Shown here piece by piece: positions 1 to 64,000 of a DNA stretch of 64,000 bases. Position 1 is the first letter of the stretch; the number at the start of each line of letters is the position of its first letter. The notes beneath the pieces were generated by a model. It had not been told where the DNA came from and searched no databases. It worked only from the letters and a program-made list of their open reading frames with translations. The DNA comes from Candidatus Nanoarchaeia archaeon (GTDB taxonomy: Archaea; Nanobdellota; Nanobdellia; SCGC-AAA011-G17; JACPNG01). The translations under genes were made by a program, and so were the position numbers. The stretch is taken from NCBI GenBank assembly GCA_028713535.1, contig JAQTOC010000003.1, positions 7,556 to 71,555 on the forward strand, written 5' to 3'.

Positions 1-33
1 GATGAATGTAAAAACTTTTTAATTCAAAAAGGG

Positions 34-420
34 GTGGATCAAAATAAAAATAATTATTCTGTTGTTTTAATAAATCCCGAAGGGGAAAATAAGAAGGGGG
101 GGATTATTATTTCAAGAGACACCGGCCTGCTCCTGGAGGTTGTGGATGGCACGGTTGAGGATATCTCTTATGGGATAAACCCCTCCATAAGTTACCAGAT
201 TGATTTTACAAGGGTCGGTCATCTTGAGGATAAGGTGATTTGGAATAAAGGAGGAAGTTTTGAGGATAAAAAACTAGTTAAGAGCATCTTGTCTTATCTG
301 ACATTGAACCCAGATTCCTTTAATCCGCTTTTCCTGAGGGGGTATTTTGAAGTTGTAATTACACAAACAGACGAAATAAAATTCATAGATTACAAAGTAA
401 ATAAAATGTATCTTAAATAA
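34..420 (+). CDS. hypothetical protein (128 aa)
   Basis: Intact ORF, no recognisable motifs; ends 6 nt into convergent NUDIX ORF. Confidence 0.4.
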   Translation: MDQNKNNYSVVLINPEGENKKGGIIISRDTGLLLEVVDGTVEDISYGINPSISYQIDFTRVGHLEDKVIWNKGGSFEDKKLVKSILSYLTLNPDSFNPLFLRGYFEVVITQTDEIKFIDYKVNKMYLK

Positions 421-823
421 ACTTGCTAAACCCGATTTCTTTATATTTATCTACATGCTCATGAAAGAATTCTGTTAGCTTTTCTTTGCTCTTATTCATC
501 TCAATCCACTCAAACCCAGAATGTTCATTGCTTAACTTAATATTTTTGTTTAATGCCCTGCATAAGAATATTAACATAGTTATTGTTTGTCCGTCATTCC
601 TTGTGAAATGTTTTACATCTATCGGATGCAGAACCTCTATATCTAACCCAGTCTCTTCCTTAGTCTCTCTTTTTAATCCTGCCTTAGGATCCTCTCCAAG
701 ATGCAATCTCCCTCCAGGAATTTCCCATGCCTCGGGGGTTTGTATGTCCTCGGAACTTCTTTTAATAATCAATAATCTTTCTCCATCAACTATGAATGCC
801 TTGGCAGCAACTCTAAAATCCAT
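413..823 (-). CDS. NUDIX hydrolase (ORF extends to 934; likely start at internal Met 'MDFRVAAKAFIV')
   Basis: Nudix box GGRLHLGEDPKAGLKRETKEETGLDIE (GX5EX7REUXEEXGU); the long ORF would overlap divergent lonB start by 29 nt, so the shorter start is preferred. Confidence 0.8.
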   Translation of the reverse strand: MDFRVAAKAFIVDGERLLIIKRSSEDIQTPEAWEIPGGRLHLGEDPKAGLKRETKEETGLDIEVLHPIDVKHFTRNDGQTITMLIFLCRALNKNIKLSNEHSGFEWIEMNKSKEKLTEFFHEHVDKYKEIGFSKFI

Positions 824-905
824 AAACTTGACTGGAAAAATTAAGTTATAAGTTTTTCCAAACCCCAATGCATACATTTTTAAATTTTTTCTATACATAT
901 ATCTC

Positions 906-2762
906 ATGGATTTTAAGACAACTAAAGACATCAAAGTATCTCCAAATCTTGTAGACCAGATTATTGGTCAGGGGCATGGAGTTGAAATAATAAAAAAAGC
1001 AGCAATCCAGAGAAGAAATGTTTTACTGATTGGAGATCCTGGAACAGGTAAATCAATGATAGGCCAGGCTCTTGCAGAACTTCTTCCAAAGGAAAAATTA
1101 GTTGATATAATTGCCTTGCCAAACCCTTCAGATGAAAACCTACCTTTAATAAGAACAGTACCAAAGGGACAGGCCAAGAATCTTATCACTCAATCTAGGC
1201 TTCAGGCAATGTCTTCATTTAAGAATCAGAGCATCATTATGTTTGTCCTTGTTATTGTAATCTCATTGATTCCTTATTATTTCTGGAAAACCGGAAAGAT
1301 TTCAGATGTGATTTATGCAGCATCAATGCTCTCCAGTGTGGTCTTAATTGTGGGCCTTGTTTTGTTTATTAATGTTGGTAAGAGAATGGCCCTTGGAAAA
1401 CAAAACATAGAGATTCCAAAACTCTTGGTAGATAATTCTAACCAGAAAAAAGCGCCATTCATAGATGCTACAGGAAGCCATGCAGGCGCCTTGTTAGGAG
1501 ATGTTTTGCATGACCCCTTGCAGTCTGGAGGATTAGGGACTCCAAGCTACCAGAGGTTGCTTTCTGGAATGATTCACAGGGCAAATGGCGGAGTTTTGTT
1601 TATAGATGAGCTTTCCACTTTGTCTCCAAGGTCCCAGCAAGAGTTGCTTACAGCTTTGCAGGAAAAAAAATATCCAATAACAGGCCAGTCAGAAAGATCT
1701 TCTGGAGCTCAAACAAGATCTGAGCCAGTTCCTTGTGATTTTATTCTTATTGCAGCAGGCAACGTAGAAACAATTAATCACATGCATCCTGCTTTAAGAT
1801 CAAGAATAAGAGGTTATGGTTATGAAGTTTATATGAACACAACAATGCCAGATACAAAAGAGAACCGAGAAAAAATTGCACAGTTTGTTGCCCAGGAAGT
1901 TATCAAGGATAAGAAGATTCCTCACTTTGACAAAGAAGCTGTTGAAGAAATCATCCAGGAAGCAAGAAAAAAAGCAGGCATGGCAGACAAGCTTACCTTA
2001 AGATTAAGAGAGCTAGGTGGTCTGGTGAGAGCAGCAGGAGACCTTGCATTAGAGCAGAAAGCAAAGGTTGTTACAAAAAAACACGTTAATGAAGCAAAGA
2101 TTTTGGCAAGAACATTAGAACAGCAAATGGCAGATCGTTATATTGAAAACAAGAAAAAATACGAAGTAATAATCACCCAGGGAAAGAAAGTTGGAAGAGT
2201 TAATGGTTTGGCTATAATCGGAACAGAAGGAGCTAACTCAGGAATTGTTCTTCCAATAGAATCAGAGGTCACACCTGGAGGAAAAAGAACTGAGTTTACT
2301 GCAACAGGTAAGTTAGGTCAGATTGCAAAAGAAGCAGTAAAAAATGTTTCAGCTATAATTTTAAAATACTTTGGAGAGGACATAAAAGAAAAGTATGATA
2401 TCTTCGTTCAGTTCCTTCAAACTTATGAAGGTGTAGAAGGGGATTCAGCCTCAATTGCAGTTGCAACCGCAATTATTTCTGCTTTGAAAGAAGTTCCAGT
2501 CCGCCAGGATACAGCAATGACTGGGTCTTTGTCTGTTAGAGGAAGGGTCCTTGCTATTGGGGGAGTTACCTCAAAAATAGAAGCTGCAATAGAAACCGGA
2601 ATCAAAAGAGTGATTATTCCAAGGGCAAACGAGAGAGATGTTATTCTATCAAAAGAAAGACTAAGAGACATAGAAATTATCCCCGTAGATACTCTCAAGG
2701 AAGTTTTACAATCTGCTATTGACTGGAAAGGCAAGGAAAAAATTCTTGAAAAGATTAAATAA
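906..2762 (+). CDS. lonB: archaeal membrane-bound Lon protease (LonB)
   Basis: Walker A GDPGTGKS, two TM helices inserted in AAA+ domain, Walker B FIDEL, C-terminal Lon S16 protease motif GDSASIA with catalytic Ser; archaeal LonB architecture. Confidence 0.9.
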
Positions 2763-2838
2763 TTACATATATATACCCCACAACCCTAAAAAAGCCAACA
2801 ACTAAGTTGCTGGCTAGTTAAAATAAAATAATGAGACC

Positions 2839-3036
2839 TTACTTTTTTCCAGCTGATTCTACTGCCGCCAGAAATAAGAAGAGGCCCATCAGGATTGTTA
2901 TGACCTTTTGAAAGGGGCTTAGCAACAGCATTTTATTCTCGTCAAAATGTTCCCCGAACAGGAAGATTCCGAACAAAATCATAAAAACCCCTAAAAAGAT
3001 CATTGCCCTTTTTCCATATAGCTCCCAATAATTCAT
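2839..3036 (-). CDS. small membrane protein (65 aa, 2 TM)
   Basis: Two hydrophobic helices; no known motif. Confidence 0.35.
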   Translation of the reverse strand: MNYWELYGKRAMIFLGVFMILFGIFLFGEHFDENKMLLLSPFQKVITILMGLFLFLAAVESAGKK

Positions 3037-3069
3037 ACAGTTCTCCTTTGTAAATTTTTTATACCATTA

Positions 3070-3573
3070 TTATTTGAGGAACTTTTGTTCTTTGAGGTCT
3101 TTTTCAATTTCCTTATGCCTCTTAATGGTCTCAAGAATTTTTTCATCTGGATGTTTTAATTTGAATATTTGTTTTGAAATATTTTTCCTTAATGTTCTTG
3201 CCTCTTTATATGCTAAATTTACTCTTGAAGGAAACCCAACAGATTCAAGCAGAACTTTAAATCCAGTCTCATCCCCCTTAAATCCCTTTACCATCGCTAT
3301 ATGCATACCCACTAACCCGCGGTAATCTAATACTTCCTTTTCGTCGATTTCACTCATAAATATTCGGCATAATATCTCAATTCCTTCCAATCTTAGTACC
3401 CACACAAACAAGATATCTAGAGAATGTCTTCTCCCCCAGAGGAGTGCATCCCATGCAGGATATCTCTCCCCAAGTTCTAAGAGGTTAAGAATCACCCACA
3501 ACTGTTCTTTAAGAGATTTGTAGTCTTTTTTTTCAGTTAATTTTAGCATTTCTAACTCCTTTGCTTTTTCCAC
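3070..3573 (-). CDS. hypothetical protein (167 aa), possibly HEPN-like
   Basis: Intact ORF, helical charged composition, Rx4-6H-like segments; weak. Confidence 0.4.
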   Translation of the reverse strand: MEKAKELEMLKLTEKKDYKSLKEQLWVILNLLELGERYPAWDALLWGRRHSLDILFVWVLRLEGIEILCRIFMSEIDEKEVLDYRGLVGMHIAMVKGFKGDETGFKVLLESVGFPSRVNLAYKEARTLRKNISKQIFKLKHPDEKILETIKRHKEIEKDLKEQKFLK

Positions 3574-3683
3574 CTTTTTTAAAAAAGGGTGTATAGAACA
3601 CTCTAGAAACCCCTTTTATCCAAAAAGCAGAAATTTTGTTTAATTTAAGTTTCTTTAGAGAATAAAATTATTTATAAGTCTTT

Positions 3684-3938
3684 CTAAACCATCTTCCTAA
3701 ACTGGCCATAAGCTTCATTAGTCATAACCCATTGTTTTCTTCTTATCGTGTTTTTATTTGCCTGTTTTACCAGCCCTTGTTTTTCCATCTCAACTAATAA
3801 CCTAAGAACAAACTCATCATCCCTGATAACCTCATTGGCAATATTGACAGTATACATAGGTTTTAAGTTAGCCTCATACAATAAATACAAAATGTCCTGT
3901 TTAATCCTTTCTATCTTCCCTTTGGATATCTGAGACAT
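3684..3938 (-). CDS. small winged-helix DNA-binding protein
   Basis: 84 aa, helix-turn-helix pattern 'YTVNIANEVIRDDEFVLRLLVEMEKQGLV'. Confidence 0.45.
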   Translation of the reverse strand: MSQISKGKIERIKQDILYLLYEANLKPMYTVNIANEVIRDDEFVLRLLVEMEKQGLVKQANKNTIRRKQWVMTNEAYGQFRKMV

Positions 3939-4046
3939 GAAATCCTCTAAATCTTTAAAATATTTAAATCTTGGCGTTTATTCGGTTAAAAGGATTATAA
4001 GGCATAATACAAAAAATACTTAAATAACGTTCCTTTTTCTAAAAAA

Positions 4047-5723
4047 ATGTTTGAAAAAGAAATAAAAAAAATTCTAAAAAATTACGTTGACGAGGCCGAC
4101 ATTTTAATTGAAATACCAAAAAACCCGGAGTTTGGGGACTATGCCTACCCTTGTTTCAGCCTCGCTAAAAAGCTGAAAAAGAACCCGGCTCAGATAGCAA
4201 AGGATCTTTCAATAAAAATTAAAAAAACAAATCTAATAGAAAAGATTCAGCCTCTTGGCCCTTATGTTAATTTTTTCATAAACAAAGAAAAGCTAAGTCA
4301 CAATATAATCCCAACAATCTTAAAAGAAAAAGAAAGCTATGGTAGTTTAACCCAGAAGCAGACCATAGTAATAGAGTCTCCAGGCCCAAATACCAATAAA
4401 CCATTGCATCTAGGCCATTTAAGGAACATGGCAATAGGCCTTTCCCTGTCAAATATCTTTAAGAAAGCAGGCAATAAGGTAGTTAATGTAGACATAATAA
4501 ACGACAGAGGGATCCATATCTGCCAGTCTATGATTGCCTATAAAAAGTATGGCAAGAACTCAAAGCCAAAAATAAAAACAGACCTGTTTGTAGGCAATTT
4601 TTATGTGTTATATAATCAAAAGCTGAAAGCCAATCCTGGCCTTGAAGATGAGTCTAAGTCCCTTTTGCTTAAATGGGAGCAGAAAGATCCAGAAACAATT
4701 AAATTATGGAAACAAATGACTGCGTGGGCTCTTGACGGCATGAAACAGACTTATGATAGGTTTGGCCTCAGGATAAACAAGGCTTATAGAGAATCAGAGC
4801 ACTACCAGAAAGGAAAAGACCTTATCCTTGATGCCCTGAGAAAAGGAATCCTTTCAAAGAACAAGGAAGGCGCAGTAATAATTGACCTTTCTGAAAATGG
4901 TCTTGGAGAAAAGGTTTTGTTAAGGGCAGATGGAACATCCATATACATAACCCAGGACATTTACCTTGCTAAAAAACGTTATGAAGATTTTAAGATGGAC
5001 AAGATGATTTATGTTGTAGCTTCAGAGCAGATATATCATTTCAAAGTTTTATTTGAAGTTCTTAAGAAGCTTGATTTTAAGTTTGCAGATAGATTTTATC
5101 ATCTTCCCTACGGGATGGTTTACCTTCCAGAGGGTAAGATGAAGTCAAGGGAAGGCAAGATCGTCGACGCAGATTCATTGCTGGATGAAGTTGTCAATCT
5201 TGCTAAGCAGGAAATAAAAAAAAGAGACCCAAAAGTTTCTAAAAAAGAGCTTGACCAGAGAGCAGAAAAGATAGGACTTGGAGCAATCAAGTTCTTTATC
5301 CTTAAATACGATCCAATGAAAGACTTTGTTTATGATCCAAATAAGTCTATTTCCTTTGAAGGAGAAACCGGTCCCTATATCCAGTATACTTATGCAAGGC
5401 TTAAGAGCATCTTGAGAAAGGAAAAGTTCAAATCCATTGTTAATTATGAGTCTCTTAATCAAGATTTAGACAAGCAGTTGATCAAGGTTCTTTCTGGATA
5501 TCCTGAAACAATCAAAAAGGCTTCAGAGGAATACAAACCCTCGCTGGTTGCAAATTACCTTACTGAACTGAGTCAGAACATAAACACATACTATGTCAAA
5601 TATCCAATCCTTAGATCTGAGCCAGAGCTCAAGAATGCAAGATTAGCCTTGATACTTGCCTGTTCCTATGTTCTTAAATCAGGGCTTAACCTCCTTGGAA
5701 TCGATGCTTTGGAAGTAATGTAA
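4047..5723 (+). CDS. argS: arginyl-tRNA synthetase
   Basis: Class I HIGH motif 'PLHLGHLRN', 558 aa, C-terminal anticodon-binding DALR-like region; overall ArgRS layout. Confidence 0.93.
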   Translation: MFEKEIKKILKNYVDEADILIEIPKNPEFGDYAYPCFSLAKKLKKNPAQIAKDLSIKIKKTNLIEKIQPLGPYVNFFINKEKLSHNIIPTILKEKESYGSLTQKQTIVIESPGPNTNKPLHLGHLRNMAIGLSLSNIFKKAGNKVVNVDIINDRGIHICQSMIAYKKYGKNSKPKIKTDLFVGNFYVLYNQKLKANPGLEDESKSLLLKWEQKDPETIKLWKQMTAWALDGMKQTYDRFGLRINKAYRESEHYQKGKDLILDALRKGILSKNKEGAVIIDLSENGLGEKVLLRADGTSIYITQDIYLAKKRYEDFKMDKMIYVVASEQIYHFKVLFEVLKKLDFKFADRFYHLPYGMVYLPEGKMKSREGKIVDADSLLDEVVNLAKQEIKKRDPKVSKKELDQRAEKIGLGAIKFFILKYDPMKDFVYDPNKSISFEGETGPYIQYTYARLKSILRKEKFKSIVNYESLNQDLDKQLIKVLSGYPETIKKASEEYKPSLVANYLTELSQNINTYYVKYPILRSEPELKNARLALILACSYVLKSGLNLLGIDALEVM

Positions 5724-5767
5724 AAATCACCAAAATATTTAAATAAACAATTTTTTCTATATATAAA

Positions 5768-6199
5768 ATGGCAGTAGTAGGATTTAATTTCGATAAAATA
5801 CTTGTAGAGAAAAAGAAAGTCCTTAAAGGCGACATAAAGGTAAAAAACAACCTTGATATAAAGAACATAAAAGAAGAGAGCATGGATCTTGGTGATTCTA
5901 AACAGAAGCTGATTAAATTTGAGTTTAAGTTTACCGTAGAATACGAGCCTTCTGCAGCGAGCATAGAGATTCTTGGTCATATCCTTTACACAGAATCCGA
6001 CGATAAAATCAAGAAAATCCTTGATGACTGGAAGAAGAAAAAAGATGTTGACATGGCTCTTAAAACAAGGTTAGTTAACATGGCCCTTACACGATGTAAC
6101 ATCAAAGCATTGGCGTTAACTCAAGATGTTAACTTGCCTCCGCACATAAGGCTTCCAATGGTTTCTCCAAAAGTTGACAAAACCAGCTATATTGGCTGA
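5768..6199 (+). CDS. hypothetical protein (143 aa)
   Basis: Intact ORF, Lys-rich, no motif recognised. Confidence 0.4.
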   Translation: MAVVGFNFDKILVEKKKVLKGDIKVKNNLDIKNIKEESMDLGDSKQKLIKFEFKFTVEYEPSAASIEILGHILYTESDDKIKKILDDWKKKKDVDMALKTRLVNMALTRCNIKALALTQDVNLPPHIRLPMVSPKVDKTSYIG

Positions 6200-6216
6200 T
6201 TTTTCTTGTTTTTTTA

Positions 6217-6234
6217 TTGAATCACTCACTCACA
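6217..6234. repeat. upstream copy of GTTGAATCAC(TCAC)n repeat, n=3
   Basis: ttgaatcactcactcacaccc; same core recurs 320 bp downstream inside the CDS at 6536. Confidence 0.7.
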
Positions 6235-6305
6235 CCCATTTGAAGCACAATTGAAGCACATAAAATTATTTAAATTTCTAAAACATTACTTATTTAGAGG
6301 AAAAA

Positions 6306-6926
6306 ATGGCTGAAAATGGCTTAAATTTTGTGGAAAACGTTAAATTATCCTTTAATAAGGCTAAAGACGATATAACTAACTTAGAATTAGAAATAAATAA
6401 GTTAAAACAAATTATTTCTGAACAAAACAAGAAAATAGTTGATTTAATTGAAAAAATAGATATTCTGACAATTAAAGAGAAGTTAGAGGTTTTTCCAGGG
6501 TCTTCCGAGAATAGTTCCATCGGAAGTCAAGGGGTTGAATCACTCACTCACTCACTCACTCACATCCAAAATAAGCCTAAAATGACCTCCTTTTCAGTTT
6601 TTAATACACATTTGATAGACTTGTTTAGTAAACTTACTCAGAAGGAGTTTCTTGTCTTTCTTACTATTTACCAGCTGGAAGAGGATAAAGGAAAGATCAC
6701 TTATGTCGACGTCGCTAACCACTCTGGCCTCTCAGAATCTGGTACCAGGTCTTATATCTCGAGGCTGATCTCAAAAGGGGCACCGGTCTTAAAAGAAAAA
6801 AGCAACAACAAACTCTCACTTTTCTATATTTCCCCAGAATTTAGGCAACTAAACCTCAAAAACAAACTTTTAGATATCTACTACCAGCGGGACCCAATGC
6901 AAAAACGCCTTTCAGATCCGTTCTGA
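6306..6926 (+). CDS. coiled-coil protein with C-terminal winged-helix domain; contains (TCAC)5 repeat
   Basis: N-terminal heptad-like region (LELEINKLKQIISEQNKKIVDLIEKIDIL), SLTHSLTHSLTH encoded by tetranucleotide repeat, C-terminal wHTH-like 'FLVFLTIYQLEEDKGKITYVDVANHSGLSESGTRSYISRLISKG'. Confidence 0.5.
   Translation: MAENGLNFVENVKLSFNKAKDDITNLELEINKLKQIISEQNKKIVDLIEKIDILTIKEKLEVFPGSSENSSIGSQGVESLTHSLTHIQNKPKMTSFSVFNTHLIDLFSKLTQKEFLVFLTIYQLEEDKGKITYVDVANHSGLSESGTRSYISRLISKGAPVLKEKSNNKLSLFYISPEFRQLNLKNKLLDIYYQRDPMQKRLSDPF
6536..6566. repeat. (TCAC)5 tetranucleotide SSR inside CDS 6306..6926
   Basis: ttgaatcactcactcactcactcacatcc read directly. Confidence 0.85.
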
Positions 6927-6930
6927 ACTC

Positions 6931-7539
6931 TCACTTCTGGATTTTTACCTTCTTTTTTTGCAGGTTTACGCCCTTTAAAACCTCACTTTTGTACTTTTCA
7001 TTGATATAGAACCGTTTTCTGCCGTCAGGTTCAGACCTCTCCTCGACTAAACCCTCAATTTTACGTTTTATGTTGTTTATCTGGCCTCTTATCGTGGACT
7101 GGTCCTTCCCAAGTATACTCTCTAAGTCCTCATAAGTCAGTCTCAGATCCGTATTTAATAGTGTCCATACCACCAGTCTCTCCATCATTGTTAAATTTTT
7201 TAGTTGAATTGCTGTTTGGACAGCTGTTTGGACAGGCTCAAACGCCTGTTTGGACACGTGTTTGTTTGTGCCTGTTTGTGTTTGGACAGCTGTTTGGACA
7301 GCTGTTTGTTTTTCAAACAGCGAAGCCAGTTTTTCTTCTACTCCATCTATCCTTGCATGAATATTAAGTATCTCTTTTTCATGGCCTTTGTGTTTATTAT
7401 CAAAATGAGAAAGCAACTTGGATATTTTTTCCATATCCCCCCTTACTTTTGAAAAAGAATTTTTAACATTACTATGAACATCATCTATCCTTGCATGAAT
7501 GCTCTCCTCTTTTTTTCTGGTGAAAAATCCAAATATCAT
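6931..7539 (-). CDS. coiled-coil protein with QTAV tandem repeats and C-terminal winged-helix domain
   Basis: Internal duplicated 'IHARIDxVxxxxxxxF' units, QTAVQTAVQT...QTAVQTAIQ, C-terminal 'LTYEDLESILGKDQSTIRGQINNIKRKIEGLVEE...RKRFY' wHTH-like. Confidence 0.5.
   Translation of the reverse strand: MIFGFFTRKKEESIHARIDDVHSNVKNSFSKVRGDMEKISKLLSHFDNKHKGHEKEILNIHARIDGVEEKLASLFEKQTAVQTAVQTQTGTNKHVSKQAFEPVQTAVQTAIQLKNLTMMERLVVWTLLNTDLRLTYEDLESILGKDQSTIRGQINNIKRKIEGLVEERSEPDGRKRFYINEKYKSEVLKGVNLQKKKVKIQK
7204..7316. repeat. 12-nt tandem repeat array (GCTGTTTGGACA) encoding QTAV units
   Basis: Two doublets of the 12-mer at ~7211-7234 and ~7290-7313 with degenerate copies between. Confidence 0.8.
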
Positions 7540-7579
7540 CTTAAAACACTAATCTCTTCTCATTTAAATAATTTTTCTA

Positions 7580-8401
7580 TTAGTCCAGTGGACTTTTTAT
7601 CTTTTTTATTTGCTCTTGCGAGACATGAGTATAAATTTGTGTGGTGCTTAACTGCGAATGCCCCAGCAGTTCCTGTATCAACCTTATATCTGTCCCGTTC
7701 TCCAGTAAATGTGTAGCAAAGCTGTGCCTAAGCGTGTGGGGTGTAACCCTTTTCTTTATTCCTGCCTTCATGGCAGTGTTCTGGATTATTTTTTGTATGT
7801 TTCTCGTCGTCAAAATATCCCTCCCTTGCCCAGGGAATATCCAAACATTTTCGCTCGGCAGCGTTTGAAGATATCTTTCAAGCTCTTTCAGGACTTTCCC
7901 TCCAACAATTGTCATTCTGTCCTTGCTTCCTTTTCCAGCTTTGACTCTTATTGTTTTTTCCTTGAAATTAATTTCATCGGTTTTTAACCTGACAAGCTCA
8001 GAGACTCGTAACCCCGTGCTGTAAAGCAGCTCGATTATTAATTTGGTTTTTTGGGATTTTGCATTTTTAATCAATAAAAATATTTCATCTCTGCTTAAAA
8101 CTTCCGGGTTTGACTTTGGGATCCTAGGAGTCTTCAAATTAATTATGTTTTTCTTTAAGATTTCATCATAAAAAAACTTCAGTGCACTTTTTTTCAGAGA
8201 AACACTTCTTGGTTTTAGCTTTAAGTCAGATATAATATAGCTCATATAACTTTTAATATCAGATTCAGTCACTTTATCCGGCTCTTTTTTTATATAATCC
8301 AGGAACAGCTTATTGTGCCGCATATAAGAGCTGAGCGTCTCTTTGGAAAAACCCCTTAGCTTTAATTCAACCTCTAGATTTTTTAACAATTTTTCACCCA
8401 A
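7580..8401 (-). CDS. xerA: tyrosine site-specific recombinase, XerA/XerC/XerD family
   Basis: C-terminal catalytic box 'HTLRHSFATHLLENGTDIRLIQELLGHSQLSTTQIYTHV' (R..HxxR..Y), 273 aa, typical of archaeal XerA. Confidence 0.85.
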   Translation of the reverse strand: MGEKLLKNLEVELKLRGFSKETLSSYMRHNKLFLDYIKKEPDKVTESDIKSYMSYIISDLKLKPRSVSLKKSALKFFYDEILKKNIINLKTPRIPKSNPEVLSRDEIFLLIKNAKSQKTKLIIELLYSTGLRVSELVRLKTDEINFKEKTIRVKAGKGSKDRMTIVGGKVLKELERYLQTLPSENVWIFPGQGRDILTTRNIQKIIQNTAMKAGIKKRVTPHTLRHSFATHLLENGTDIRLIQELLGHSQLSTTQIYTHVSQEQIKKIKSPLD

Positions 8402-8546
8402 CTCTCTTATAAAATCACAAAATATAAATGTTTCGCTTAATTTTTCAATAATAAATCATTTTAGTACTAAAACTTTTTAGCAGAACCCGTAACTTTTTCC
8501 CTTTTTTCTTTATCATCTATTTTAACCTTAATTATTATTTATTTTT

Positions 8547-9365
8547 ATGTTTAAATCCTTAAAGAGCATTGTTGATTCCTCACTCGACTGGAACGTGCAG
8601 GGTAATTTTCTGACAGAAGTGAAAGAGAGGAATGACTATGGAAACTATTACCGAGGGATATTGGAAAATGTTCATTACCTTCGTGGAAAGGATCGCGGGG
8701 AAGGTAAACTAATCTTTGAAATAAAACATAGACACCACCCAATTATTAAAGATATTTCTGATGGCCTTTACATTGGAGATATTCGCCATGATCCTTACAG
8801 GCTATTCTTCGAAAAAGGGCTCAAAGTTTTTCTTAAAGGCAACATACGTGGCTCTATATGCAATGTAGAAGACCTGTGGGCTGAAGAGTCTTATTCTAAA
8901 CTAAATAATCCTCCAAAAAGAAACCTATTGGATTATATCCACCAGAACCATCAATTGAAAGGAAAATTTCTAAGAGGGGTAGTAGATTCACACTATCCTT
9001 GTTCCAATTATTGGGGAATATTAACTGACGTCGTTGATATGGATTCAGAAATGAATGGAACTGGCAGGGTATTATTCCAGATATCCAGACGGATTCATAC
9101 CAATGATCGTTTGCTATATAACCAATTATTTAACTCAGGCGATATAATCTTAATAAATGCCTATTTTAACAAGAACATGTTGTGGTTTGTGAATGATTTT
9201 AAGGTTATTGGCCAAGCCCAGGAAAATATTGTTTCTCACTCTTATCTTAAGAAAGAGATCCTCACTCCAAAACCATCTCCACAGCTTCCTAAGGAAAATG
9301 TTAGACAGCAAACCCTGTGGGAAAGACCTAACAGAAATCTCATTTATCTTCCAAAAAAACCATAA
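8547..9365 (+). CDS. hypothetical protein with two internal repeats of an ~90-aa module
   Basis: Repeat 1 'YRGILENVHYLRGKDRGEGKLIFEIKHR..GLKVFLKGN' vs repeat 2 'YWGILTDVVDMDSEMNGTGRVLFQISRR..IILINAYFNKN'. Confidence 0.5.
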   Translation: MFKSLKSIVDSSLDWNVQGNFLTEVKERNDYGNYYRGILENVHYLRGKDRGEGKLIFEIKHRHHPIIKDISDGLYIGDIRHDPYRLFFEKGLKVFLKGNIRGSICNVEDLWAEESYSKLNNPPKRNLLDYIHQNHQLKGKFLRGVVDSHYPCSNYWGILTDVVDMDSEMNGTGRVLFQISRRIHTNDRLLYNQLFNSGDIILINAYFNKNMLWFVNDFKVIGQAQENIVSHSYLKKEILTPKPSPQLPKENVRQQTLWERPNRNLIYLPKKP

Positions 9366-9419
9366 CCTTTTCAGTATTTTATCATAAACTCTTTTTAATA
9401 AAACTTCATTGAAGACCTT

Positions 9420-9875
9420 ATGGATGAATATGTTAATCTAGTAGGTATCTTTGTCCAAGGAGAGATCCTTCCACCCAACTTAGACAACTCATTCTTTATT
9501 TATAAGGAAGGGACATATAGGGGAATTCTCAATTCTAAACAAGGAGAAAGAGTTTTATTTGAGATTTCAGGAAAGATATCTGTTCTTGAGAGTTATAATA
9601 TTATTCTTGAACCAGGTTGTACCCTTTATCTAAAGGGATATACAAATAAAAAGCTGTTTAGGGAGGGAAATCCACAAGACCCCATATTTTATGTTAAAGA
9701 TGTTGTAAAAGTGAGACCTGCAGGTTTAGAAGAAGAAGTCGATGAGGGATATGAAACCCAGTTAGAAGAGCCTACCAAGTATGAACCTCCATCAGAAGAG
9801 TCCGCCCTTGAAAATAAGTACTTAGGCGAGAATTATACTCCCAAACTCCCAAGAAGGAGAAACACTCTGTTCTGA
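9420..9875 (+). CDS. paralog (single module) of 8547..9365 with acidic C-tail
   Basis: 'YRGILNSKQGERVLFEISGK...TLYLKGYTNK' parallels the upstream gene's module. Confidence 0.5.
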   Translation: MDEYVNLVGIFVQGEILPPNLDNSFFIYKEGTYRGILNSKQGERVLFEISGKISVLESYNIILEPGCTLYLKGYTNKKLFREGNPQDPIFYVKDVVKVRPAGLEEEVDEGYETQLEEPTKYEPPSEESALENKYLGENYTPKLPRRRNTLF

Positions 9876-9919
9876 TAAAAAACAATAAAGTTTTTATATT
9901 TTATAATTTTCTAAATTGC

Positions 9920-10231
9920 ATGAAACGTTCGTTCATCAAAGCACCTTTATACGTTCTTACATTGGTTCTGCTTCTTATGTTGATTCTAAACTTAAGAGCA
10001 AAAGCACTTGGAACCTCGTTTGGCTCTGACTGGATGACCTTGAAGATTCTTATTGCAATATTTTTAGCATGGATCTTTTGGCTCAGGTCTTACTTCAAGG
10101 AAAAAGAAATAAAAAGAAAAGCTCTTGAAAAAGGCCAGGAAGTTGCAGAAGCAGAAATGAGATATGTTAACTTTGAGTTCAAATGGTTCTTGATACTCAT
10201 TGTTATTGTAATCCTGATATTGATTATCTAA
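9920..10231 (+). CDS. membrane protein (103 aa)
   Basis: Three hydrophobic segments. Confidence 0.4.
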   Translation: MKRSFIKAPLYVLTLVLLLMLILNLRAKALGTSFGSDWMTLKILIAIFLAWIFWLRSYFKEKEIKRKALEKGQEVAEAEMRYVNFEFKWFLILIVIVILILII

Positions 10232-10448
10232 TAACCGAGCCAGTTTTGCTCTAAAAGCCTGGCTTTTTTGCTTAAAATTAAGGATTTATTATATAAGGTT
10301 CGCTTAATGGTGCTTATGCGAATGTTTATAAATTCTTGATTTATTGGTATTTTGTACAAATTTCACAAATAACACGGTTTACCAACCTTAATCAGAATTC
10401 TCCTTTGAAAATCAAAGGGCTGGGAGAAACCGGAAAGGAGCTGAGCAT

Positions 10449-10730
10449 ATGAATCTTGAAGAAAAGATTGAAATATACAGGACTAAACGATATTTCATAA
10501 TCTTGTTAGGGATATTGGGGATACTCATCTTTGGGGTTACAGTACTATATCCGGTTTTGTATAAGACAATACCGCCGTTTTTTCCATTACTTGCCCTCTT
10601 ATCTCTATTATTTATCATAGTATGCATCTTGGGTTGGTATTATGCTTCTAAAGAAATAAAAGACCTCAAAAAGAGTTTGCAAAAATTGGAAAAAACGAAA
10701 ATAATTACAAAACTCAGCAAAAAAGACTGA
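10449..10730 (+). CDS. small membrane protein (cassette member 1)
   Basis: 2 TM; strong RBS GGAGCT/GGAGG upstream; C-terminus ...LSKKD. Confidence 0.45.
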   Translation: MNLEEKIEIYRTKRYFIILLGILGILIFGVTVLYPVLYKTIPPFFPLLALLSLLFIIVCILGWYYASKEIKDLKKSLQKLEKTKIITKLSKKD

Positions 10731-10742
10731 AAGGAGAACTAA

Positions 10743-11105
10743 ATGGAAATCAAACTTAGAAATGGGGAAACAAAGATCCTTGAATCTTTAAACCTCAAAG
10801 AAACCGAAGACGTTTTGGAGTACTATTCATCCAAGGTAGCAAATCTTCTAATTGGAGGGGTAGTTGACGCATTTTTTGCAGCAATGGTGTTTGGAATTAC
10901 CTTTCTGCATATGTCTTATTCTACTCCAAATACTCTTAACTTTGGGTTATCCATCGTGGGTATCCTGCTATTGAGTTTTTTTGTTGTAAGGGGAACTCTT
11001 AAGCTAACAAAGGCATCCATGATTTTTCCAACTCCAAAGGTTATCAAAGAACAAATAGTTCAACTCGGAGGTGGGCAACTAAACAAAAACAAACAAAAAA
11101 GCTGA
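10743..11105 (+). CDS. small membrane protein (cassette member 2)
   Basis: 2 TM; preceded by ACTGAAAGGAGAACTAA-ATG; ends ...KNKQKS. Confidence 0.45.
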   Translation: MEIKLRNGETKILESLNLKETEDVLEYYSSKVANLLIGGVVDAFFAAMVFGITFLHMSYSTPNTLNFGLSIVGILLLSFFVVRGTLKLTKASMIFPTPKVIKEQIVQLGGGQLNKNKQKS

Positions 11106-11116
11106 AAGGAGGCGTT

Positions 11117-11404
11117 ATGGGTACAGACTATGCAGACAATCCTTATACTTCTGAGGTTACACAAAACGGGGTTGTTGTGTGGGTATTCCTGAACATCCAT
11201 CATCAGTGTTGGATTTTTAAACCCTATGACTCATCCGGCAGACTGATTCCCTGCAAACAAAAGAAAGTACCCCTTCTTCATAACGCTGAGAGAGGAGATG
11301 GACGGAGAATTATCCATAGGGAGGACAGAATCAATTTAGAAAAAGAGATAAAGAAATTTATTCTCGATCTTCCAAACCAACCAAAAATCAGCAAAAAAAG
11401 CTGA
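11117..11404 (+). CDS. small soluble protein (cassette member 3)
   Basis: Preceded by GCTGAAAGGAGGCGTT-ATG; ends ...KISKKS. Confidence 0.4.
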   Translation: MGTDYADNPYTSEVTQNGVVVWVFLNIHHQCWIFKPYDSSGRLIPCKQKKVPLLHNAERGDGRRIIHREDRINLEKEIKKFILDLPNQPKISKKS

Positions 11405-11423
11405 AGAAAGGGAGGAGAAGATT

Positions 11424-11657
11424 ATGTGTCAAACACATACTCCTGAAGGACATAAAGAAATCCAATGTCCTTGCGGAGCTTTGATAGATCAAATGCGTAA
11501 TAAAAGTTGTCCAAGATGTAACAGGAGGCAGTGCCCTTCTTGCAAATGTTATAATACTGAAAGGTACAAAACTACAAATACAGATGGATGGTCTGACAAT
11601 GAATTGGAATATTACCACTGCAAGGATTGTGGAGCCAGCTGGACTGATTGGATTTAA
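11424..11657 (+). CDS. Cys-rich zinc-ribbon protein (cassette member 4)
   Basis: CPCG..CPRC, CPSCKC, CKDCG motifs; preceded by GCTGAAGAAAGGGAGG..ATG. Confidence 0.5.
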   Translation: MCQTHTPEGHKEIQCPCGALIDQMRNKSCPRCNRRQCPSCKCYNTERYKTTNTDGWSDNELEYYHCKDCGASWTDWI

Positions 11658-11781
11658 TGAACAAATGAAGGATTATATCTAATGTTCTATCCGTCAGTTT
11701 TACTGACGGTTTTTTAATTTATAATGTATATATAATCATATCCTATAAATCTTGTCATGATGATCAAAGTCTTCAAGGATA

Positions 11782-12021
11782 TTATGATCTGTATTTTTTC
11801 TTAAAATCCTCAATTGTTCCGATATGGATAGCTTTTTGTTTCTGGATCTTAAGAAGTTTTTCTACATACTCTGGCCTTAATTCAGGCTCTAAGATTACAT
11901 CCTGGTATTCCTTAGCCATCTTGTTTATTGCCTCAGATTTATCCTTTAAGGAGTACTTTGCTTTTAGAATATTTAAGACTTTATTTGCATCTTCCGAAAT
12001 GTTTACGATAGCTTGAACCAT
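11782..12021 (-). CDS. small hypothetical protein (79 aa), antitoxin-like/RHH-like
   Basis: 'MVQAIVNISEDANKVLNILKAKYSLKDKSEAINKMAKEY' resembles small DNA-binding antitoxins; no adjacent toxin seen. Confidence 0.35.
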   Translation of the reverse strand: MVQAIVNISEDANKVLNILKAKYSLKDKSEAINKMAKEYQDVILEPELRPEYVEKLLKIQKQKAIHIGTIEDFKKKYRS

Positions 12022-12076
12022 ATTAATATGGTATTAATAAAGGTTTTGGTCGGATAATATATGTTATGCGAAAGAA

Positions 12077-12772
12077 TTATTTAAGTAATTCTAGAAGAAT
12101 CGTAACCAATAAACTTAGGAAAGCTAATCCCCCCTCCACCCCCCAAGTCCATTTAATCCATCCCATAAAAGATGAAGAAGGAAAATATTGTATTTCAACC
12201 TTAATCCCCTCTTTTTTTAGTTCTTTTTTGATATTTTCAAAAAGGGCTATAGAAGAAATTCGAATTAATTCATAATTATACAAGCTTAGCCCCTTTTGAA
12301 GGGAATGTAAGTCTTTTTTGAGAGTTTTTTTATTCAGATTTATAAAAAAGATATATTCCTCCAGAAGATGTATATTTATCCTAAGAAAAGCTAAGACCTT
12401 TCTTTTATAACCATTCCATCTGAATGTTGAAAATTTGGATATTCTTTTTAATCTCTGGAAAATTAGTATCTTTTGATCTTCTCTTAAGGGGGCGGCAACA
12501 GGCCTTTGGATTACAGATTCGAATAGGTTTTGAATTCGAGAAGATACCTTAACAAGTTGTATGCTTCTCCCAAGCGTTGCTGCAAAGATTAGTAATATGA
12601 TATATCCAAAGAGTAGGGGGATAAGAGGAGGGATTTGTAGTTTATTAAAGAAAACAACTATGGATGCAAGAAACATAAAAGATAAAAATGCCACCCCTAA
12701 AAAATAAATAACCTGAACCAATTTTCCATGTTTATATATTTTTCTTATAACCCCAAAATCTTCAAATTTCAT
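12077..12772 (-). CDS. membrane protein (231 aa)
   Basis: Multiple hydrophobic helices at both termini. Confidence 0.5.
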   Translation of the reverse strand: MKFEDFGVIRKIYKHGKLVQVIYFLGVAFLSFMFLASIVVFFNKLQIPPLIPLLFGYIILLIFAATLGRSIQLVKVSSRIQNLFESVIQRPVAAPLREDQKILIFQRLKRISKFSTFRWNGYKRKVLAFLRINIHLLEEYIFFINLNKKTLKKDLHSLQKGLSLYNYELIRISSIALFENIKKELKKEGIKVEIQYFPSSSFMGWIKWTWGVEGGLAFLSLLVTILLELLK

Positions 12773-12853
12773 TATTTTAGATAAGGATATCTCATTTAAA
12801 TGGTTTTAGTAATTATGCTAAAATTATTTAAATAAGGAGGTTATAATTAGAAT

Positions 12854-13228
12854 ATGTGGAATTTAAATTATGAAGATCCGAAGAAATTTCATATAAGCCT
12901 TGGATTGGGTTTAATGTTGGCTGCAGGAATATTAATTTTTGGGAATAACTGGGCGTATTATACAGAAATATCAGATATTTTAGAAAAAGATTATTCTTTT
13001 TTGTATGAGCTGGAAGAAGGGGAAGAAGAAACAACTCCCAATTTTTCTATCCAGGCTAAATCTGTTTCGTTTAGATTAGAAACTCTCCAAAAGGTAATAG
13101 ATGCGAGAATGGATTTTATGTATACTCTTTTTATTATGGGAGCAATTTCTTTTTTGGGAGGATATGTTTTTTGGATTTTCCCTTATCTTAACGATTTCTT
13201 TAAGAGAATATTTAATAAAAAGAAATAA
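12854..13228 (+). CDS. membrane protein (124 aa)
   Basis: 2 TM flanking an acidic loop. Confidence 0.45.
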   Translation: MWNLNYEDPKKFHISLGLGLMLAAGILIFGNNWAYYTEISDILEKDYSFLYELEEGEEETTPNFSIQAKSVSFRLETLQKVIDARMDFMYTLFIMGAISFLGGYVFWIFPYLNDFFKRIFNKKK

Positions 13229-13260
13229 ATCTTTCGCATAATCCCTCTTATCCGAACCAT

Positions 13261-14265
13261 TTATAATTGAGCACTAATAAAATCATGTTCATGTATGTCC
13301 CGAATTGCAGCATAGACTGGCCCAGAAGCGCTTATTTCCTCTATTTTAGGGTATTCTTTGAAGAAATTATCAGACCTGGAAACAGTATCAGAAATAATAA
13401 ATCTGTCCAAACAATCACTTTTTTGGATGGTTTGAGCACTTTCACGGCTTGCTTTACAGTGAGATACCCCGCCTATCACCGTTGCTGCTCCTGCTTCCTT
13501 GCACAGTCTTCCAACATTTAAGATTGTGCTGCCAGTTACAGTTTCATCATCAAAAGTGAACGTAGCTCTTTCTTTTAATGACTTGCCATATAACTCAAGT
13601 CCATAACATTCAATCTCGCTCCCGCTTTTTCTTACCTTTTTTGCATATCCTGTTATGAGATTTATATCTGGATAAACTCTTCTTACTTCAGCTTCTAATG
13701 ATCCAGTCCTGTTATCCATTGCCCCCTTGTCAGGAGCAATCAAAGCGAATTTATCATATTCATTAAACACCGGAGCAAGATGTTCTACCAAGGTTTTTGA
13801 TAATAAGAGATTATAAAATGGCATTCCACAATCTTTTGTTATCTTAGGATTATGGAGATCTACTGCTAAAATTCTGTCAACATAAGCAGCTTTTAGAAAG
13901 TTTATGGTTGCTTTTGCAGATTCAGAATCATTAGTCTCAGTTGGTCTGTCCTGTCTCGCAAACCCAAAATAAGGTATAACCGCAGTGATCCTCGCAGAAC
14001 CAGCACGATGGGCAGAGTCGCAAAAGATCAACAATTGCAGGAGTTTAGTTGACAGCTCTGGCCTGCCCCCGACAGAAAATGTTTTATGAATTGATTGAAT
14101 AACAAAAACATCTTTTCCTTTCATATCCAGAGATGAATCTGGATGTACCCTGAATTCTTCATCGGGAAAGAACATTTCTGTTGCTTCAGCATTGTACCCT
14201 ATCCTTTCACCAAACTTTTTAGAAGAACTTAATGCAAAAATCATCGCATCATCTTTAAATCCCAT
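13261..14265 (-). CDS. prs: ribose-phosphate pyrophosphokinase (PRPP synthetase) family
   Basis: PRPP-binding motif 'FDDETVTGSTILNVGRLCKEAGAATVIGGVSHC'; divalent cation/ribose-5-P site 'PYFGFARQDR'. Confidence 0.85.
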   Translation of the reverse strand: MGFKDDAMIFALSSSKKFGERIGYNAEATEMFFPDEEFRVHPDSSLDMKGKDVFVIQSIHKTFSVGGRPELSTKLLQLLIFCDSAHRAGSARITAVIPYFGFARQDRPTETNDSESAKATINFLKAAYVDRILAVDLHNPKITKDCGMPFYNLLLSKTLVEHLAPVFNEYDKFALIAPDKGAMDNRTGSLEAEVRRVYPDINLITGYAKKVRKSGSEIECYGLELYGKSLKERATFTFDDETVTGSTILNVGRLCKEAGAATVIGGVSHCKASRESAQTIQKSDCLDRFIISDTVSRSDNFFKEYPKIEEISASGPVYAAIRDIHEHDFISAQL

Positions 14266-14336
14266 TAAATTCTAATGTTATCTGCCTTGAAAAGCATTAC
14301 CCATCTAGAAAATATAAAATAAAGAATGTAAAAAAG

Positions 14337-14627
14337 CTAGTTTCTTCCAGCTTTTTTTATCATTCCACCGACGATAAACAAAACTACTAATATGATTATT
14401 CCTGCCCACCAGACCCAGAGTATGTCAAACAGGCCTACTATGAATGCCACAAGTCCAAGGATCTGCAAGATCTTTCCTATGGTGATTAATAATGGGCTCT
14501 CTGGCTTCCTTGCTGGAATGTATTCTTTGAGGTCTGGAACCGGTTCGATTATTTGTTTAGCCTTGACAGGCTTTTTTGTTGCTCGTTTTTTTGCTGCTTT
14601 ACGGGTAACTTTCTTTTTTGTAGCCAT
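14337..14627 (-). CDS. small protein with Lys-rich basic N-tail and 2 TM helices
   Basis: MATKKKVTRKAAKKRATKKPVKAK then hydrophobic helices. Confidence 0.45.
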   Translation of the reverse strand: MATKKKVTRKAAKKRATKKPVKAKQIIEPVPDLKEYIPARKPESPLLITIGKILQILGLVAFIVGLFDILWVWWAGIIILVVLFIVGGMIKKAGRN

Positions 14628-14734
14628 TTTTCCTCCTGAAATATGATTTAATTAAAAAGGATATACCCCTTTATCTATTTTTCTCATTTAGTTCTTTGGT
14701 GAATATATGGCTAAAACTTTTAGGCAGAGCCTAA

Positions 14735-15040
14735 TCATTTTGATTTTATTTTGATGTCCTTGAATAGCTTATTGAAGATTTTATAGCAGGAATCCAGTTC
14801 TTTTTTCCCTTTTTTTGTCAAAGAATATATCTTTTTTCTTCCCTTTTGTTTTAATTTTATCAGTTTGTTTTCCCTTAAATATTTGAGTGCCGGGTATATC
14901 GTACCCGGCGTAAGTTTACCACCTCGTTTCTGGCCTATCGAATCTGCCAGTTCGTCCCCGCAGAGCTTCTTCTTATTGATTTCGTGAAGTATGAGAAAAC
15001 TGAGAAATCCGCCCATCCCGATATATTTTGGATAATTCAT
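14735..15040 (-). CDS. PadR-family transcriptional regulator
   Basis: 'LTPGTIYPALKYLRENKLIK' recognition helix/wing typical of PadR. Confidence 0.7.
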   Translation of the reverse strand: MNYPKYIGMGGFLSFLILHEINKKKLCGDELADSIGQKRGGKLTPGTIYPALKYLRENKLIKLKQKGRKKIYSLTKKGKKELDSCYKIFNKLFKDIKIKSK

Positions 15041-15084
15041 AACGAAAAATAAACCTTTTTTATATTTAAACTTATCGGTTATAC

Positions 15085-15170
15085 AATATATTGGATAAAC
15101 AATTATAGGCTTAACAATAGATTGGTTAACCTATATATAGGATAAACAATATATAAATTTTTAATAATAA
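15085..15170. promoter_or_regulatory. divergent padR/GNAT intergenic region with direct repeats GGATAAACAAT(x2) and palindrome GGTTAACC
   Basis: ttggataaacaattatagg ... ggttaacc ... aggataaacaatatata read directly. Confidence 0.4.
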
Positions 15171-15251
15171 AATTTTCAATCAAAACCTAAAACTTTTAGG
15201 CGCAAAAATACGCCCAAAAACTACTTAAACAATCAAAATTCTACTTAAAAA

Positions 15252-15578
15252 ATGAAAATCAAAACCAAGAACATAGACGTTAATGGAATAAAATTCTACA
15301 TAGAAAAAGATGGAAAAGAAATAGCGAGGGCATACCTCTATCTTATGTATAATGACCTCCATGACAAGCCTTTTGGCTTATTGGAAGATGTTTTTGTTGA
15401 AGAATCATTAAGGGGCCAGGGCATAGGAACAGAGTTATTGAATGAAGTCCTTGGTGAAGCGAGAAAAAGATGCTACAAATTGATTTGTACTAGTCGATAT
15501 TCCAGGCCAAGAGTCCATTCTTTGTATGAAAAACTTGGTTTTAAGGACCATGGAAAAGAATTCAGGATGGATTTTTAG
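15252..15578 (+). CDS. GNAT-family N-acetyltransferase
   Basis: Acetyl-CoA motif 'VEESLRGQGIGTELLNEVLGEARKRCYKL' (Q/RxxGxG/A). Confidence 0.75.
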   Translation: MKIKTKNIDVNGIKFYIEKDGKEIARAYLYLMYNDLHDKPFGLLEDVFVEESLRGQGIGTELLNEVLGEARKRCYKLICTSRYSRPRVHSLYEKLGFKDHGKEFRMDF

Positions 15579-16093
15579 TTTATCTCTAATTTTTTATAAT
15601 TAAACTTCTTTATTTCTTCCTCTATGTCCTTGAAAGTTTTTCCGCAGAGCATTCCGCCAGCCAAGAATTCTTCGTGAGTTACTTCTGCCAAACAGAAATC
15701 AGGCATTTTAAATTTATTTTTCTCTTCCATGCTTTTAAATTCAAAATCAATAACAACCAGCCCCTTTAATGCACCCTGAAAAATATCAATTTCAGCAGTT
15801 CTTCCATTATGCTCATAATAATATCTTAGTTTGTGTGTTTTTTTGCCGTCGATTTTGCTTAAATCATTAAATTCCTCTTCAGTTAGTATTATTGTCTGCT
15901 CGTTTTGATGTGAAGCATCATCAGTAACAGGCTCTTTCTTGGTCATTTCATATTTATTTCCGTTTTTTCTTATCCTTAATGTAGGATGCCTTCTTGATTT
16001 AGGGACATAAACATCAATTATCTCCTTGAATTTGCAATTCTTTAAGCCATCTGGAATTTTCTTTGCCAAAAACGTTCTTTCTAACTCAATCAT
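15575..16093 (-). CDS. CYTH-domain protein (triphosphate tunnel metalloenzyme)
   Basis: N-terminal 'IELERTFL' (ExExK-like) and overall CYTH size; overlaps the upstream nucleotidyltransferase gene by 8 nt. Confidence 0.6.
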   Translation of the reverse strand: MIELERTFLAKKIPDGLKNCKFKEIIDVYVPKSRRHPTLRIRKNGNKYEMTKKEPVTDDASHQNEQTIILTEEEFNDLSKIDGKKTHKLRYYYEHNGRTAEIDIFQGALKGLVVIDFEFKSMEEKNKFKMPDFCLAEVTHEEFLAGGMLCGKTFKDIEEEIKKFNYKKLEIN

Positions 16094-16586
16094 CTTTCAT
16101 GTCCTTTATTTTTTTGATTAAACTTGAGGTAGAATATCCTTCAATTATCTTGATTATGTAAACTTTTCCGCCATATTTTTTAACAGTCTCAGCCTCGATA
16201 CAATTTTCCCCGTACTCAGAGCCGTTTACATGGACATCAGGTTTAACACTTTCAACAAACTTCAAGCAGTCTGTCTCATCAAATAAATTTACATAATCCA
16301 CACATTCAAGAGCAGCAAGCATCCCCGCTCTTGCTGTCTGGTTGTTTAATGGTCTTTTATCCCAGTCCTTATAGCCAATGTGTTTTTTCCATCGTCTTAC
16401 AGAATCATCTGTATTCAAGCCAATGATCAAAACATCTCCTTGTCGCTTAGCTTCTTCTAGATATTTAATGTGCCCATAATGCAAAATGTCAAAAGAACCG
16501 TTGGTTGAAACTATTTTTTTCCCAGCCTTTCTTAATTTATCACAAATCTTAATTATTTCTTCCCTTGTTTTTATTTTATTCTCCAT
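16086..16586 (-). CDS. cytidylyl/adenylyltransferase, RfaE domain II (HldE-C)/TagD-like
   Basis: 'GSFDILHYGHIKYL' (HxGH nucleotidyltransferase motif), 166 aa; operon context with gmhA/gmhB/hldD. Confidence 0.75.
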   Translation of the reverse strand: MENKIKTREEIIKICDKLRKAGKKIVSTNGSFDILHYGHIKYLEEAKRQGDVLIIGLNTDDSVRRWKKHIGYKDWDKRPLNNQTARAGMLAALECVDYVNLFDETDCLKFVESVKPDVHVNGSEYGENCIEAETVKKYGGKVYIIKIIEGYSTSSLIKKIKDMKDD

Positions 16587-17472
16587 TTTTTAATAGCCAC
16601 TTATGATAGTCTTTTACTGCCTCTCTAAATTTCCATTCAGCCTTGAACTTAAGGTATTTTTCAGCTTTTTTTGTGTCTGCCTGCGACAAATTTTGATATT
16701 CTTCATAGGGATTCTCTATATACTCAATTTCAAAATCAGTTTTCATTGCTTCGTTTAAGGCATAAACTATTTCGCTAAAGTTTATTTTTTCTCCAGTGCC
16801 GACATTGTAAACCCCTGAAGGGGCATCTAAAGCCAATAAGTTTGCTCTGACAATGTCCTTGACATAAATCTGGTCTCTTGCCTGTGTCCCTGGCTTGAAC
16901 AGTCTTGGAGTCTCTCCATTCATCATGGTTTTTCTTAAGTGATACACCATTGATGCAGGCCTTCCCTTGTGGCTTTCTCTTGGTCCAAAAACATTAAAGT
17001 ATCTTAAACCAACTATATGCATTTTTTTAAAGTATGTTTCAGCAATCCTGTCCATTTCAATCTTGGATCTTGCATAGTCTGTCTGGGGGTCTTTTTCCTG
17101 GTCTTCTTCCATTGGGCATGGGCCGTTCCCATAAACAGATGCAGATGAAGCATAGACAAGTTTAGCATTGTCTTTTAGTGCAATATTAATGACATTATTG
17201 AATCCTTCAATGTTTTTTTTGAAGGTGTCTCCTCCCTCATATCTTGGGTCAGTTATTGCTGCCTCATGGAATATAACATCGAATTTTTCTCCAAGATCTT
17301 TTTTCTTGCATATATCCCATTCAATAAATCTTCCTTTAAACCCCCTAAGATTTTCTTTTTTCCCAGTAAATAAATTATCAACAACAACAACAACTTCATG
17401 GCCTTGTTTTTCCAGTTCTAAAACAAGATTAGATCCAATAAACCCTGCTCCACCAGTAACGAGACATTTCAT
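16576..17472 (-). CDS. hldD: NAD-dependent sugar epimerase, ADP-L-glycero-D-manno-heptose-6-epimerase-like
   Basis: N-terminal Rossmann 'MKCLVTGGAGFIGSN', catalytic YxxxK 'YARSK', SDR extended family; context. Confidence 0.75.
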   Translation of the reverse strand: MKCLVTGGAGFIGSNLVLELEKQGHEVVVVVDNLFTGKKENLRGFKGRFIEWDICKKKDLGEKFDVIFHEAAITDPRYEGGDTFKKNIEGFNNVINIALKDNAKLVYASSASVYGNGPCPMEEDQEKDPQTDYARSKIEMDRIAETYFKKMHIVGLRYFNVFGPRESHKGRPASMVYHLRKTMMNGETPRLFKPGTQARDQIYVKDIVRANLLALDAPSGVYNVGTGEKINFSEIVYALNEAMKTDFEIEYIENPYEEYQNLSQADTKKAEKYLKFKAEWKFREAVKDYHKWLLKNGE

Positions 17473-17473
17473 A

Positions 17474-18037
17474 TTAATCCCCCTTTAAAATCAGTTCCAC
17501 CGCATTATATAAATCTTTTTCTTTAAAGTCTGGACTGACTTTGTAGCCTCTGTCCTTTTTCCCTGCGTGCCCTGTTTCAACCAGAATTGTTTTGCATCCT
17601 GCATTTTTTCCAGCCAAAATGTCACAAAGATCATCTCCTATCATCCAGGAGTTTTTCAGGTCAATATTGAACTCCTTTTTTGCTTTTAACAGCATCCCTG
17701 GCTTTGGTTTTCTACAACTACAATCCATGTCAAAATCAGGGTGATGCGGGCAAAAATATTCTCCGTCTATCTTGATGTTTTCTTTGTTTAGCTCAGACAT
17801 AAAGTGCTTGTTAAAATCATGAAACTGCTCAAGTGTAAAATAGCCTCTTGCAATTCCAGACTGGTTTGTGATAATTATAACCTTGTATTTGCTTTTGTTT
17901 ATTTTTTTAAGTGCTTCCAATGAATTGGAAATGAAAATCAGGTCTTCTTTCTTATGGAGATAGTCTGTATTTTCATTAATTACTCCATCCCTGTCCAAAA
18001 AAATTGCTTTATTCATTTTTGAATAATTCTTGCTCAA
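17474..18037 (-). CDS. gmhB: D,D-heptose 1,7-bisphosphate phosphatase (HAD family)
   Basis: HAD motif I 'FLDRDGVIN', Zn-binding Cys cluster 'CPHHPDFDMDCSCRKPKPGM' characteristic of GmhB. Confidence 0.85.
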   Translation of the reverse strand: MSKNYSKMNKAIFLDRDGVINENTDYLHKKEDLIFISNSLEALKKINKSKYKVIIITNQSGIARGYFTLEQFHDFNKHFMSELNKENIKIDGEYFCPHHPDFDMDCSCRKPKPGMLLKAKKEFNIDLKNSWMIGDDLCDILAGKNAGCKTILVETGHAGKKDRGYKVSPDFKEKDLYNAVELILKGD

Positions 18038-18584
18038 CTAAGTCGCATATAATATGCCCAATTGTAATGTGTGCTTCCTGTATCCTTGGGGTGTCTGCAC
18101 TTGGAACATTGATTAAAATATCTACCAGCTCTTTCATCTTTCCCCCAGAATCTCCTGTGAATCCAACAATGAAAATATCTTTTTCCTTTGCAGCATTAAT
18201 GGCATTAATCACGTTTTTTGAATTTCCGCTTGTAGAGATTCCAATCAAGACATCGCCTTTAGCCCCAAAAGCCTCAATCTGTTTTGAAAAAATATCATCA
18301 AATGAAAAATCATTTCCTATGCAAGTTAAAACCGAGCTATCTGTAGTTAATGCTAACCCCGGCAGTGGTTTCCTGTTAATTCTGAACCTGTTTACAAATT
18401 CTCCTGCTAGGTGCTGGCAGTCAGCAGCGCTTCCCCCATTGCCGCAGAATAAGACCTTGTTTCCTTTTCTTAATGAGTTAATTATTGTTCTTGCTGTTTC
18501 CTCAATTCTTTCAGTTAAGACCTCGCTTACTTTGAGCTTTAATTCAGAGCTTTCCATAAGCTGTTTTCTTATTGCCCTTTCCAT
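18009..18584 (-). CDS. gmhA: phosphoheptose isomerase (SIS domain)
   Basis: SIS motif 'VLFCGNGGSAADCQHLAGEF', 191 aa. Confidence 0.85.
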   Translation of the reverse strand: MERAIRKQLMESSELKLKVSEVLTERIEETARTIINSLRKGNKVLFCGNGGSAADCQHLAGEFVNRFRINRKPLPGLALTTDSSVLTCIGNDFSFDDIFSKQIEAFGAKGDVLIGISTSGNSKNVINAINAAKEKDIFIVGFTGDSGGKMKELVDILINVPSADTPRIQEAHITIGHIICDLVEQELFKNE

Positions 18585-18687
18585 TTTTTAATGTTAGGGA
18601 TTTGTTTATTTAAAAGTTTATATTTTAAACTAATCAGTTATTTTTCCCTATAATAATCCTTAAATAACTACCCTGCTTACTAATACC

Positions 18688-19065
18688 ATGAAAAACAGCC
18701 TAAAAAGGCTAGGCTTTTTTGGAGCAACATTCCTAGTTTCATTGATATCTATCTTTCTTGTTTTTTTGATTGTGGATACGATTAAGGATCGTTTAATTGT
18801 TTCCCTTATCTTTGCAGTTATTTTAACATTGATAATTATAATCTTCAGGGCCCCATTCCAGAAAGAGATTGGGGATTCCCAGGAAGGTACAAGGTACACA
18901 ATGCTGTGCCATGACTGCGGATGGGAGTGGATGTCAAATATAACTCCCGGAGTTAAGCCGACAAGATGTCCTAACTGCAGGTCTGATACCCTCGAAACCC
19001 TCGGCTGGAGAAAAGTCAAAATCCAGAAGAAAAAAGAGCAGGACTTGAGGTCATTCTTTAAATAA
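18688..19065 (+). CDS. membrane-anchored zinc-ribbon protein
   Basis: 2 N-terminal TM + 'CHDCGWEW...CPNCRS'. Confidence 0.45.
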   Translation: MKNSLKRLGFFGATFLVSLISIFLVFLIVDTIKDRLIVSLIFAVILTLIIIIFRAPFQKEIGDSQEGTRYTMLCHDCGWEWMSNITPGVKPTRCPNCRSDTLETLGWRKVKIQKKKEQDLRSFFK

Positions 19066-19101
19066 AAACAATTATAAAGCCATTTATTTAAAAAATTCTG
19101 T

Positions 19102-19176
19102 GGGCCTTTAGCGCAGTCTGGCTAGCGCAGCTGACTCTTAATCAGTTGGTCGGGGGTTCAAATCCCTCAAGGCCCG
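19102..19176 (+). tRNA. tRNA-Lys (anticodon CUU)
   Basis: Cloverleaf folded by hand: acceptor gggcctt/aaggccc, D gcgc/gcgc, anticodon arm gctga-CTCTTAA-tcagt, T-loop ttcaaat; no encoded CCA. Confidence 0.8.
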
Positions 19177-19216
19177 TTCCATAACCTTTAAATATTCTTT
19201 TTAGATACTCATAGTA

Positions 19217-19852
19217 ATGAACAAAAAGAGGCTGGTTATTTTTATTAGTCTGATACTTATGGTGTTGCTTTTCTTCCTAAGCGAGACCATCTTGGGGTAT
19301 GTTATTTATCCAAATTCAACCCCCTCAGTTTCAGGGGGTTCAGACATCCTTGATATTTATTATCAATACGCAAACTGGATTGATTTTATATTGTTCCTTA
19401 TGATATTCCTTGGGATTGGCCAGGTCACAATAGGGAAGAGATTTGAGGGCTCAGGCAAGATTATCTTTGTTGCAGTAGGCATTGTGCTTGCTCTAGCTTT
19501 GTTAATCTGGGAAAATCGTACAGGATTTTATCTTCTTGAAGAGTTTGGGGGCATAATTTTCTGGGTTTTGATAATACTCCTTATCATCTTTGTGATAAAA
19601 AAATTCTCAGGCTCTGTAGGTGGTCTTAGCGTTGGAATTCCGATTGTTTTGCTTGTTGCCTATTTCCTTCTGTACGGAAAGATATTGTGGATGGAATATA
19701 TCTTTGAGGGATTTGCAAACAGTTACCCGCTTAACACGATATTTTATTCTCCGGGAATTTATAATATATTTTTCTTTGTCCACTGGATATGTGTTTTTGT
19801 TTTAATCTGGATGATCATCAAGTATGTCAAAGAGAAAAAAGGTTCATCATGA
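19217..19852 (+). CDS. polytopic membrane protein (211 aa)
   Basis: ~6 hydrophobic helices; first gene of a translationally coupled operon. Confidence 0.5.
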   Translation: MNKKRLVIFISLILMVLLFFLSETILGYVIYPNSTPSVSGGSDILDIYYQYANWIDFILFLMIFLGIGQVTIGKRFEGSGKIIFVAVGIVLALALLIWENRTGFYLLEEFGGIIFWVLIILLIIFVIKKFSGSVGGLSVGIPIVLLVAYFLLYGKILWMEYIFEGFANSYPLNTIFYSPGIYNIFFFVHWICVFVLIWMIIKYVKEKKGSS

Positions 19853-19962
19853 AAAAAGGGTTTTCCTCAACAAAAGTTATAGTTGGATTAATACTTTTTA
19901 TTATATTTGCAATCATTGTTGCTTTGGCAATGAGTGGCATGCTTAAGACGCTGTTAAAATGA
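19849..19962 (+). CDS. small (37 aa) membrane peptide with prepilin-like N-terminus
   Basis: MKKG-FSSTKVIVGLILFIIFAIIVALAM; ATG overlaps upstream stop and its stop overlaps the next ATG (ATGA); not in ORF track (<60 aa). Confidence 0.35.
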   Translation: MKKGFSSTKVIVGLILFIIFAIIVALAMSGMLKTLLK

Positions 19963-21077
19963 ACAAGAAAGGAATGGAGATGGAAACAGTAGTGAAGATG
20001 ATTCTTACAATTGTTTCTTTTATTATTATCTTTTTTGTTATGAGTATCTGGTTGATTCCCACAATGAATGATTCGTACAAGGATGCGGTTTGTAAGTTTA
20101 GCCTGTATATGGCTTCCTATTCCAGAGGAGGAATTCCTTTTATTGGAGTCAAGACTGGTTCTGTATTCAAGTTAAACTGCCCGATGCATGAAAGAAAAAT
20201 AAGTTCTCCAGATAAAGAAGAAACCATGAAAACAATTGCAAAAGAATCTGCAAGTTGCTGGAGTAAATTAGGAGAGGGCAACGTGGATTTTTATTCAGAC
20301 ATTAACTGGCCATGGGACCAAGGAACTGTCTTTTGTGTTATCTGTTCTAAACTAGAGCCAAAATCAACAAGTTATGATCAGTTCATCAACAATGATGATT
20401 ACATTAAGTTCCTTGCTGAAACTACATATCCAAAAGAAAAACTTACTTACTTAGAATACCTTGCTGGAGGCAAGGATAAGACTCTTCCTTCTTTTGTTGA
20501 GATGGAGTCTTCCTCTATTGCAGTTACAAAAGAAAATCCTTTGTATATTATATTTGCTGTGGATAAAAGTGAAGGCGTTGGTGAAAAATTTGCAAGAGCA
20601 TTTGGAATAGAAAATGAAGATGTTATTTCTTTGGCTGCAGCCCTAAAAGTTAAAGGGATGGCATCGTCTTCTGGAACCAAGGTTGGAGCAACAGCAGATA
20701 CAGCAGGAGACCTAGGTAAGTTAAGGGAGAAAGCAGATGGTCTTCTTACAAGTATAAGAAAGATGCCTGAAGGTTCTGCAGAGCGTATTGCTGCAAGAGC
20801 AGAGATGGATAATCTCTTGGCAAGGATTGGAACATTGATGAAAACAAATCCTGCAGAAGCAGGAATTGGTACAAAAGCCATAAAAGGCATATCAAAATTT
20901 ACAATAAAACCAGTTGCAAAAGTAGGATCCAAAGCACTAAAAGCCCTTCCTTATGTTGGAACCGCATTTATTATTATCGATGTATCCTCTTCAATCTTCG
21001 TATCGAAAAACTTTAATGCTAAGATACTCTACTTAAATTCAGAGCAGGCAGCAGGAGTATGTGATGAACTTATCTAA
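19959..21077 (+). CDS. membrane-anchored/secreted hypothetical protein (372 aa)
   Basis: MNKKG + hydrophobic anchor, Cys pairs, Ala/Gly/Lys-rich C-terminal half. Confidence 0.5.
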   Translation: MNKKGMEMETVVKMILTIVSFIIIFFVMSIWLIPTMNDSYKDAVCKFSLYMASYSRGGIPFIGVKTGSVFKLNCPMHERKISSPDKEETMKTIAKESASCWSKLGEGNVDFYSDINWPWDQGTVFCVICSKLEPKSTSYDQFINNDDYIKFLAETTYPKEKLTYLEYLAGGKDKTLPSFVEMESSSIAVTKENPLYIIFAVDKSEGVGEKFARAFGIENEDVISLAAALKVKGMASSSGTKVGATADTAGDLGKLREKADGLLTSIRKMPEGSAERIAARAEMDNLLARIGTLMKTNPAEAGIGTKAIKGISKFTIKPVAKVGSKALKALPYVGTAFIIIDVSSSIFVSKNFNAKILYLNSEQAAGVCDELI

Positions 21078-21213
21078 GAAAGGATCTTTGCACTGGGACA
21101 AGTTAGGAAATATCTTAATAGTCCTTTTTCTTTTAGTTGTCCTGATAATTATTTACTTAATTTTCAAGGACAAAATGGTTGAGGTGATTGAAAAATTCAA
21201 AGAATTTGTCTGA
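21064..21213 (+). CDS. small (50 aa) single-TM peptide
   Basis: MNLSKKGSLHWDKLGNILIVLFLLVVLIIIYLIF...; overlaps the upstream gene's stop; below ORF-track cutoff. Confidence 0.25.
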   Translation: MNLSKKGSLHWDKLGNILIVLFLLVVLIIIYLIFKDKMVEVIEKFKEFV

Positions 21214-21345
21214 ACAAAAAAGGGGTTGCAGTAAGGGAGATAATTACTATTATCCTTGTTTTGGTTGTAGTGATACTTATGATCCTATTTGCAAAAAACA
21301 TAATGCATTTAAAAGACCTAATCTTAAAAATATTTAAACTTTAAA

Positions 21346-22965
21346 ATGAAATACAATAGAAGAGGGGAAAGCACGTCACAAACCACAATAATATGGTGGA
21401 TTATTGGGTTAGTTGTTTTAGTCTTGATAATAGTTGCATTCCTGTTCTTTTGGTCAAGCTCCAAGAGAAAAACAGGCTCAATACAGGAACAGATTGAGGG
21501 TGTTGACTTAAACCTTGGGGACTTTTTCCAGGATGTAAGTGATCTAACGCAAGGAAAAGACTTAAAGTCTGTAGCTCTTGATTTAAGCATAAAATGCAGT
21601 GAAAGTTTTTCTGAAACAGAAAATAAGGAGCTGCTGAAAACGTTTGAAATAGGTTATAAGGATGCAAAAGAAAGAAAGCTCCCTGAAATTGAGGAAGGGT
21701 TCAAAACAAAAACAATGGAATGTAATCTTATTCTCAGGGATTATGATGAAGCAAAGAAATATGGTTATGATCTTGACAAGGTTTGTGATGGCAGCTGGAA
21801 CTCAGAACTAATAAACCAAATTGATATTATCACAAAGAAAACACCAATCCTTACTGAGGCTCAGCTTGAAAAAGCAAAAACAGATCTTAAAAATATTTGT
21901 GACCTCGAGGATAAGGACCTTAATAAGGATGTAAAGGCAAGAATCGAAGCTGCGATAAATGAGCTGGATGCAATGAAGCTTACATTGTTCAAATTAAATG
22001 ACCAGGACGAGACTGTAAAAGAATTTTCAAAAAAATTCAATGGATTAGTCCAGAAAACCATAGCTAAAGATTATACAGGAGCATTGGCAGATACAGGAGA
22101 TTTAATCAATAAAGTTAATGATCTTAAATACAAGAATATAGCAGAAAACAAGTATATTAAAACAAAGATTAAAACGATTTTGTACTTAATAAAATCAAGA
22201 TTGGTAATATACTCTGGCGGAAACTGCAATGATATCCCTACAGTTACAAACTACAAGGAGTTTGTAGGAACTTTATTCTCAGAAACGTCATTTAGCACTT
22301 ACTTTGATACAGGTCAAAAAGATTTTGAGGGATTTAAGGGAGTTATTGATTCTGCACCAAGCGCAGGAAGTTTAGACAGCACAGTCTACCCAGATGTCCA
22401 GCTTGCTTTTGACAAGGCAACCTGCCAGAAAAACAAGGGAAGCTTGGCTACAGCAGTAAAAATTTATGAAGACCTGCTTAAAAATTCAGACCTAAACGAA
22501 AACTCAAACATATACCCTGCAATTGTGATGGTGTTTGATGACTACTGCAACAATGCTAACGAAGGAAAAGCGCGTTCTACTGTAATGAACTGCGAAGACA
22601 GAAGTTTTGTCTCAGGCCAGAAAGGATTGTCTCACTGTGTGTTTATTGATGATTATGATGATTCAAATCTACATATAGCTGGCGTAACCCTTGACTTTGG
22701 GGCTAATGAAGGCTCATGTGTTTCTTGTGCAAGCGTTTTAAGAAGTTCCAGAAACTGCAAGGCCTATGAGCCAACAAACAAGGTCTGGTTAAGAGGGCAA
22801 AAAAGCATAGTGGATTTATATGCCTCTTTTGGTGATGATCACGAGGAAGGGTTTGGATCAAACTGGGACAGCACATGTGAAGATGATCCATGCAACTTCA
22901 ATAATGGAAATTGTAATCCTGTAGATGAATCTAATGTTTATGATGACAAGTGTCTTTCATCTTAA
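21346..22965 (+). CDS. secreted hypothetical protein with Cys-rich C-terminal region (539 aa)
   Basis: N-terminal 'RRG' + hydrophobic anchor; ~20 Cys concentrated in last 200 aa. Confidence 0.55.
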   Translation: MKYNRRGESTSQTTIIWWIIGLVVLVLIIVAFLFFWSSSKRKTGSIQEQIEGVDLNLGDFFQDVSDLTQGKDLKSVALDLSIKCSESFSETENKELLKTFEIGYKDAKERKLPEIEEGFKTKTMECNLILRDYDEAKKYGYDLDKVCDGSWNSELINQIDIITKKTPILTEAQLEKAKTDLKNICDLEDKDLNKDVKARIEAAINELDAMKLTLFKLNDQDETVKEFSKKFNGLVQKTIAKDYTGALADTGDLINKVNDLKYKNIAENKYIKTKIKTILYLIKSRLVIYSGGNCNDIPTVTNYKEFVGTLFSETSFSTYFDTGQKDFEGFKGVIDSAPSAGSLDSTVYPDVQLAFDKATCQKNKGSLATAVKIYEDLLKNSDLNENSNIYPAIVMVFDDYCNNANEGKARSTVMNCEDRSFVSGQKGLSHCVFIDDYDDSNLHIAGVTLDFGANEGSCVSCASVLRSSRNCKAYEPTNKVWLRGQKSIVDLYASFGDDHEEGFGSNWDSTCEDDPCNFNNGNCNPVDESNVYDDKCLSS

Positions 22966-23009
22966 AATTTAAAGAAACCAGATACAAATTCCTAAATAAA
23001 AATAAAAAA

Positions 23010-23309
23010 TTAGCCGAATAAGGCTCCAAGTCCTGCTGCTGCCTCTTCAGCTTTTTTCTCTTGATCTTCTTCTTTGTGTTCTTCTTTCTTCTCTGCATGG
23101 CTACTTGCTACCGGACCAGCACTTGCTACTGGAATTGCAGCTTCTTCAATTGCCTTGTCAATGTCAACACCATCAAGAGCAGCCACTAATGCTTTAATCT
23201 GACTACCATCTAAACTTAGTCCCACTGCATCAGCTACTTTCTTTACGTTGCCTTCGTTAATTTCTTTTCCTGCTTTGTGCAACAGCATTGCGATATAGAC
23301 TAGCTCCAT
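23010..23309 (-). CDS. rpl12: 50S ribosomal stalk protein P1 (L12)
   Basis: '[19 protein letters not shown]' archaeal P1 N-terminus, Ala/Glu-rich hinge, C-terminal 'GLGALFG'. Confidence 0.85.
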
Positions 23310-23327
23310 TTTAAACCTCCATCATGA

Positions 23328-24230
23328 TTATCGTTGGATTTCTCCGCCTGCCTCTCCCCACATAATTTTTTTGGTCAGGTCCTCTACCTCTTTTACCTTT
23401 TCTTCCTCACTAACTTCTTGAGTATTATTTTCTGTCTTGGTTTCAATGTTTAATTTTCCATCTACAGCTTTAGCTTCTATTTCAGCTTTCTTGATCATTA
23501 GCTCAACAGACTCCTTGCTGTAAATTCCAGCATATACTGCCAAATTAATAGACCACCTGTAAATGTTCTTGATGTCATTGATGACTTTTGCTTCATCGAT
23601 TCCAAGCACGTCTCTTTCATACATTACTCCGTTTTCATAAGCAAATATTAAGTTAATTCCAACTTCCATTGGTTCTATCTTTAATTTTGTCAAAACATCA
23701 GCAACTTTTGGTTTTATTATATCTCCGGCTTTGACAAGCAGCTTGTCATCCATGATAGAGACTTTTCCTTCTTCTACTCCTGTTTTTATTCCAAGCTGTC
23801 CTAGCTCTCCTATGATTGGGCCAGGAGCAAAAGGAGTTTTTCCTTTTTTTATGTAAATATCATTTGGAGCAGTCTGCCCAGCCTTTGCTGGTGCTGAGGA
23901 TTTTTCTTTTTGTAATTGTTTGTATAGCTTGAATGGATTTTCCTTGCTGAACACAACAGCAGGCATTCCGTTTACTTTTCCTTTTAATGTTTCAGTATCT
24001 TTTATTTTGTCTTTCAATTGGTCTAATGCAATCTTAATTAATCTTTTTTTGCCAACTTTAACAATTGCTTTCCCTGTAAGCTGTTTTTTCATTCTCTGTA
24101 ATTGTAAGGCTGGTAGGTTAGTGAGGTCTGCTACTCCGAAGACAGGATACTGGCTGATTAACCTCTTCATGTCTTCTACAGCGTCCTTTTTCCTTTGTGA
24201 AATTTTCTTACTCATTTTTTCCAATGACAA
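23328..24230 (-). CDS. rpl10: 50S ribosomal protein L10 (P0)
   Basis: 300 aa, archaeal P0 layout with acidic C-tail ending in the stalk consensus; sits in the L1-L10-L12 operon. Confidence 0.88.
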   Translation of the reverse strand: MSLEKMSKKISQRKKDAVEDMKRLISQYPVFGVADLTNLPALQLQRMKKQLTGKAIVKVGKKRLIKIALDQLKDKIKDTETLKGKVNGMPAVVFSKENPFKLYKQLQKEKSSAPAKAGQTAPNDIYIKKGKTPFAPGPIIGELGQLGIKTGVEEGKVSIMDDKLLVKAGDIIKPKVADVLTKLKIEPMEVGINLIFAYENGVMYERDVLGIDEAKVINDIKNIYRWSINLAVYAGIYSKESVELMIKKAEIEAKAVDGKLNIETKTENNTQEVSEEEKVKEVEDLTKKIMWGEAGGEIQR

Positions 24231-24858
24231 CTGGTTTTCCCATTGTTGTTTTGATCATCATGTTTTTTAAGTTCTGTTGTTCCTGTGGCAAATGATGTAT
24301 CACATAATTGTAAATGACCATTACGTTTTCAGCCACATCATCATCTTTTGAACTTTCCTTGCCGATAGGCACCTTAACAGACAAGTCCTTGTTTGTGAAT
24401 ATTCTTACTGTGTTTTGTAATTTTTCCTTTGTTTCTTTTAGGTTTGCAGTTGGAGGAATAACCTGGCCACCTTTTGGGCTTGGCATTTTTCCCCTCATCC
24501 CCAGTATTTTACCAAACTTCTTAGCAATGTCAACCATTATGTTTGCCTGAGCAATGAAAATATCATATTTTTTTCCTAGTTTTTTTACAGCCTTGTCATC
24601 ATAGTTTTTGAAATCATCTTTTGCTAGGAATCCATCAAGGTCCTTGGCCTGGGTAGTCATGTCCTTGTCAATTAAACCAAAAACCGTTCTTTTTGTGCCA
24701 ATCTTGTGTGGCAAGGTTATGAAGTAATCAACTTTCTGGTTAGTGTCCTTTAAGTTGATGCCTCTTAAATTAAGAATTAAATCAAAGGTTTGATCAAATT
24801 TCTTTTTGGGTTGTTCTCTTACCTTCTTGATTGCGTTTAATACTTCTTGTTTATCCAT
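24208..24858 (-). CDS. rpl1: 50S ribosomal protein L1
   Basis: 216 aa, L1 fold motifs 'FDQTFDLILNLRGINLKD', 'VIGKNE'; operon position. Confidence 0.88.
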   Translation of the reverse strand: MDKQEVLNAIKKVREQPKKKFDQTFDLILNLRGINLKDTNQKVDYFITLPHKIGTKRTVFGLIDKDMTTQAKDLDGFLAKDDFKNYDDKAVKKLGKKYDIFIAQANIMVDIAKKFGKILGMRGKMPSPKGGQVIPPTANLKETKEKLQNTVRIFTNKDLSVKVPIGKESSKDDDVAENVMVIYNYVIHHLPQEQQNLKNMMIKTTMGKPVVIGKNE

Positions 24859-24925
24859 TTTTCTCTCCTACTATCAAAGTAGTCTTAACGAGTATGTTTT
24901 AGCTGAAATTAAGGGTTTATAAACC

Positions 24926-25426
24926 TTACTGAATCAAAACAACATACAATTTTTCAAAGAATAGAGCCTCTTCCCCAAGGATTTTAGTCTTTAGGCCATA
25001 CTTCTTTGCTAACTCCAAAACATCCACAGAAAGAGAACTGTAAACCATCAAGCACTTCCCATTTTTATTAAGGTGCTCTTTTAATTCTTTTAAGAATCTT
25101 TCAATAACTTTGTCATCTGTGGTTATTACCCTTATTTCCTCATCTTCATCAGGGTCATAAGGCAGATAAGGAGGATTAAAAATAATCAAATCAAACCTAT
25201 CCTTTACATTAGAAAATAAGTCAGAAACAACAGCATTAATCCCTTTTTTCCTGCAAGCTTCAATAGCTTCTTTGTTTATATCCACAGCCAAAACATCTTT
25301 TGTTTTTTCCAAAGCAATCTCAGCCAGATACCCAGAACCAGTTCCCATGTCCAAGACTTTGCCTTTGGAATATTCTCTAACAAACTTTCCAAGCAAGAAA
25401 CTATCCTCTCTGGGTTCGTATATCAT
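24926..25426 (-). CDS. class I SAM methyltransferase with NPPY motif (Mtq2/HemK-like N5-glutamine MTase)
   Basis: SAM motif I 'VLDMGTGSGYLA', motif IV 'IIFNPPYLP'; 166 aa. Confidence 0.7.
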   Translation of the reverse strand: MIYEPREDSFLLGKFVREYSKGKVLDMGTGSGYLAEIALEKTKDVLAVDINKEAIEACRKKGINAVVSDLFSNVKDRFDLIIFNPPYLPYDPDEDEEIRVITTDDKVIERFLKELKEHLNKNGKCLMVYSSLSVDVLELAKKYGLKTKILGEEALFFEKLYVVLIQ

Positions 25427-25456
25427 ATAAAAAATAAAAGAAAAAGATTAATAAAT

Positions 25457-25648
25457 TTATTCAAAAAGTGTTTCCTCATCAATCTGAAGATCTTCATCAA
25501 CTTCGTCTAAGCTTTCTTCATCAAGAGTTTCTTCACTTATTCCGCTTTCTTTGTCAAACTCATCACTAGGCCCTTCTGAAGAAGTTTGGCATCCAACTAA
25601 AAAGACCAATGAAAGCACCAAAACAACTGAAATTATCTTTTTGATCAC
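25457..25648 (-). CDS. small acidic lipoprotein-like peptide
   Basis: Signal + 'LVGC' lipobox-like then D/E-rich tail. Confidence 0.4.
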   Translation of the reverse strand: MIKKIISVVLVLSLVFLVGCQTSSEGPSDEFDKESGISEETLDEESLDEVDEDLQIDEETLFE

Positions 25649-25649
25649 T

Positions 25650-26735
25650 TTAATCCACCTCTTTTATGATGTTTGGTTTAATCCCATTAGCCTTTAGTTC
25701 CTTATAAGCTTTTTTCAATGCCTCATGAGCAGCCTTTAAGTTGTTTCTCATGTCTTCAAAGTAAGTCTTAGCTTCTTTAAGTACAGCCAGCTTTTCATCC
25801 CCGGTTTTAGCCTTAGCATCTTCTATTTTTGCAGTGAACTTTGTATAAGCCTCTTCAGCCAAGACCATCTTAGCATCGAATTCAGTCATGTAAGTCTCTG
25901 CTTCACCAATTTCAGTTCCGGCTGTTTTTGCATCAGCGATTGTAACCTCTAAGTTATCTCCAAGGGTTCCCAATCTTTCCATTAGGTTTACCAAAGAATT
26001 TTTTGCATTCAATGTAACAGCAAGCCTTTCCTTTTCTCTTATTCTGTTCCATGCCTGGTTTATTTCCTTGGCAATCTCTTTTAATTCTTCTCTTGTTGTT
26101 GCAGCACCTACCTTAACTTTAAGGTCTTCAATGTTCTTGATTTCAGCATCAATCGCAGCAATCAATTCAGTTGCTTCTTCTTCAGTAATTTCCTCATTGC
26201 TTTCTATTTTGCTTTTAACTTTTTCAAGATGGGATATCATTTTGTCTGCAGATCTTGTTACAACTTCCTTTACATGCTCAATTAATTTAGTTTCTTTTTC
26301 AGTGCAGTTTTCAGTGCATTCTTTTCTTGCTTTTTTAGCCTCTTCCCATGCTAGTTTCTTTTCTTCAAATTCTAGTTTTGACTTCTCAAATTTTTCCTTG
26401 GCTCTCAGGAAATTTTCTTTTGCCTTGTCAATTTTGATTTTGTTTAGGGCTCTTTCCTTATTTGCTATGACATTTTCAAATCTTTCCTGCCAGGTTTTTT
26501 TGCCTGAATCATCACTTTCTTCATCTTCAGTTTCGTCTTCATCATCAGCACCCTGTTCCATTGTTCGTATTTGTATGTCTTCTCCCTGGTTTTTGATTTC
26601 ATTCGTTTCTTCTTCTAAACCGTCGTTTCCATTACCTTGTCCGTTTTCCTTAGCTAAAATCCCTGAAGGGATTATTCCTAAAAGAAAAACAAGCAAGATT
26701 GTCATTCCAATTATTTTCTTCATATTATCCTCCAA
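25650..26735 (-). CDS. secreted coiled-coil protein (361 aa)
   Basis: Sec-type signal (…IPSGILA|KENG), extended Glu/Lys heptad-rich sequence. Confidence 0.5.
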   Translation of the reverse strand: MEDNMKKIIGMTILLVFLLGIIPSGILAKENGQGNGNDGLEEETNEIKNQGEDIQIRTMEQGADDEDETEDEESDDSGKKTWQERFENVIANKERALNKIKIDKAKENFLRAKEKFEKSKLEFEEKKLAWEEAKKARKECTENCTEKETKLIEHVKEVVTRSADKMISHLEKVKSKIESNEEITEEEATELIAAIDAEIKNIEDLKVKVGAATTREELKEIAKEINQAWNRIREKERLAVTLNAKNSLVNLMERLGTLGDNLEVTIADAKTAGTEIGEAETYMTEFDAKMVLAEEAYTKFTAKIEDAKAKTGDEKLAVLKEAKTYFEDMRNNLKAAHEALKKAYKELKANGIKPNIIKEVD

Positions 26736-26894
26736 AGTATTATGAAAACCAGAATATCAGTTTCTTTATAAACAAACTTTCAGAATTAAAAACTTAAAAG
26801 TTCATAATCCTTTATAATCCTTCAAAAGAGCAGAAATTGCTTTATTTTTCCCAAAGAAAAGATTTTTATATGAATTTAACCAAAATAATAATAA

Positions 26895-27530
26895 ATGCTC
26901 AAACAAATAATCTTGGCATTAATTTTGGTATCTTCAATAGCCCAGGCAGCAACAATAACTGGAACAATCTATGATTTAGACTTTTCAAAAGTTGAAGAGG
27001 TCCTAGTAACAGTAAACTCAGTTCCAGAACAAAAATATTTTTCCAGTGATGGATCTTATAAGTTTGAGCTTCCTCCAGGAGAGTATACAATAATCGCAAG
27101 ACAGGAAGATCTTTTAGCTGAAGAGAATATAGAAGTTATCTCAGAAGGGAACTATGTAATTGATTTATTTTTGTTTCCTTCATTTGAAGAAGAAACCCAA
27201 CTCTTAGATGAAGAAGAATCTGTTCCAGATGTTGGAGATGGCCCCTCTTCCTGGATATGGATTGTTCCCATCTTTATTCTCATAAGTTTGATTATATTTT
27301 ATTTTCTTAGAAAAAAACCAAAAAAAGAAGAAAAAGAAATAATAAAAGAAGACCTGGAAAAATTGATTCAGATTATAAAAAAACATGGTGGAAGAACAAC
27401 CCAGAAAGAGCTTAGAAAAGAATTATTCTTGTCAGAAGCAAAGATAAGCTTGATGGTTACAGAACTTGAATCCATGAACAAGGTCAAAAGGATCAAGAAA
27501 GGAAGGGCAAACGTAATCATTCTAATTTAA
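26895..27530 (+). CDS. single-pass transmembrane protein: signal peptide + extracytoplasmic beta-sandwich (CarboxypepD_reg-like) + TM + cytoplasmic winged-helix
   Basis: Signal 'LVSSIAQA|A', 'ATITGTIYDLDFSKVEEVLVTVNS...GEYTIIARQ', TM 'WIWIVPIFILISLIIFYFL', C-terminal 'TQKELRKELFLSEAKISLMVTELESMNKVKRIKKGRANVI'. Confidence 0.55.
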   Translation: MLKQIILALILVSSIAQAATITGTIYDLDFSKVEEVLVTVNSVPEQKYFSSDGSYKFELPPGEYTIIARQEDLLAEENIEVISEGNYVIDLFLFPSFEEETQLLDEEESVPDVGDGPSSWIWIVPIFILISLIIFYFLRKKPKKEEKEIIKEDLEKLIQIIKKHGGRTTQKELRKELFLSEAKISLMVTELESMNKVKRIKKGRANVIILI

Positions 27531-27982
27531 AACTTTTTGACAGCCTCAAAGTATTCTCTGACTCGTTCCTGAATGTTTTCAAGGAAGAACTTCTCAATTT
27601 TCTTGTTGTAGATAAGGTCTAAATCTTCAAACTCAGAAACCCTGTAATTATTGTTTACGCATTCAATGATGAAAATATCCTTTAGTTTTTTTAGCTGCCT
27701 TCTTATGTTTGAGGGGGCAACACCCTTAAGCTCAAGATTATTTTCCTTCCTGTAATCAGTTGCTCTTTTCTGGACTTCTGCAGAGCTTAAAGCTTCTTTG
27801 TTTTTTTTGGCAATCAGCAAAACAGCAAGAATATCAACTATAATATCCCTTGAATCTCCGGGTTGCAATAAACCAAGGCTTAAGCAGAATTTTCTTATTA
27901 ATTCCCTGCCTTCAAGGTCAAAAGGTTTTTCATACCTTCTCAACGTAATTTCTGACAGGGGCAGATCCTTGCTTATTCTCAT
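27527..27982 (-). CDS. hypothetical protein (151 aa)
   Basis: Intact ORF convergent with 26895..27530; no motif recognised. Confidence 0.45.
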   Translation of the reverse strand: MRISKDLPLSEITLRRYEKPFDLEGRELIRKFCLSLGLLQPGDSRDIIVDILAVLLIAKKNKEALSSAEVQKRATDYRKENNLELKGVAPSNIRRQLKKLKDIFIIECVNNNYRVSEFEDLDLIYNKKIEKFFLENIQERVREYFEAVKKF

Positions 27983-28013
27983 AGATTAAAGAAAAAATAA
28001 GAGGCTTATAAAT

Positions 28014-28265
28014 TTATTTAATTCTTATTTTAACGCCAGACTTGCATTTTGTGATGTCAAAGCTTTTTGCTTTCTTGCTCTCAGCCCACTTCTTTGCAGC
28101 GTCTTCTGTTTTAAACTTCTTGAATGGTTTTTTATTTGTTATATTATTTACATCTCTAGGAAGGTGTGTTCCAACTCCCATCCTTCTTTTTTGTTTTGTA
28201 TGGATTTTCATGGCTTTCATAGAATAGGAAAACTTTATAAAGATTTTCTTTCTCAACACCCCCAT
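28014..28265 (-). CDS. small basic protein (83 aa)
   Basis: Lys/Arg-rich; possible nucleic-acid binding. Confidence 0.35.
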   Translation of the reverse strand: MGVLRKKIFIKFSYSMKAMKIHTKQKRRMGVGTHLPRDVNNITNKKPFKKFKTEDAAKKWAESKKAKSFDITKCKSGVKIRIK

Positions 28266-28617
28266 GACAACATTAATAGCATGCCTGTCAACAGGAAAAG
28301 GAACCTGGGGTCACGTATCCAGGGTTATCCAAGACCGAGAATGGGAAAAAGTATATCTTATTACAAATGACTTCGGTAAGGAAAACTTTACAAAGGACGA
28401 TAAAACCGAATTTATTGTTATAGATGCAAACAAATCTGTTCTAGAGATTATAGAAGACCTGAAAACAAGCCTTAAGGACAAGGTAAACGGGGATATTGCT
28501 GTGAATATGGTTTCAGGCACAGGAAAGGAGCATATGGCTCTGTTGTCTGCCCTGCTTAAACTCGGAGTTGGAATAAGACTTGTTGCCCTGACAAAGGACG
28601 GCATCCAAGAACTTTGA
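28264..28617 (+). CDS. hypothetical protein (117 aa)
   Basis: Intact ORF; alternating beta/alpha pattern. Confidence 0.4.
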   Translation: MTTLIACLSTGKGTWGHVSRVIQDREWEKVYLITNDFGKENFTKDDKTEFIVIDANKSVLEIIEDLKTSLKDKVNGDIAVNMVSGTGKEHMALLSALLKLGVGIRLVALTKDGIQEL

Positions 28618-28665
28618 TTTTCTTAAAAAATAAAATTTATAAACTCTTAAAATTCCAAAACAGTC

Positions 28666-29187
28666 ATGGAAGTCGTAGATAAACAAAAATGTCCGTTCTG
28701 TCTTAAGAAAACCCTGACTCTGACAGAGGATCAGATGGACATTCCTTTTTTTGGAAAAACATATATTTTTAGTATGACTTGTTCTAACTGCAAATACCAT
28801 AAGTCTGATATTGAAGCAGAAGAAACAAAAGATCCTGTAAGATATACTCTTGAAATTGATAATGCAAAGGACATGAATATACGGGTTGTCAAGGGTTCTG
28901 AAGCTACAGTTTCAATCCCTAACTTGAAAATGACTATGGAATCTGGGCCATCTTCAGATGGTTTTGTTACAAACGTTGAAGGTATGCTTCAGAGATTTAA
29001 AAAAATAATTGAATCAGAAAGGGATAATACAGACGAAGAAGACGTGCGAAAAGAAGCAAAGAATTTGTTAAAAAAACTCTGGAAGGTTGAGCTTGGAGAG
29101 CAGAAAGTAAAGCTTATCATTGAGGATCCAACAGGAAACTCTGCAATAATTTCTGAAAAGGTTAAAGTTGAAAAACTTAAAAAATAA
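28666..29187 (+). CDS. ZPR1-type zinc-finger protein
   Basis: 'CPFCLKK...(24)...CSNCKYHK' ZPR1-type C4 finger followed by beta-rich A-domain-like region. Confidence 0.55.
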   Translation: MEVVDKQKCPFCLKKTLTLTEDQMDIPFFGKTYIFSMTCSNCKYHKSDIEAEETKDPVRYTLEIDNAKDMNIRVVKGSEATVSIPNLKMTMESGPSSDGFVTNVEGMLQRFKKIIESERDNTDEEDVRKEAKNLLKKLWKVELGEQKVKLIIEDPTGNSAIISEKVKVEKLKK

Positions 29188-29795
29188 TGAAAAAAATATT
29201 TATTGAGGCAAAATCCAAAGAAGATATTTCCGAAGTTCTAACTAAAGTAAAATTAAACTGCAGGATTGGTCTCGCTTCATCAATTCAGTTCTTGGATCAG
29301 CTGAAGATTGCAAACAAACAATTAAAGAATTCGATTATCGCAGGCCAGGTCCTTGGCTGCAATGCAGATAGTTGCAGGAAAATTAAAAATAGAGTGGACT
29401 GTTTTTTATACATTGGCTCAGGGGAGTTTCATCCAACAAGGGTTGCTATTGAAACAAGTAAGCCAGTTTACATTGCAAACCCACTGACAAACACATTTTC
29501 AAAGTTAGACTCAAAAATAGTCGAAAATTATAAAAAAAGCGTTCAGGGAAAGCTGTCTAAGTTTTACAGGGCAGAAAAAGTTGGGATTATCTTTTCCACA
29601 AAATCCGGCCAGAATAAACTTGCTCATATTGAATCAATAAAGAAAAAAATAAAAAAGGAAACTTATTTGTTTGTTGCAGACTTCATAGACACTCGTGAAC
29701 TTGAGAATTTTCCAGACATTGACATCTGGGTTAACACTGCCTGCCCGAGAATTGAAGACAAAAGCATTATAAATTTGGAAGATTTGAGAATTTGA
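29187..29795 (+). CDS. diphthamide synthase Dph2-like protein, short form
   Basis: 'YIGSGEFHP', 'IWVNTACPRI' resemble Dph2 domain motifs; only 202 aa vs ~330 for archaeal Dph2. Confidence 0.5.
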   Translation: MKKIFIEAKSKEDISEVLTKVKLNCRIGLASSIQFLDQLKIANKQLKNSIIAGQVLGCNADSCRKIKNRVDCFLYIGSGEFHPTRVAIETSKPVYIANPLTNTFSKLDSKIVENYKKSVQGKLSKFYRAEKVGIIFSTKSGQNKLAHIESIKKKIKKETYLFVADFIDTRELENFPDIDIWVNTACPRIEDKSIINLEDLRI

Positions 29796-29796
29796 A

Positions 29797-31296
29797 ATGA
29801 AACAGGAATTTTTGAAAGAACTGGTATCTTTTATACAGAACAAAGGATTTATCTGGGGGCCTGAACCAGAGATATATTCTGGATCTGCAGGATTTTATAC
29901 TTATGGTCCTCTTGGAAAATTATTAAAGAACAAAGTTGAAAATTCTGTAAGAAAAGTCTTCCAGTCAAACGGATTATGGGAATTGGAAGCTCCGACAGTA
30001 CTGCCAGATGTTGTTTGGGAAGCCTCAGGCCATCTTAATACCTTTAAGGAAAAAATAATTGAATGTGAAAAATGCAAATCAGTTTTTAGGGCAGATAAAT
30101 TAATAGAAGAAGAACATGACGTTAAGGCTGAAACATTTTCAGACAAGCAGCTCCTTGATTTTATCAAAAAAAATAATGTGCGATGCCCTTCTTGCAAAGG
30201 TTCATTCAAGCCGGAGATAAAAACCCAAAGTTTAATGATGAAAACAACAGTTGCAGGAAAGGATTTTTCATTAAGGCCTGAAACTGCGACAGCAACATAT
30301 CTCCCATACAAGAGATTCCATGATTTCTTCAGGGGAAAAGTTCCTTTTGGAGTGTTCCAGATAGGAAAAGCTTACAGGAATGAGATCTCCCCAAGGCAGC
30401 ATGTTATAAGGTCAAGGGAGTTCACCCAGGCAGAAGGCCAGATATTTATTGATCCCAAGGAAAAAAACAACTGGGAAAAGTATGAGTTAATAAAAGACAC
30501 AAAACTTCCATTATGGACTTACAAACAGCAAAAATCAAATATCCAGCCAAAACTTGTTAAGCTGAATGATTTAGTTAAGTCCAAGGATATTAAAACAAAG
30601 GCATATGCCTGGTGCATCTGGTTGGCATATCAGCAGTATATTTCAATGGGAATTCCCTCTGAAAAAATAAGGTTAAGGCAGCATCATCCTGATGAAAAAG
30701 CATTTTATGCTGATGATGCCTGGGACGTAGAAATAAATCTTAATTCATTTGGATGGACCGAAGTCTGCGGAGTTCATGACCGAACCGATTATGATCTAAA
30801 ACAGCATTCTAAACACTCAAAAACAGAATTGATTGCAAGAAGAGAGGATAATTCTACGTTTGTTCCTCATGTCCTTGAGATAGCATTTGGGACAGACAGG
30901 CCTGTTTTCTCATTGCTTGATATTTTTTACGTAAAAAAGGAAAAGGGCGAAGGTAAAACAATGTTTGAACTGCCTTATAATATTGCTCCAGTTGATGTTT
31001 CAATATTTCCTCTGATGAAAAAACCTGAATTAACAACAATTGCAACAGAAATAAAAGAACAGCTTGAAAAAGAATTTATTGTAGATTACGATGTTTCCGG
31101 AAGCATTGGAAAAAGATATCTGAGAAGTGCAGAATCCGGGACACCATTTGCAATAACCATAGACTATGATTCCATAACAAACAAGGATGTTACAATAAGG
31201 GACCGAGATTCAGAAAAACAGATTAGGGTTAAAATTGAGGAAATTTCAGAAACATTAAGAAAATTCTTGAACAGAGAAATGAGTTTTGGAGATTGA
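29797..31296 (+). CDS. glyS: glycyl-tRNA synthetase, archaeal/eukaryal alpha2 type
   Basis: N-terminus 'GFIWGPEPEIYSGSAGFYTYGPLG', class II motifs 2/3 'FQIGKAYRNEISPR', C-terminal anticodon-binding domain; CxxC...CxxC insertion. Confidence 0.92.
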   Translation: MKQEFLKELVSFIQNKGFIWGPEPEIYSGSAGFYTYGPLGKLLKNKVENSVRKVFQSNGLWELEAPTVLPDVVWEASGHLNTFKEKIIECEKCKSVFRADKLIEEEHDVKAETFSDKQLLDFIKKNNVRCPSCKGSFKPEIKTQSLMMKTTVAGKDFSLRPETATATYLPYKRFHDFFRGKVPFGVFQIGKAYRNEISPRQHVIRSREFTQAEGQIFIDPKEKNNWEKYELIKDTKLPLWTYKQQKSNIQPKLVKLNDLVKSKDIKTKAYAWCIWLAYQQYISMGIPSEKIRLRQHHPDEKAFYADDAWDVEINLNSFGWTEVCGVHDRTDYDLKQHSKHSKTELIARREDNSTFVPHVLEIAFGTDRPVFSLLDIFYVKKEKGEGKTMFELPYNIAPVDVSIFPLMKKPELTTIATEIKEQLEKEFIVDYDVSGSIGKRYLRSAESGTPFAITIDYDSITNKDVTIRDRDSEKQIRVKIEEISETLRKFLNREMSFGD

Positions 31297-31330
31297 AAAG
31301 ATTTTTAACTTGTTTTTTTCCAGTTATTTT

Positions 31331-32557
31331 ATGAATTGTAAGTTTGGCACATCAGGGATAAGAGGCCCATACCCGGAGTCTATAAATGAAGAAGTTTTAT
31401 TTAGGTTAGGTGTTGTTCTATCCAGAGAATTTAACCTAGTTTATGTTGGAATGGATATCAGAGATTCCTCTGAGTCTCTTTTAAATTCGCTAATTAAAGG
31501 ATTATTAACAAATAAGATTGAGGTGATTAATTTAGGTTTAGCTCCCGTAGGTGCACTTGCCTCACTTTCAAAAAATAGCCTGGGAGTTTACATAACTGCA
31601 AGCCACAACCCATTTGATCATAATGGCTTTAAGATATTTTACAAAGGTGGAGAGGTTTATGGAGACCTTGAAAAACAAATTGAAAATAATCTTAATTCAA
31701 TTATCCCTCCTGAAAGTAAAACCCTTGGAATTCTAAAAACAATGGATTGGAAATGGGCATATAAAAAATCACTGCCTTTTTTAGGGATGGGTTCAGCAAA
31801 AATTGTTTTGGCATGCAATGGTTCAGCAAAAGTTGTTTTACCCACACTCTTATCAGAATTAGGTTATGAATTAATATGTTTAAATGAAGAAATTCCGATT
31901 GAGCAATATGACCGAAAAATTATCAGCAAAAAAATAAGAGAAACAAACTCAGATATATGTTTTTTGCTGGATGCAGATGGAGATCGTCTTATTGTTTTTG
32001 ATGAAAACGGAGAAGAAATCCAAAAAGATATTCAATTAAATCTCGCACTTGATTTTTTAAAGCCAGCAAAGCCTGTTTTGACAGTTGAATCTTCGCATTC
32101 TTCCACAAAGATAATGAGTGATAGGATTATTACCGCAGTCGGAAGCAAGAACGTTGGCTCTATAATGATGCAGTTAAATTCCAGCTTTGGAGGAGAGCCT
32201 GCCGGAGAATTTATTTATTCTTCATTAAGCTATTGCCCGGATGGAATTGCTACAGCGCTTCTTTTTTTAGAAATATTAAAACAAGGCAAGATCTCTAACT
32301 TAAGGAAAAAATACGAAATTCCAAAGATATACAGAGAAAAATATTTAGTTTTAGACAGGGATAGATCTATGGAAATCATCAAAAAGAGCATTATCCCATA
32401 TTTTAACAATGTTAGTCTCATAGATGGAGTGAGAATCGAACAATCTGATGGATTCGCATTGATAAGACCAAGTGGAACAGAATCTTTAATAAGGCTGACC
32501 TATGAGAATTTTAATGATATAGAAACAGTTAAAAAGATTATTGAAGAATCAATTTAA
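31331..32557 (+). CDS. phosphoglucomutase/phosphomannomutase (alpha-D-phosphohexomutase)
   Basis: 'FGTSGIRG' N-terminus, active-site phosphoserine loop 'ITASHNPFDHNGFK', metal loop 'DADGDR'; ORF track starts at 31286 but in-frame ATG 31331 matches the family N-terminus. Confidence 0.85.
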   Translation: MNCKFGTSGIRGPYPESINEEVLFRLGVVLSREFNLVYVGMDIRDSSESLLNSLIKGLLTNKIEVINLGLAPVGALASLSKNSLGVYITASHNPFDHNGFKIFYKGGEVYGDLEKQIENNLNSIIPPESKTLGILKTMDWKWAYKKSLPFLGMGSAKIVLACNGSAKVVLPTLLSELGYELICLNEEIPIEQYDRKIISKKIRETNSDICFLLDADGDRLIVFDENGEEIQKDIQLNLALDFLKPAKPVLTVESSHSSTKIMSDRIITAVGSKNVGSIMMQLNSSFGGEPAGEFIYSSLSYCPDGIATALLFLEILKQGKISNLRKKYEIPKIYREKYLVLDRDRSMEIIKKSIIPYFNNVSLIDGVRIEQSDGFALIRPSGTESLIRLTYENFNDIETVKKIIEESI

Positions 32558-32558
32558 T

Positions 32559-32630
32559 GGGCTGGTAGTATAACGGTTAGAATCTCGCTTCGGCATGGCG
32601 GGGATCCGGGTTCAAATCCCGGCCAGTCCA
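32559..32630 (+). tRNA. tRNA, probably tRNA-Ala (anticodon GGC); G3:U70 pair present
   Basis: Acceptor gggctgg/ccagtcc gives G3:U70 (Ala identity element); T-arm ccggg-ttcaaat-cccgg; anticodon arm tcgct-TCGGCAT-ggcgg; D-stem weak. Confidence 0.65.
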
Positions 32631-32637
32631 TCCCAAA

Positions 32638-33045
32638 ATGACAGACTGCATATTTTGCAAAATAATCAAGAACGAAATCCCATCTAATAAAATCTATGAA
32701 AATAAAACCACTCTAGCATTTTTGGATATTAATCCAGTAAACAAAGGCCACACAATTGTAATCCCAAAACAGCATTTTGAAACTATTGAGGGAACCCCCG
32801 AAGATGTTCTATGTGAAATAATCAAAACTACCAAAAAACTTATTCCAGCAATAAACCAAGCAGTCAATCCAATAGGTGTTAACTTGGGATTAAACAACAA
32901 GAGCGGAGCAGGCCAGATAGTGCCTCATATACACCTTCATATAATGCCCAGATTTAACAATGATGGCCACAGCTTGTTTGGTGGTAAAAAAGCCTCTTCT
33001 GAAGAGCTTAAGCTTCTCTCAGATAAAATCAAAAACCTTTTATAA
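32638..33045 (+). CDS. HIT-family (histidine triad) nucleotide hydrolase
   Basis: 'CIFCKII' N-terminus and HIT motif 'HIHLHIMPR'. Confidence 0.85.
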   Translation: MTDCIFCKIIKNEIPSNKIYENKTTLAFLDINPVNKGHTIVIPKQHFETIEGTPEDVLCEIIKTTKKLIPAINQAVNPIGVNLGLNNKSGAGQIVPHIHLHIMPRFNNDGHSLFGGKKASSEELKLLSDKIKNLL

Positions 33046-33068
33046 CCTTCATTCTCTGTTTTCAACAT

Positions 33069-33142
33069 GCCGCTGTAGCTCAGCTGGTTAGAGCACCGCT
33101 CTCATGAGGCGGGGGTCGCAGGTTCAACTCCAGCCAGCGGCA
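33069..33142 (+). tRNA. tRNA-Met/Ile2 (anticodon CAU), elongator-type
   Basis: Acceptor gccgctg/cagcggc, D gctc/gagc, anticodon arm ccgct-CTCATGA-ggcgg; G1:C72 rather than initiator A1:U72; one A:A mismatch in T-stem. Confidence 0.72.
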
Positions 33143-33143
33143 T

Positions 33144-34832
33144 TTAATATTTTCCAGATTCTAAATCAATTAGGTGTTGAATGTGCTCGGTTCTTATTTT
33201 GCTGAAGTTCCCTGATGAAACTTTTTTGAATAAACTGCCCATTGCTTCAGCAGAAAATACATGGGGGATTATGACATAATCTGCTCCCCTTTCATACAAG
33301 TCAAGGGCATCGCCTATGTTTTTTGCAGAAACAAAGATCCTTACCCTGTCGTTTATCCCTTTTACATGCCTTATCATACTGAGATTATTGTCAATGTCCT
33401 CTATAGTGGATATTACCAGTTCAGATTCCATGAAATTTATTTTTTTAAGTATCTCATAGTTGTTCATCTCACCATAATAACAGCCTGTCCTGCTTTTTAT
33501 TAATCTGCCAATCACACCAGGATCATGGTCTATTACCAAAACATTTGCTTTGCCAAGGGTTCTAAGAAATATTTTGCCCATCCTGTTGCATCCAAATAAT
33601 ACAACCTTATGCTTGTTGTCTTTTGCCTCAAACCCGAGCTTTTTCTTTTTTGTTGACAAAACCCCAAACAGCCTCAAGAACCAAGACAGTTTATCATAAA
33701 TGCCTGAAGAGTATTTTATCAGATAAGAAGTTATTACCATTGTGATTACAGTTAAGAAAACAATCAGGGAAAAAAACTCTTGGCTTAAGTGCCCTGACAC
33801 ATAAAATCCTATTGAACCAAGCAGCAGAGAAAATTCAGACACCTGTCCAAGTGACAGGGATGTTAAAAAAGCAGTTCTTGTCTCGTAGCTCGCAATGCTT
33901 GTGATAATCATTACTATCAATGGTTTCAATAAAATCACTGCCAGAACCAGCACAAGGAGCAATACTAACAACTCTGTGCTTATCATGACAAGCTGCATCC
34001 CCAACGAGACAAAGAAGATAGTCGAGAAAAAATCCTTTAACGAAACAACCCTGCCAACAATCTCATAGTTGTAAGGCAGGTTCGCCAAACCAACTCCAAT
34101 CATGAATGCGCCTATTGCTATTGAAAAATCAAGCAGGTATGCAAGTATTGCAAACAAAAAGCACAGGCTTATTGCAATCAGGAAAATTAATTCTCTTGAT
34201 TTTGCTGCAAAGTCAAAGACCTTCTTCAATAAAAATCTGCTTAGAAGGAATACAGCTCCAATGAGGATTGCTCCCTGTATTATAGACGTAATTATTACTC
34301 CCCCGTTCAGCTCTTCCTTTGTCAGGAAGGACAATGCAAATACAGCAACCAAGTCCTGTACCAATAATATTCCTAGGAGTATTCTGCCATGTAACGTGTT
34401 TATGTGCCCTTTGTCAGAAAGCAGCTTAACAACAATCATCGTGCTGCTGAATGTGATTATTAATCCAATATACACGCTTGTTAATTTTTGAAATCCCATT
34501 AACTGTCCAATAAAGAATCCAACCAGAAATGTTAATATGATCTGGATCAAACCTCCAAACAAAGCTATCCCTGCAACGTTTTTTATTTTTTTAATGTTAA
34601 TTTCCAGGCCAACCAAGAATAATAAAAATGCAATTCCTATCTCAGACAACGCCCTTATTAATTCAATGTCTTTAACAAACCCCAGTCCAATTGGCCCGAG
34701 TATAACTCCGGCAAGGATGTAAGCAGGAATTAGTGGTTGTTTTATTAACTGGGCTAAATAAGCTAGCACCGTAGCCAGAATGATGATCAATCCCAGATCA
34801 ATAAGTATGTTGGATGGTACAGCCATAATCAA
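33144..34832 (-). CDS. monovalent cation:proton antiporter (CPA2, Kef-type) with C-terminal RCK/TrkA-N domain
   Basis: ~12 TM N-terminal region, C-terminal Rossmann 'VVLFGCNRMGKIFLRTL'. Confidence 0.85.
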   Translation of the reverse strand: MIMAVPSNILIDLGLIIILATVLAYLAQLIKQPLIPAYILAGVILGPIGLGFVKDIELIRALSEIGIAFLLFLVGLEINIKKIKNVAGIALFGGLIQIILTFLVGFFIGQLMGFQKLTSVYIGLIITFSSTMIVVKLLSDKGHINTLHGRILLGILLVQDLVAVFALSFLTKEELNGGVIITSIIQGAILIGAVFLLSRFLLKKVFDFAAKSRELIFLIAISLCFLFAILAYLLDFSIAIGAFMIGVGLANLPYNYEIVGRVVSLKDFFSTIFFVSLGMQLVMISTELLVLLLVLVLAVILLKPLIVMIITSIASYETRTAFLTSLSLGQVSEFSLLLGSIGFYVSGHLSQEFFSLIVFLTVITMVITSYLIKYSSGIYDKLSWFLRLFGVLSTKKKKLGFEAKDNKHKVVLFGCNRMGKIFLRTLGKANVLVIDHDPGVIGRLIKSRTGCYYGEMNNYEILKKINFMESELVISTIEDIDNNLSMIRHVKGINDRVRIFVSAKNIGDALDLYERGADYVIIPHVFSAEAMGSLFKKVSSGNFSKIRTEHIQHLIDLESGKY

Positions 34833-34898
34833 GCCTCTTTTTAATAAATAATATAATTTTTATTATTTAAAGTTTATTAAAAACAAAAAAAGAAGAAA

Positions 34899-35201
34899 TT
34901 ACTTCTTTCCTAATGTGATTTCAATTGTGCTGACCCTTACTTGTTTCCCTTCTTTGTTTTCAAACCCTTCAGAGTCAATCTTGATGTCTTTTACTTCTAC
35001 AGTATTTTCTAAAAATCTTTTTGAAGCCACTTCAGCAATGTCAACAGCTCTTGAGATAAACTTGCCTCTTGCTTTGATAACGACTTCATCTGCTCCCTGT
35101 GTTGTGAACTGCATTACAACTCCGGTCACATAATTCATAAATGGTTTAGGCCCGATAAAAACTGTGTGATTGTTTTCCTGTTTTTGTAATTTCTCTGACA
35201 T
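34899..35201 (-). CDS. albA: Alba (Sso10b) chromatin/RNA-binding protein
   Basis: 'NTVFIGPKPFMNYVTGVVMQF..GADEVVIKARGKFISRAVDIAEV' matches Alba consensus. Confidence 0.85.
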   Translation of the reverse strand: MSEKLQKQENNHTVFIGPKPFMNYVTGVVMQFTTQGADEVVIKARGKFISRAVDIAEVASKRFLENTVEVKDIKIDSEGFENKEGKQVRVSTIEITLGKK

Positions 35202-35214
35202 AGTTGATACCCCC

Positions 35215-35421
35215 TTAGTCTAGGACAATATCTTTTTCTCTCTTTTTGACTGCTCTTACAAGGTATCCTGAGATTGTGTTTCTTAGCTTTTTTGAAGGAA
35301 TCTGGGCTACCTCATCAAGAACTTTCTTATTCTTATCAAAGTCTTTTGTAAGCCTGTCTTTATGTATTCTAAGTATCTTGTCTCCAGTTCTCTTAATCTG
35401 TTTGGTTTTTATCCTTCCCAT
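35215..35421 (-). CDS. rps17e: 30S ribosomal protein S17e
   Basis: 'MGRIKTKQIKRTG...IPSKKLRNTISGY' matches eS17 N-terminal consensus. Confidence 0.85.
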   Translation of the reverse strand: MGRIKTKQIKRTGDKILRIHKDRLTKDFDKNKKVLDEVAQIPSKKLRNTISGYLVRAVKKREKDIVLD

Positions 35422-35455
35422 GGTCTGAGAGTTTATAGTAGAGGATATATAAACC

Positions 35456-36232
35456 TTATGTTTTTTTCTTAAAGAACAAAAAACCGCCCCTTTTGGCGTT
35501 TTTATTGGTTTTAGGCAGTTTTATGGGTTTGCCCTCAAATACAGCAATTACATCCTCTTTGTCAATAAATTCCTTTCTTAAACCACGTCTGTCCATTTCT
35601 ATGCACATTCTCTCGCACAATTCAAGAAACTTTCTTGCTACCCCATTTGACCTGTCAGATATATAGTCTGCTGCAGCTTCTGTAAAAAGATTTTTTCCCT
35701 TTGTCCTTACCTTAAGTAAAGTTTTGGCATCTTTTCTTGAGAGCTTGTTCATTTTTATTACTCTTTCCCCAATTCTTGATTTTATTGCCTTGGAAAAATT
35801 ACTCAGATCTGGTATCTGAGAGATAACTATGGATTTAATATAGCCATTTTCCCAGTGCAGTTTTAACAATCCTTTTAGTGTGTCTTTTGCTACTTGGGCC
35901 TCATCCAGTAATAAGACAACATTTTTTGGATATTCTTTGAAGAAACTCCTGAACAGGCTGTTATGTTGTTTTAAATATTCTTCAAAATTAAAAGTCTCAT
36001 CAAGTCCCTCACAATCAATATATACTGGTGTATGGCCTTTTATTTTTAGTTCCAGCCATTTTAATATAGATGTTTTTCCTGTACCAGACTCCCCTGTAAC
36101 AAAGCAAACATTGCCTCCCAGCGCATAGTCCATCAGCTTTTTTTGCTGTTCTTCTGCTCCAATTAAGTTGGGATTAAACTTTATATCAAAAGGATTTTCT
36201 TTAAAGCCATATCTGGTGTACCATGGTTTCAT
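35456..36232 (-). CDS. P-loop NTPase, AAA+-like (258 aa)
   Basis: Walker A 'TGESGTGKTS', Walker B 'VVLLLDEA'. Confidence 0.55.
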   Translation of the reverse strand: MKPWYTRYGFKENPFDIKFNPNLIGAEEQQKKLMDYALGGNVCFVTGESGTGKTSILKWLELKIKGHTPVYIDCEGLDETFNFEEYLKQHNSLFRSFFKEYPKNVVLLLDEAQVAKDTLKGLLKLHWENGYIKSIVISQIPDLSNFSKAIKSRIGERVIKMNKLSRKDAKTLLKVRTKGKNLFTEAAADYISDRSNGVARKFLELCERMCIEMDRRGLRKEFIDKEDVIAVFEGKPIKLPKTNKNAKRGGFLFFKKKT

Positions 36233-36264
36233 CCCTTATTTTTGTTTAATCAACTTAAAAAACA

Positions 36265-37374
36265 TTATGGACTTAAAACATATATTTCTCTATCAATCAG
36301 ATTGCCGGGAGACTGATAATTAAAAACAAAATCAACTTTCATGTTTAGTTTTTTAAGGATGGTTTCCATTTCTGGTTTTGTCGAGCCTCTCCTGAAAGGG
36401 ATAATGGGAGAAATAAACACAATCTTTTTCCTTGTGATCTTTTTTAATTCTTTCAGGCTGTCAAAATAAAGTCTTGTTAACTCATTTTTTATTCTTGTTG
36501 CTTTCTGCTCATCAGGCATAACGTTTAGGAATGGCCCAAGATAAGGCTCTGTTACAACACAGTCAACTTCCCTTACAAATTTAGATGATTCTCTTGCATC
36601 CCCGTAAAACACTTCAAATTTTGAGGTTTTATAATTCTTTTTCAGCCAGGTAAGATTTGACTTGCATCCTTCATAGGTCTTATGGTCTTTTTCAATCCCA
36701 TAGCAGTTTATTCCCAGCAATAATGCTTCTTGCAGTATTGTTCCAGTACCGCAGAAAGGGTCAAGCAAGGACCCTCCTTCTTTTATTCCAGAAAGATTGA
36801 TTAAAATCTTGGAAAGCCTTATTGAAGTTACTTTTAATCTGTCAAAATAAGGTTTTGAATCTCTTTTTATGTACTGTAATGGATCTGAAACCAGGATTGT
36901 TTTTGCTATATAATTGTTGTAGACAACAAAATCAATAAAATTCCCCTTTTCAGACGGGCTGAACTTGTTTTCTTTTTTTGGTTTTTTGATGATAACTTTT
37001 GTTTTTTGTGACTTAAAATAATCCTTTAATTTCCTGTCTATCTCCTTGAAGTTCTTATAACCATAAATGCTGAACCCGTATTTAATCTTGTCTTGGTTTA
37101 TGTTAATGTCCTTGATGTTAAATACCTCAGCAATCTTTACTGTCCCACCCAATTCATCAATTATTTTTTCATTCAGGTTGTTTATTGCAGCTAGGACAAT
37201 CTTTTTGTTTTCTTCTTTTATTGTGAAATCATACCTTCTTGATTTTAAGTAGCTCTTTATCTCAGCGACACTCAACTCTGGATCCCTTCCAAGCACAAAG
37301 ATATAGTCTTTCATAAGATAACCCTGAGATTTTAGTTTAAATAGGTTGCTATCAAAAATTTTAAATAAACGCAT
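36265..37374 (-). CDS. THUMP-domain tRNA (guanine-N2) methyltransferase, Trm11/Trm14 family
   Basis: N-terminal THUMP-like region; SAM motif I 'DPFCGTGTILQEA', catalytic 'VTEPYLG' (DPPY-type). Confidence 0.7.
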   Translation of the reverse strand: MRLFKIFDSNLFKLKSQGYLMKDYIFVLGRDPELSVAEIKSYLKSRRYDFTIKEENKKIVLAAINNLNEKIIDELGGTVKIAEVFNIKDININQDKIKYGFSIYGYKNFKEIDRKLKDYFKSQKTKVIIKKPKKENKFSPSEKGNFIDFVVYNNYIAKTILVSDPLQYIKRDSKPYFDRLKVTSIRLSKILINLSGIKEGGSLLDPFCGTGTILQEALLLGINCYGIEKDHKTYEGCKSNLTWLKKNYKTSKFEVFYGDARESSKFVREVDCVVTEPYLGPFLNVMPDEQKATRIKNELTRLYFDSLKELKKITRKKIVFISPIIPFRRGSTKPEMETILKKLNMKVDFVFNYQSPGNLIDREIYVLSP

Positions 37375-37388
37375 TAAGTCTTAATACC

Positions 37389-38459
37389 ATGAAAAAAGGG
37401 GTTATCTCGCAGAGTTTTATATATATCTTTGCTGCAATAATCATGATCCTGATTTTAATCCTTGGTTTTTCAATATTTTCAAAATCCAAAAAATATGCAG
37501 AAGACGTTGATATACAAAGCTTTGTTCAAACATTAAACTCAAAAATAACTAAGATTAATGGCCTTGAAGAAGGGTCTGAATCAGTTTTTTCGTATGCTTT
37601 GCCCTCTAGCATTAATAAAATTTGTTTTGCAACAAATGCAAAGAGTTCAGATGCAGATTTAATATCTGTTTATAATCCTGAAAAAAATCTGTATATGTTT
37701 CCTGGCAATGCCTATTCTTTGAATGAAATTTATTTAGAAAATCCTATTTGTGTTTCCGGAAATAATCTAAACCTAAAACTGCTTAAACTGAAACAGGGAG
37801 TTACTATAACCTCTGAACAAGTCTCTCAGAAATGTAATACTCTCTTGTTTAACAAGGAAGATAATCTGGATATTCTGTTTATTTCAGACTCCTATCAAAA
37901 TATTAATGAATTTGTTGAAGATTCAAAAGAATATGTTAATTCTCTTCTTTCCAAAGAGCCATTAAAATCTAAAAAACAACTGCTTAATTTTTATTCCCTT
38001 AATCAATTCCCAGACCTTGGCTGCACAAAAGATTCCCTCTTGATTTGTGATACATTGTTAGTGCAAAAAGCAGCTTTAGACTGCCCTCATGACATTATTG
38101 TTGTTTTGTCTGAATCCGGCATGTTTTCCGGATTAAGGTCAACAAGTCTTGGAAATGTTATCTCAATAGCTACTGGAGACAATAATCTTGTTTTAAGCCA
38201 CGAACTTGGTCATGCTTTGGGTTTGTCAGATGAATATACAATGCCTGGATTCAAAAGCAGCTTAGAAGATTCTCCAAACTGCGATGTATCTCCCTGTGAA
38301 AAATGGGATAAGAACGGATGTTTTGAAGGATGTTCAAGTTCAGCTTATAACAGGCCATCAAAAGATTCTATCATGAAAAGCTATGGCCTTTTTTCAGTAA
38401 ACGAATTCAATGAACCTTCAAAGGAAGCAATGAGCAAAAAACTGGAGGTTTATGAATGA
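37389..38459 (+). CDS. secreted/anchored putative zinc metallopeptidase
   Basis: MKKG + hydrophobic anchor; 'HELGHALGLSDEY' HExxHxxGxxD motif. Confidence 0.5.
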   Translation: MKKGVISQSFIYIFAAIIMILILILGFSIFSKSKKYAEDVDIQSFVQTLNSKITKINGLEEGSESVFSYALPSSINKICFATNAKSSDADLISVYNPEKNLYMFPGNAYSLNEIYLENPICVSGNNLNLKLLKLKQGVTITSEQVSQKCNTLLFNKEDNLDILFISDSYQNINEFVEDSKEYVNSLLSKEPLKSKKQLLNFYSLNQFPDLGCTKDSLLICDTLLVQKAALDCPHDIIVVLSESGMFSGLRSTSLGNVISIATGDNNLVLSHELGHALGLSDEYTMPGFKSSLEDSPNCDVSPCEKWDKNGCFEGCSSSAYNRPSKDSIMKSYGLFSVNEFNEPSKEAMSKKLEVYE

Positions 38460-39001
38460 AAAGAATAATCTTGCTGTTTGTTTTTGTGGTATTAACCAGT
38501 ATGACTTTTGCTTCAGAGATTTATGTTTTGGATTTGGAATATGACCATGGGAGTATTAATGTTTTGGATAAGAACATTTATGATGGGTACCCTCCAGACT
38601 ATAAGATTTCAGAAGGTTCATACTCTCTAGATATATTTAACAATGATGACCAGAAAATAAAGACAATCAGCTTTAAACCGCCTTTGACCCTTTACTCCGA
38701 TGTTTCAAACAATGATTCAATAGATGGTTCTGTGGAAGAATTAACCTATGTCAAGTTCTCTCTTGCATTCCCTTATTCAGAAGAAATAAAAGAAGTCAAG
38801 ATAACAAATGATTCCAAAGAAATTGTTATAATTGATCTTTCAGATATTTCCCAGAAAAAATCAAATGTTTTAATCTGGATTTTGACGCTTTTGGTTATTC
38901 TTCTGATTTTCTTGTTAGTTATGTTTTTTATGAGAAAAAAAGATAAATTTATATTAAACAAACACCAAGAGATACAACAATGGAACCGGGAAAAATTTTA
39001 G
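38456..39001 (+). CDS. secreted protein with C-terminal TM anchor (181 aa)
   Basis: Sec signal 'LTSMTFA|SEIY'; C-terminal 'ILTLLVILLIFLLVMFFM'; start overlaps upstream stop (ATGA). Confidence 0.45.
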   Translation: MKRIILLFVFVVLTSMTFASEIYVLDLEYDHGSINVLDKNIYDGYPPDYKISEGSYSLDIFNNDDQKIKTISFKPPLTLYSDVSNNDSIDGSVEELTYVKFSLAFPYSEEIKEVKITNDSKEIVIIDLSDISQKKSNVLIWILTLLVILLIFLLVMFFMRKKDKFILNKHQEIQQWNREKF

Positions 39002-39183
39002 AAAAGGTTCTTTTGGGCCTGCCTTTGATTGTAGCAATCATTTATTTGGTTTATCTTTTAGTCCCAAAACCAATGCCTGAAGGGCTTCAGCCCGCACCAA
39101 TAAGCAAGACATTAATATTTTCTACAGGATCTTTTATCCTAGGTTATGGATTATTCTTGATGTTTATATATAAGAAAAAATAA
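38980..39183 (+). CDS. small 2-TM membrane protein
   Basis: Hydrophobic profile only. Confidence 0.35.
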   Translation: MEPGKILEKVLLGLPLIVAIIYLVYLLVPKPMPEGLQPAPISKTLIFSTGSFILGYGLFLMFIYKKK

Positions 39184-39187
39184 AAAA

Positions 39188-39598
39188 TTAACAGACCCAT
39201 TCACAGATTTTTACATTTCTAAATTTAGAAGCTTCGCAATTATTCTTCGATTTCATACTATTACAGGTTTTCCCAAATTGTTCTTCTTTATCTGGATCTC
39301 TGGTCCTACAATAACAACCGCTTCCTCCAGCGCCTCCCCCGGGACCCCCACCAACTCCAACAGAGGACATACTTTCAGAAGCAAAACTCCAAAAAGCATC
39401 CCACCAACCTCGACTATAAGCTTGTCCAACAACATTCCCCTCTTCGTCATAAACTGGTTCATAATTTGTTTGAGCTTCATGAATACCGATTGTAACTACA
39501 GCAACTATTGCAACCAAACCAACTACAAGAATATAAGGTAAATATCCTTTGCTTTCCCTCTTTTTTGTTTTTTTCAAAATAATCGCCTCCTTTATCAA
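39188..39598 (-). CDS. membrane-anchored Gly-rich protein (136 aa)
   Basis: N-terminal TM; 'GVGGGPGGGAGGSGCYCRTRD'; Cys-containing C-terminus. Confidence 0.45.
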   Translation of the reverse strand: MIKEAIILKKTKKRESKGYLPYILVVGLVAIVAVVTIGIHEAQTNYEPVYDEEGNVVGQAYSRGWWDAFWSFASESMSSVGVGGGPGGGAGGSGCYCRTRDPDKEEQFGKTCNSMKSKNNCEASKFRNVKICEWVC

Positions 39599-40590
39599 GT
39601 AAGGTATAAATAACTAAACTCATAGATTCTATTTAAAGTTTCCGAATTCATTAGAACAAAAGTTTCTATGACTGCACCAATCAAAAACAAAATAAAAGCA
39701 AAAACAAATACCCAGTAATAATCTGTGAATAGTTTGTAGCTTTTAGCATTCTCAAACAACCTACTTAGTAAATAAACCAGCAAAAAGGTTAAGCCTATTG
39801 AAAATATTTTTAATAATAAGAACTGGTCAAGGTAATACAAAACCATATAGGCTCCAACAAAGATTAATATTGAAATTCCAAGTATGCTGAAGAATTTCTT
39901 GACTTTTTTTGAGTTGGTGATTAACAATGAAATCTTTGCTCCCGAAACCGCAGCAAAGACATAAGCCAAGCCCTCAAAAAAGAAATGTGGAAGAGTAATC
40001 AAAAAGATTAACAACAAATAAAGCCATGCACTCTCCCCAGAGTATAATGCTGCAGTTAATGCCCTATACCCAAACAAAGTCCCCCATGCAGACGCATTCC
40101 AGATGATAAAAAATATTCCTCCTTCAACAAAAAACAAGCTTAAGACAAAGCAGGCTAATAAAACCCAGAAGTTATTCATGAATATGCTTCCCATCAAACT
40201 GAAATCAAACGCACTCCCTCTCAATGCAGGATCAACGAACAGTTGCTCTTTTAAAATGCTTGATGTATCGAATCCAATCTGCGGCAAAACAAACGAATAA
40301 ACTGTAAATACTAAAAATACTCCTAAGAAAATCACAAAATAACTCCAGATGATGTTTTTTGTTAAAAAATAAAACCTCAAGCAACAATTATTTCTGGTCT
40401 TATTTTCTTTTTCAAAAATCTTTTTCATAATCGGCAAGAACAACAATGAAATAAACACAATTGCAACCAGTCCAGAATTTGCTCCAAATAATAATCTTGA
40501 AAGTGCCAATCCAATTGCAGAATAAGCAACAGAGATTAAGAATAACCACCTCTTTTTTATTTCCCTAGCAAAAAGCCGTTCAAAAACCAT
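39595..40590 (-). CDS. polytopic membrane protein (331 aa)
   Basis: ~8 hydrophobic helices; overlaps downstream gene by 4 nt. Confidence 0.5.
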   Translation of the reverse strand: MVFERLFAREIKKRWLFLISVAYSAIGLALSRLLFGANSGLVAIVFISLLFLPIMKKIFEKENKTRNNCCLRFYFLTKNIIWSYFVIFLGVFLVFTVYSFVLPQIGFDTSSILKEQLFVDPALRGSAFDFSLMGSIFMNNFWVLLACFVLSLFFVEGGIFFIIWNASAWGTLFGYRALTAALYSGESAWLYLLLIFLITLPHFFFEGLAYVFAAVSGAKISLLITNSKKVKKFFSILGISILIFVGAYMVLYYLDQFLLLKIFSIGLTFLLVYLLSRLFENAKSYKLFTDYYWVFVFAFILFLIGAVIETFVLMNSETLNRIYEFSYLYLT

Positions 40591-40591
40591 A

Positions 40592-40930
40592 TTACTTCTT
40601 CTTTTTTCCTCTGGCCTTAGCTTTTCTTTTTACTGTTTTTTTGCTAGCATGTTTCTTATGTTTAGAACTCTTTTTTATTATATGTTCCTCATGGACAAAC
40701 ATTGCTGCAAGCAAGTAAGAAACAATCAAGATTGCTGGTGCTGCTCCCAAGACTGCGCCTATAACTTGTAAGAATCCTGGAGGTGCACATGCTCCCAAAA
40801 ATTCGCATTTGAATGACTTGCTGATTATGTCCCATTCTCCAAAGAAAGTTGCGATTAAACTGAATAATACAAATATGGAAAATAAAGCCATTTTTTGGCC
40901 GTTTGGTTTTAAAGCGTCTTTCCAACCCAT
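40592..40930 (-). CDS. membrane protein with Lys-rich C-tail (112 aa)
   Basis: 2 TM; C-terminal 'KKHASKKTVKRKAKARGKKKK'. Confidence 0.45.
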   Translation of the reverse strand: MGWKDALKPNGQKMALFSIFVLFSLIATFFGEWDIISKSFKCEFLGACAPPGFLQVIGAVLGAAPAILIVSYLLAAMFVHEEHIIKKSSKHKKHASKKTVKRKAKARGKKKK

Positions 40931-40966
40931 ATTTAAAAATATATTCTAGGCTTTATATAAATGTTT

Positions 40967-42145
40967 CTATTCCCACAGATAAACCTGGTCGTTTTCCCTT
41001 ACAACCTCAGAGCGCATTGTTATTATGTCTCCCTTTTTAGCCTCACTGATTGCCTGGTTGTTTTTCATAATCTCTTTTACTTTAATTTCCTTGACGCCTG
41101 TTTTGTTTCCAATAATTAATAAGGTATTTCCAACCTTTATTTTTTCAGCTTCAACCTTTAAAACAAGGACATTATTTTTTTTGTAATAGTTTATTATTTT
41201 TCCTATGTATATTTTTTTCTTTGTTGCCTGGCTTCCATAACTTCCTGCAAATCCTTCTCCCCCAGGAACCTTAAAATAAAATCCAGAATGGAAACCCCGG
41301 TTGTATACTCCCGAAACTTCTTTCATCAGCTCTTTTTTTAGTTTATCATCTAATTCATTAGAATAATATGCATCAATTGCTCTTCTGTAAGCAGAGGTAA
41401 CAACCTTTACATACTCCGGGCTTCTCCCTCTTCCTTCAATTTTAAATGCATCCAAGAACATTAATCTTTCAATAAATGGAATTGAGCACAAATCTTTTGG
41501 GCTTAATACATAATTATTTCCTAACTTTAATTCATACTCCCTGTCAACGTCTTTTATGATATATTCTCTCCTGCATGGTTGCAGGCATTCTCCTCTATTA
41601 GCACTCTTCCCAAATATTTCCTGGCTCATAAAGCATCTTCCTGAAAAAGCAACACACATCGCGCCATGGATAAAAACTTCCAGTTCAGCATTAGTTTTTT
41701 TCTTTAATTCTTTGAGTTGTTTTAAATCTAGTTCTCTTGCCAAGACAAATCTTTTGGCCCCAAGTTTCTGGTATTGTTTTATTGCTTCAGAGTTTGCAAC
41801 GCTTGCCTGCGTGCTTATGTGCGCTTCAATGCCGATTTCTTTTGCCAGTTTTAATGCAGCTAAATCCCACACAATTACCGCATCTATGTTATTTGAGTAG
41901 GCGCTTTCAATTATTTTTCTTGCCTTTTTTATCTCATTGTCATAGATTATTGTGTTGACCGTTAAATATTTTTTGATTTCTTCTTTGCCAATCTTTCTCA
42001 AGTCACCTAAGCTGAAATTTTTAGCCCCAAGGTTTCTCATGTTTAATCCTTTAATTCCAAAATAAACAGAATCTGCACCAGCTTGTTTTGCAGCTTCCAA
42101 CATTGCAAAGTTTCCTACTGGGCTTAACAACTCCGGTTTTTTCAT
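40967..42145 (-). CDS. peptidase U32 family protein
   Basis: 'MKKPELLSPVGNFAMLEAAKQAGADSVYFG' conserved U32 N-terminus; Cys cluster 'ECLQPCRRE'. Confidence 0.85.
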   Translation of the reverse strand: MKKPELLSPVGNFAMLEAAKQAGADSVYFGIKGLNMRNLGAKNFSLGDLRKIGKEEIKKYLTVNTIIYDNEIKKARKIIESAYSNNIDAVIVWDLAALKLAKEIGIEAHISTQASVANSEAIKQYQKLGAKRFVLARELDLKQLKELKKKTNAELEVFIHGAMCVAFSGRCFMSQEIFGKSANRGECLQPCRREYIIKDVDREYELKLGNNYVLSPKDLCSIPFIERLMFLDAFKIEGRGRSPEYVKVVTSAYRRAIDAYYSNELDDKLKKELMKEVSGVYNRGFHSGFYFKVPGGEGFAGSYGSQATKKKIYIGKIINYYKKNNVLVLKVEAEKIKVGNTLLIIGNKTGVKEIKVKEIMKNNQAISEAKKGDIITMRSEVVRENDQVYLWE

Positions 42146-42170
42146 AAGAATAAGTCAAAAACCTAATTAT

Positions 42171-43115
42171 TTAAATTTGTCTAAATATCAGTCCAGGCAG
42201 ATTATTTCCCAAGAATTTCTCAGCGCTCTTGCTTAACTTGCCAGAGCTCAAGAACAATACAGGCAGCTGTTTTTGCGTTGCCTCGTGGTGTGCCAACGTT
42301 AAGTCTCCCTCATTGATGCTGTTTTTTTTTCTGGCCTTGACATAGTATCTAAGCCCGCCGACATTTGATTTAAGGTTAACCACAAAGCCGTATTCAATGT
42401 TCTTTTTTATTGTTTCTTCCTTTAATATTTCAACGTCGTTCTCAGTGAAATATTTTAATAATAATTCCTTGAATGTTGACTCATCATCTCTTTTTTTCAG
42501 TGTTTTTTCTTTTGCAGGTCTTTTTATTTTTACCTTTGGTTTTTCCATGACTGGTTCCTCAGGTTTAATTTCTTCTTTTGTCTCAGGAATTACCTCTATA
42601 ACTTCTTCTTTTTTCTCTTCAATTATTTCTTCAGTCTTGTTTTCTTTGTTTACTTTCTTCATTAATTCAGGATCTGCCTTGAGAACCTCTTCAATTAGTG
42701 GCTTTACTTCATTCTCCTTTGTGAGATACCATTTCCAGAATATTTCAGAGTCAGACTCTATTGTAACTCTTAATGGGACTGCAAAATCTTTTATCTCCCT
42801 CAATGCAACTCTCTGCCATGGTTCGCATTCCTTGTCTCTAAGAACTCTTTTTTGTCTTAGTATGTCATAAATTTTTCCTGGTTTCTCTCCGAGATAGTCC
42901 CTTAATCTGTCTAATTTGTATTCCTGTCCTGGAGTATAATACAATGGGCTCCCTCCGATTTTTGCTTTAGTCAGAAAAACATCTTTCTTGTCAACTAACT
43001 CAGATAAGATCGCGCCTGAAAATAATATGTTTGTCTCAAGATGCTTGTTTATTTCAGAAGGAAGTACAGGGCCATGTGCTTTAACAAACGCCAAAGCTTT
43101 TTCTCTTAACTCCAT
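42171..43115 (-). CDS. hypothetical protein with N-terminal winged-helix and acidic central linker
   Basis: 314 aa, E/K-rich low-complexity middle. Confidence 0.5.
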   Translation of the reverse strand: MELREKALAFVKAHGPVLPSEINKHLETNILFSGAILSELVDKKDVFLTKAKIGGSPLYYTPGQEYKLDRLRDYLGEKPGKIYDILRQKRVLRDKECEPWQRVALREIKDFAVPLRVTIESDSEIFWKWYLTKENEVKPLIEEVLKADPELMKKVNKENKTEEIIEEKKEEVIEVIPETKEEIKPEEPVMEKPKVKIKRPAKEKTLKKRDDESTFKELLLKYFTENDVEILKEETIKKNIEYGFVVNLKSNVGGLRYYVKARKKNSINEGDLTLAHHEATQKQLPVLFLSSGKLSKSAEKFLGNNLPGLIFRQI

Positions 43116-43161
43116 GTTACTTAGACTTTATTTCAAATTTAAAAATATTTGTATAAACCAG

Positions 43162-43680
43162 TTAGGGTCTTACCCAGTTAACCTCGTAGTAAGTTACAGA
43201 ATCTTCTTCATCAACTATCCCAAGTAACAAAGCTTTTTTAGTTGAATGTGCAACCCTGTTTTTTGCAGAAAATTCATACCATGTTAATGTGTCAGCTTCT
43301 GCAATAGGATATACAATCCATTTTGCATGATCCTCTCCTGGACTAACTCCCTTGTCATATACTCTGAAGTCAGCTCCGAACTTTAATGCGGTTTTTACAA
43401 TATATCCTCTCTCTCTTAAATCCTTGAAGACACAGTATCTTATCCAGAAGTTAGGCTCTATTTTTTGTGCTTTTTTGATAAACTCATTTTCCTTAATTTC
43501 TTTGTCTTTGCTGTCAAGAACTTTCATTTTTTGTTGCTGAATTAAAAACAACGCTTCAGACAGACTGTAATGTACTTTTTTGTCTTTTAATTCTCCAAAT
43601 CTTGATTTTTCATACATTTGGTTTGCTAACTCGTTGTTATCTGCAAAAACCCTTTCTCTTGAAAATACAGCGTTGATCAT
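43162..43680 (-). CDS. endA: tRNA-splicing endonuclease (catalytic subunit)
   Basis: 'YCVFKDLRERGYIVKTALKFGADFRVYDKG...HAKWIVYPI' matches EndA catalytic domain (Y, H, K triad). Confidence 0.85.
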   Translation of the reverse strand: MINAVFSRERVFADNNELANQMYEKSRFGELKDKKVHYSLSEALFLIQQQKMKVLDSKDKEIKENEFIKKAQKIEPNFWIRYCVFKDLRERGYIVKTALKFGADFRVYDKGVSPGEDHAKWIVYPIAEADTLTWYEFSAKNRVAHSTKKALLLGIVDEEDSVTYYEVNWVRP

Positions 43681-43729
43681 AATGCTCTAAAAGCAAAACT
43701 ATTTAAAAACTTTCCTGTATCCTATATTT

Positions 43730-44617
43730 ATGAAAATAACTTTTTTAGGTACAGGTTCGATGGTGCCAACATTGGAAAGGAATCACAGTGCAATCCTGAT
43801 TAGTTATAACAATGAAAATCTTTTGTTTGATTGCGGTGAAGGAACCCAAAAACAGTTTAGAAAAGCGAAAATCTCTCCTGCAAAAATAACAAGGATATTA
43901 CTGACTCACTGGCACGGCGATCATGTGTTTGGCATCCCTGGTTTGCTAACAACAATGTCCTGGTCAAATTATGCAAGGCCATTCGAGATTTACGGGCCAA
44001 AAGGAACTAAAAAACATCTTGAGAATCTTATGAAAGGATTTATCCAGCAGATGGACTTAAAATCAAATATAAAAGAAATAACTTCTGGAAAAGTTCTTGA
44101 AACAAACGAGTTTTATGTTGAGGCATTTCCTTTGTCTCATGGATGCCCTTGCTTGGCTTATAACTTCATAGGAAAAGACAAAAGAAACATCGATATGGGT
44201 TACCTCAAAAAATTTGGCTTGAAAAATAATCCAATCCTGAGAAAGCTTTCACAGGGCAAGGATATTACTTATAACGGAAAAAAAATATCAGCAAAAAAAG
44301 CAACAAGAATAACCAAAGGCAAGAAAATCTCCATCATACTTGATACGAGTTTTAACAAGAACTTAGTTAAAATTGCAAAGAACGCAGATATTTTAATTTG
44401 TGAATCTACCCATTTGTCAGGAACAAAGGAAGCAGCCGGGTATAAGCATCTGACTTCAGAGCAGGCTGCTTTGATAGCTAAAAAATCAAAATCAAAAAAA
44501 TTAATATTGACTCATTTCAGTCAGAGATACAACGATGTAACTCCTTTGGAAAAAGAAGCCAAGAAAATATTCAAAAATACAATTTCAAGCAAGGATTTAA
44601 TGGAAGTTACTGTTTAA
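43730..44617 (+). CDS. rnz: ribonuclease Z (tRNA 3' endonuclease, metallo-beta-lactamase)
   Basis: 'HWHGDHVFG' (HxHxDH) and downstream His/Asp ligands; 295 aa. Confidence 0.9.
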   Translation: MKITFLGTGSMVPTLERNHSAILISYNNENLLFDCGEGTQKQFRKAKISPAKITRILLTHWHGDHVFGIPGLLTTMSWSNYARPFEIYGPKGTKKHLENLMKGFIQQMDLKSNIKEITSGKVLETNEFYVEAFPLSHGCPCLAYNFIGKDKRNIDMGYLKKFGLKNNPILRKLSQGKDITYNGKKISAKKATRITKGKKISIILDTSFNKNLVKIAKNADILICESTHLSGTKEAAGYKHLTSEQAALIAKKSKSKKLILTHFSQRYNDVTPLEKEAKKIFKNTISSKDLMEVTV

Positions 44618-45440
44618 ACTTATTCTTGTAAGCATTAAATAAAAACAAGTCAGCCCATATTAGCCTTACTAGTCTGAACAGGACATAAATTATAGTTCCC
44701 AAGCCGACAATCAACCACGTGAGTGTGTTAAACAAGACAAATGTATCAACTCCATAAGTCAATCCAAAGCTGAATAGCCAAAGAATCAGGTCTGTAACCG
44801 CCAATAATATTAACACCAAAATAGTATACCCTGGCTTTCTGATAAAGCATTTAATAGAAGAAATTAATGACTTAAACGTTGTTTTTTTGTCCAGGAATAA
44901 GTCTGCATACCTAAACAATAAAAATAATTTTATTATGATGACTGCTAAAATAATAAGGATAAGCATTATTGTAAACGCAGCATTAAATCCAAGCAGTTTA
45001 TTCATTAATGCCCATATGACTATTGCGAGGATAAACAAAACTGTTCCAATTATAAAAACATAAAGCCTCATAAGGACAACTCTCAAAAATCCTTTTTCTG
45101 ACTTGATCAATTTAAAAAATTCATATTTTTCTCCTCTCACAGTTTTTTTGATTAGATTAAACTTCAAGGCCATCAATCCAGAGCCAAGTATAAAGTTAGT
45201 TACAGCAAAGACAATCAAGAAAATAATTATTTTCAGGAGATTGTCTGCTATGAATTTAGTCCCATTTGATTCAAAGAAAGACTCAACATTAAAATTTGAA
45301 ATAGAGCCGAACTGCGAAAGTCCGGTTGTAAGCATGAAAAGCATCAGTAATCCATAGTTCACTATGACAATGATTAAGTCCGGAACAAATAATAAGAGAT
45401 TTAGCTGTTTCCAGGATTTAATATACGCCTCTTTAAGCAT
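44607..45440 (-). CDS. polytopic membrane protein (277 aa)
   Basis: ~7 TM helices. Confidence 0.5.
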   Translation of the reverse strand: MLKEAYIKSWKQLNLLLFVPDLIIVIVNYGLLMLFMLTTGLSQFGSISNFNVESFFESNGTKFIADNLLKIIIFLIVFAVTNFILGSGLMALKFNLIKKTVRGEKYEFFKLIKSEKGFLRVVLMRLYVFIIGTVLFILAIVIWALMNKLLGFNAAFTIMLILIILAVIIIKLFLLFRYADLFLDKKTTFKSLISSIKCFIRKPGYTILVLILLAVTDLILWLFSFGLTYGVDTFVLFNTLTWLIVGLGTIIYVLFRLVRLIWADLFLFNAYKNKFKQ

Positions 45441-45471
45441 AAACTAAGATAAAAACAAGAACTATATAAAA

Positions 45472-46383
45472 TTACTCTTTCTTCTTGACCTGGTCTTTAA
45501 GATTTAATTTATTCAATAATTCCTTATACCTGTTTCTTATCGTAACTTCTGTAACACCTGCTGTGTCTGCAACTTCTCTTTGTGTTTTTTTCTCATTGTT
45601 AATCAAAGCAGCAACATACAATGAAGCAGCAGCAATTCCAGTTGGGCCTCTTCCAGAAGTCAACTCAGAATTCTGAGCCATTTCTAAAATTTCAACAGCT
45701 TTGCTCTGAGTATCAGCGCTTAATTTCAAAGCAGATGCAAATCTTGGAATATAATCAACAGGATTACTTGGAAGTATTCTAATTCCTAACTCTCTTGTTA
45801 TGAACCTGTAAGTTCTTCCAACTTCTTTCTTGTCAATTCCAGATGCTTCAGAGATTTCATCAAGTGTTCTTGGAACTTCGTGTCTTCTGCATGCAGCATA
45901 CAATGCTCCAGCTACAACGCTTTCCATTGATCTTCCTCTAACAAGCCCCCTCTGAACAGCTAAAGTATAAATTCTTGAAGCTTCCTCTTCAACAGACTTA
46001 GGCAATTTCAAATATGAAGCAACTCTTCTTAATTCAGCCAAAGCCAATTTTAAGTTTCTTTCAATTGCTGTACTAACTCTGTACTGCCATTTTCTTAACC
46101 TGAAGTATTTATTCTTACCTTTTCCTTCTAGTTTGTAAATATCACCTTTCTGGCCAACGTCAGTGCCAATTCCCTTGTCAAACTTGGTATAAGTGATTGG
46201 AGCACCCGTTCTTCTCATCTTGTCAGCCTGGTCATGGTCAAATTCTCTCCATTCCTGGCTGAAATCAATCATTTTTTCTTCTATGACTAGGCCACAGTCC
46301 TTACATATAATCTCACCTTTTTCATGGTTCAGAATTAAGTTAATGCCACCGCATTCAGGGCATTTTTTTATATATTGTGCCAT
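45472..46383 (-). CDS. tfb: transcription initiation factor IIB (TFB)
   Basis: N-terminal Zn-ribbon 'CPECGG...CKDCG', B-reader, two cyclin-fold repeats, 303 aa. Confidence 0.93.
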   Translation of the reverse strand: MAQYIKKCPECGGINLILNHEKGEIICKDCGLVIEEKMIDFSQEWREFDHDQADKMRRTGAPITYTKFDKGIGTDVGQKGDIYKLEGKGKNKYFRLRKWQYRVSTAIERNLKLALAELRRVASYLKLPKSVEEEASRIYTLAVQRGLVRGRSMESVVAGALYAACRRHEVPRTLDEISEASGIDKKEVGRTYRFITRELGIRILPSNPVDYIPRFASALKLSADTQSKAVEILEMAQNSELTSGRGPTGIAAASLYVAALINNEKKTQREVADTAGVTEVTIRNRYKELLNKLNLKDQVKKKE

Positions 46384-46499
46384 GGTTTTTTAAACTCCCA
46401 ATAACCACTTATGAATAATATCAGCATAAGTTTTATATATACTACTAAGAGTTTATTTATAAAGCTTCCGGTTTTAAGTCCTTCTGAACCAAAACCAAA

Positions 46500-46540
46500 T
46501 TTGTCCTAAGATGCCAATAAACTGCCATCTTAGCCAGTTT
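46500..46540. terminator. candidate hairpin (8-bp inverted repeat CTAAGATG...CATCTTAG) between rps8e end and tfb start
   Basis: gtcctaagatgccaataaactgccatcttagcc read directly; T-run on the minus strand downstream. Confidence 0.3.
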
Positions 46541-46575
46541 AGCGTTAAATTTTAGTAAATTCTTAGAAAGTAAAA

Positions 46576-46953
46576 TTACTGCAATATAGCCTGTATTCCA
46601 GCATCCTGTCCAGGCCTGTTGGTTACCCTTGCTTTTCCTTTGTCAGTCTCAAGTATTGTTCCTTTTGTTATAATATTTCTTCTTACGTAGTTTCTGTTTG
46701 CAGGGTTGTCAACTACGCTTAGTATCTTTGCTTTTACATATTTTTTAGTTTTAGGATCATAAACGTTTGCAGCTTCTTCAAATAATGTTTTGAATTTGCA
46801 GTTACCGCCAATTGTTCTTACTTTTTTTATTTTTCTTTCTGCAATCTTAGTTAAAACTGGTCTGCTTCCTAACTCGCCTAGTTTCTTCTTTCTCCAAGGC
46901 CTGTATCTCCCGCCAGTTACCTTTCTCTTTGATCTTTTCTGAGAAATTGCCAT
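46576..46953 (-). CDS. rps8e: 30S ribosomal protein S8e
   Basis: 'MAISQKRSKRKVTGGRYRPWRKKK' matches eS8 N-terminus. Confidence 0.88.
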   Translation of the reverse strand: MAISQKRSKRKVTGGRYRPWRKKKLGELGSRPVLTKIAERKIKKVRTIGGNCKFKTLFEEAANVYDPKTKKYVKAKILSVVDNPANRNYVRRNIITKGTILETDKGKARVTNRPGQDAGIQAILQ

Positions 46954-47043
46954 GCAACTTTTAAAAAATAAGCCATTTATAAAACTTACTATTGACAGTT
47001 ATTAGAAACCTTTAAATACTATCCATTTAACTTAAACCTTAAA

Positions 47044-47274
47044 ATGGAAACCGAGAATAGACCTTTAGATGCACTTAACCAGTCTCGTGGTAAGAGAGTT
47101 ATGGTTGAGTTGAAGAATCAAAAACAGCTTATTGGCAAATTAAGGGCATTTGATATTCATATTAACACCGTATTGGAAGACACAGAAGAGCTTGAGAACG
47201 GACTGACAAAAAGAAAACTCGGTTTGGTCTTTGTAAGAGGGGACACAATAGTTTTAATTTCCCCGGCACACTAA
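47044..47274 (+). CDS. Sm-like archaeal protein (SmAP/LSm)
   Basis: Sm1/Sm2 motifs '[28 protein letters not shown]...[15 protein letters not shown]'. Confidence 0.88.
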
Positions 47275-47275
47275 A

Positions 47276-47440
47276 ATGGTTAAGGGAACTCATTCTATGG
47301 GATTGAAGTCTGGTAAAAAGAATTTTATCAGATGCAGGCGTTGCGGCAAAAAAACCTATCATATCAAGCATAAAAAATGTGCTAGCTGCGGTTTTGGAAA
47401 GTCTTCTAAGTTGAGAAAGTATTCCTGGCAGAAAAAGTAA
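47276..47440 (+). CDS. rpl37e: 50S ribosomal protein L37e
   Basis: Hand-translated 54 aa '[54 protein letters not shown]' with C4 zinc ribbon; Sm-L37e operon; not in ORF track (<60 aa). Confidence 0.85.
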
Positions 47441-47500
47441 TTTATTACCACTATCCAATTGTTACAATTAGAAAGATTTATATAATTTATCTATTTTGCT

Positions 47501-48112
47501 TTGGGCATGGTTAGCGCACTGGAAACCCTTGCAAAAGAAGAATTCAATAGGAATATTCTTGACGAAAACAGAACATTTAATGGATTTAGGTATTCTAGAT
47601 TAGCAAGAGAATTTTTAGGAGACAACCCTTCAGCTAGCGTTAGTGATGTTCACAATCATATTTTAAATGAGTTTAATAATAACAATGAAGACTATAAGTT
47701 GCATTTTTATAATCCTACTTTGGTTTACAGGCACGCAAAAGAATTTATTTCTTCGATAGTTCATCCAACAAGCCTAATCCATAGAATTAGAGATTATTTT
47801 GGAATGAAAACTCCATTCATAAAAGCTAAGGCTCTAAAGGAAGGATTGACTTCATTTTCCGGACCAAATAATCAACAAAGATCCCTTCTGGATAATGAAG
47901 ACAAGGATAACTTTAAGTATCCAGCAAGGATTATGAATAAAGTAATTGCTTATAAGAATTTAATTAGCTACTTGGTTTCAGGCGAGGGTCTTGGAAGCAC
48001 ATCATACCATTCTTATAGCCAGAAAATCGATAAACAGGTAAATAGAGGTTATTCTAAATTTAAAAGAATATTTTCAAGACCTGTTAAGAAAATAACCCAA
48101 CCAGTTAACTAA
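47501..48112 (+). CDS. hypothetical protein (203 aa)
   Basis: Intact ORF; no motif recognised. Confidence 0.4.
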   Translation: MGMVSALETLAKEEFNRNILDENRTFNGFRYSRLAREFLGDNPSASVSDVHNHILNEFNNNNEDYKLHFYNPTLVYRHAKEFISSIVHPTSLIHRIRDYFGMKTPFIKAKALKEGLTSFSGPNNQQRSLLDNEDKDNFKYPARIMNKVIAYKNLISYLVSGEGLGSTSYHSYSQKIDKQVNRGYSKFKRIFSRPVKKITQPVN

Positions 48113-48212
48113 CTATTCTGTTATAACTTAATTTTTTGCATAGAATGTCATAAAAAAATTTATATATACCTATATTTATAACAATCATAGAAAAACTGAA
48201 AAGAGGATATGC

Positions 48213-49403
48213 ATGGTGTCTGGTAATAAAGGGAAATCTACGAATAAGGATAGCCCTAAAAATAAAAATCCACGAAAGTTTTATGTTACAGATTTACTAA
48301 GAAACTTTTCAAATCATTCTGTTGCAGATATCATGCATCAGGTAAAATATGAGCTTAAAACCCAGCCAGATTACGCAATTGATGCATTCGAAGAACAATG
48401 GAAATACCTTGAAGAACAGAGAGCTAGAGCAAAGGGAGAACACGTAAATTCTTTGGATTTAGCTAATCGATTGCTTGGGATGGAACAGGGTCTTGCTTAT
48501 AAAAATCTAAATTTTAAAAATTTAAGAGAAGAACTGAGTAAAACTACTGATAAAAAAAAGCAGGAAAAATTGGAAAAGGATATGTTGGTTCTTCTTGTAA
48601 ATGCAGTCCATGATAAACAACAAGAGATTGGGAGAATTGCTCAGGAAGCAAAGCTGGATAAACCCGGTGGAAAATATCTTCAAGGAACGATTGAAGATCT
48701 AATAAAATACAATCAGCTTAACTTTGATTACCAAGGCAAAAAGAAGTTTGATACTGTTGGTGCTCAAAAGTATATTGAGGAACAACTAAGGGCGGGAAAA
48801 TCCAAGGAAGAGATTGCAGATTCAATGTATAAAAATATGGATAAGTACGAAAAAGATTCTGGTTTGCTTTACAGGATGAAAGGCGTAGGAGAATTCTTTA
48901 GGGCATTGAGGCATCCAAAAAGAAATATTTTTGACAGGACCAGGCGTAAACTTGGCTTATCAAATTATTCTGGTGGTGGAAAAGAATACTTAAATGAGGT
49001 AACTGAATTGTTAAAAGAAAACAAAGGGATTATTTCTGATAAAGTTGAAGATTCGGTTAACAAAATAAAAAAAGCAGAGGCTTACAAGGGTGTAGTCGAA
49101 CTTCTTCATGAAGGAGGATATATGAAAAGCAAGTCAGACTACCACACTTTGTCTGATGCTATAAGAGTTTATGGCAAAACTCACAAAAAGGAGATGAAAA
49201 AGCACATGTTAGAAGATTTGGCAGCAGCAATATTGTTCTGGGCTGCAGGAATTGTCGCTTTGGTAAGGGCAAAAGGATCACCAATCACAGGAGCAGTTGT
49301 AATATCAAATATTAATTTAGACCCCAATAATATCTTGTTTATAATTGGGTTCTTATGCTTGATTGTAGGTACAGCGGTGTTCTTGCACAGCAGACATAAA
49401 TAA
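48213..49403 (+). CDS. hypothetical protein with C-terminal TM anchor (396 aa)
   Basis: Charged helical body, two C-terminal hydrophobic helices. Confidence 0.45.
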   Translation: MVSGNKGKSTNKDSPKNKNPRKFYVTDLLRNFSNHSVADIMHQVKYELKTQPDYAIDAFEEQWKYLEEQRARAKGEHVNSLDLANRLLGMEQGLAYKNLNFKNLREELSKTTDKKKQEKLEKDMLVLLVNAVHDKQQEIGRIAQEAKLDKPGGKYLQGTIEDLIKYNQLNFDYQGKKKFDTVGAQKYIEEQLRAGKSKEEIADSMYKNMDKYEKDSGLLYRMKGVGEFFRALRHPKRNIFDRTRRKLGLSNYSGGGKEYLNEVTELLKENKGIISDKVEDSVNKIKKAEAYKGVVELLHEGGYMKSKSDYHTLSDAIRVYGKTHKKEMKKHMLEDLAAAILFWAAGIVALVRAKGSPITGAVVISNINLDPNNILFIIGFLCLIVGTAVFLHSRHK

Positions 49404-49442
49404 GAAAATTTATAAAAGAACTATTTCTAGAATTCCCTATAT

Positions 49443-49526
49443 GCGGGAGTGCCGGAGCGGTCAAACGGGATAGGTTTAGGCCCTATTGGCTTAGTGCCTG
49501 CGCAGGTTCGAACCCTGTCTCCCGCA
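49443..49526 (+). tRNA. tRNA-Leu (anticodon UAG), long variable arm
   Basis: Acceptor gcgggag/ctcccgc, anticodon arm atagg-TTTAGGC-cctat, long variable arm, T-loop ttcgaac; 3' end 4 nt from stop of convergent giant ORF. Confidence 0.8.
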
Positions 49527-49529
49527 GAA

Positions 49530-52500
49530 TTATAATTTAATGCTTAACTTTTCAGAATATTCTTTTCCGTCTATTTTTACTTTAATCGAGAATGTGTACC
49601 ATCCGCCTGTTTCAAATCTATCTAAATTAATGACTAACTGATTATTGTTTTTTATTTCAACATCAACCTTAAACATGTTTGCCGTAGCTTCAGCAGACTC
49701 AACATCTGTGTTGAGGTCAATTGTTAATTCCTTTCCATTAGAAGAATATTTTTTAATTAGTTTTTCATTGCATTTAGTATTCTCACAGCCAAACACACAT
49801 TCCTGGCTTGTTTTTAATTCATTGCTTTCGCATTTTATGATGCTTTTTTTATCATCGCTGCATTTAAGTCCTCCTTCCTTTAAGCCACTGCATCCATCTT
49901 CTTTTGCTTCCTCAGTTTTTTCAGCAGCAACCTCGCTTTTTTTCTCAAAGACATCGCCATGATCCCCTTCACTCCTGTAATCTTCTTTTCCTTTTCCAGC
50001 TTCAAGATAAATGAATCCGGTCTGGTAATATATTTCTGCTCTAAGCTCACTGTTCTGAACAGAATCCAATAATGCCTGCAATTCTTTTACGCTTTTTGTG
50101 TTTTTAATCTCGCTTAACTTAGTCTCTTTCTCTTCATCAGTCAGGGCAGTTATTCCCTTGTTCCTTAAATTTTCTACCTTTTTCTCTTCAAGATAGGAAG
50201 ATACATTTTCATAATTGCTAAGTGAGTCAAGACTAAAGCTTCTTGTGTCTAGCCAGCAGTCTCCAAGCGCAATCCCGTTGCTGTCTTTTCCGCAGCTTCC
50301 AGCTCTTCTCCAATAATCGTTCTCAGAATTTCCATCTGGATCATTAACAGAACAAATTCTCCTTATGCTGTCGGTGCTTGATCCAACTCCAGTTATGGTG
50401 TCCAGACTTTCTTCAATCTTTGATTTTTCTTCAGGAACACACTCTTCTTCATTTGTAATTTCTTTTGTTGCTTCTTCAGCAACAGCGTCGTCCTGCAGTT
50501 TATTTAATGCATAATCTGTTGTTACCCTTCCAAATCCGCATTCAGTTACCTCATTTATTTCAATGCACACCTCTTCAAAGCCTTCCCCTGCCACAGTATC
50601 AACATTCTTTGTGACATAGCCTCCATATTCTATCTGGCCTTTTGATTCGCTTGTGCTTCCTTCATCCCCAAATGTAACATAATGCCTTCTTCCAGTGCTG
50701 CTGTCTCTTAAATAGACTCTGTAGCTTAACTGTGTTGGTGCATTTGCTTCCTGTGTTGTTCCTGCATATATGTGGAAGAACACATTGTATTCATTTGCTC
50801 CAAATTTCTCACTGTATGTTTTTGAGCTTAATGTTGCTATGTATTGTGGTGGATCTCTTGGATTTACCAGTTTTGTTATAAACTCTCCAAGATTTGGTAT
50901 TGATCCAGTAACAACACCCTTGCATAACTCCATTTTTATCTGGGTTAATTTTGTTGATTTGTAAGATTGATCTACAATTGTTCCATACTCGCTTGTGAAA
51001 AATTCAACACTTTTCAATGCGGTTTCATAGCTGCTTGAGAAGTCTAGGTATTCTCCCCCGCCATCTGTGCTACTGCTGCTAATCATATTTCCATTGAAGA
51101 AATTGCTGATAAATTGGGTTGCTCCTTCTGCTTCTCTCCAGAAAACATCACAAATGTAGATGCTTTGTATTTTGTCGCATAAACCTACACTCTTTCCGTC
51201 TTCTTTTTGTGTTGTCAAGCAATCTTTTCCTGATTGGAATATAGATCTTATGTTCTTTAACCCAGCTAATATTCCTGTTGCACAAACAGGGAGTATGTCT
51301 CCAGAACCTTGTGGCAATACAATAGATCCGATAATGCCGGATCTTACTACATCCTTGACATACCAGTTGCCGCCTGCATTAAATCTTGAGACAGGGCATA
51401 CGATTGGATCGCATACATTGAATAACATTTTGCAGTCAGAGACACTCATCGAATCTGTGCAGTGGCCTATTGCTTTGTTTAGTTCTTTGTTTGCAGCATT
51501 TGTTTCGCAGTTAAACCATTTTCCGTCTTTGCTTTTTATTCTTTGTCCTTGTGTGCAGGTCTTTAATGAGTTTACATATGTCTGATACTTTAATAATTTG
51601 GAGGGTTCTTTTTCCTTTAGGAAACTGCTGCTCTCTAAACTGATGTCATCACCAGTGCATAATTTTCCGTCAGGGCCAACATTGTATGAACTGATTTCTC
51701 CTGCGCTTCCGTCAGCAAGTTGTTTTGTGACTTTTAAGTATACTCCTTTCTCATAAGGAACGCAGTAGGGTTTTCCGTCAGAGTAGAATTCTGCCGCAGC
51801 ATTCTTGTCATAATCTTTTCTTTCCCCTTTGTTGTCAGTTTCTTTTAGTACTAAATAACAGCCATTACTTGATGTGTATAATGAAGAAGCGCCAACAATC
51901 TTATTTAAATTCCCGCTGACATCCACACGATTAAGATCATTTATTGTTTGTACAGTTTTTCCTTCGTTGTCTACAACAAACCCAACCCCCTTTCCATTTT
52001 CAATTACAACCTCTGATATCGAGCCAGTTATTTCTTCGCATCCAACAGGTTTTTTATCTGTATTTGCCTTCCATTCTGACTGTCTTTTCTTGAAAGTCTC
52101 TGAACTTTGTGATTCAAGGCTGCTGTAAACAGTGTCGAATATTTTCTTTTTGTTCTCGTCGCTCTTTATGTCCTCTCCGAATAGGCTTTTAACCTCTGAA
52201 TATATCTCATTCTTTTTCTGCACGCTTTTTATTAAAGTATCCTTTTGTTTTTTTATTGTTTCAAAATATGCCTTTTCTTTTCCGCTGGTTCCATCTGGTT
52301 TATTATTGAGTATTGAGTTTAAGAAGAGATATTCTTTAACTTCATCGCTGTCAACCGTTAGTTCCTTTCCATTTTCATCAATTTTTGCTTCTTTTGCAAG
52401 ATCGCTATAAGCTTGTGTAGAATAAATGTTCCCATCTTTTAATGCATCATTGAAATCCTCTATTTTCTCATCTACCTCATCAATAATATTCTCTGCAAAC

Positions 52501-55481
52501 GCTCCTGTTTCAGTCAAGCACTTATCGTAGCTTTCATAGTATTTTCCGACCTTGCTTACAGACTCCAGATTTATGTTCATGATGCTGTTAGTCTGACAGA
52601 ACTCTTTTATTCCCATAACATTATCGTAGCCATTCATTACAACACTTCTTGCATCAGCTTTGTTCCCCAGCAAGAAGTTCTTGGCTGTTATGAACATGAA
52701 TGTTGCACCGCAACCAATAGTCCACCCCTTTACTATGTCTTCTGTTTTGTTAATAATTCCATTTAAGCTGTCTATAACAGAGTCAAGATTGTCTATATGG
52801 GTATCTAATTCCTCTGTTGTTAAATTAAATAATTTAATTCCCTTGTCAATTGGTATGTTTACATTGAACTCACTTGTGCTGTACACATTTGCTCTCCCAG
52901 GGATTATGGAAATCTGGGCTGCCTTGATTGCTTTAACTTCTTTAAGCTCAACTTCAATCTCCTTGCCAGAACTGTCCTTAATTTTTTCTTCTTCGTTTAT
53001 TTTTAATGTTTTTGAATCATCAGCTTTTGCTGATGGAAAATGATATCCGTTTTTTAATTGTTCAGAATTTTTGTTGTAGTTGCTGTTTCCAAGGAGGGCG
53101 TTTTCTAGCTGGTTTCTCAATTCAATTATTTTTTCGACATAAGTTTCATCTGCTGCTTGTTTTTCGCCGTCACAGGACATTCCATTGTATAATCTCAGTG
53201 CTCTTTCCCAACCCTTGTAATTTTTCCACGTTTCAATATAACTTGTGCAGTATGTGTTGTCCTTTAATCTGTCAACCATTGAGTTGTAGCTTGTTGCATC
53301 TTTGGTTTTTTCATATTTTAATTTTAGGAACTTAACTCCTGCTTTGATGTTTTCCTCAGCATCAAACCTTATATCCTGTTCCTTTGTTTTTTCAGATTTG
53401 CTTAGCTCAGCCAACTGTTCCAGATATTTTTTGTTATCTATCTTATATGCACAGGTTGATTTTTGTCCTTCAAGCTCCTTGTAGATATTTTCATCTTTTA
53501 TCCCTGCCTCATTTGCTGCCCCAGGCATTAACTGCATCAAACCCACTGCGCCGCAATAACCCTCGTTTGTTTTTGATATTGCTTTTGTATCAAATCCGCT
53601 TTCAATAGCAATCAGTGCTTTTACCAGTAATGGATCAACATCATACTCCTTGGAATATTTTAGGATTAAACTGTCATAATCATTTTTTATTGTTCTCCCG
53701 CCTATTTGTGTTGCACTTATTGCAATATCACTTTCTGTCAAAGCAGTTGGGTTTTTGATGTAATCCCCTGTTGTAATAATGATATTCTTGTCATTTATCT
53801 CAACAACCTTGTAGTCTGTTCCCTTTAATTTGGCTGATATCCCATAACTGTCTACTTGGTTGTCAACACTTACTTTTGCAGAAGCTCCAACCTGTTTTTT
53901 TATTGTTTTTAGCTCGATAATTGCTTCTTCTCCGTCAATATCTATGTTTTCTGAGGATGAGACCGTTGTTCCAATTGCATCCTTGAGATATTCTCCGTAC
54001 ATTGGAAGCAAGGCCGGATTTTTTATGTTTCCTAGCTCATCTAAAATCCTGCTCTTGAAAGAGTTGACATCATCCAATTCATTTGCATTTGTTGCTTTTT
54101 TTATTAAGTCCCTGTAAGCTAAGATAATCTGTTCTGTATATCTGTCCCAATCGTCTGCATTAGATATGACATACTCTCTTGCCCTGTTGAAGTTTGCGAT
54201 GGCTTCGCAATCCAAATCAAATGTTAAATCACTTTCAGGGTCTGGATTGCTTTTTGATCCTGAACATGGATTTACATTGCTGTAAGTTTGTTCATTTTTG
54301 TTTATTATTAAATTAATGGTCTTTTCTTCTTTTTTGTTGGTTAGTTTAACCTCTCCAGATTCATCTTCATCTTTTATTTCTTCAACAAACCAGTCTGTCC
54401 CAGATATGTAATTATTTTCAAATGCTTCAATTATGTTTATCTGATCTTCTTTGTATATCTCAAAAATTGCGCTTTTGCCCAACGAGTTAAGTATGCTGTC
54501 AAGCCTAACTCTTATCGTATCTGTTGCAGAGCTGCTGAACAATGAACTAAGTCCGCCCAAAGACATTGCAGATGTAGTCTCGCCAACCTTTAATGTTTGG
54601 AGTCCGCCAACAGAAGTTAATGTATTGTCATAAACCTGGATTGTTGCAGAATCATCCTCTATATTGTCTAGTCTTACATAATAAGCTCCATCTAAGAAAG
54701 AATCTTGGTAAGTTGAATCAATTCCTTCTGCAAAAGAAGTTGCTCCCTGATCTGTTCGTCTGCTTAATTTTTCTGTTAACGAAGTCCAGATATTTCGCAG
54801 CCCCTCAGTAACTGTTCTGGATTCCCTTGACGCATCTCCCGCGAACTCATCTTTGCTCTTCTGGTATATCAATTTTGTTAGTTGTCCATAGTTTAAGGTT
54901 CTGGCAGTACTAAACTCAATCCTTGCACTCAGGTTTAAGTCTATATTCTCTGGGATTTGATCTTCACTGCTGAATTTATTTAGCTCAATAATAACAATCC
55001 CAAGATTGTCTAAATCATTGTATTCCATTGTGCCAAGTGCACTTTTGATAGGAGACAATTGATCTAGATAAAAACTGGTTGGGGGGTAATAATCAATGCT
55101 TTTTATGTATGGATTGTATGATAGTGGGGTTATTATAATGTTATTTATTGTAGGAACTCCGATTGTGGGTTCGCCTGTGGAAATCTGTTCCCCCAGGAAA
55201 CTCCCGAGAGTGTTTCCACTAAGGTAAACAAACACAGGAACATTTCCTTTTGTTAATAAATTGCTGCTTAATACATTTGGTTCATAATCAGTAGGATAAA
55301 CATTTATTGCCTCTCCTAAATTATCATAGTAGCTTAATCCGCTTCTTATCGTGTCTGTGGAAGCATATCTTGAAATTGTCTGGCTGCTTCTTGAGCTTGG
55401 CTGGGTTCTTGTTGTGGCAGCAAATGATACATTGCTAAGTAAGAAAATTACTATCAATGTTATTGCAATAATCTTTTTCAT
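49530..55481 (-). CDS. giant secreted protein (1983 aa) with internal GH23/SLT lytic-transglycosylase-like domain and Cys-rich C-terminal region
   Basis: Sec signal 'SNVSFA|ATT'; SLT motifs 'ALIAIESGFD...GAVGLMQLMPGAA'; >40 Cys in C-terminal half; start overlaps upstream gene's stop (ATGA). Confidence 0.85.
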   Translation of the reverse strand: MKKIIAITLIVIFLLSNVSFAATTRTQPSSRSSQTISRYASTDTIRSGLSYYDNLGEAINVYPTDYEPNVLSSNLLTKGNVPVFVYLSGNTLGSFLGEQISTGEPTIGVPTINNIIITPLSYNPYIKSIDYYPPTSFYLDQLSPIKSALGTMEYNDLDNLGIVIIELNKFSSEDQIPENIDLNLSARIEFSTARTLNYGQLTKLIYQKSKDEFAGDASRESRTVTEGLRNIWTSLTEKLSRRTDQGATSFAEGIDSTYQDSFLDGAYYVRLDNIEDDSATIQVYDNTLTSVGGLQTLKVGETTSAMSLGGLSSLFSSSATDTIRVRLDSILNSLGKSAIFEIYKEDQINIIEAFENNYISGTDWFVEEIKDEDESGEVKLTNKKEEKTINLIINKNEQTYSNVNPCSGSKSNPDPESDLTFDLDCEAIANFNRAREYVISNADDWDRYTEQIILAYRDLIKKATNANELDDVNSFKSRILDELGNIKNPALLPMYGEYLKDAIGTTVSSSENIDIDGEEAIIELKTIKKQVGASAKVSVDNQVDSYGISAKLKGTDYKVVEINDKNIIITTGDYIKNPTALTESDIAISATQIGGRTIKNDYDSLILKYSKEYDVDPLLVKALIAIESGFDTKAISKTNEGYCGAVGLMQLMPGAANEAGIKDENIYKELEGQKSTCAYKIDNKKYLEQLAELSKSEKTKEQDIRFDAEENIKAGVKFLKLKYEKTKDATSYNSMVDRLKDNTYCTSYIETWKNYKGWERALRLYNGMSCDGEKQAADETYVEKIIELRNQLENALLGNSNYNKNSEQLKNGYHFPSAKADDSKTLKINEEEKIKDSSGKEIEVELKEVKAIKAAQISIIPGRANVYSTSEFNVNIPIDKGIKLFNLTTEELDTHIDNLDSVIDSLNGIINKTEDIVKGWTIGCGATFMFITAKNFLLGNKADARSVVMNGYDNVMGIKEFCQTNSIMNINLESVSKVGKYYESYDKCLTETGAFAENIIDEVDEKIEDFNDALKDGNIYSTQAYSDLAKEAKIDENGKELTVDSDEVKEYLFLNSILNNKPDGTSGKEKAYFETIKKQKDTLIKSVQKKNEIYSEVKSLFGEDIKSDENKKKIFDTVYSSLESQSSETFKKRQSEWKANTDKKPVGCEEITGSISEVVIENGKGVGFVVDNEGKTVQTINDLNRVDVSGNLNKIVGASSLYTSSNGCYLVLKETDNKGERKDYDKNAAAEFYSDGKPYCVPYEKGVYLKVTKQLADGSAGEISSYNVGPDGKLCTGDDISLESSSFLKEKEPSKLLKYQTYVNSLKTCTQGQRIKSKDGKWFNCETNAANKELNKAIGHCTDSMSVSDCKMLFNVCDPIVCPVSRFNAGGNWYVKDVVRSGIIGSIVLPQGSGDILPVCATGILAGLKNIRSIFQSGKDCLTTQKEDGKSVGLCDKIQSIYICDVFWREAEGATQFISNFFNGNMISSSSTDGGGEYLDFSSSYETALKSVEFFTSEYGTIVDQSYKSTKLTQIKMELCKGVVTGSIPNLGEFITKLVNPRDPPQYIATLSSKTYSEKFGANEYNVFFHIYAGTTQEANAPTQLSYRVYLRDSSTGRRHYVTFGDEGSTSESKGQIEYGGYVTKNVDTVAGEGFEEVCIEINEVTECGFGRVTTDYALNKLQDDAVAEEATKEITNEEECVPEEKSKIEESLDTITGVGSSTDSIRRICSVNDPDGNSENDYWRRAGSCGKDSNGIALGDCWLDTRSFSLDSLSNYENVSSYLEEKKVENLRNKGITALTDEEKETKLSEIKNTKSVKELQALLDSVQNSELRAEIYYQTGFIYLEAGKGKEDYRSEGDHGDVFEKKSEVAAEKTEEAKEDGCSGLKEGGLKCSDDKKSIIKCESNELKTSQECVFGCENTKCNEKLIKKYSSNGKELTIDLNTDVESAEATANMFKVDVEIKNNNQLVINLDRFETGGWYTFSIKVKIDGKEYSEKLSIKL

Positions 55482-57403
55482 GTTAGTTTTGGATATTCAA
55501 AAAATATATTTTCTGGATATCTTGAAAGTTCATCTGCAAATGCTGCAGGGTCTTCATATATTGTGTCTGAGTTGTCATAAACCGCGTAGAATATTATTTT
55601 GCTTGAACTCTTTAATTCATCCCTGTTTATGCTAAAGCTGAAATCTCCTCCGCCAATAAGATTTTGTTTAAAGCTCTGTTCAGGTATTGTATTCTCTATG
55701 CATTCGCTCTTTGTCTTCCCAAGCAAACCCAAGATCCCATCAGGGATATCAACACATTTTGTGAATTTTCTTTCTGGCATTGTGATTGTTTTCCCTTCTT
55801 CAGACATAACATAAGAGTTTATGCTGTATTCTCCAGGAATTATTTTGATTTTTCCTGTTGGATTGCTTAGGACTGTGTTGTAATTATCACTTTTAATCTC
55901 AAACATAACCTGTTCATCCTCTACCTCTCGTGTTGCTCCTGTATTCTTGTTGATTAATTGTACCTCATAATCTAGGTAGTAATAAGGTTCTAGATAGACT
56001 GTGATTTCATTTTCCCTTGTTGTTGAGAGTATCTGGCTTCCTACTCCAAGGTCCTTGTTCTCTGCGACAATCTCCCCATTGACGCAGCTTGGGAAATAAC
56101 TTGTCATTGTTCCGTCGCTTTCCCCGATGTAGCAGTTGCTTACACCGCAGTTATAAGACACCTGCGCAGGAATTTCTTCAAACGTTTCAATGTCTAGTGT
56201 TCTCACATTGACTTCCTTGTTCCTTGAGTTGCATATTGTGTCCTTGAAGTTTGAAACATTCAAGTTTGTTATTGTGTCCACTCTTGGCTGGTTTTTTTCT
56301 ATAACAACCATCGTGGCAAATTGGAATATATCTCCATCAGCCATCAATGTAACTAAAACCGGATATTTTATATCATACGCAAAGTTGTAATTATTTATGC
56401 AGACCATTCCGGATAGAATTTGATTTATTTCACTCCCACCAGCAGCAGAGCCCTTTGCAATTAATAAGTCTCCTTCCCTTGGCTGGACCTCAATTTCAAA
56501 TGGCCAGGTTTCTAAGTACCTTAAATTTACATTAATATCATATTGTTTCTTTAAAGCAGACCACTCGAAATATTTTTCTGTATTTTCATAATTTGTTCCC
56601 TTTATCTTTATGTTTGGGATGTTTAGTTCTATTATTTTTTTAAGTTTAGTAATTATATCATCTACAAACCATGTTTTTACCCCGCAATTAAACTCAGTTC
56701 CAGAATACGGGATATCCTCATATACAGTTAGCATATCAATTGTTTTTTCCTCAAGATAATATTCTTTGCTTTCATCATCAAAAATTTGCCTTGCTACCTT
56801 GTATAATTCTCCAAGGTTTGAATTTACAGAAGTACTGAACTCATCCAGCTTGTATTCGTTGTCCCCTTTCTTTATGGTAACTGGCATGTCCAAACCAACA
56901 CCTATTTTCTTGTCCTGGATGGTTATGTCCACTCTTTTCTCTCCAGTATGGATAGCATACCCTTGGAAATCTGTGAAATTACTAAGACACAATTCCAATG
57001 CGCTTTCAATGAATAATTTTAAGTCGGATTCCATATCAGTTATTGCAGGATAGTTTGTTTTATCAACATTGTTTGCTTTTTTGTAGTACCAATATGGAAC
57101 TTTTGCGTTTCCTGTGGTTAATGCATTTGAAAATTTATTGAAGTCAGAGGCAGGGATGCTATCTTCTTCAACAACAAGGTAACCACCCTGCAAACCAATA
57201 ATCCTCGACCCAATTAGTGTTGTTCTTGCAAGACAGCCCTCTATGTTGCTTCTTACCGCCTCGACTTCTTCACCACCTTTTTCCCCAGAAATAATCTCTG
57301 TACCCTTTTCTAGGATAGAATCCCTGAAAACAAGGAATATAGCAACAAGTACTACCAATATAATACCGATGATGACAAACAGTGAAACCTGGCCTCTTTT
57401 CAT
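55478..57403 (-). CDS. large surface protein (641 aa) with archaeal class III (prepilin-like) signal peptide
   Basis: N-terminus 'MKRG|QVSLFVIIGIILVVLVAIFLVF' fits [KR]G/A-Q + hydrophobic prepilin-peptidase substrate pattern; remainder beta-rich with Cys pairs. Confidence 0.7.
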   Translation of the reverse strand: MKRGQVSLFVIIGIILVVLVAIFLVFRDSILEKGTEIISGEKGGEEVEAVRSNIEGCLARTTLIGSRIIGLQGGYLVVEEDSIPASDFNKFSNALTTGNAKVPYWYYKKANNVDKTNYPAITDMESDLKLFIESALELCLSNFTDFQGYAIHTGEKRVDITIQDKKIGVGLDMPVTIKKGDNEYKLDEFSTSVNSNLGELYKVARQIFDDESKEYYLEEKTIDMLTVYEDIPYSGTEFNCGVKTWFVDDIITKLKKIIELNIPNIKIKGTNYENTEKYFEWSALKKQYDINVNLRYLETWPFEIEVQPREGDLLIAKGSAAGGSEINQILSGMVCINNYNFAYDIKYPVLVTLMADGDIFQFATMVVIEKNQPRVDTITNLNVSNFKDTICNSRNKEVNVRTLDIETFEEIPAQVSYNCGVSNCYIGESDGTMTSYFPSCVNGEIVAENKDLGVGSQILSTTRENEITVYLEPYYYLDYEVQLINKNTGATREVEDEQVMFEIKSDNYNTVLSNPTGKIKIIPGEYSINSYVMSEEGKTITMPERKFTKCVDIPDGILGLLGKTKSECIENTIPEQSFKQNLIGGGDFSFSINRDELKSSSKIIFYAVYDNSDTIYEDPAAFADELSRYPENIFFEYPKLT

Positions 57404-57591
57404 TTTAATGCTATTACTAATTTTGATCCTCCGAGTTTTTTTATCTTGACTAATTTTTTCTTTTGCATATCTTCAATTATGTCTGTGACAGTGGCATTTT
57501 TTATGTTAAAGAAACCAGCAATCATACTGAAATTTACTAGGTTATCCCTCTTCTTTACAAAGTCCAGTATCTCTTCTTCCTTGGGTATCAT
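57400..57591 (-). CDS. small winged-helix protein (63 aa), first gene of the operon
   Basis: 'FSMIAGFFNIKNATVTDIIEDMQKKKLVKI' HTH-like; stop overlaps downstream ATG. Confidence 0.5.
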   Translation of the reverse strand: MIPKEEEILDFVKKRDNLVNFSMIAGFFNIKNATVTDIIEDMQKKKLVKIKKLGGSKLVIALK

Positions 57592-57723
57592 TTAAAGCAC
57601 TTTAAAAGCTTTATTTTAGTCTAAAAGGCTAAAAAAGCCTTTGTTCTTGGTTTAAAATATTTTAAAACCTTTAATAAACTAAGAACATATAGACAGAACT
57701 AATATATAAATATTTTGAAAAGA

Positions 57724-57819
57724 ATGGGCCCGGGGCGAATCGAACGCCCGACCTCCTCCACGTCAAGGAGACGTCATACCTTTGCCCGTTCTTTTTTGGA
57801 GAACTCTAGACCACGGGCC
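57724..57819 (-). tRNA. tRNA-Val (anticodon GAC) with ~23-nt intron in the D-loop region
   Basis: Minus-strand fold: acceptor gggcccg/cgggccc (A73), anticodon arm tctcc-TTGACGT-ggagg, var aggtc, T-arm gggcg-ttcgatt-cgccc; 96 nt = 73-nt mature + 23 nt (ttctccaaaaaagaacgggcaaa) inserted after 'gtctagag'. Confidence 0.7.
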
Positions 57820-57830
57820 CCTTTAAAAAA

Positions 57831-57902
57831 GAGCCCCAGGAGGGACTTGAACCCCCGACCCCCTGATTACAAGTCAGGTGCTCTACCACTGAGCTACTGG
57901 GG
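57831..57902 (-). tRNA. tRNA-Thr (anticodon UGU)
   Basis: Minus-strand: acceptor gccccag/ctggggc, D gctc/gagc, anticodon arm cctga-CTTGTAA-tcagg, T-arm ggggg-ttcaagt-ccctc. Confidence 0.85.
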
Positions 57903-58016
57903 CATAGAGATAACTCATCCTAAGCTTTTTAAAAACATTTCTATTAATACAAATATATACTTAGGATGGAAAAGAGAAGGAATTTCCCTCTCTTATAACT
58001 TGCTTTTGGTTATATA

Positions 58017-58379
58017 TTATATTATTACTGTGGGTGGAGGTTTATCTTCTTCTTTAATGATACTCCTTTCGCTTGTTTCATCTTTTATTGTTTTTTGCAT
58101 ATCCTCCGGTAGGTCTAAAAGAACCTTCTCTAGTTCGCTGGGCGATAGACTACATATGAGTTTGTAGGCGTTGGCTGTATGTATACTTGTTTCAGTGGAT
58201 GGGACTGCGGGGTGTGGTTTGTCTTCTAGATTCATCAGTTTATCTATAGGCACTGATTTTGTTTGAAAAGCCAATCTAGCTATACCTCTGCTGGCAATTA
58301 TCGCACAGACTGCATCTTTAATTGATACAATCTGAGAAGGATCTTCACCGAAATCTTCTGTTTCTTTTTTAGCTGACAA
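58017..58379 (-). CDS. hypothetical protein (120 aa)
   Basis: Intact minus-strand ORF; the overlapping plus-strand ORF 57715..58167 is antisense to two tRNAs and rejected. Confidence 0.4.
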   Translation of the reverse strand: MSAKKETEDFGEDPSQIVSIKDAVCAIIASRGIARLAFQTKSVPIDKLMNLEDKPHPAVPSTETSIHTANAYKLICSLSPSELEKVLLDLPEDMQKTIKDETSERSIIKEEDKPPPTVII

Positions 58380-58520
58380 TTGACCCCCTTCCTTCTTCCG
58401 GTTTTTCCGAAAGATTTCAGAAATTTGCTATGACTATAACTACCAAAAGCTTAAGTTATTTTTGAGAAATTTCCCTTCTCTTTAAATGAAACAGAAAAAT
58501 TATGTAGCACAAATTCCTAT

Positions 58521-60290
58521 TTAAATCTTAGCTTTTAAGACTTCGGCCCCTCTTTTAGTAATCCTAAGCTCTTTTTTCCAGCCCTTGTCATGTTTAATAA
58601 CTTCTGTGGCGATTAAACCAAGATCCTCTAATTTTTTCTTTATGGCATTTCCCCTTCTTACGCTAATTTTAAATAACTCATAAATCTTTGAAATATTAAA
58701 TCCTTCATTCTTAGCTATAAAATCTAAGAACTTTTTTTCTTCATTGTCAAGCTTAAACTCAGGTTTTTTGATTTTAACTTGTTCTTCTAAAAATTCTTTT
58801 GGGGCTGCAACTCCAGAAGCTTTGAAGATATCATCCATTTTTTCTTTTTCTTCATTGACTTCTTTTTCAACTCTCTCTTCAACATAGCCCTTTTCAACCT
58901 CGTCTTGAATTACTTTTTGCCCCATCTTTACTCTTAAATCTTCATCTGTTACAACCTCCTCCTTAAGGCGTACTAAAGGAGTTTTTATCATAAAAGGAGT
59001 TGTATGTCTCTCAGATAATTTTACAAGGGCTTCACCTACCTGCAGCATTGAGAAGTAATCTTTGTGCTCTCTTAGCTGCATGATTCCTGATACTTGTTCA
59101 AGATCATCTGGCAAAACCTGCTGGAAAGCTACATTGCATGCGCTGTTTCCTGCCACAACGTCACTTAACTTAGATATGTGCTGGTCTAAGCAGATTAATC
59201 CAACCCCATACTCCCTGATCTCTCTGTAAACAACCTCTGTTGCGCCTTCTTTTATGAAATTAGGCTTGTCCTTTAAGAATATGTTATGTGCCTCGTCGAT
59301 TATTATTGCCTGGGTGAATTCCCCTCTTGTGGCATTTTCGTTTGTTTTTTTGTATTTGTACAAATAACTTAAGATAAATTCACAGAAGAATTTTTTCTGT
59401 GAGCTGTTTAATGAATGCAATTCAAATAATAACTTATCTCCAAAATAATCTTCAACTTTTACGCTGTCTTTTCCTTTATAGCCTATAACGTCCCCAAAGT
59501 CTCCAAAAGTTAATGCATGTGCTATTCTTAATGCAGAAATCAGCCATTCACTCTCTCTGTTTCTTATCTTCATTTCTTCTTCCTTGATTTCTAATCTGTC
59601 TTTAATCTGATGCCAGGTAGGATAATTTTCAGAACCTTCATACACCCCAAATTCTCTAAATGATTCATCCAAGGTTTCAACAATTATTTTATGTACTCCA
59701 TAGCTTGCAAAGAAACTCTCTGTAACCATATCTGCTAACAGGCTGATCCATTCTTTAGGAGGAACTCCTTGAGGCGGCCTGTTGATGTTTATCTTGAAGT
59801 TATTGTTTATCTTGGAGTTGCCTATCGTGTAAACTTTTATTTGGTTGTCAACTAAAACCAAAGACCTAAAACTTTTTTTCCAGTCAAATATCCAGAAGGG
59901 CTTGTTATTTTTTATTAAGTTTCCAATAATTACAAAAGCAAAATTTGTTTTTCCAGATCCGCTCATCCCGCTGATGCATACGTGTCTTGGCCAGTCTTTG
60001 TCTCTTAACCCAAAAGGATAATAGTCTTTTTCAGCATAAGTTATTACCCCCAATGGATAATCTCCGCCTATTATTTCTTTTTTTGGAGGCTCAAGAAGTA
60101 TTTTCTGGCTCAGCATGCTCTGATTTAAATGTTTGTGATACAAAGCACTTATTGCCTGTTCAATTTCAAATTTCTCGTCCCCTCTTTCTGCTAATCTGTA
60201 TCTTAGATAAAGGGCATCAATCTTTTTACCAAAGACAGGCCTTAGTTTCCTGCATAGTTCTTCTATAGTTAATTCTTTATCAAATGCCAT
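58521..60290 (-). CDS. HerA/FtsK/VirB4-superfamily (DUF87-like) ATPase with C-terminal winged-helix domain
   Basis: Walker A 'ISGMSGSGKTNFA', Walker B 'AIIIDEAHNIF', 589 aa, acidic linker then wHTH-like 'FLDFIAKNEGFNISKIYELFKISVRRGNAIKKKLEDLGLI'. Confidence 0.75.
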   Translation of the reverse strand: MAFDKELTIEELCRKLRPVFGKKIDALYLRYRLAERGDEKFEIEQAISALYHKHLNQSMLSQKILLEPPKKEIIGGDYPLGVITYAEKDYYPFGLRDKDWPRHVCISGMSGSGKTNFAFVIIGNLIKNNKPFWIFDWKKSFRSLVLVDNQIKVYTIGNSKINNNFKININRPPQGVPPKEWISLLADMVTESFFASYGVHKIIVETLDESFREFGVYEGSENYPTWHQIKDRLEIKEEEMKIRNRESEWLISALRIAHALTFGDFGDVIGYKGKDSVKVEDYFGDKLLFELHSLNSSQKKFFCEFILSYLYKYKKTNENATRGEFTQAIIIDEAHNIFLKDKPNFIKEGATEVVYREIREYGVGLICLDQHISKLSDVVAGNSACNVAFQQVLPDDLEQVSGIMQLREHKDYFSMLQVGEALVKLSERHTTPFMIKTPLVRLKEEVVTDEDLRVKMGQKVIQDEVEKGYVEERVEKEVNEEKEKMDDIFKASGVAAPKEFLEEQVKIKKPEFKLDNEEKKFLDFIAKNEGFNISKIYELFKISVRRGNAIKKKLEDLGLIATEVIKHDKGWKKELRITKRGAEVLKAKI

Positions 60291-60291
60291 C

Positions 60292-60768
60292 TTAGTCTAG
60301 AATCTTGTCCAGCATGTTTGCTTCACTCTGTTTTTCCCTTAATTCCTTGCTCCACTCTCTTAATTCTTTTTTAAGCAAGGCAATGTCTCTCCAGCATTCA
60401 AGTTTTTCTTTAACCTTCATCTCTTCCAGTTCTGCTTTTTTCTTGAGTAAGTTTAGCCTCTCGCTTGAAGCGTTAGGATCCATTGTAGATACGCTTATGG
60501 TCATTGTATTAATCTGGCTTACAATTTTATCAATGTCATTCATAAGTTCCTTTGTTAGTTTTTTTCTTTCTTCAATAAGCTCGGCAATCTCTCTTTGGCT
60601 TTCTATCAATGAGTTGATATCTTTCTTTTGTATGTCCTTAAGAATTTCGTCTCCGCCAATAACCTGGTCTTCAAAGGCCGCACTATAGTCTTTTAACTTT
60701 GGCCTTTCCTTCTTATGTTCCATCTCTAGGTCAGACAGGAACCCTTCTAAAATATCTTTTTTTGCCAT
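60292..60768 (-). CDS. coiled-coil protein (158 aa), translationally adjacent to the ATPase
   Basis: Heptad-rich E/K sequence; stop 1 nt from ATPase start codon. Confidence 0.5.
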   Translation of the reverse strand: MAKKDILEGFLSDLEMEHKKERPKLKDYSAAFEDQVIGGDEILKDIQKKDINSLIESQREIAELIEERKKLTKELMNDIDKIVSQINTMTISVSTMDPNASSERLNLLKKKAELEEMKVKEKLECWRDIALLKKELREWSKELREKQSEANMLDKILD

Positions 60769-60853
60769 TTTAACTGCTTAGTAATAAAACTGTTAGAATA
60801 ATATTATATATAAACCTTTCGGTTATTCCGGGGTCTTCCGAGGTATTCCATCC

Positions 60854-61039
60854 CTAATCATCAACTACTTTTACAGCCCCTTCAGGAGCATTTGCTTCAC
60901 ATGCTCTGCATCCAATACAGTCCTCAGGTCTTTTGACAACTATTTTTCCATTCTCTTTTTCAAATACGTTTGCAGGACAGATAGCAATGATCTCGTCATG
61001 ATTTCCTAATTTTTCATGGTTAATTATCGGCCTGGGCAT
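60854..61039 (-). CDS. small single-cluster [4Fe-4S] ferredoxin-like protein
   Basis: 'AICP' ... 'CIGCRAC' (CP + CxxCxxC ligand pattern), 61 aa. Confidence 0.5.
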   Translation of the reverse strand: MPRPIINHEKLGNHDEIIAICPANVFEKENGKIVVKRPEDCIGCRACEANAPEGAVKVVDD

Positions 61040-61040
61040 T

Positions 61041-61604
61041 TTAAACTCCCCGCTTTATTTTTGAAAAATCGCAGAACGTAACAGGGTAAGTCTTTTTTAG
61101 GGAATTTTTGATGTTAAACTGGACCTTCCCCCTTATGACTTCCATCATAAGCTCAGAATATTTTGTTTCATGGACAAATTTTGTTAAGCCTTCTTTTAGC
61201 TGTTTTCTTATTGTTGTTAATACGCTGTTAACAGTCTTTCCCTTAGTGATTATGACTGGTTTTAATACCACATCAACCCCATCACTTGTTTTTAGTTTAA
61301 AAGAATCAGCTACTTTTGAAGAATTAACCCTCACAGACCTTTTTATGCTTGATTGAGGTATTTCATATCCAACCAATTCTGTGAACGCTCCTTTGTCTTT
61401 TACATCTGTAACCTTGAATATGAGTTTAACATTAGATTTCTTGGAGTCAGCTATCTTGCTGGCATCAACAGTGATATTTCTGCCCTTGAGTTCACTAACT
61501 TCATAAGCAGGCGATTCCCCAATTATCTGCTCTCTGAACTCCTTAGGAGCATATATTTCAAACCATTTCTTCTTTCCCTTCTTTATAGCTGCTTTGGTTG
61601 CCAT
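61041..61604 (-). CDS. rps3ae: 30S ribosomal protein S3Ae (eS1)
   Basis: 'KKWFEIYAPKEF' N-terminal signature, 187 aa. Confidence 0.9.
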   Translation of the reverse strand: MATKAAIKKGKKKWFEIYAPKEFREQIIGESPAYEVSELKGRNITVDASKIADSKKSNVKLIFKVTDVKDKGAFTELVGYEIPQSSIKRSVRVNSSKVADSFKLKTSDGVDVVLKPVIITKGKTVNSVLTTIRKQLKEGLTKFVHETKYSELMMEVIRGKVQFNIKNSLKKTYPVTFCDFSKIKRGV

Positions 61605-61641
61605 TTTTAGAATCAGCGATTTAATCCCTTAATAAAGCTTT

Positions 61642-63000
61642 CTATTCCTCCTCGCTAAGAACCTTAGTTGCGACCTCTATGAACTCATTTTCCTTTTCCT
61701 GGGGGATTGTTGAGCCGCATGCAACACTATGTCCACCCGATACATAATCCCCAATTTTCTTTGTTATTTTTACAAGCTTGCTTCTGATATCTACATCCTT
61801 CCCGCCAGAAACTCTTCCTGAAATTTTTGTTTCGCCTATAACATTGTTAGCCATTACAAAAATCATCTTGCCTTTTTCATATACGTTTGAATGGGAAATT
61901 AGAGATGCAACAACTCCTGCAATATTTATGTCAATGTTGTTTTCTGCATTTATTATAACATAATTTTTAGCCTCAATAAATTTATCCTTGTTTTTATAGA
62001 ACCATTCTAATGATTTTCCTATCTTATTTCTGTACTCATCCAATATTTTTGTTCCATCCTCTCTTGCCTTTTCTTTGTCTAAGCAAAAAGAGACCCCTAA
62101 GGAAGTTTTGTTTAGTCTTGCACACGCATTCAGTAACGTTGAGAATTCTCTTAAGTCATTGAATTCATTGTTATTTAAAATATAGGCCTTTCTAAAAATA
62201 TTTTCAGGTTCTTCCTCGCTTCCAATCCTTTTTAGTATGACTGCTGGAATGATTTTTTTAAGTTCATCACCACTTAACTCTGAGATTTTTCTGAACCCAT
62301 TTTCATTTTTGATTTCAATCCCTATTTCTTTAAGGAAATTGATTGCTCCTTCCTCCTTGCCGGTAACCCCGGGGATGTATGGTTCAAAGCAATATTGCAG
62401 CGCCTTGTAAATTGGCCTGTTTCTAGAACCGAAAATGTAGAAGTCCTCCTTGACCTCAATATATTTGTTTTCAACTGCTTCTTCCAAAATTATTTTGTTT
62501 AACCCAAAAAATTCATTTCTCTCCTGATTGTCTCCTAATGCACCAGCAAGAGCTAAAAACCCAAGCTCTTTGTTTTTTTCATTTAATTCTCTTGCAAACA
62601 AATATGAAATTCCAGAAGAGGAAACATCCTCATAGTTCAGGCTTTTGCTTGGATTTAGGTTTATAATTTCCCCTTTGTAATCCTCATAAACATGATGGTC
62701 GAGAACAAAAATATTTTTTTCTTTTAGTCTTTTTTCAATGTCTTTTAGCATTGCAGATCCAAGGTCAAGGAAAAAAAATGTTTCATAATCTTCCCTCTTT
62801 AATTCATCCAGGAAACTATAAGTCAACTGCCTTACAAAAGAAACAGAAAAATTAAGATCTTCTCTTGAGAATGCCTTAATTAAAATTGCTGCAGAACTTA
62901 ATCCGTCTGCATCTAGCTGGCTTATTATTCTTATGGGTTTTTTAGGGAGCTGCCTGAACTTTTTGACAGCTTCCTTTATCCCACTTAAAAATAAATCCAT
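61642..63000 (-). CDS. DHH/DHHA1 phosphoesterase, archaeal RecJ/GAN (Cdc45-like) family
   Basis: DHH motifs 'DADGLSSAAI', 'LDHH'; DHHA1 'GGGH'-type 'YVSGGHSVACG'; conserved position between rps15 and rps3ae. Confidence 0.85.
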   Translation of the reverse strand: MDLFLSGIKEAVKKFRQLPKKPIRIISQLDADGLSSAAILIKAFSREDLNFSVSFVRQLTYSFLDELKREDYETFFFLDLGSAMLKDIEKRLKEKNIFVLDHHVYEDYKGEIINLNPSKSLNYEDVSSSGISYLFARELNEKNKELGFLALAGALGDNQERNEFFGLNKIILEEAVENKYIEVKEDFYIFGSRNRPIYKALQYCFEPYIPGVTGKEEGAINFLKEIGIEIKNENGFRKISELSGDELKKIIPAVILKRIGSEEEPENIFRKAYILNNNEFNDLREFSTLLNACARLNKTSLGVSFCLDKEKAREDGTKILDEYRNKIGKSLEWFYKNKDKFIEAKNYVIINAENNIDINIAGVVASLISHSNVYEKGKMIFVMANNVIGETKISGRVSGGKDVDIRSKLVKITKKIGDYVSGGHSVACGSTIPQEKENEFIEVATKVLSEEE

Positions 63001-63001
63001 T

Positions 63002-63457
63002 TTAACTTACAAGCAACTTGGCCTTGTCTTTGTCATATTTCCAGTCTTCAGGTAATTTGCCTGTTTTCTTGTAGTATTTTGTTAATCTCCTTATCTTGCT
63101 TCTGGTCAATAATAGACCTCTCTTTGCGCCTTCGTCTTTCTTGTTTTTTTCCAGATGCTTCATGATTATTGTTTCTCTCTTGATTAAAGCTGTAAAGTCT
63201 TCTGGAAGCTCGCCAGAAAGTTTATTCTCTGATAATATCTTAGTTATAGTCTTGCCTGTTATAATATTTACATCAGGAATACCATAAGAGTCTCTTAATT
63301 CTATTCCTATCTGACTTGCAGTTTTTCCTTTCTTTGCAATTTTAATAACAAGCTGTTCCACTTCCTTATCATCTCTCTTTAACCATACTGGTTTTGTTTT
63401 GTTTGATGGTTTCTTGCTTGAGCTTTTTCCTTTTGCTCTTGAATGCATTCTTGCCAT
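63002..63457 (-). CDS. rps15: 30S ribosomal protein S15 (uS15/S13e)
   Basis: 151 aa, 'MARMHSRAKGKSSS' N-terminus and C-terminal S15 helical domain. Confidence 0.88.
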   Translation of the reverse strand: MARMHSRAKGKSSSKKPSNKTKPVWLKRDDKEVEQLVIKIAKKGKTASQIGIELRDSYGIPDVNIITGKTITKILSENKLSGELPEDFTALIKRETIIMKHLEKNKKDEGAKRGLLLTRSKIRRLTKYYKKTGKLPEDWKYDKDKAKLLVS

Positions 63458-63558
63458 GTTTGTAATCCTCCTACTCAGAAATAGCTCTCTATTTCTGGTA
63501 TAAGCAAGCCTAAACCGGCTTATCCATTCCTTTTTGTTTTAATCCTCTGTTTATAAAT

Positions 63559-63807
63559 CTAACTTATTTTATAGATCTTGTCTGTTTTCCTTGCAAGATC
63601 CTTTACTTTAATTCCAACAGAGTCTCCTGCGCGAGCTGCCTTTACAGGTTTTCTGTCTATCTGCATGCTTTCAACAACCTGTTCAAATTCTGTTGTAGCA
63701 CCCTTCACTTTTATCTTATCTCCAATCTTTAGACTTCCGCTAAGGGTTATCGCTATGACCCCTATCTTTGAAAAATAATCTTCTACTTTTCCGATTTCTT
63801 TTTCCAT
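63559..63807 (-). CDS. small beta-barrel protein (82 aa), EF-Tu domain-2-like
   Basis: 'GDKIKVKG..EFEQVVESMQIDRKPVKAARAGDSVGIKV' resembles translation-factor domain II barrels. Confidence 0.4.
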   Translation of the reverse strand: MEKEIGKVEDYFSKIGVIAITLSGSLKIGDKIKVKGATTEFEQVVESMQIDRKPVKAARAGDSVGIKVKDLARKTDKIYKIS

Positions 63808-64000
63808 TTTAGACTGAATACCCCCACCATATCTAAGTATAAATATTATATAAAAATATCTAAATTAAACTTAAAGTCCAGCTCTGGCTAGAATATGCCT
63901 GAGAAGTTATTCCATATGGAACGTCTTCCAAGCAGAAATATAAATCTTCTTGTCCTTCTCCGTTACTGTTATTCCCAGCATTTAATATAGAACTGGTTAT

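Follow-up and report, generated by a model that had tools for sequence, protein, structure and literature searches.

A conserved gene pair of Woesearchaeales/Pacearchaeales-type DPANN archaea encodes a protein with a pilin-like N-terminus and a giant, predicted secreted scaffold with exchangeable murein hydrolase domains

What is the function of two large proteins of 641 and 1983 amino acids that are encoded one behind the other in an archaeal genome, and do they belong together? We analysed the locus within a window of 64,000 nt, which is the whole stretch of DNA under study. An earlier note, made from the letters alone, had described three minus-strand genes for proteins of 63, 641 and 1983 aa, coupled by overlapping stop and start codons. 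This layout was confirmed, since the ORFs lie as described and a reading of the sequence gave a 4-nt ATGA stop/start overlap at both junctions (Table 1). The host is a DPANN archaeon, as had also been proposed, tiny and probably dependent on another organism: the window has genes for TFIIB, S3Ae, S8e and the tRNA-splicing endonuclease, and identical proteins bear the label 'Candidatus Nanoarchaeia archaeon' at NCBI. While the coupling of the three genes stands, the first of them, which codes for a winged-helix (wHTH) protein, is optional and occurs in only about one quarter of the related loci.

Table 1. Coordinates of the gene unit, its domains and its surroundings (positions in the window).
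Feature	Position	Strand	Basis or remark
tRNA-Leu(TAG)	49442..49527	+	ARAGORN/Rfam; convergent, 2 nt from the giant's stop codon; conserved downstream boundary
1983-aa Sec-secreted giant gene (predicted), modular scaffold	49530..55481	-	ORF
Giant, variable C-terminal tail (aa 1861-1983)	49533..49901	-	small 6-Cys motif, then beta-rich end
Giant, most conserved Cys-rich core (aa ~1220-1790)	50112..51824	-	38 invariant columns including 15 Cys
Giant, conserved middle region (aa ~801-1150)	52032..53081	-	K/E-rich; 61/84 loci
Giant, GH23/SLT domain (aa ~596-795)	53097..53696	-	Pfam SLT; accessory insertion
Giant, conserved N-terminal domain (aa ~40-410)	54252..55364	-	phmmer, 56/84 loci
Giant, predicted Sec-type signal peptide (MKKIIAITLIVIFLLSNVSFA|A)	55419..55481	-	sequence read, hydropathy, orthologue architecture
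641-aa protein gene, partner of the giant	55478..57403	-	ORF
641-aa protein, tandem beta-sandwich 'stalk' domains (aa ~394-610)	55574..56224	-	model
641-aa protein, N-terminal alpha/beta ectodomain region (aa ~45-380)	56264..57271	-	
641-aa protein, leader MKRG, putative cleavage site G|Q and hydrophobic helix (aa 1-34)	57302..57403	-	
63-aa winged-helix (wHTH) gene, first in the unit	57400..57591	-	ORF
Promoter region of the unit	57592-57724		AT-rich with TATA-like runs; between tRNA-Val and the 63-aa gene
tRNA-Val(GAC), upstream boundary	~57725-57820	-	sequence read; ~24-nt D-arm intron
tRNA-Thr(TGT), conserved upstream boundary	57831-57903	-	ARAGORN/Rfam
589-aa DUF87/HerA-type ATPase	58521-60290		upstream of the unit

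Relatives of the locus were confirmed by a pattern scan in 293 stretches of a one-genome-per-species collection. Since word-index homology searches with the giant yielded only 9 and 2 proteins, its orthologues were drawn from 84 related loci. The 80 loci that were kept come each from a different assembly, and all of them belong to Woese-, Nano- or Pacearchaeota or to unclassified archaeal MAGs. In every related locus that contains both genes (79/79), the giant gene is the next one 3' of the 641-family gene and shares its strand; in 51 of these loci the two genes overlap by the identical 4 nt. Given this constancy, the coupling at the junctions in the window is not due to chance, and the invariable adjacency of the two genes, their common strand and, in most loci, their overlap indicate that the 641-aa protein and the giant are made together. 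The pair is near-universal in the sampled lineage. In 28 loci, a gene for a polytopic membrane protein of ~245 aa follows the giant; no homologue of this protein was found within the 64-kb window.

The comparison of synteny with related DPANN genomes, which the earlier note had suggested, also placed the conserved pair in a fixed slot with the gene order S15-GAN-S3Ae ... L37e-LSM-S8e-TFIIB, which is kept in distant relatives. The tRNAs that had been noticed on both sides of the unit are present. They include tRNA-Val(GAC), which is absent from the ARAGORN and Rfam output, yet is real, and which has an intron-less counterpart at the equivalent position in relatives. A Thr-Val tRNA pair upstream and tRNA-Leu(TAG) downstream of the module were also found in four related loci (L005, L006, L023 and L055), and the bracket belongs to the ancestral state of a housekeeping locus and does not point to an island. 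Because of its fixed housekeeping slot, the pair looks vertically inherited rather than mobile. A mobile element or provirus between the tRNAs was considered and rejected, since the gene order and the Thr/Val and Leu tRNAs are shared with distant relatives; matches to PHROG families are confined to the SLT domain of the giant.

By hydropathy, the only hydrophobic segment of the giant spans aa 1-21, and the protein contains 36 Cys. Its orthologues range from 1.5 to 3.3 k aa, and a Sec-type signal peptide is present in every full-length orthologue of which the true N-terminus was captured. The previous description of the giant as Cys-rich and secreted is thereby supported. Like the giant, the 641-aa protein has one hydrophobic segment and an even number of Cys, and these Cys are conserved in the 641-aa protein and in the core of the giant. 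This core is largely helical, and its profile had no fold or sequence relative among solved structures, nor did the profiles of the N-terminal domain and of the middle region retrieve a relative from the PDB. The C-terminal tail gave no phmmer match in any of the 84 related loci. The giant is thus best described as a predicted Sec-secreted scaffold without a membrane anchor of its own.

Within this scaffold, aa 605-662 match the Pfam SLT family (PF01464) with E=4.7e-14 and 52.4 bits, above the gathering cut-off of 21.3. An overlapping Glucosaminidase match (aa 607-792), which at 29.8 bits lies just under its cut-off of 30.2, suggests that the domain reaches to about aa 792. Transglycosylase families of NCBIfam and PHROG were matched as well, the best being flagellar-assembly and phage lytic tail proteins. 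Family 1 lytic transglycosylases are characterised by a catalytic Glu in an E-S motif, by GLMQ and by (A)YNxG, and the corresponding motifs are intact in the giant (AIE627SGF, GLMQ at 647-650, and LYNGM at 764-768 with YNG at 765-767). The claim that no function could be assigned to more than 90% of the length was roughly true, although it overlooked this domain, which makes up about 10% of the protein.

Among the related loci, SLT was found in 31, either on the N-side of the giant, at its C-terminus or in a separate ORF directly after it, whereas Amidase_2 occurred in 4 and Peptidase_M15_4 in 5 loci, in the giant or in the ORF directly downstream. At least one wall hydrolase domain was present in 27 of the 52 complete modules, so that a recognisable one is absent from about half of them, and giants without SLT contained no significant Pfam domain. 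From these two observations it follows that murein cleavage itself is not the function for which the scaffold is conserved. SLT, Amidase_2 and M15 are swappable add-ons, inserted at positions that differ between lineages in a scaffold that is conserved independently of SLT. The recurrence of murein hydrolases, of three chemically distinct kinds, in the module fits the role in surface or host contact that had been suggested for the giant.

The giant is no unrecognised novelty. It is already named SLT domain protein at NCBI, and large extracellular SLT proteins of Woese- and Pacearchaeota have been described by Castelle et al. 2021 (PMC8204110, fam00969) and Vigneron et al. 2022 (PMC9723730), who cite earlier notes of 2013 and 2015, the latter on the AR20 protein. 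Members of fam00969 reach ~3000 aa, are extracellular, carry an SLT domain and are restricted to Woesearchaeota and Pacearchaeota (PMC8204110). With 1983 aa, a Sec signal, a GH23/SLT domain and orthologues in Woese-, Nano- and Pacearchaeota or unclassified archaeal MAGs, the giant of the window is one of these ~2000-aa secreted proteins of the same lineage, and the AR20 module is one of our loci (L017). Binding or degradation of bacterial walls has been proposed before for giant SLT proteins (PMC8204110, PMC9723730). In contrast to these reports, which deal with the SLT domain only, SLT appears here as an optional insert that shifts its position in an SLT-independent scaffold and that can be replaced by Amidase_2 or M15. 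Also new here are the 641-family protein as the invariable partner of the giant and the fixed housekeeping slot of the pair.

The named homologues of the 641-aa protein are all hypothetical proteins of Woese-, Nano- or Pacearchaeota without Pfam domains, and a search with the family profile gave 9717 cluster representatives at E<=1e-3. All 10 Cys of the protein fall in invariant or near-invariant columns. The AlphaFold2 model (pLDDT 87.9) consists of a helix at residues 3-37 with a low-confidence linker at 34-42, followed by the ectodomain, the N-terminal part of which had no matching fold among solved structures and no sequence relative. Sequence searches against solved structures, either with single proteins or with the profile of the 641 family, gave no meaningful relative. 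The N-terminus is placed in the cytoplasm by in-frame fusions of wHTH domains upstream of the family motif. The 641-aa protein is therefore a predicted N-in/C-out protein with a cytoplasmic leader of ~4 residues, one helix and a disulfide-rich ectodomain.

The N-terminus reads MKRG|QVSLFVIIG (MKRG|QVSLFVIIGIILVVLVAIFLVF, as quoted in the earlier note, which took it for a class III or type IV pilin-like signal). A hydrophobic helix of ~20 residues comes directly after a brief, positively charged leader with Gly or Ala as its last residue, and the motif K-[RK]-[GA]|Q-[VI]-T-x-[FY]-[IV]-I-[IL] plus hydrophobic helix was present in 201 of 219 representatives of the family when any leader length was allowed. 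Q5 and G13 are near-invariant across the family. The proposal thus gained from a conservation that is family-wide and concerns the sequence rather than hydrophobicity alone, but the Pfam model Class_IIIsignal (PF04021, QxSxE type) was not matched, since only 1 of 10 N-termini gave a hit, with E=1.3 and 9.5 bits versus a cut-off of 23.7. While Gln at +1 and Ser/Thr at +3 are present in the family, position +5 is Phe or Tyr and not Glu. The search that had been suggested for a prepilin peptidase and an assembly ATPase found no Peptidase_A24 (PibD, FlaK, EppA), pilus ATPase or platform gene among the ORFs of at least 120 aa in the 64-kb window, which is why the N-terminus may also be a plain uncleaved signal anchor. 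Small pilin-like ORFs that start with KRGQ(I/V)(S/T), one of them with KRGQISE, were found in related genomes. Type IV filament systems of archaea, among them the 'system 1' with Gln at +1, have been reported in DPANN/Nanoarchaeota (bioRxiv 10.64898/2026.04.22.720090), while two nanoarchaea have been reported to lack a class III signal peptidase.

Compared with known archaeal class III proteins, namely the Epd pilins of Methanococcus processed by EppA and the bindosome proteins of Sulfolobus processed by PibD, the 641-aa protein has the same kind of N-terminus, in which a few residues of basic leader with Gly at the end precede Gln at +1, Ser/Thr at +3 and a hydrophobic helix of ~20 residues. 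It shares with the sugar-binding proteins of the bindosome a large ectodomain of non-filament type behind a pilin-type N-terminus (PMC3047682). It differs from all of these in Phe/Tyr at +5, in the unmatched PF04021 and in that assembly genes are not nearby, and from structural pilins in being far larger. Taken together, the N-terminus of the 641 family resembles a class III signal, for which cleavage is predicted.

The 63-aa protein matched eight Pfam families, all wHTH (including MarR and Penicillinase_R) and all below threshold, the best being the N-domain of Fe_dep_repress (E=2.6e-4, 21.6 bits versus a cut-off of 26); the C-terminal wH region of CdvB gave another sub-threshold match. It is 94% identical to its orthologue in L005, the neighbouring genes being ~60% identical. 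Of the 79 related loci, 16 have a wHTH gene immediately upstream and 5 more an in-frame fusion of it with the 641-family gene; such fusions were seen in AR20 (L017), P0028, P0030 and P0117. Since the fused genes retain the internal Met-Lys-Lys-Arg-Gly-Gln start, the fusion may be an effect of read-through or of gene calling. The 63-aa protein is probably a DNA-binding regulator, an accessory that the module can lack, and may control the transcription of the unit.

The best explanation, for which belief and doubt are evenly balanced in our judgement, is that the 641-aa protein and the giant form an anchored two-protein surface complex with which DPANN archaea of the Woesearchaeales/Pacearchaeales type contact and cut bacterial murein. 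From gene order alone, we infer that the two proteins interact. A class III (prepilin-type) signal peptidase would cut the 641-aa protein at KRG|Q, and the N-terminal helix would keep the protein in the membrane or, alternatively, in a short assembly that resembles a pilus or bindosome. There it might tether the giant to the surface of the cell, in the way that bacterial minor pilins hold the Sec-secreted PilY1 at the tip of type IVa pili. Both systems have a protein with a pilin signal and a large anchorless Sec protein in one operon, but the analogy is functional only, since no similarity in sequence or fold to PilY1 was found, PilY1 has no wall hydrolase, and no pilus genes are linked to the pair. 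A PilY-like adhesin has been described for the archaeal subsystem 4A/B, a subsystem present in some Nanoarchaeota (bioRxiv 10.64898/2026.04.22.720090). Because the producer has no murein, the target of the SLT domain must be another organism. The giant would touch a bacterial partner or prey at its wall, where the SLT domain would cut the MurNAc-GlcNAc backbone locally and thus permit tight attachment or access. Lytic transglycosylases of bacterial machines, such as VirB1-type enzymes of conjugation systems and flagellar or phage-tail lysins, are likewise local murein cutters on larger surface structures, but they open the wall of the producer or of the target for a defined channel or tail, and their carrier scaffolds are unrelated to that of the giant. 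We know of no bacterial host of these archaea.

The main rival, which we regard as rather unlikely, is a two-component S-layer in which the 641-aa protein serves as the stalk, anchored in the membrane, and the giant as the outer canopy, by analogy with SlaB and SlaA of Sulfolobus, with the hydrolases as lineage-specific decorations. It would account for a pair that is near-universal, fixed beside ribosomal protein genes and stoichiometrically coupled, for the combination of a small anchored with a large unanchored secreted subunit, and for the half of the modules without hydrolase, which fits a structural core function. However, the likeness of the 641 model to SlaB is that of a generic beta-sandwich (140 residues, 20 A rmsd), and no sequence relationship to any S-layer protein was found by which homology could be claimed. 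The anchor of SlaB is C-terminal and the order of the SlaA and SlaB genes is opposite to that of the 641-family and giant genes, whereas the anchor of the 641-aa protein is N-terminal with a conserved pilin-like motif. Furthermore, the giant carries enzyme inserts, and its invariant Cys-rich, largely helical core is unlike the Ig-like and usually fast-diverging lattice domains that are typical for S-layers of archaea. We consider it improbable that the cell releases the giant freely, as a bacteriolytic exoenzyme or toxin, and that the 641-aa protein is an unrelated or chaperone-like neighbour. The Sec signal without anchor and the intact SLT motifs would suit an enzyme of this kind, and killing of bacteria by peptidoglycan hydrolases of archaea is documented, with homologues of these enzymes being prominent in Nanoarchaeota (PMC12352652), but a catalytic domain of 200 aa leaves a conserved scaffold of ~1800 aa unexplained, half of the orthologues have no hydrolase at all, and the invariable adjacency to and overlap with an anchored partner argue for a complex.

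Two further readings start from the neighbouring regulatory and ATPase genes. The 641 family could comprise membrane sensors of the ToxR type, with the wHTH domain split off here and the giant as ligand or target gene. The in-frame fusions and the very high conservation of the wHTH protein point in this direction, but a wHTH is missing altogether from about three quarters of the modules, a split-form 641 protein with only ~4 cytoplasmic residues cannot signal, and the fusions may be the artefact mentioned above, which together make this reading very improbable. Scarcely credible is an apparatus for conjugation or DNA transfer (type IV secretion or Ced-like), in which the upstream HerA/VirB4-like ATPase would work with SLT as an opener of the VirB1 type. 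An SLT domain beside a VirB4-type ATPase is typical of bacterial conjugation systems, and the best NCBIfam matches of the ATPase, although weak, were CedD and TraC. These scores are far below the family cut-offs, and the ATPase turned up in no more than 5 of the 84 loci (4 distinct genomes), is a neighbour of the pair solely in the two closest relatives and lies 8 kb away on the opposite strand in L010. Pfam searches of the ORFs of at least 120 aa in the window found no family of coupling proteins, VirB6-like channels or relaxases, and the locus is a vertically conserved housekeeping locus and not an element. Synteny thus largely refutes a functional link of the pair to the ATPase. Going beyond the surface complex that we favour, the pair might be the conserved core of a DPANN organelle, new to the literature and related to type IV filaments, with a base protein that bears a pilin signal and displays the giant as effector, a membrane-active (pore- or fusion-like) Cys-rich helical core in this effector, interchangeable hydrolase modules that open the walls of bacteria and an occasional wHTH fusion that couples secretion or cleavage to regulation; this we hold to be clearly unlikely.

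Woesearchaeales and Pacearchaeales belong to the most widespread of the uncultured archaea. The scattered observation that some of them have a big SLT protein becomes a defined two-gene surface module across the order, in which a pilin-type partner accompanies a scaffold that repeatedly took up three different murein-specific hydrolases, and the pair is a possible marker locus for lineages armed against bacteria. If the pair were an S-layer, it would represent a new S-layer family of a major archaeal clade, and, if the organelle existed, it would be the molecular basis of a cross-domain parasitism of Woesearchaeales and Pacearchaeales on bacteria. If it is true that the hydrolases act on the wall of a partner, the module would provide direct molecular evidence for episymbiosis or predation of an archaeon on a bacterium.

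We re-derived the three minus-strand ORFs at exactly the positions proposed in the earlier note, and the overlapping stop and start codons described there were found as ATGA at both junctions, between the 63-aa winged-helix (wHTH) gene and the 641-aa protein gene and between the latter and the gene of the 1983-aa protein (hereafter the giant). The three-gene unit is real, not due to chance, and well conserved. The window, of ~35% GC, encodes archaeal host markers (TFIIB, S3Ae, S8e, S15 and tRNA-splicing endonuclease), and the NCBI entries identical to the proteins of the unit are filed under 'Candidatus Nanoarchaeia archaeon'. In these annotations, the 63-aa and 641-aa proteins are each a hypothetical protein, the giant is a 'transglycosylase SLT domain-containing protein' and the upstream ATPase a 'DUF87 domain-containing protein'. 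The earlier description of the unit was accurate but incomplete, as the lytic transglycosylase (SLT) domain of the giant had been overlooked.

Features of the window and regions of the two large proteins (nt, window positions; aa, protein positions)
Feature	Position	Strand	Remarks
Tyrosine recombinase	7580-8401	-	Phage_integrase + SAM-like N-domain
Candidate surface/secreted protein	26895-27530	+	CarboxypepD_reg-like + DUF7343
Candidate surface/secreted protein	37389-38459	+	partial Peptidase_M64 (IgA peptidase) match
tRNA-splicing endonuclease	43162-43680
396-aa protein	48213-49403	+	C-terminal transmembrane helices
tRNA-Leu(TAG)	2 nt from giant's stop codon	opposite to giant
Giant gene, 1983 aa	49530-55481	-	ORF
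641-aa protein gene	55478-57403	-	ORF
63-aa wHTH gene	57400-57591	-	ORF
tRNA-Thr(TGT)			upstream of unit
tRNA-Val(GAC)	~57725-57820	-	~24-nt D-arm intron; ARAGORN call after intron removal
120-aa ORF	58017-58379	-	between ATPase and tRNAs; no family match
DUF87/HerA-type ATPase, 589 aa	58521-60290	-	upstream of unit
158-aa protein	60292-60768	-	coupled to ATPase; no family
641-aa protein, helix	aa 3-37		then floppy linker; AlphaFold2 model
641-aa protein, alpha/beta region	aa ~45-380		AlphaFold2 model
641-aa protein, tandem beta-sandwiches	aa ~394-610		AlphaFold2 model
Giant, N domain	aa ~40-410		conserved among orthologues
Giant, middle region	aa ~801-1150		conserved among orthologues
Giant, Cys-rich core	aa ~1220-1790		strongly conserved
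Giant, variable tail	C-terminal to Cys-rich core

A word-index search returned 79 homologues of the 641-aa protein, those with names all being 'hypothetical' proteins of Nano-, Woese- or Pacearchaeota, and a profile run against 1.84 billion cluster representatives recovered 9717 family members at E<=1e-3, of which 2127 also passed E<=1e-30. Relatives were confirmed in 293 stretches by a pattern scan with one genome per species. Our own ORF calls and HMM searches were applied to 84 fetched loci; the 80 loci kept come from one assembly each of Woese-/Nano-/Pacearchaeota or unclassified archaeal MAGs, with the complete genome AR20 included. In all 79 loci with both genes, a giant gene (1.5-3.3 k aa) lies directly 3' of the 641-family gene on the same strand, with a 4-nt overlap in 51 of them. 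One flank of the pair carries S15, a GAN/DHH nuclease and S3Ae, the other L37e, LSM, S8e and TFIIB, and the tRNA flanks (Thr/Val, Leu) are kept in distant relatives. Because adjacency, housekeeping neighbourhood and flanking tRNAs are conserved, the comparison of loci indicates that the pair is vertically inherited and order-wide, and not an island. Its remaining neighbours are optional. The wHTH gene is found immediately 5' in 16 of the 79 loci and fused in frame in five more, and a HerA/VirB4-like ATPase was detected in only five loci (four distinct genomes); of these, just the two closest relatives have it next to the pair. A polytopic membrane protein of ~245 aa, with one helix, an extracellular coiled segment and then about 4-5 helices, follows the giant directly in 28/84 loci (L003 20374-21108, L017 18399-19097 and 26 others); it fits no Pfam family, and neither the window nor its closest relatives encode it.

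The tRNA-Val reported upstream of the unit turned out to be genuine. ARAGORN in default mode and Rfam did not call it, and the ARAGORN intron mode miscalls it as tRNA-Ser; its intron is at a non-canonical position. Since the copies at the corresponding site in the close relatives L005 and L006 are intron-less, the intron was gained or lost recently. A tRNA-splicing endonuclease gene is also present in the window. The 589-aa ATPase has CedD as its best, weak NCBIfam match and a trace match to TraC, its C-terminal ~140 aa match phage 'transcriptional regulator' families, and it is 84% identical to its nearest orthologue, a conservation exceeding that of ribosomal protein S3Ae; together with the 158-aa gene it is found in the closest relatives only. 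The 396-aa gene, convergent with the giant, keeps its position in L005 and L006, is fast evolving (37% identity) and weakly matches a plasmid replication DNA-binding family. A 105-aa homologue of the 120-aa ORF occupies the equivalent place in L005. The tyrosine recombinase, near which several ORFs lack a family, could serve the chromosome as a XerA-type resolvase or be the integrase of an element.

The only hydrophobic segment of the 641-aa protein is N-terminal. In 201 of 219 family representatives this segment opens with the motif K-[RK]-[GA]/Q-[VI]-T-x-[FY]-[IV]-I-[IL] (slash, putative cleavage site), independently of a leader of 3 to ~70 residues; Q5 and G13 are nearly invariant. A plain signal anchor would need far less sequence conservation than this. 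The class III-like N-terminus proposed in the earlier note is thus backed by a family-wide motif, but the Pfam Class_IIIsignal model was unmatched by the N-termini tested. The +5 Glu of the QxSxE type is missing in Sulfolobus and Haloferax pilins (PMC3875500). Also against a class III signal, a search of the 64-kb window for a prepilin peptidase, a pilus ATPase and a platform protein found none of them. ORFs of ~160 aa at L005 905-1393 (-) and L040 21418-21894 (+) share the 641-family start, KRGQ(I/V)(S/T), followed by a hydrophobic helix, one reading KRGQISE (QxSxE type); they have no Pfam pilin match and are candidate pilins that may share the processing motif.

The 63-aa wHTH protein is 94% identical to its nearest orthologue, versus ~60% for neighbouring genes, and is probably a regulator of the unit. 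In-frame wHTH-641 fusions (L017 9803-11950 in AR20, CP010426; also P0028, P0030 and P0117) place the end of the wHTH just 5' of an internal M-K-K-R-G-Q. Because these fusions precede the motif, the N-terminus of the 641-aa protein is placed in the cytoplasm and its bulk outside. All 10 of its Cys fall in invariant or nearly invariant columns, which fits an extracellular, disulfide-bonded domain. Neither Pfam, NCBIfam nor PHROG has a family for the protein, and PDB sequences gave no match. Its AlphaFold2 model is confident (pLDDT 87.9, 74 sequences); nothing sizeable in the PDB matched the alpha/beta region, while the beta-sandwiches resemble Gram-positive pilin/adhesin stalk domains, carboxypeptidase-D-type transthyretin-like domains and, generically, SlaB.

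The giant has a Sec-type signal (aa 1-21), present in every full-length orthologue with its true N-terminus captured, no further hydrophobic segment, and 36 Cys. Its SLT domain (aa ~596-795; Pfam E=4.7e-14, with 52.4 bits where 21.3 is the cut-off) agrees with NCBIfam and PHROG transglycosylase and lytic-tail matches, and it retains an intact catalytic E-S motif (E627) together with intact GLMQ and YNG. The remainder of the giant is without a match in Pfam, NCBIfam, PHROG or the PDB sequences, and profile searches found no PDB relative of the N domain, middle region or core. The Cys-rich core has 38 invariant columns over 36 sequences (31% mean identity); its model (11 sequences) is unreliable in the central, apparently helical part, and a fold search with it gave generic Ig-like matches only. 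Iterated HMM searches detected SLT domains in 31 loci, always within the giant or the ORF directly 3': on the N-side (aa ~360-800), at the C-terminus (aa ~1700-2300) or in a separate downstream secreted protein. Amidase_2 (MurNAc-L-Ala amidase) was found in four loci (Pfam-confirmed for L080) and Peptidase_M15_4 in five (Pfam-confirmed for L003), and among the 52 non-redundant loci in which the giant is complete, 27 have at least one of the three; SLT-less giants had no significant Pfam domain. These hydrolases are swappable cargo. The scaffold has thus repeatedly acquired three enzyme types, each specific for a different bond of bacterial murein. The archaeal producer itself has no murein, and a MurNAc-specific amidase argues, from the nature of the two polymers, against pseudomurein as target.

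The pair is co-expressed through conserved gene coupling. One of its proteins is anchored; the other, secreted and without an anchor, is a modular scaffold that carries murein hydrolases. The 641-aa protein would be cut at G/Q by a class III peptidase, a step that, taken alone, we consider rather probable. Its N-terminal helix would hold it either in the membrane or within a short assembly resembling a pilus or bindosome, with the beta-sandwich stalk projecting a novel head domain. It would also retain the giant at the cell surface, where the latter would contact bacterial envelopes and its SLT domain would cut the glycan backbone locally. We give this overall reading, display of the giant by the anchored 641-aa protein and local cutting of murein, about an even chance.

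A two-component S-layer would fit the universality, coupling and housekeeping location of the pair, but specific homology to S-layer subunits is lacking, the 641-aa anchor is at the opposite protein end and an invariant core that is helical and rich in Cys sets the giant apart from typical lattice proteins, making this reading unlikely. A freely released bacteriolysin is quite improbable, since it leaves scaffold and partner gene unexplained. The wHTH fusions suggest a ToxR-like sensor, and an uncleaved fusion would have that architecture; however, most modules are without wHTH, and as a reading of the family it has very little probability. If the fusion is one chain cut at G/Q, the class III peptidase would free a DNA-binding domain into the cytoplasm. 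Synteny contradicts a conjugation- or Ced-like apparatus in which the upstream ATPase would take part, and this reading is hardly credible.

The giant belongs to a family that earlier publications have reported: giant SLT proteins of Woese-/Pacearchaeota were described, after earlier notes on AR20, by Castelle et al. 2021 (fam00969; PMC8204110) and Vigneron et al. 2022 (PMC9723730), and bacterial wall binding or degradation was proposed for them (PMC8204110, PMC9723730). For other archaea, peptidoglycan hydrolases acting on bacteria are now on record (PMC12352652). The obligatory 641-family partner with its pilin-type N-terminus, the fixed locus, the SLT-independent scaffold and the interchangeable hydrolase cargo appear to be additions, because no description of any of them was found in the literature searched. 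The interpretation of the unit in the earlier note, as candidate host attachment or invasion machinery, is supported in part. The two-gene module is akin to surface-displayed wall hydrolase or adhesin complexes, and the pair is of moderate to high interest for DPANN biology.

What the first reader, a model, noticed from the sequence alone, without database searches (positions are those of the whole stretch)
53320..53730. GH23/SLT lytic-transglycosylase-like domain embedded in an archaeal giant protein
Residues ~585-720 of the giant protein read '...YDVDPLLVKALIAIESGFDTKAI...EGYCGAVGLMQLMPGAANEAG...'. This matches the SLT (soluble lytic transglycosylase, GH23) signature, including the catalytic E-S motif and GLMQ segment. 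The surrounding genes are clearly archaeal, and archaea lack murein. This suggests acquisition from bacteria or phage. One possible role is targeting a peptidoglycan-bearing partner or prey. An alternative is adaptation to an archaeal glycan.
Basis: partly seen in the sequence, partly recalled or inferred. Interest (0 to 1): 0.75.

Follow-up and report, generated by a model that had tools for sequence, protein, structure and literature searches.

The report
Known DPANN giant protein with murein-cutting domain
A tiny symbiotic archaeon encodes a 1,983-residue secreted protein with an intact bacterial-type cell-wall-cutting (SLT) domain; this is real and probably aimed at bacterial peptidoglycan, but this kind of protein has been described in these archaea since 2015-2021 and this exact one is already annotated in NCBI.

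Summary
Observation confirmed. The quoted peptide is on the minus strand in a 1,983-aa ORF (49530-55481). Pfam SLT scores 52.4 bits against a cutoff of 21.3. The motifs E627-S628, GLMQLMP, N-I-x-x-G and two conserved Tyr are present. An AF2 model matches only lytic transglycosylases (MltE, MltC, Slt70, MltF). The domain is longer than reported (aa ~605-792, window 53106-53669) because two insertions split it. The flanking genes are core archaeal genes.

It is not new. The identical protein is in NCBI as 'transglycosylase SLT domain-containing protein [Candidatus Nanoarchaeia archaeon]'. Castelle et al. 2021 described Woese-/Pacearchaeota proteins of up to 3,000 aa with this domain and proposed the same bacterial-cell-wall idea.

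What I add:
- The giant belongs to a very large family: 1,092 clusters at 50% identity and 465 matching stretches in the species-representative genome collection.
- A ~640-aa partner with a prepilin-like signal is almost always encoded directly upstream.
- SLT is an accessory module. It is found in about 20-30% of members, at two different positions, and the catalytic Glu is kept in 50 of 50.
- Other members carry M23, MurNAc-L-Ala amidase, NlpC/P60, M15, 3D/DPBB or SGNH modules in the variable regions. This points to bacterial murein as the target, not an archaeal glycan.
- The neighbouring HerA-like ATPase is unrelated to the system (linked in 2 of 80 loci).

No biochemistry, expression data or host is known.

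The parts
49530..55481 (-). Giant gene, 1,983 aa. It encodes a secreted modular protein of the Woese-/Pacearchaeota giant family and is identical to the NCBI record 'transglycosylase SLT domain-containing protein [Ca. Nanoarchaeia archaeon]'.
   Evidence: ORF list and translation. P0001 is 100% identical over 100% of the length.
55416..55481 (-). N-terminal Sec-type signal peptide (aa 1-22, MKKIIAITLIVIFLLSNVSFA|A). It is the only strongly hydrophobic segment in the protein.
   Evidence: Hydropathy scan. Similar N-termini in most homologues. The cleavage site is inferred by eye; no signal-peptide predictor was available.
53772..55415 (-). Conserved N-block of the scaffold (aa 23-570). No known domain.
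   Evidence: BLAST blocks shared with P0002-P0008. No Pfam hit.
53106..53669 (-). Complete SLT / GH23 family-1 lytic transglycosylase module (aa ~605-792), in the variable slot between the N-block and the rest of the scaffold.
   Evidence: Pfam SLT 52.4 bits. Custom SLT HMM aligns aa 600-792 end to end. AF2 model pTM 0.71. Foldseek top hits are MltE, MltC, Slt70, MltF, T7 gp16 and phiKZ gp144, with probability 0.96-1.00 for ranks 1-42.
53598..53603 (-). Codons for Glu627-Ser628, the catalytic E-S motif.
   Evidence: Coordinates. Aligned with the ES motif of MltE and MltC. Invariant in alignment A1. Glu kept in 50 of 50 family SLT modules.
53523..53543 (-). GLMQLMP motif (aa 647-653), SLT motif II.
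53367..53495 (-). Insertion 1 within the SLT module (aa 663-705), shared with P0002 and P0004. Low model confidence. Contains Cys677.
   Evidence: Alignment A1. pLDDT below 50 for parts of it. 49% identical to P0002.
53238..53300 (-). Insertion 2 within the SLT module (aa 728-748). Contains Cys745.
   Evidence: Alignment A1.
49992..51944 (-). Cys-rich C-block (aa 1180-1830), the family-defining core. It has about 15 invariant Cys and the motif LFNVCDPxxCPxSRFNxGG. No known fold.
   Evidence: Alignment A2. 1,092 representative clusters match and 465 stretches in species-representative genomes. No fold match.
55478..57403 (-). Partner gene, 641 aa. It overlaps the giant gene's start by 4 nt. Its N-terminus MKRGQVSLF plus about 20 hydrophobic residues looks like a class III (prepilin-type) signal.
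   Evidence: Partner directly upstream in 70 of 80 loci. Motif K[RK]GQx[ST] in 54 of 63 partners. No Pfam, PHROG or NCBIfam hit.
57400..57591 (-). 63-aa winged-helix protein, overlapping the partner gene's start by 4 nt. Probable operon regulator in this sub-clade.
   Evidence: Weak Fe_dep_repress and MarR hits, all below Pfam cutoffs. Conserved in L001, L003 and L005. Found in 11 of 80 loci.

Best explanation
The giant protein is exported by the Sec pathway and sits on or near the surface of a small, host-dependent Nanoarchaeia (Woese-/Pacearchaeota-type) cell. It is probably associated with its co-transcribed ~640-aa partner, which carries a prepilin-type signal. The conserved scaffold (N-block plus Cys-rich C-block) is a lineage-wide surface device of unknown core function. 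In this species a catalytically competent family-1 lytic transglycosylase module is inserted between the scaffold blocks. On contact with a bacterium, this module would cleave the MurNAc-beta-1,4-GlcNAc bonds of the sacculus, with Glu627 as the acid/base catalyst and 1,6-anhydroMurNAc ends as the product. That would open the wall locally, allowing attachment, access to the host membrane or cytoplasm, or lysis.

Shown: the domain identity, the intact motifs, the fold, the export signal, the operon structure, and the family-wide repertoire of murein-hydrolase modules.

Inferred: surface location, association with the partner, processing by a prepilin peptidase, enzymatic activity, and the bacterial target.
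For: - SLT identity: Pfam 52.4 bits against cutoff 21.3. The ES, GLMQ, NIxxG and two-Tyr motifs are invariant in A1. The ES motif aligns with that of MltE and MltC. Fold hits are exclusively lytic transglycosylases.
- Selection for catalysis: the Glu is kept in 50 of 50 and E-S in 44 of 50 SLT modules of the family, although those modules share only about 27% pairwise identity. The SLT core containing the catalytic motif is 62% identical to P0002, similar to the scaffold blocks at 58-67%.
- Export: an N-terminal signal and no other hydrophobic segment.
- Murein as the target: the variable segments of the same family carry SLT (16 segments), M23 (4), Amidase_3 (3, best E 2.3e-42), GDSL/SGNH (4), 3D (3), NlpC/P60 (2), SH3_3 (2), DPBB_1 (1) and Peptidase_M15_4 (1). 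Fragments of family members carry OmpA-family, glucosaminidase and trypsin-like modules.
- Fusion/fission link: in L008 the giant has no SLT, but the next gene, overlapping by 4 nt, encodes an SLT-like + SGNH-like + 3D protein.
- A chromosomal, vertically inherited locus among ribosomal, TFB and GAN genes.
- Published hypothesis of the same kind: PMC8204110 and PMC9723730. Secreted archaeal peptidoglycan hydrolases of another class have been shown to kill bacteria: PMC12352652.
Against: - No activity assay, expression data or identified host exists for this protein or for any relative.
- No cultivated Woese-/Pacearchaeote with a bacterial host turned up in my literature searches. One preprint mentions only 'potentially even bacterial hosts' for DPANN.
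- About two thirds of family members have no recognisable murein hydrolase, so the scaffold's core role does not depend on cutting peptidoglycan.
- The two insertions in the SLT module are modelled with low confidence. Their effect on the substrate groove is unknown.
- The AYNAG motif is degenerate (N-Y-K-G).
- The prepilin-type signal of the partner is inferred from a motif only.
- The count of Glu retention has some ascertainment bias, because the modules were detected with an HMM that contains that column.
Confidence: 0.55

Rival explanations
1. Scavenging rather than attack. The secreted giant protein digests free peptidoglycan fragments or dead bacterial cell walls so the genome-reduced archaeon can harvest amino sugars and amino acids, without any contact-dependent interaction with a living host.
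For: The same enzymology and export signal fit this reading. The mixed set of glycan-, amide- and peptide-cutting modules in the family could serve complete degradation. PMC11537232 discusses Pacearchaeota taking bacterial amino acids from peptidoglycan through a carboxypeptidase.
Against: A ~2,000-aa Cys-rich scaffold with a pilin-signal partner is an elaborate carrier for a simple digestive enzyme. No transporter or muropeptide-catabolism genes lie in the conserved neighbourhood. Each species usually carries one module type rather than a complete degradative set.
Confidence: 0.2
2. Non-catalytic use. The SLT module serves only as a peptidoglycan- or glycan-binding adhesin domain that anchors the archaeon to a surface.
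For: The separate SLT-like protein in L008 has lost the Glu (NLSSNF) and has GLMA in place of GLMQ. This shows that inactive SLT-like versions occur in this system. Castelle et al. also mention attachment.
Against: The window's module keeps E-S, GLMQ, N/G and both Tyr. The Glu is kept in 50 of 50 embedded modules despite about 27% pairwise identity. A binding-only domain would not need this.
Confidence: 0.07
3. Different substrate. The module has been adapted to an archaeal or other non-murein glycan, such as pseudomurein of a methanogen host, chitin-like polymers, or the archaeon's own envelope glycans.
For: Archaea lack murein. From general knowledge of CAZy (not tested here), some GH23 members act on chitin. 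The two lineage-specific insertions could reshape the groove.
Against: Sister proteins carry MurNAc-L-Ala amidase, M23, M15 D-Ala-D-Ala peptidase, NlpC/P60 and bacterial SH3 modules at equivalent positions. These recognise murein-specific peptide stems. The motifs are canonical for murein lytic transglycosylases. PMC12352652 notes that archaeal peptidoglycan hydrolases are nearly absent from pseudomurein producers.
Confidence: 0.07
4. Mobile-element or machine accessory, or contamination. The SLT belongs to a prophage tail or tape-measure protein, or is a VirB1-like wall-piercing component of a conjugation/DNA-transfer machine driven by the adjacent HerA/VirB4-like ATPase. Alternatively, the contig is bacterial DNA that was misassembled or misbinned.
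For: PDB and PHROG hits include a phage tape-measure protein and lytic tail proteins. A HerA/CedD/TraC-like ATPase lies 3 kb upstream.
Against: The ATPase is linked to the giant gene in only 2 of 80 loci and is separated from the operon by a tRNA gene. There are no phage structural genes nearby. The locus is syntenic among ribosomal, TFB and GAN genes across genomes whose giants share only 30-60% identity. GC is uniform. Archaeal marker genes flank the gene on both sides of the same contig.
Confidence: 0.03

Closest known systems
[quoted passage not shown] 2021, PMC8204110; earlier noted in Rinke 2013 and Castelle 2015; 'large lytic murein transglycosylase', Vigneron et al. 2022, PMC9723730)
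   Same: Same lineage (Nanoarchaeia), same size class (up to ~3,000 aa), same SLT/GH23 domain, predicted extracellular, and the same hypothesis of binding or degrading bacterial cell walls. The window protein is almost certainly a member.
   Different: Nothing essential differs. The papers I could read do not describe several features found here: the conserved pilin-signal partner gene, the Cys-rich core, the two alternative positions of the SLT module, the alternative murein-hydrolase modules, or the fact that most family members lack SLT.
Bacterial family-1 lytic transglycosylases (E. coli MltE/EmtA, MltC, Slt70; P. aeruginosa MltF and Slt)
   Same: Catalytic E-S motif, GLMQ, NIxxG, conserved Tyr residues and the lysozyme-like helical fold. 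These are the top sequence and fold matches.
   Different: The bacterial enzymes are 20-70 kDa periplasmic or lipoprotein enzymes that remodel the producer's own wall. Here the module is embedded in a 1,983-aa secreted protein of an organism without murein. It carries two insertions of about 43 and 21 aa, four Cys, and a degenerate AYNAG motif (NYKG).
Phage virion-associated lysins with SLT domains (T7 gp16, phiKZ gp144, tape-measure proteins such as PDB 9b45 gp41)
   Same: An SLT module embedded in a very large structural protein and used to breach another cell's peptidoglycan from outside.
   Different: There is no phage context. The gene is chromosomal, syntenic and Sec-exported. The scaffold has no similarity to tape-measure or ejectosome proteins.
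Secreted archaeal peptidoglycan hydrolases that kill bacteria (PLoS Biol 2025, PMC12352652) and bacterial polymorphic toxin / 'warhead-swapping' proteins
   Same: An archaeal secreted enzyme aimed at bacterial murein. The conserved delivery scaffold with interchangeable enzymatic modules resembles the logic of polymorphic toxins.
   Different: The enzymes investigated in detail in that paper are small M23 + PG-binding proteins, zoocin A homologues found in Halobacteriales and Nanoarchaeia, not SLT giants. The resemblance to polymorphic toxins is an analogy of architecture only. No immunity gene or dedicated secretion system was found.

Membership tests
SLT / GH23 family-1 lytic transglycosylase (Pfam PF01464) | Profile match above the curated gathering score | tested here: met
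   52.4 bits against 21.3, E=4.7e-14, aa 605-662. A custom HMM aligns aa 600-792 over all 125 positions.
SLT / GH23 family-1 lytic transglycosylase (Pfam PF01464) | Catalytic Glu in the E-S motif at the end of a helix | tested here: met
   E627-S628 aligns with the ES motif of MltE and MltC. Invariant in A1. E38 of the model lies at the C-terminal end of helix 28-39.
SLT / GH23 family-1 lytic transglycosylase (Pfam PF01464) | Motif II G-L-M-Q, the N-I-x-x-G block, the A-Y-N-x-G Tyr and the C-terminal Tyr | tested here: met
   GLMQLMP 647-653, N711, G715, Y755 (in the degenerate block N-Y-K-G) and Y781.
SLT / GH23 family-1 lytic transglycosylase (Pfam PF01464) | Lysozyme-like all-helical fold | tested here: met
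   AF2 pTM 0.71, pLDDT 70. All 50 listed Foldseek PDB hits are lytic transglycosylases, with probability 0.96-1.00 for ranks 1-42. TM is only 0.4-0.49 because of the low-confidence insertions.
SLT / GH23 family-1 lytic transglycosylase (Pfam PF01464) | Non-hydrolytic cleavage of MurNAc-GlcNAc that yields 1,6-anhydroMurNAc | not testable with these tools
   Requires an enzyme assay on sacculi with LC-MS of the products.
DPANN large extracellular murein-transglycosylase proteins (fam00969, Castelle 2021) | Encoded by a Woese-/Pacearchaeota (Nanoarchaeia) genome | tested here: met
   The identical NCBI protein is from Ca. Nanoarchaeia. The flanks carry archaeal markers. Relatives are labelled Woese-/Pacearchaeota.
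DPANN large extracellular murein-transglycosylase proteins (fam00969, Castelle 2021) | Very large protein (up to ~3,000 aa) that contains an SLT domain and is predicted extracellular | tested here: met
   1,983 aa, SLT present, N-terminal signal, no other hydrophobic segment. The signal was judged by hydropathy only.
DPANN large extracellular murein-transglycosylase proteins (fam00969, Castelle 2021) | Formal assignment to the published cluster fam00969 | not tested
   The cluster's sequences or HMM were not retrieved. Assignment rests on matching the description.
VirB1-type SLT of type IV secretion / conjugation machines | Consistent genetic linkage to a VirB4-class ATPase and channel components | tested here: not met
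   A relative of the window's HerA-like ATPase is present within the fetched flanks in 2 of 80 loci. A tRNA gene separates it from the operon. No other T4SS families were found.
Phage virion-associated lysin / tape-measure protein | Located within a phage structural gene module | tested here: not met
   The neighbours are ribosomal, TFB and GAN genes, syntenic across species. PHROG hits are confined to the SLT module.
Archaeal type IV pilin-like proteins (class III signal), for the 641-aa partner | N-terminal [KR]-G|[QA]-x-[ST] processing motif followed by a hydrophobic helix | tested here: met
   MKRGQVSLF plus about 20 hydrophobic residues. The motif is present in 54 of 63 partners.
Archaeal type IV pilin-like proteins (class III signal), for the 641-aa partner | Processing by a prepilin peptidase and assembly by a PilB/PilC-type machine | not tested
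   No such genes appear among the families listed for the window. The rest of the genome was not examined.

The most novel reading that the evidence does not exclude
The giant protein and its pilin-signal partner form a lineage-wide Woese-/Pacearchaeota cell-surface apparatus. Its variable slots carry interchangeable murein-specific 'warheads': SLT, M23, amidase, NlpC/P60, M15, or 3D+SGNH. On this reading it is a polymorphic weapon or attachment organ that lets many of these archaea live on, or prey on, bacteria across the domain boundary, and the type of warhead reflects the wall chemistry of the bacterial host. The scaffold itself has no detectable known fold.
Probability: 0.35. Interest if true: 0.75.

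Novelty: already known. Interest (0 to 1): 0.35.

Why it matters
All cultivated DPANN archaea live on other archaea. Whether the very diverse, uncultivated Woese-/Pacearchaeota use bacteria as hosts or prey is an open question. Murein-cutting enzymes in organisms without murein are the main genomic clue.

This window adds one more example, not a new clue. The comparative picture assembled here is more useful. A conserved scaffold with a pilin-like partner carries swappable murein-specific enzymes, and the catalytic residue is strictly retained. This sharpens the published hypothesis and gives concrete, testable reagents: the module boundaries, an E627Q control, and the partner protein. It also suggests that the type of enzyme module might help predict the kind of bacterial host.

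Tried and rejected
1. T4SS/conjugation reading. The adjacent 589-aa ATPase looked like a VirB4/HerA/CedD-type motor. It is linked to the giant gene in only 2 of 80 loci and is separated from the operon by tRNA-Thr. Rejected.

2. Prophage or tape-measure reading. PHROG and PDB hits are confined to the SLT module, and the neighbours are housekeeping genes. Rejected.

3. Contamination. Archaeal markers lie on both sides of the gene and GC is uniform. Rejected.

4. Phylogenetic origin of the SLT module. An NJ tree of 75 SLT modules, without bootstraps, was unresolved. Family modules are as distant from each other (about 27% identity) as from the bacterial SLTs (29-31%). The bacterial set was biased toward best hits. 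No conclusion on one versus several acquisitions, or on a bacterial versus phage donor.

6. P0003's replacement segment in the SLT slot ('HYRESS...ELYNGPGY'). It has no Pfam or meaningful PDB hit, only a weak PHROG endolysin hit at E=0.005. Left inconclusive.

7. The word-indexed homologue search with the SLT module alone did not recover the archaeal relatives and returned only weak bacterial SLTs. The same search with the C-block profile returned mostly fragments. The exhaustive representative search and the genome scan were needed.

8. No pilus-assembly, prepilin-peptidase or other peptidoglycan-related families appeared among the families listed for the rest of the 64-kb window.

Full report
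**1. The observation**

The window has a 5,952-nt minus-strand ORF (49530..55481) encoding 1,983 aa. The stated coordinates 53320-53730 correspond to aa 584-721.

Pfam gives SLT (PF01464) at E=4.7e-14, 52.4 bits against a gathering score of 21.3. It also gives a just-sub-threshold Glucosaminidase match spanning aa 607-792. NCBIfam lytic-transglycosylase models and many PHROG lytic tail, endolysin and transglycosylase families match the same stretch.

The Pfam alignment stops at profile position 54 of 117. An alignment with P0002, P0004 and bacterial SLTs (A1) shows why. Two insertions (aa ~663-705 and ~728-748) split the domain, and the later motifs follow them:
- FDAEENIKAG
- a Tyr755 block, N-Y-K-G, equivalent to AYNAG
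- Tyr781

**2. Is it a competent lytic transglycosylase?**

- E627-S628, G-x-G-L-M-Q-L-M-P, N711, G715, Y755 and Y781 are invariant or nearly invariant columns in A1.
- In a direct phmmer search of PDB sequences, 'aliaiesg' aligns with the catalytic ES motifs of E. coli MltE/EmtA and MltC.
- An AF2 model of aa 590-800 (pLDDT 70, pTM 0.71) is confident in the core helices and poor in the insertions.
- Foldseek against the PDB returns only lytic transglycosylases (MltE, MltC, Slt70, Slt and MltF of P. aeruginosa, T7 gp16, phiKZ gp144). Probability is 0.96-1.00 for ranks 1-42. TM is 0.4-0.49, depressed by the insertions.

**3. Organism and context**

The identical protein (P0001) is in NCBI as 'MAG: transglycosylase SLT domain-containing protein [Candidatus Nanoarchaeia archaeon]'.

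The window is archaeal throughout. It encodes rpS3Ae, rpS15, GAN/Cdc45-like DHH-CID, rpS8e, TFB, tRNA-splicing endonuclease, RNase Z-like, LonB, ArgRS, rpL1, rpL10, Alba and diphthamide synthase. GC is uniform at about 35%.

The giant gene is the last gene of a three-gene operon with 4-nt overlaps:
- a 63-aa winged-helix protein (57400-57591)
- a 641-aa protein (55478-57403)
- the giant gene

tRNA-Thr (57831-57903) separates this operon from an upstream 589-aa HerA/FtsK/VirB4-class ATPase. tRNA-Leu follows the giant's stop codon.

**4. The family**

Close and distant homologues (P0002-P0009, 25-59% identity) share an N-block (aa 1-570) and a large C-terminal region (aa ~812-1830). The region between these blocks, where the SLT sits, is variable.

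The locus is syntenic (rpS15, GAN, rpS3Ae ... partner, giant ... rpL37e, LSM, rpS8e, TFB) in related genomes.

A profile of the Cys-rich C-block (aa 1180-1830; about 15 invariant Cys; motif LFNVCDPxxCPxSRFNxGG; A2) was used in two searches:
- It finds 1,092 clusters at 50% identity in 1.84 billion representatives, 940 of them at E<=1e-30. Most of the 150 best that are listed are 1,700-3,000 aa, and the shorter ones are probably fragments.
- It finds 465 stretches in GTDB species-representative genomes. The top 80 are labelled Woesearchaeota, Pacearchaeota, Nanoarchaeota/Nanoarchaeia or simply 'archaeon'. The one record titled 'bacterium' (L083) carries archaeal rpS3Ae, rpS8e and TFB beside the gene.

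In those 80 loci:
- The ~640-aa partner gene is directly upstream in 70. Most of the others appear to be cut by a contig end.
- rpS8e, TFB and rpS3Ae are frequent neighbours (35, 26 and 22 loci). A relative of the window's ATPase is present in only 2.

So the giant plus partner is an old, chromosomal, lineage-wide gene pair. The ATPase is a bystander.

**5. SLT is an accessory module**

With an HMM built from A1, 25 of 80 giants carry an SLT module and 4 more loci have one in an adjacent ORF. Of 156 representative proteins, 30 carry one. These are lower bounds.

The module occurs at two positions: before the C-block, as in the window (8 representatives), or in the C-terminal tail (21 representatives).

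In L008/L009 the giant has no SLT. The next gene, overlapping by 4 nt, encodes a 1,001-aa protein with an SLT-like domain, a GDSH/SGNH-like motif and a 3D domain. In that one case the SLT-like block has lost its Glu (NLSSNF).

Across all embedded modules whose alignment covers the motif, the Glu is kept in 50 of 50 and E-S in 44 of 50. These modules share only about 27% pairwise identity. Between the window protein and P0002, the SLT core containing the catalytic motif is 62% identical, as conserved as the scaffold blocks at 58-67%. This argues for retained catalysis, allowing for a mild detection bias.

**6. What the variable regions carry elsewhere**

A Pfam scan of 103 variable segments from the 80 giants (tails and mid-slots, all within the same ORF as the C-block) found the following:

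| Domain | Segments |
|---|---|
| SLT | 16 |
| Peptidase_M23 | 4 |
| Lipase_GDSL_2 | 4 |
| Amidase_3 (best E 2.3e-42) | 3 |
| Lipase_GDSL | 3 |
| 3D | 3 |
| NlpC/P60 | 2 |
| SH3_3 | 2 |
| Metallophos | 2 |
| TIG | 2 |
| DPBB_1 | 1 |
| Peptidase_M15_4 | 1 |
| DUF2272 | 1 |

TPR repeats (several models, 2-4 segments each) and ankyrin repeats (1 segment) were also found.

Concrete examples: L014, L017 and L018 have 3D+GDSL. L020 and L086 have M23. L022 has Amidase_3 (E 6.6e-42) plus an SLT-like block further upstream in the same protein. L027 has Metallophos. L087 has ankyrin repeats. Fragments of family members also carry OmpA-family, glucosaminidase and trypsin-like domains.

MurNAc-L-Ala amidases, M23 and M15 peptidases and NlpC/P60 enzymes cut bonds of the murein peptide stem. 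Pseudomurein and archaeal S-layers do not have these bonds (established biochemistry of these families, not tested here). The family is therefore best read as a conserved delivery or display scaffold with interchangeable murein-specific enzymes. This makes 'adaptation to an archaeal glycan' unlikely for the SLT version.

**7. The scaffold and the partner**

The giant has a Sec-type signal (MKKIIAITLIVIFLLSNVSFA|A) and no other hydrophobic segment.

The partner begins MKRGQVSLF followed by about 20 hydrophobic residues. The motif K-[RK]-G-Q-x-[ST] is present in 54 of 63 partners across the family, and the rest are near variants. A plain membrane anchor would not need such a conserved polar motif. 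The pattern fits archaeal class III (prepilin-type) signals. This is an inference from the motif, and the peptidase was not looked for outside the window.

**8. Mechanism proposed**

The following steps are inferred except where marked.
- Sec export of the giant (signal shown).
- Association at the cell surface with the pilin-like partner (operon linkage shown, association inferred).
- Contact with a bacterial cell.
- Glu627-catalysed, non-hydrolytic cleavage of MurNAc-GlcNAc bonds (motifs and fold shown, activity inferred).
- Local opening of the sacculus for attachment, access or lysis.

Rivals:
- Scavenging of free peptidoglycan (plausible, 0.2).
- Binding-only adhesin (0.07, disfavoured by Glu retention).
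- A non-murein substrate (0.07, disfavoured by the sister modules).
- Phage, T4SS or contamination (0.03, largely refuted).

**9. Comparison with what is known**

This is a published kind of protein.
- Castelle et al. [quoted passage not shown] They propose extracellular enzymes that attach to or degrade bacterial walls, and cite earlier notes in Rinke 2013 and Castelle 2015.
- Vigneron et al. 2022 (PMC9723730) report 'large lytic murein transglycosylase' GH23 genes in Woesearchaeota MAGs and propose predation.
- Later surveys repeat the observation.
- A 2025 PLoS Biology paper (PMC12352652) reports that archaea produce peptidoglycan hydrolases that kill bacteria and notes that PGH homologues are prominent and diverse in Nanoarchaeota. 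Its detailed work concerns M23 (zoocin A) homologues, not SLT giants.

In the papers I could search, I did not find the partner gene, the Cys-rich core, the two positions of the module, or the alternative warheads on the same scaffold. Absence from my searches is not proof that these are unpublished.

**10. Verdict**

- Observation: confirmed. The strand was not stated and the domain extent needs correcting.
- Interpretation: supported.
- Novelty of the finding as stated: already known.
- Interest is moderate-low for the finding itself (0.35), because it adds one more annotated member of a described family and offers no experimental handle.

The most novel reading not excluded is a polymorphic, murein-targeting surface apparatus that underlies archaeon-on-bacterium symbiosis or predation. 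It would deserve about 0.75 if shown, and I give it about 0.35 probability.

Noticed in passing
window 58521-60290 (-) and 60292-60768 (-): A 589-aa HerA/FtsK/VirB4-class ATPase (DUF87). Its C-terminal ~70-140 aa match PHROG transcriptional-regulator families, suggesting a winged-helix region. The best NCBIfam match is the archaeal DNA-transfer ATPase CedD (65 bits, far below the cutoff of 600). PHROG matches include terminase-large and FtsK-like families. A 158-aa coiled-coil-like gene precedes it. The pair lies beside the giant operon only in the closest relatives (2 of 80 loci), so it is a separate, unexplained two-gene unit.
   Followed up: partly
L008 15439-18444 (+) (also L009): A separate 1,001-aa secreted protein directly downstream of an SLT-less giant. 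It has an SLT-like domain in which the catalytic Glu is replaced (NLSSNF) and GLMQ reads GLMA. It also has a GDSH (SGNH-hydrolase-like) motif and a 3D domain. The same 3D+GDSL pair occurs fused to the giant's tail in L014, L017 and L018.
   Followed up: partly
L003 10001-16117 (protein P0003, aa ~600-770): In the slot where the window protein has SLT, this 37%-identical homologue has an unrelated ~170-aa segment ('WELIAAIHYRESS...AELYNGPGYR'). It has no Pfam or meaningful PDB match and only a weak PHROG endolysin hit (E=0.005). It may be an undescribed lysozyme-like module.
   Followed up: partly
window 49442-49527 (+) and 57831-57903 (-): tRNA-Leu(UAG) ends 3 nt before the low-coordinate end of the giant ORF, on the opposite strand. 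tRNA-Thr(UGU) lies between the ATPase gene and the 63-aa gene. The stretch around it (57600-58520) has no convincing ORF.
   Followed up: no
window 48213-49403 (+): A 396-aa ORF with no Pfam or PHROG match and only a weak NCBIfam hit to a plasmid-replication DNA-binding protein (E=1.2e-4, 22 bits against a cutoff of 85). An ORF of similar size and position, also without a Pfam hit, follows the giant gene in L001 (395 aa) and L003 (308 aa); their similarity was not tested.
   Followed up: no
window 49992-51944 (-) (giant aa 1180-1830): The family-defining C-block has about 15 invariant cysteines and an invariant CDPxxCPxSR...GG motif. It has no detectable relative of known structure. It is a large, widespread domain (1,092 clusters at 50% identity) without a Pfam model.
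   Followed up: partly
L010 741-9433 (+): Four tandem ORFs of ~655 aa lie upstream of the giant P0005. Only the proximal one (7460-9433) matches the partner family and has the KRGQ pilin-type N-terminus. The other three did not match the window's partner by BLASTP and have different N-termini: two look like Sec-type signals and one starts with an internal hydrophobic stretch.
   Followed up: no
L083 (record titled 'bacterium isolate CTOTU29499'); proteins P0191 and P0208: Public records that carry this archaeal family are labelled as bacterial (bacterium, Ignavibacteria, Thermodesulfobacteriota). L083 has archaeal rpS3Ae, rpS8e and TFB beside the gene, so at least that label is wrong. The other two are fragments on contigs under 3 kb and are probably misbinned.
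   Followed up: partly
window 37389-38459 (+): A 356-aa protein with a Peptidase_M64 (IgA-peptidase-like) match. A similarly annotated gene lies at the far end of the syntenic region in L001 and L003.
   Followed up: no

Follow-up and report, generated by a model that had tools for sequence, protein, structure and literature searches.

The minus strand of the window (the whole 64-kb stretch of DNA analysed here) most probably carries a functional tRNA-Val(GAC) gene of a DPANN archaeon, interrupted between tRNA nucleotides 15 and 16 by a 24-nt archaeal-type intron whose splicing is predicted from the sequence. The gene is regarded as functional and intron-bearing on the basis of a splicing motif that coincides with the MFE fold of the precursor, a spliced product that is callable as a tRNA, intron-less orthologues at the same locus, recurrence and covariation of the intron class in other Val genes, and the presence of a tRNA-splicing endonuclease, EndA. 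The EndA protein and its neighbours assign the host to the uncultured DPANN archaea that carry the label Nanoarchaeia/Woesearchaeota.

Read on the minus strand, the gene has the sequence GGGCCCG UG GUCU AG-AGUUCUCCAAAAAAGAACGGGCAA-AGGUA UGAC G UCUCC UUGACGU GGAGG AGGUC GGGCG UUCGAUU CGCCC CGGGCCC A, where the window coordinate of precursor position p is 57821-p. The acceptor, anticodon and T-arm segments of the original prediction can all be located in this sequence, and the length of 96 nt and the strand given there are likewise correct; its coordinates, 57724-57819, are one base off. The tRNA features outside the insert are intact, including G18 G19, the G15/C48 pair, the T-loop and A73. The parts of the gene and its upstream neighbourhood are as follows.

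57725..57820, minus strand: whole tRNA-Val(GAC) gene with intron, 96 nt including discriminator A73, called as tRNA-Val after in-silico splicing.
57806..57820, minus strand: 5' exon, tRNA nucleotides 1-15 (acceptor 5' strand, U8 G9, D-stem 5' strand G10-U13, A14, G15).
57782..57805, minus strand: predicted intron AGUUCUCCAAAAAAGAACGGGCAA, 24 nt, position 15/16, placed by the bulge-helix-bulge (BHB) cut rule and by the bases absent from orthologues L081-L083.
57725..57781, minus strand: 3' exon, 57 nt (remaining D-loop, D-stem 3' strand, anticodon arm, variable loop, T-arm, acceptor 3' strand, A73).
57762..57764, minus strand: anticodon GAC, within the 3' exon.
57831..57903, minus strand: tRNA-Thr(UGU), about 11 nt upstream of tRNA-Val, the tandem being kept in relatives.
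57926..57935, minus strand: TTTTTAAAAA box, 22 nt upstream of tRNA-Thr, identical in all four aligned relatives.

The tRNA-Thr and tRNA-Val genes are probably co-transcribed, and a candidate promoter for the tandem, of the archaeal TATA type, is the TTTTTAAAAA box. Between the two genes is a stretch of six T residues at which archaeal transcription could terminate, so that it is not certain that the Val gene is expressed. The tRNA-Val locus of the window contains neither a recombinase nor an integrated element.

With default settings, ARAGORN reports five tRNAs elsewhere in the window and leaves the intact 96-nt gene uncalled. Rfam also misses the gene at the gathering threshold; at a permissive threshold the Rfam tRNA model yields a partial local match to model positions 9-63, with 23.4 bits against a cut-off of 29. 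When given the spliced 72-nt product, ARAGORN at default settings calls tRNA-Val(GAC). A SPLITS-style procedure, in which BHB-like motifs were listed on both strands, spliced in silico and rescanned with ARAGORN, returned tRNA-Val(GAC) as the only tRNA in the 64 kb that appears solely after splicing. The original prediction had also named an intron-less fold of all 96 nt as the result that would count against it; the search for such a fold with ARAGORN and the Rfam covariance model produced no acceptable one. The readings returned were an intron-less, class-II-like 'tRNA-Cys(GCA)', seen in ARAGORN at lowered thresholds only and burdened with two anticodon-stem mismatches and a poor D-arm, and the partial 23.4-bit Rfam match. 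With introns allowed, ARAGORN reports a tRNA-Ser(UGA) i(25,29), which is implausible.

The MFE fold of the 96 nt (-40.9 kcal/mol, z = -2.3 versus shuffles) comprises a central helix H of 4 bp, a 3-nt bulge and an intron hairpin h' of 5 bp, with the following elements.

57808..57811, minus strand: 5' strand of central helix H, identical with the D-stem 5' strand G10 U11 C12 U13 (MFE fold, motif scan).
57784..57787, minus strand: 3' strand of central helix H, intron GGGC (34-37) (MFE fold, motif scan).
57805..57807, minus strand: 5' bulge A14 G15 / A16, predicted 5' splice site after G15 (MFE fold, motif scan, class alignment).
57788..57804, minus strand: intron hairpin h', 5 bp GUUCU/AGAAC (17-21/29-33) with the 7-nt loop CCAAAAA (MFE fold).
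57781..57783, minus strand: predicted 3' splice region A38 A39 / A40, directly after helix H (MFE fold, motif scan).

In both the MFE fold and the motif scan, helix H is exactly 4 bp long (G10-C37, U11.G36, C12-G35, U13.G34), two of its four pairs being G.U, and h', at 5 bp, exceeds the 2-bp minimum for the inner helix of a BHB-type intron. In a strict hBHBh' motif an outer helix of 2 bp or more closes the second bulge, and here h = 0: G9 and G41 are unable to pair, which makes the motif a relaxed HBh' (BHL) and not a strict BHB. The BHB motif to which the original prediction had looked for support of its junctions is thus present, and is the MFE fold, in the relaxed form that lacks an outer helix.

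In BHB splicing, the cut at each site follows nucleotide 2 of the 3-nt bulge. Some related metagenomic Val genes have a canonical 37/38 intron as their second intron, and on these the rule regenerates 7-nt anticodon loops; the motifs of these second introns are strict, and in six of the seven genes examined the 5-bp anticodon stem provides the outer helix. Applied to the window gene, the rule places the cuts at G15|A16 and A39|A40, which takes out 24 nt (57805..57782) and leaves a 72-nt tRNA with the predicted junction GGUCUAG|AGGUAUGAC and the D-loop AGAGGUA, equal in length to the AGUGGUA of orthologue L082. Since A16 and A40 are the same base, the 16/17 register (57804..57781) yields an identical product. 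The D-loop insert of the original prediction is retained in this assignment, and its size is revised from about 23 nt (96 = 73 + 23) to 24 nt plus a 72-nt product at position 15/16. Excision of 23 nt also leaves a tRNA that ARAGORN can call; 24 nt is preferred because the shorter segment does not fit the 4-bp/3-nt geometry of the motif.

The frequency of comparable motifs was estimated with random and shuffled inserts. Random 25-mers of genome composition, put in place of the insert, give a motif of at least this quality, placed so that the D-arm is restored, in 0.8% of cases, and shuffles of the insert itself give one of equal quality in 0.005%. A weaker look-alike, with h' of at least 3 bp, arises in about 5% of random AT-rich inserts.

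Three relatives, L081, L082 and L083, were recovered through the adjacent HerA-like ATPase, to which their proteins are 94, 84 and 80% identical, respectively. All three have the gene order of the window and its tRNA-Thr(UGU)/tRNA-Val(GAC) tandem, and in all three the Val gene is uninterrupted. The four-way alignment shows a clean block of 23-24 additional D-loop bases in the window, together with conservation of the TTTTTAAAAA box and tRNA-Thr throughout and of the downstream flank in L082 and L083. The existence of intron-less orthologues at a syntenic locus shows that close relatives differ here by an insertion or deletion and that the extra bases are no artefact of the alignment. The L081 locus is a remodelled one, with a LAGLIDADG-type ORF that extends into the 3' end of tRNA-Val, an unrelated downstream flank, and Val exons that have diverged more than tRNA-Thr. 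The alignment reveals no sign of rearrangement at the L082 and L083 loci. Among HerA-like homologues of 52-62% identity (P0005, P0007, P0026, P0051, P0054; loci L118-L124) synteny is lost and no tRNAs were found, and an exact-sequence look-up of the window's EndA and HerA-like proteins returned no identical entry.

The class of intron is not confined to the window. A metagenome scan for a Val-type 5' exon followed by an oversized D-loop returned 32 loci that fall into two classes. In class I the predicted cut lies after nucleotide 15, and H5 (GUCU) is followed by the bulge AG|N, a variable hairpin and then mostly AA|N; H3 is GGAY in nine of the 11 other distinct genes, GGAG or GGAA in two (3/4 pairs) and GGGC in the window, and the outer helix of the other class I Val introns measures h = 0-1. 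In class II the predicted cut lies after nucleotide 20, and most members have a 2-bp outer helix. Once the intron is removed, ARAGORN calls tRNA-Val in 24 of the 27 genes with a predicted D-loop intron; the other three have further inserts, and several related Val genes carry two or three.

The 12 distinct class I motifs, namely that of the window and those of 11 further metagenomic Val genes, were aligned over their core. In this alignment 97% of cells are paired, a percentage that is partly circular as the register was set by the same BHB search that it tests; the diversity of the helix sequences is free of this circularity, and all five h' pairs have changed on both sides. None of 500 shuffles matches the observed covariation score or percentage paired, and when the partners are slid by 1-3 columns the pairing falls to 39-61%. 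With the intron-less orthologues on one side and 11 further Val genes with a covarying class intron on the other, the identification of the gene as tRNA-Val(GAC) with a non-canonical D-loop intron, as originally predicted, is upheld.

These data also bear on two other ways of reading the insert. The three closest relatives lack it, weaker look-alike motifs arise in about 5% of random AT-rich inserts and the view of the genome is confined to 64 kb, all of which would suit a disrupted pseudogene, that is, a copy inactivated by a 24-25-nt insertion with a fortuitous BHB-like fold, GUY codons being read by a tRNA elsewhere. Such an origin is improbable for a gene that is otherwise an intact tRNA, whose flanks and promoter box are conserved, whose motif quality is reached in just 0.8% of random inserts and 0.005% of shuffles, and whose register and geometry recur, with compensatory changes, in 11 further distinct Val genes; moreover, each of the three syntenic relatives has one Val(GAC) gene at this locus. 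It is harder still to credit that the 24 nt stay in the mature tRNA, where they would form an enlarged D-loop hairpin. The insert holds the D-stem 5' strand in an alternative helix, the G18 G19/T-loop geometry would be disrupted, and the exact 4-bp/3-nt spacing seen across the class is a requirement of the endonuclease and not of structural expansion.

For the preferred reading, that of a spliced intron, the following route is proposed. In the precursor, G10-U13 would pair with the intron 3' segment GGGC in place of the usual D-stem partner and form the 4-bp central helix. A14-G15-A16 would be bulged and bear the 5' splice site, the intron would fold as a 5-bp hairpin, and the 3' splice site would lie in the AAA straight after the central helix, with no closing outer helix, as in a relaxed HBh'/BHL motif. 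EndA (43162..43680) would cut after G15 and after A39. Exons are generally joined by an RtcB-type ligase, and such an enzyme would join them here, after which the D-stem would refold with U22-C25 to give the 72-nt tRNA with D-loop AGAGGUA. The cleavage itself, the exact cut sites, the ligation and the acceptance by EndA of a motif without an outer helix are what we infer from the motif.

The candidate enzyme is encoded in the same window.

43162..43680, minus strand: EndA tRNA-splicing endonuclease, 172 aa, with N- and C-terminal domains (Pfam PF01974, 2.8e-29; PF02778, 7e-9).

Its catalytic residues Tyr108, His118 and Lys149 are invariant across 83 aligned sequences. The protein is a single subunit in the range of about 170-180 aa that has both domains and the Tyr/His/Lys triad, as expected for an alpha4-type EndA. 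It shares the two-domain fold and catalytic Tyr/His/Lys with the M. jannaschii alpha4 EndA (1a79) and with NEQ205, the N. equitans catalytic subunit, which is its best PDB match (3iey, 5e-36) and the enzyme of highest similarity. The alignment to 1a79 is gap-free over residues 24-172, and over these residues there is no insertion at the L1 (CSL), L2 (ASL) or L3 (N. equitans/ARMAN-2) site. The acidic loop VDEEDS aligns without gaps to VDADGD of M. jannaschii, where NEQ205 has a 2-residue deletion; in the M. jannaschii EndA the acidic L10 loop and the C-terminal strand serve self-assembly. The Tyr-His spacing is 10 in the window EndA and in all 80 fetched relatives, as in M. jannaschii, and 16 in NEQ205. 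Thus the K/R-rich insertion of 6 residues that NEQ205 carries between Tyr and His is missing from the window EndA, whose N-terminal domain is the longer of the two. With NEQ205 it has in common a C-terminal Trp (Trp169); the Trp is shared by the 83 aligned sequences save M. jannaschii, which has Tyr near the C-terminus, and one gap. A phmmer search revealed no second EndA-like ORF in the 64-kb window.

In the literature, alpha4-type EndA is described as accepting strict BHB motifs only (PMC3488258, PMC5829648), and relaxed or D-loop motifs as being cleaved efficiently only by loop-bearing EndAs (PMC3241643, PMC3488258), the N. equitans/ARMAN-2 loop being defined as a K/R-rich insertion between the catalytic Tyr and His (PMC3488258). 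Broad-specificity enzymes are described as typically having the C-terminal Trp that occurs in N. equitans and ARMAN-2 (PMC3488258), and Kaneta et al. reported alpha4-type EndAs in several DPANN lineages, in association with more disrupted tRNA genes (PMC5829648). The window EndA is the presumed splicing enzyme for the tRNA-Val intron. The original prediction had named it as the relevant enzyme, a reasonable choice given that it is a real EndA with both Pfam domains; the broad specificity that was attributed to it is not visible in the sequence and would follow from the literature (PMC5829648, PMC3241643). The missing L1/L2/L3 insertion lowers the claim that the enzyme is of a known broad-specificity type, and not the claim that it cleaves this substrate. 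Its position carries no weight: the tRNA-Val gene had been called near endA, and the two are 14 kb apart, a distance that is meaningless as evidence.

A genuine intron might also be processed by a two-subunit or other endonuclease, for example one with a beta-type partner encoded elsewhere, in place of a homotetramer of the window EndA. This option, to which the similarity to the catalytic subunit of the (alpha-beta)2 enzyme of N. equitans, the C-terminal Trp typical of broad-specificity enzymes and the classical strictness of the alpha4 type (PMC3488258) would point, is rendered unlikely by the full N-terminal domain and the acidic L10-like VDEED, both as in the self-assembling M. jannaschii enzyme and the latter shortened in NEQ205, by the lack of a second EndA-like ORF within the 64 kb, and by the alpha4-type EndAs that accompany more disrupted tRNA genes in several DPANN lineages (Kaneta et al., PMC5829648).

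Non-canonical protein-spliced tRNA introns, those of the D-loop included, are established in Crenarchaeota, Nanoarchaeota and M. kandleri (PMC4090602, PMC5829648, PMC3241643), and for D-loop introns of the HBh'/BHB type splicing has been demonstrated, in vivo or in vitro, in M. kandleri and A. pernix (PMC5829648, PMC3241643). The window intron resembles the known D-loop HBh'/BHL introns in that it is short, lies outside the anticodon loop, has a 4-bp central helix that is partly exonic and 3-nt splice-site bulges, folds in the precursor in competition with the D-arm, and would need EndA. It differs from them in that the visible EndA is without any described specificity loop and the host genome is AT-rich and mesophile-like. 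Position 15/16 is not in the intron position list of the review PMC4090602, nor was it found in the other literature compared. The locus belongs to a known kind of relaxed-BHB intron, to which a Woesearchaeota-type host and position 15/16 are added. The split tRNAs of N. equitans stem from the phylum-level neighbourhood of the window archaeon, and their BHB-like junction is resolved by enzymes of the EndA family; in contrast to those trans-spliced tRNAs, the two halves here lie side by side in a single gene, with a 24-nt cis intron. Two features are mildly unexpected: the occurrence of such an intron together with an EndA that has no described specificity loop, and the difference in intron presence from a relative that is 94% identical in the neighbouring protein.

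The direction of that change, gain or loss, stands at roughly even odds. Parsimony over the four close genomes favours gain, or regain, of the intron on the window's branch; three precise independent losses, in L081, L082 and L083, are less parsimonious than a loss and a regain (two events) or a single gain, and L082 and L083 are without trace of rearrangement. Nearly as plausible is an intron that was ancestral to the DPANN clade and was lost three times, rather than recently gained. The class I contigs L095, L098 and L114 encode homologues of the window's downstream 641-aa and 1983-aa proteins, to which L095 adds the upstream tRNA-Thr, and these shared downstream genes mark them as more distant members of the window's lineage. 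Their intron at the same site supports an ancestral origin, as do the start AGUUCU that is common to the L095 and window introns and the remodelled L081 locus with its LAGLIDADG ORF, foreign downstream flank and diverged Val exons. The same class also contains a subgroup (L103, L105, L109 and others) that is Thorarchaeota-like, judged from one neighbouring protein, which would put the use of the site in at least two archaeal superphyla and argues that it is open to independent hits.

Presence or absence of the intron between such close genomes suggests intron turnover on short time scales. Close genomes that differ in whether a given tRNA gene holds a BHB intron have likewise been encountered in Thermoproteales, where tRNA introns transpose (Fujishima 2010, as related in PMC4090602), and in Caldiarchaeum subterraneum, where the population is heterogeneous in intron content at tRNA-Thr (PMC3293823). 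In contrast to these cases, no second copy of the intron was found here in another tRNA gene: the window holds no donor or sister copy with up to three mismatches allowed, and a short-word blastn search over all fetched loci gave no further copy beyond chance. The two 18-mer matches in the viral contigs L116 and L117 have no tRNA nearby and are ascribed to chance, an 18-nt near-match in L087 lies inside a coding region, and the scan of viral contigs for the Val gene pattern gave 0 matches. The intron-bearing and intron-less alleles, in their near-identical syntenic contexts, form a natural pair for studying the gain and loss of archaeal tRNA introns.

Several extensions are offered jointly and tentatively. 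A Woesearchaeota-type EndA of plain alpha4 appearance, with no L1/L2/L3 insertion, may process 15/16 HBh' introns that have no outer helix, its breadth residing in undescribed features for which the C-terminal Trp is a candidate; the intron may be polymorphic between genomes with 94%-identical neighbour proteins; and Val genes of this kind, with D-loop or multiple introns, may explain the 'missing' tRNA-Val, perhaps also tRNA-Trp, of Nanobdellota. The pairing of an outer-helix-less D-loop intron with an alpha4-like EndA devoid of the known specificity loops provides a test case for the source of substrate breadth in DPANN enzymes. Because default ARAGORN and Rfam miss the gene and intron-mode ARAGORN miscalls it as tRNA-Ser, genomes of the phylum can seem to lack an essential tRNA. 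A 2026 preprint on complete Nanobdellota genomes (bioRxiv 10.64898/2026.05.13.725050) reports that tRNAscan-SE finds no tRNA-Val in 15 of 54 Pacearchaeales and no tRNA-Trp in 30 of 123 Woesearchaeales, and it counts split tRNA genes among the explanations that may apply. Hidden cis-introns are put forward, as a hypothesis only, as a simpler account of the missing tRNA-Val and tRNA-Trp.

The EndA tRNA-splicing endonuclease gene of the window adjoins, in divergent orientation, a gene whose product carries a tRNase Z signature:

43162-43680, minus strand: EndA
43730-44617, plus strand: metallo-beta-lactamase-fold protein with the tRNase Z N-terminal signature (PF13691, 4.8e-8)

As divergently transcribed neighbours, the two genes form a small tRNA-processing gene pair. 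The window EndA and all 80 fetched Woesearchaeota-type homologues (L001-L080) share a Tyr-His spacing of 10 residues, which matches that of the M. jannaschii enzyme. In all of them the C-terminal Trp is conserved and an acidic loop reads VD[DE]E; the loop insertion of N. equitans EndA is present in none.

The tRNA-Val(GAC) gene is separated from tRNA-Thr by a short spacer containing a run of six T residues, and the corresponding spacers of its relatives are likewise T-rich. Two protein genes lie directly downstream of tRNA-Val; the spacer and these genes are located as follows:

57821-57830, minus strand: tRNA-Thr/tRNA-Val spacer, roughly 11 nt
55478-57403, minus strand: 641-aa protein without a Pfam match
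49530-55481, minus strand: 1983-aa protein with a lytic transglycosylase/glucosaminidase region

This arrangement of tRNA-Val followed by the 641-aa and 1983-aa genes is retained in the distant syntenic contigs L095, L098 and L114, at identities down to 30%. The intron-less tRNA-Val of the closest relative, L081, contains, within its 3' end, the terminus of an additional open reading frame that is absent from the window:

L081:2903-3820, minus strand: LAGLIDADG-type homing-endonuclease-like ORF, 305 aa (Pfam PF14528, 7e-13)

Beyond this overlap, the flanking sequence of L081 bears no relationship to that of the window, or to those of L082 and L083, the other two close syntenic relatives. The L081 allele may have been remodelled by a mobile element.

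Val introns of the window's 15/16 class (class I) also occur in a Thorarchaeota-linked group (L103, L105, L109, L092, L096 and L086), on contigs where a neighbouring protein matches one from Thorarchaeota at 73% identity (L105:3726-4976); Asgard as well as DPANN archaea therefore use this site. Many metagenomic Val genes contain two or three inserts, combining the D-loop insert with one at the canonical 37/38 position and/or in the T-loop:

Multi-insert Val loci: L084, L088/L111, L090, L091/L094, L097, L100, L102, L104, L107, L113, L114

Those of L088/L111 and L107 remain uncallable once the D-loop intron is spliced out. With introns allowed, ARAGORN mistook the unspliced window gene (57725-57820) for a tRNA-Ser(UGA) interrupted by a 29-nt intron and assigned several metagenomic homologues wrongly to Gln, Pro, Ala, SeC and other types; such miscalls of Val genes are a concrete annotation hazard. 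A further candidate lies beside a Woesearchaeota EndA:

L057:556-732, plus strand: tRNA-Cys(GCA)-like gene

Its acceptor stem closes only when a segment of ~101 nt near tRNA position 66-70 is taken out, an insert that may represent another hidden intron or a scan artefact.
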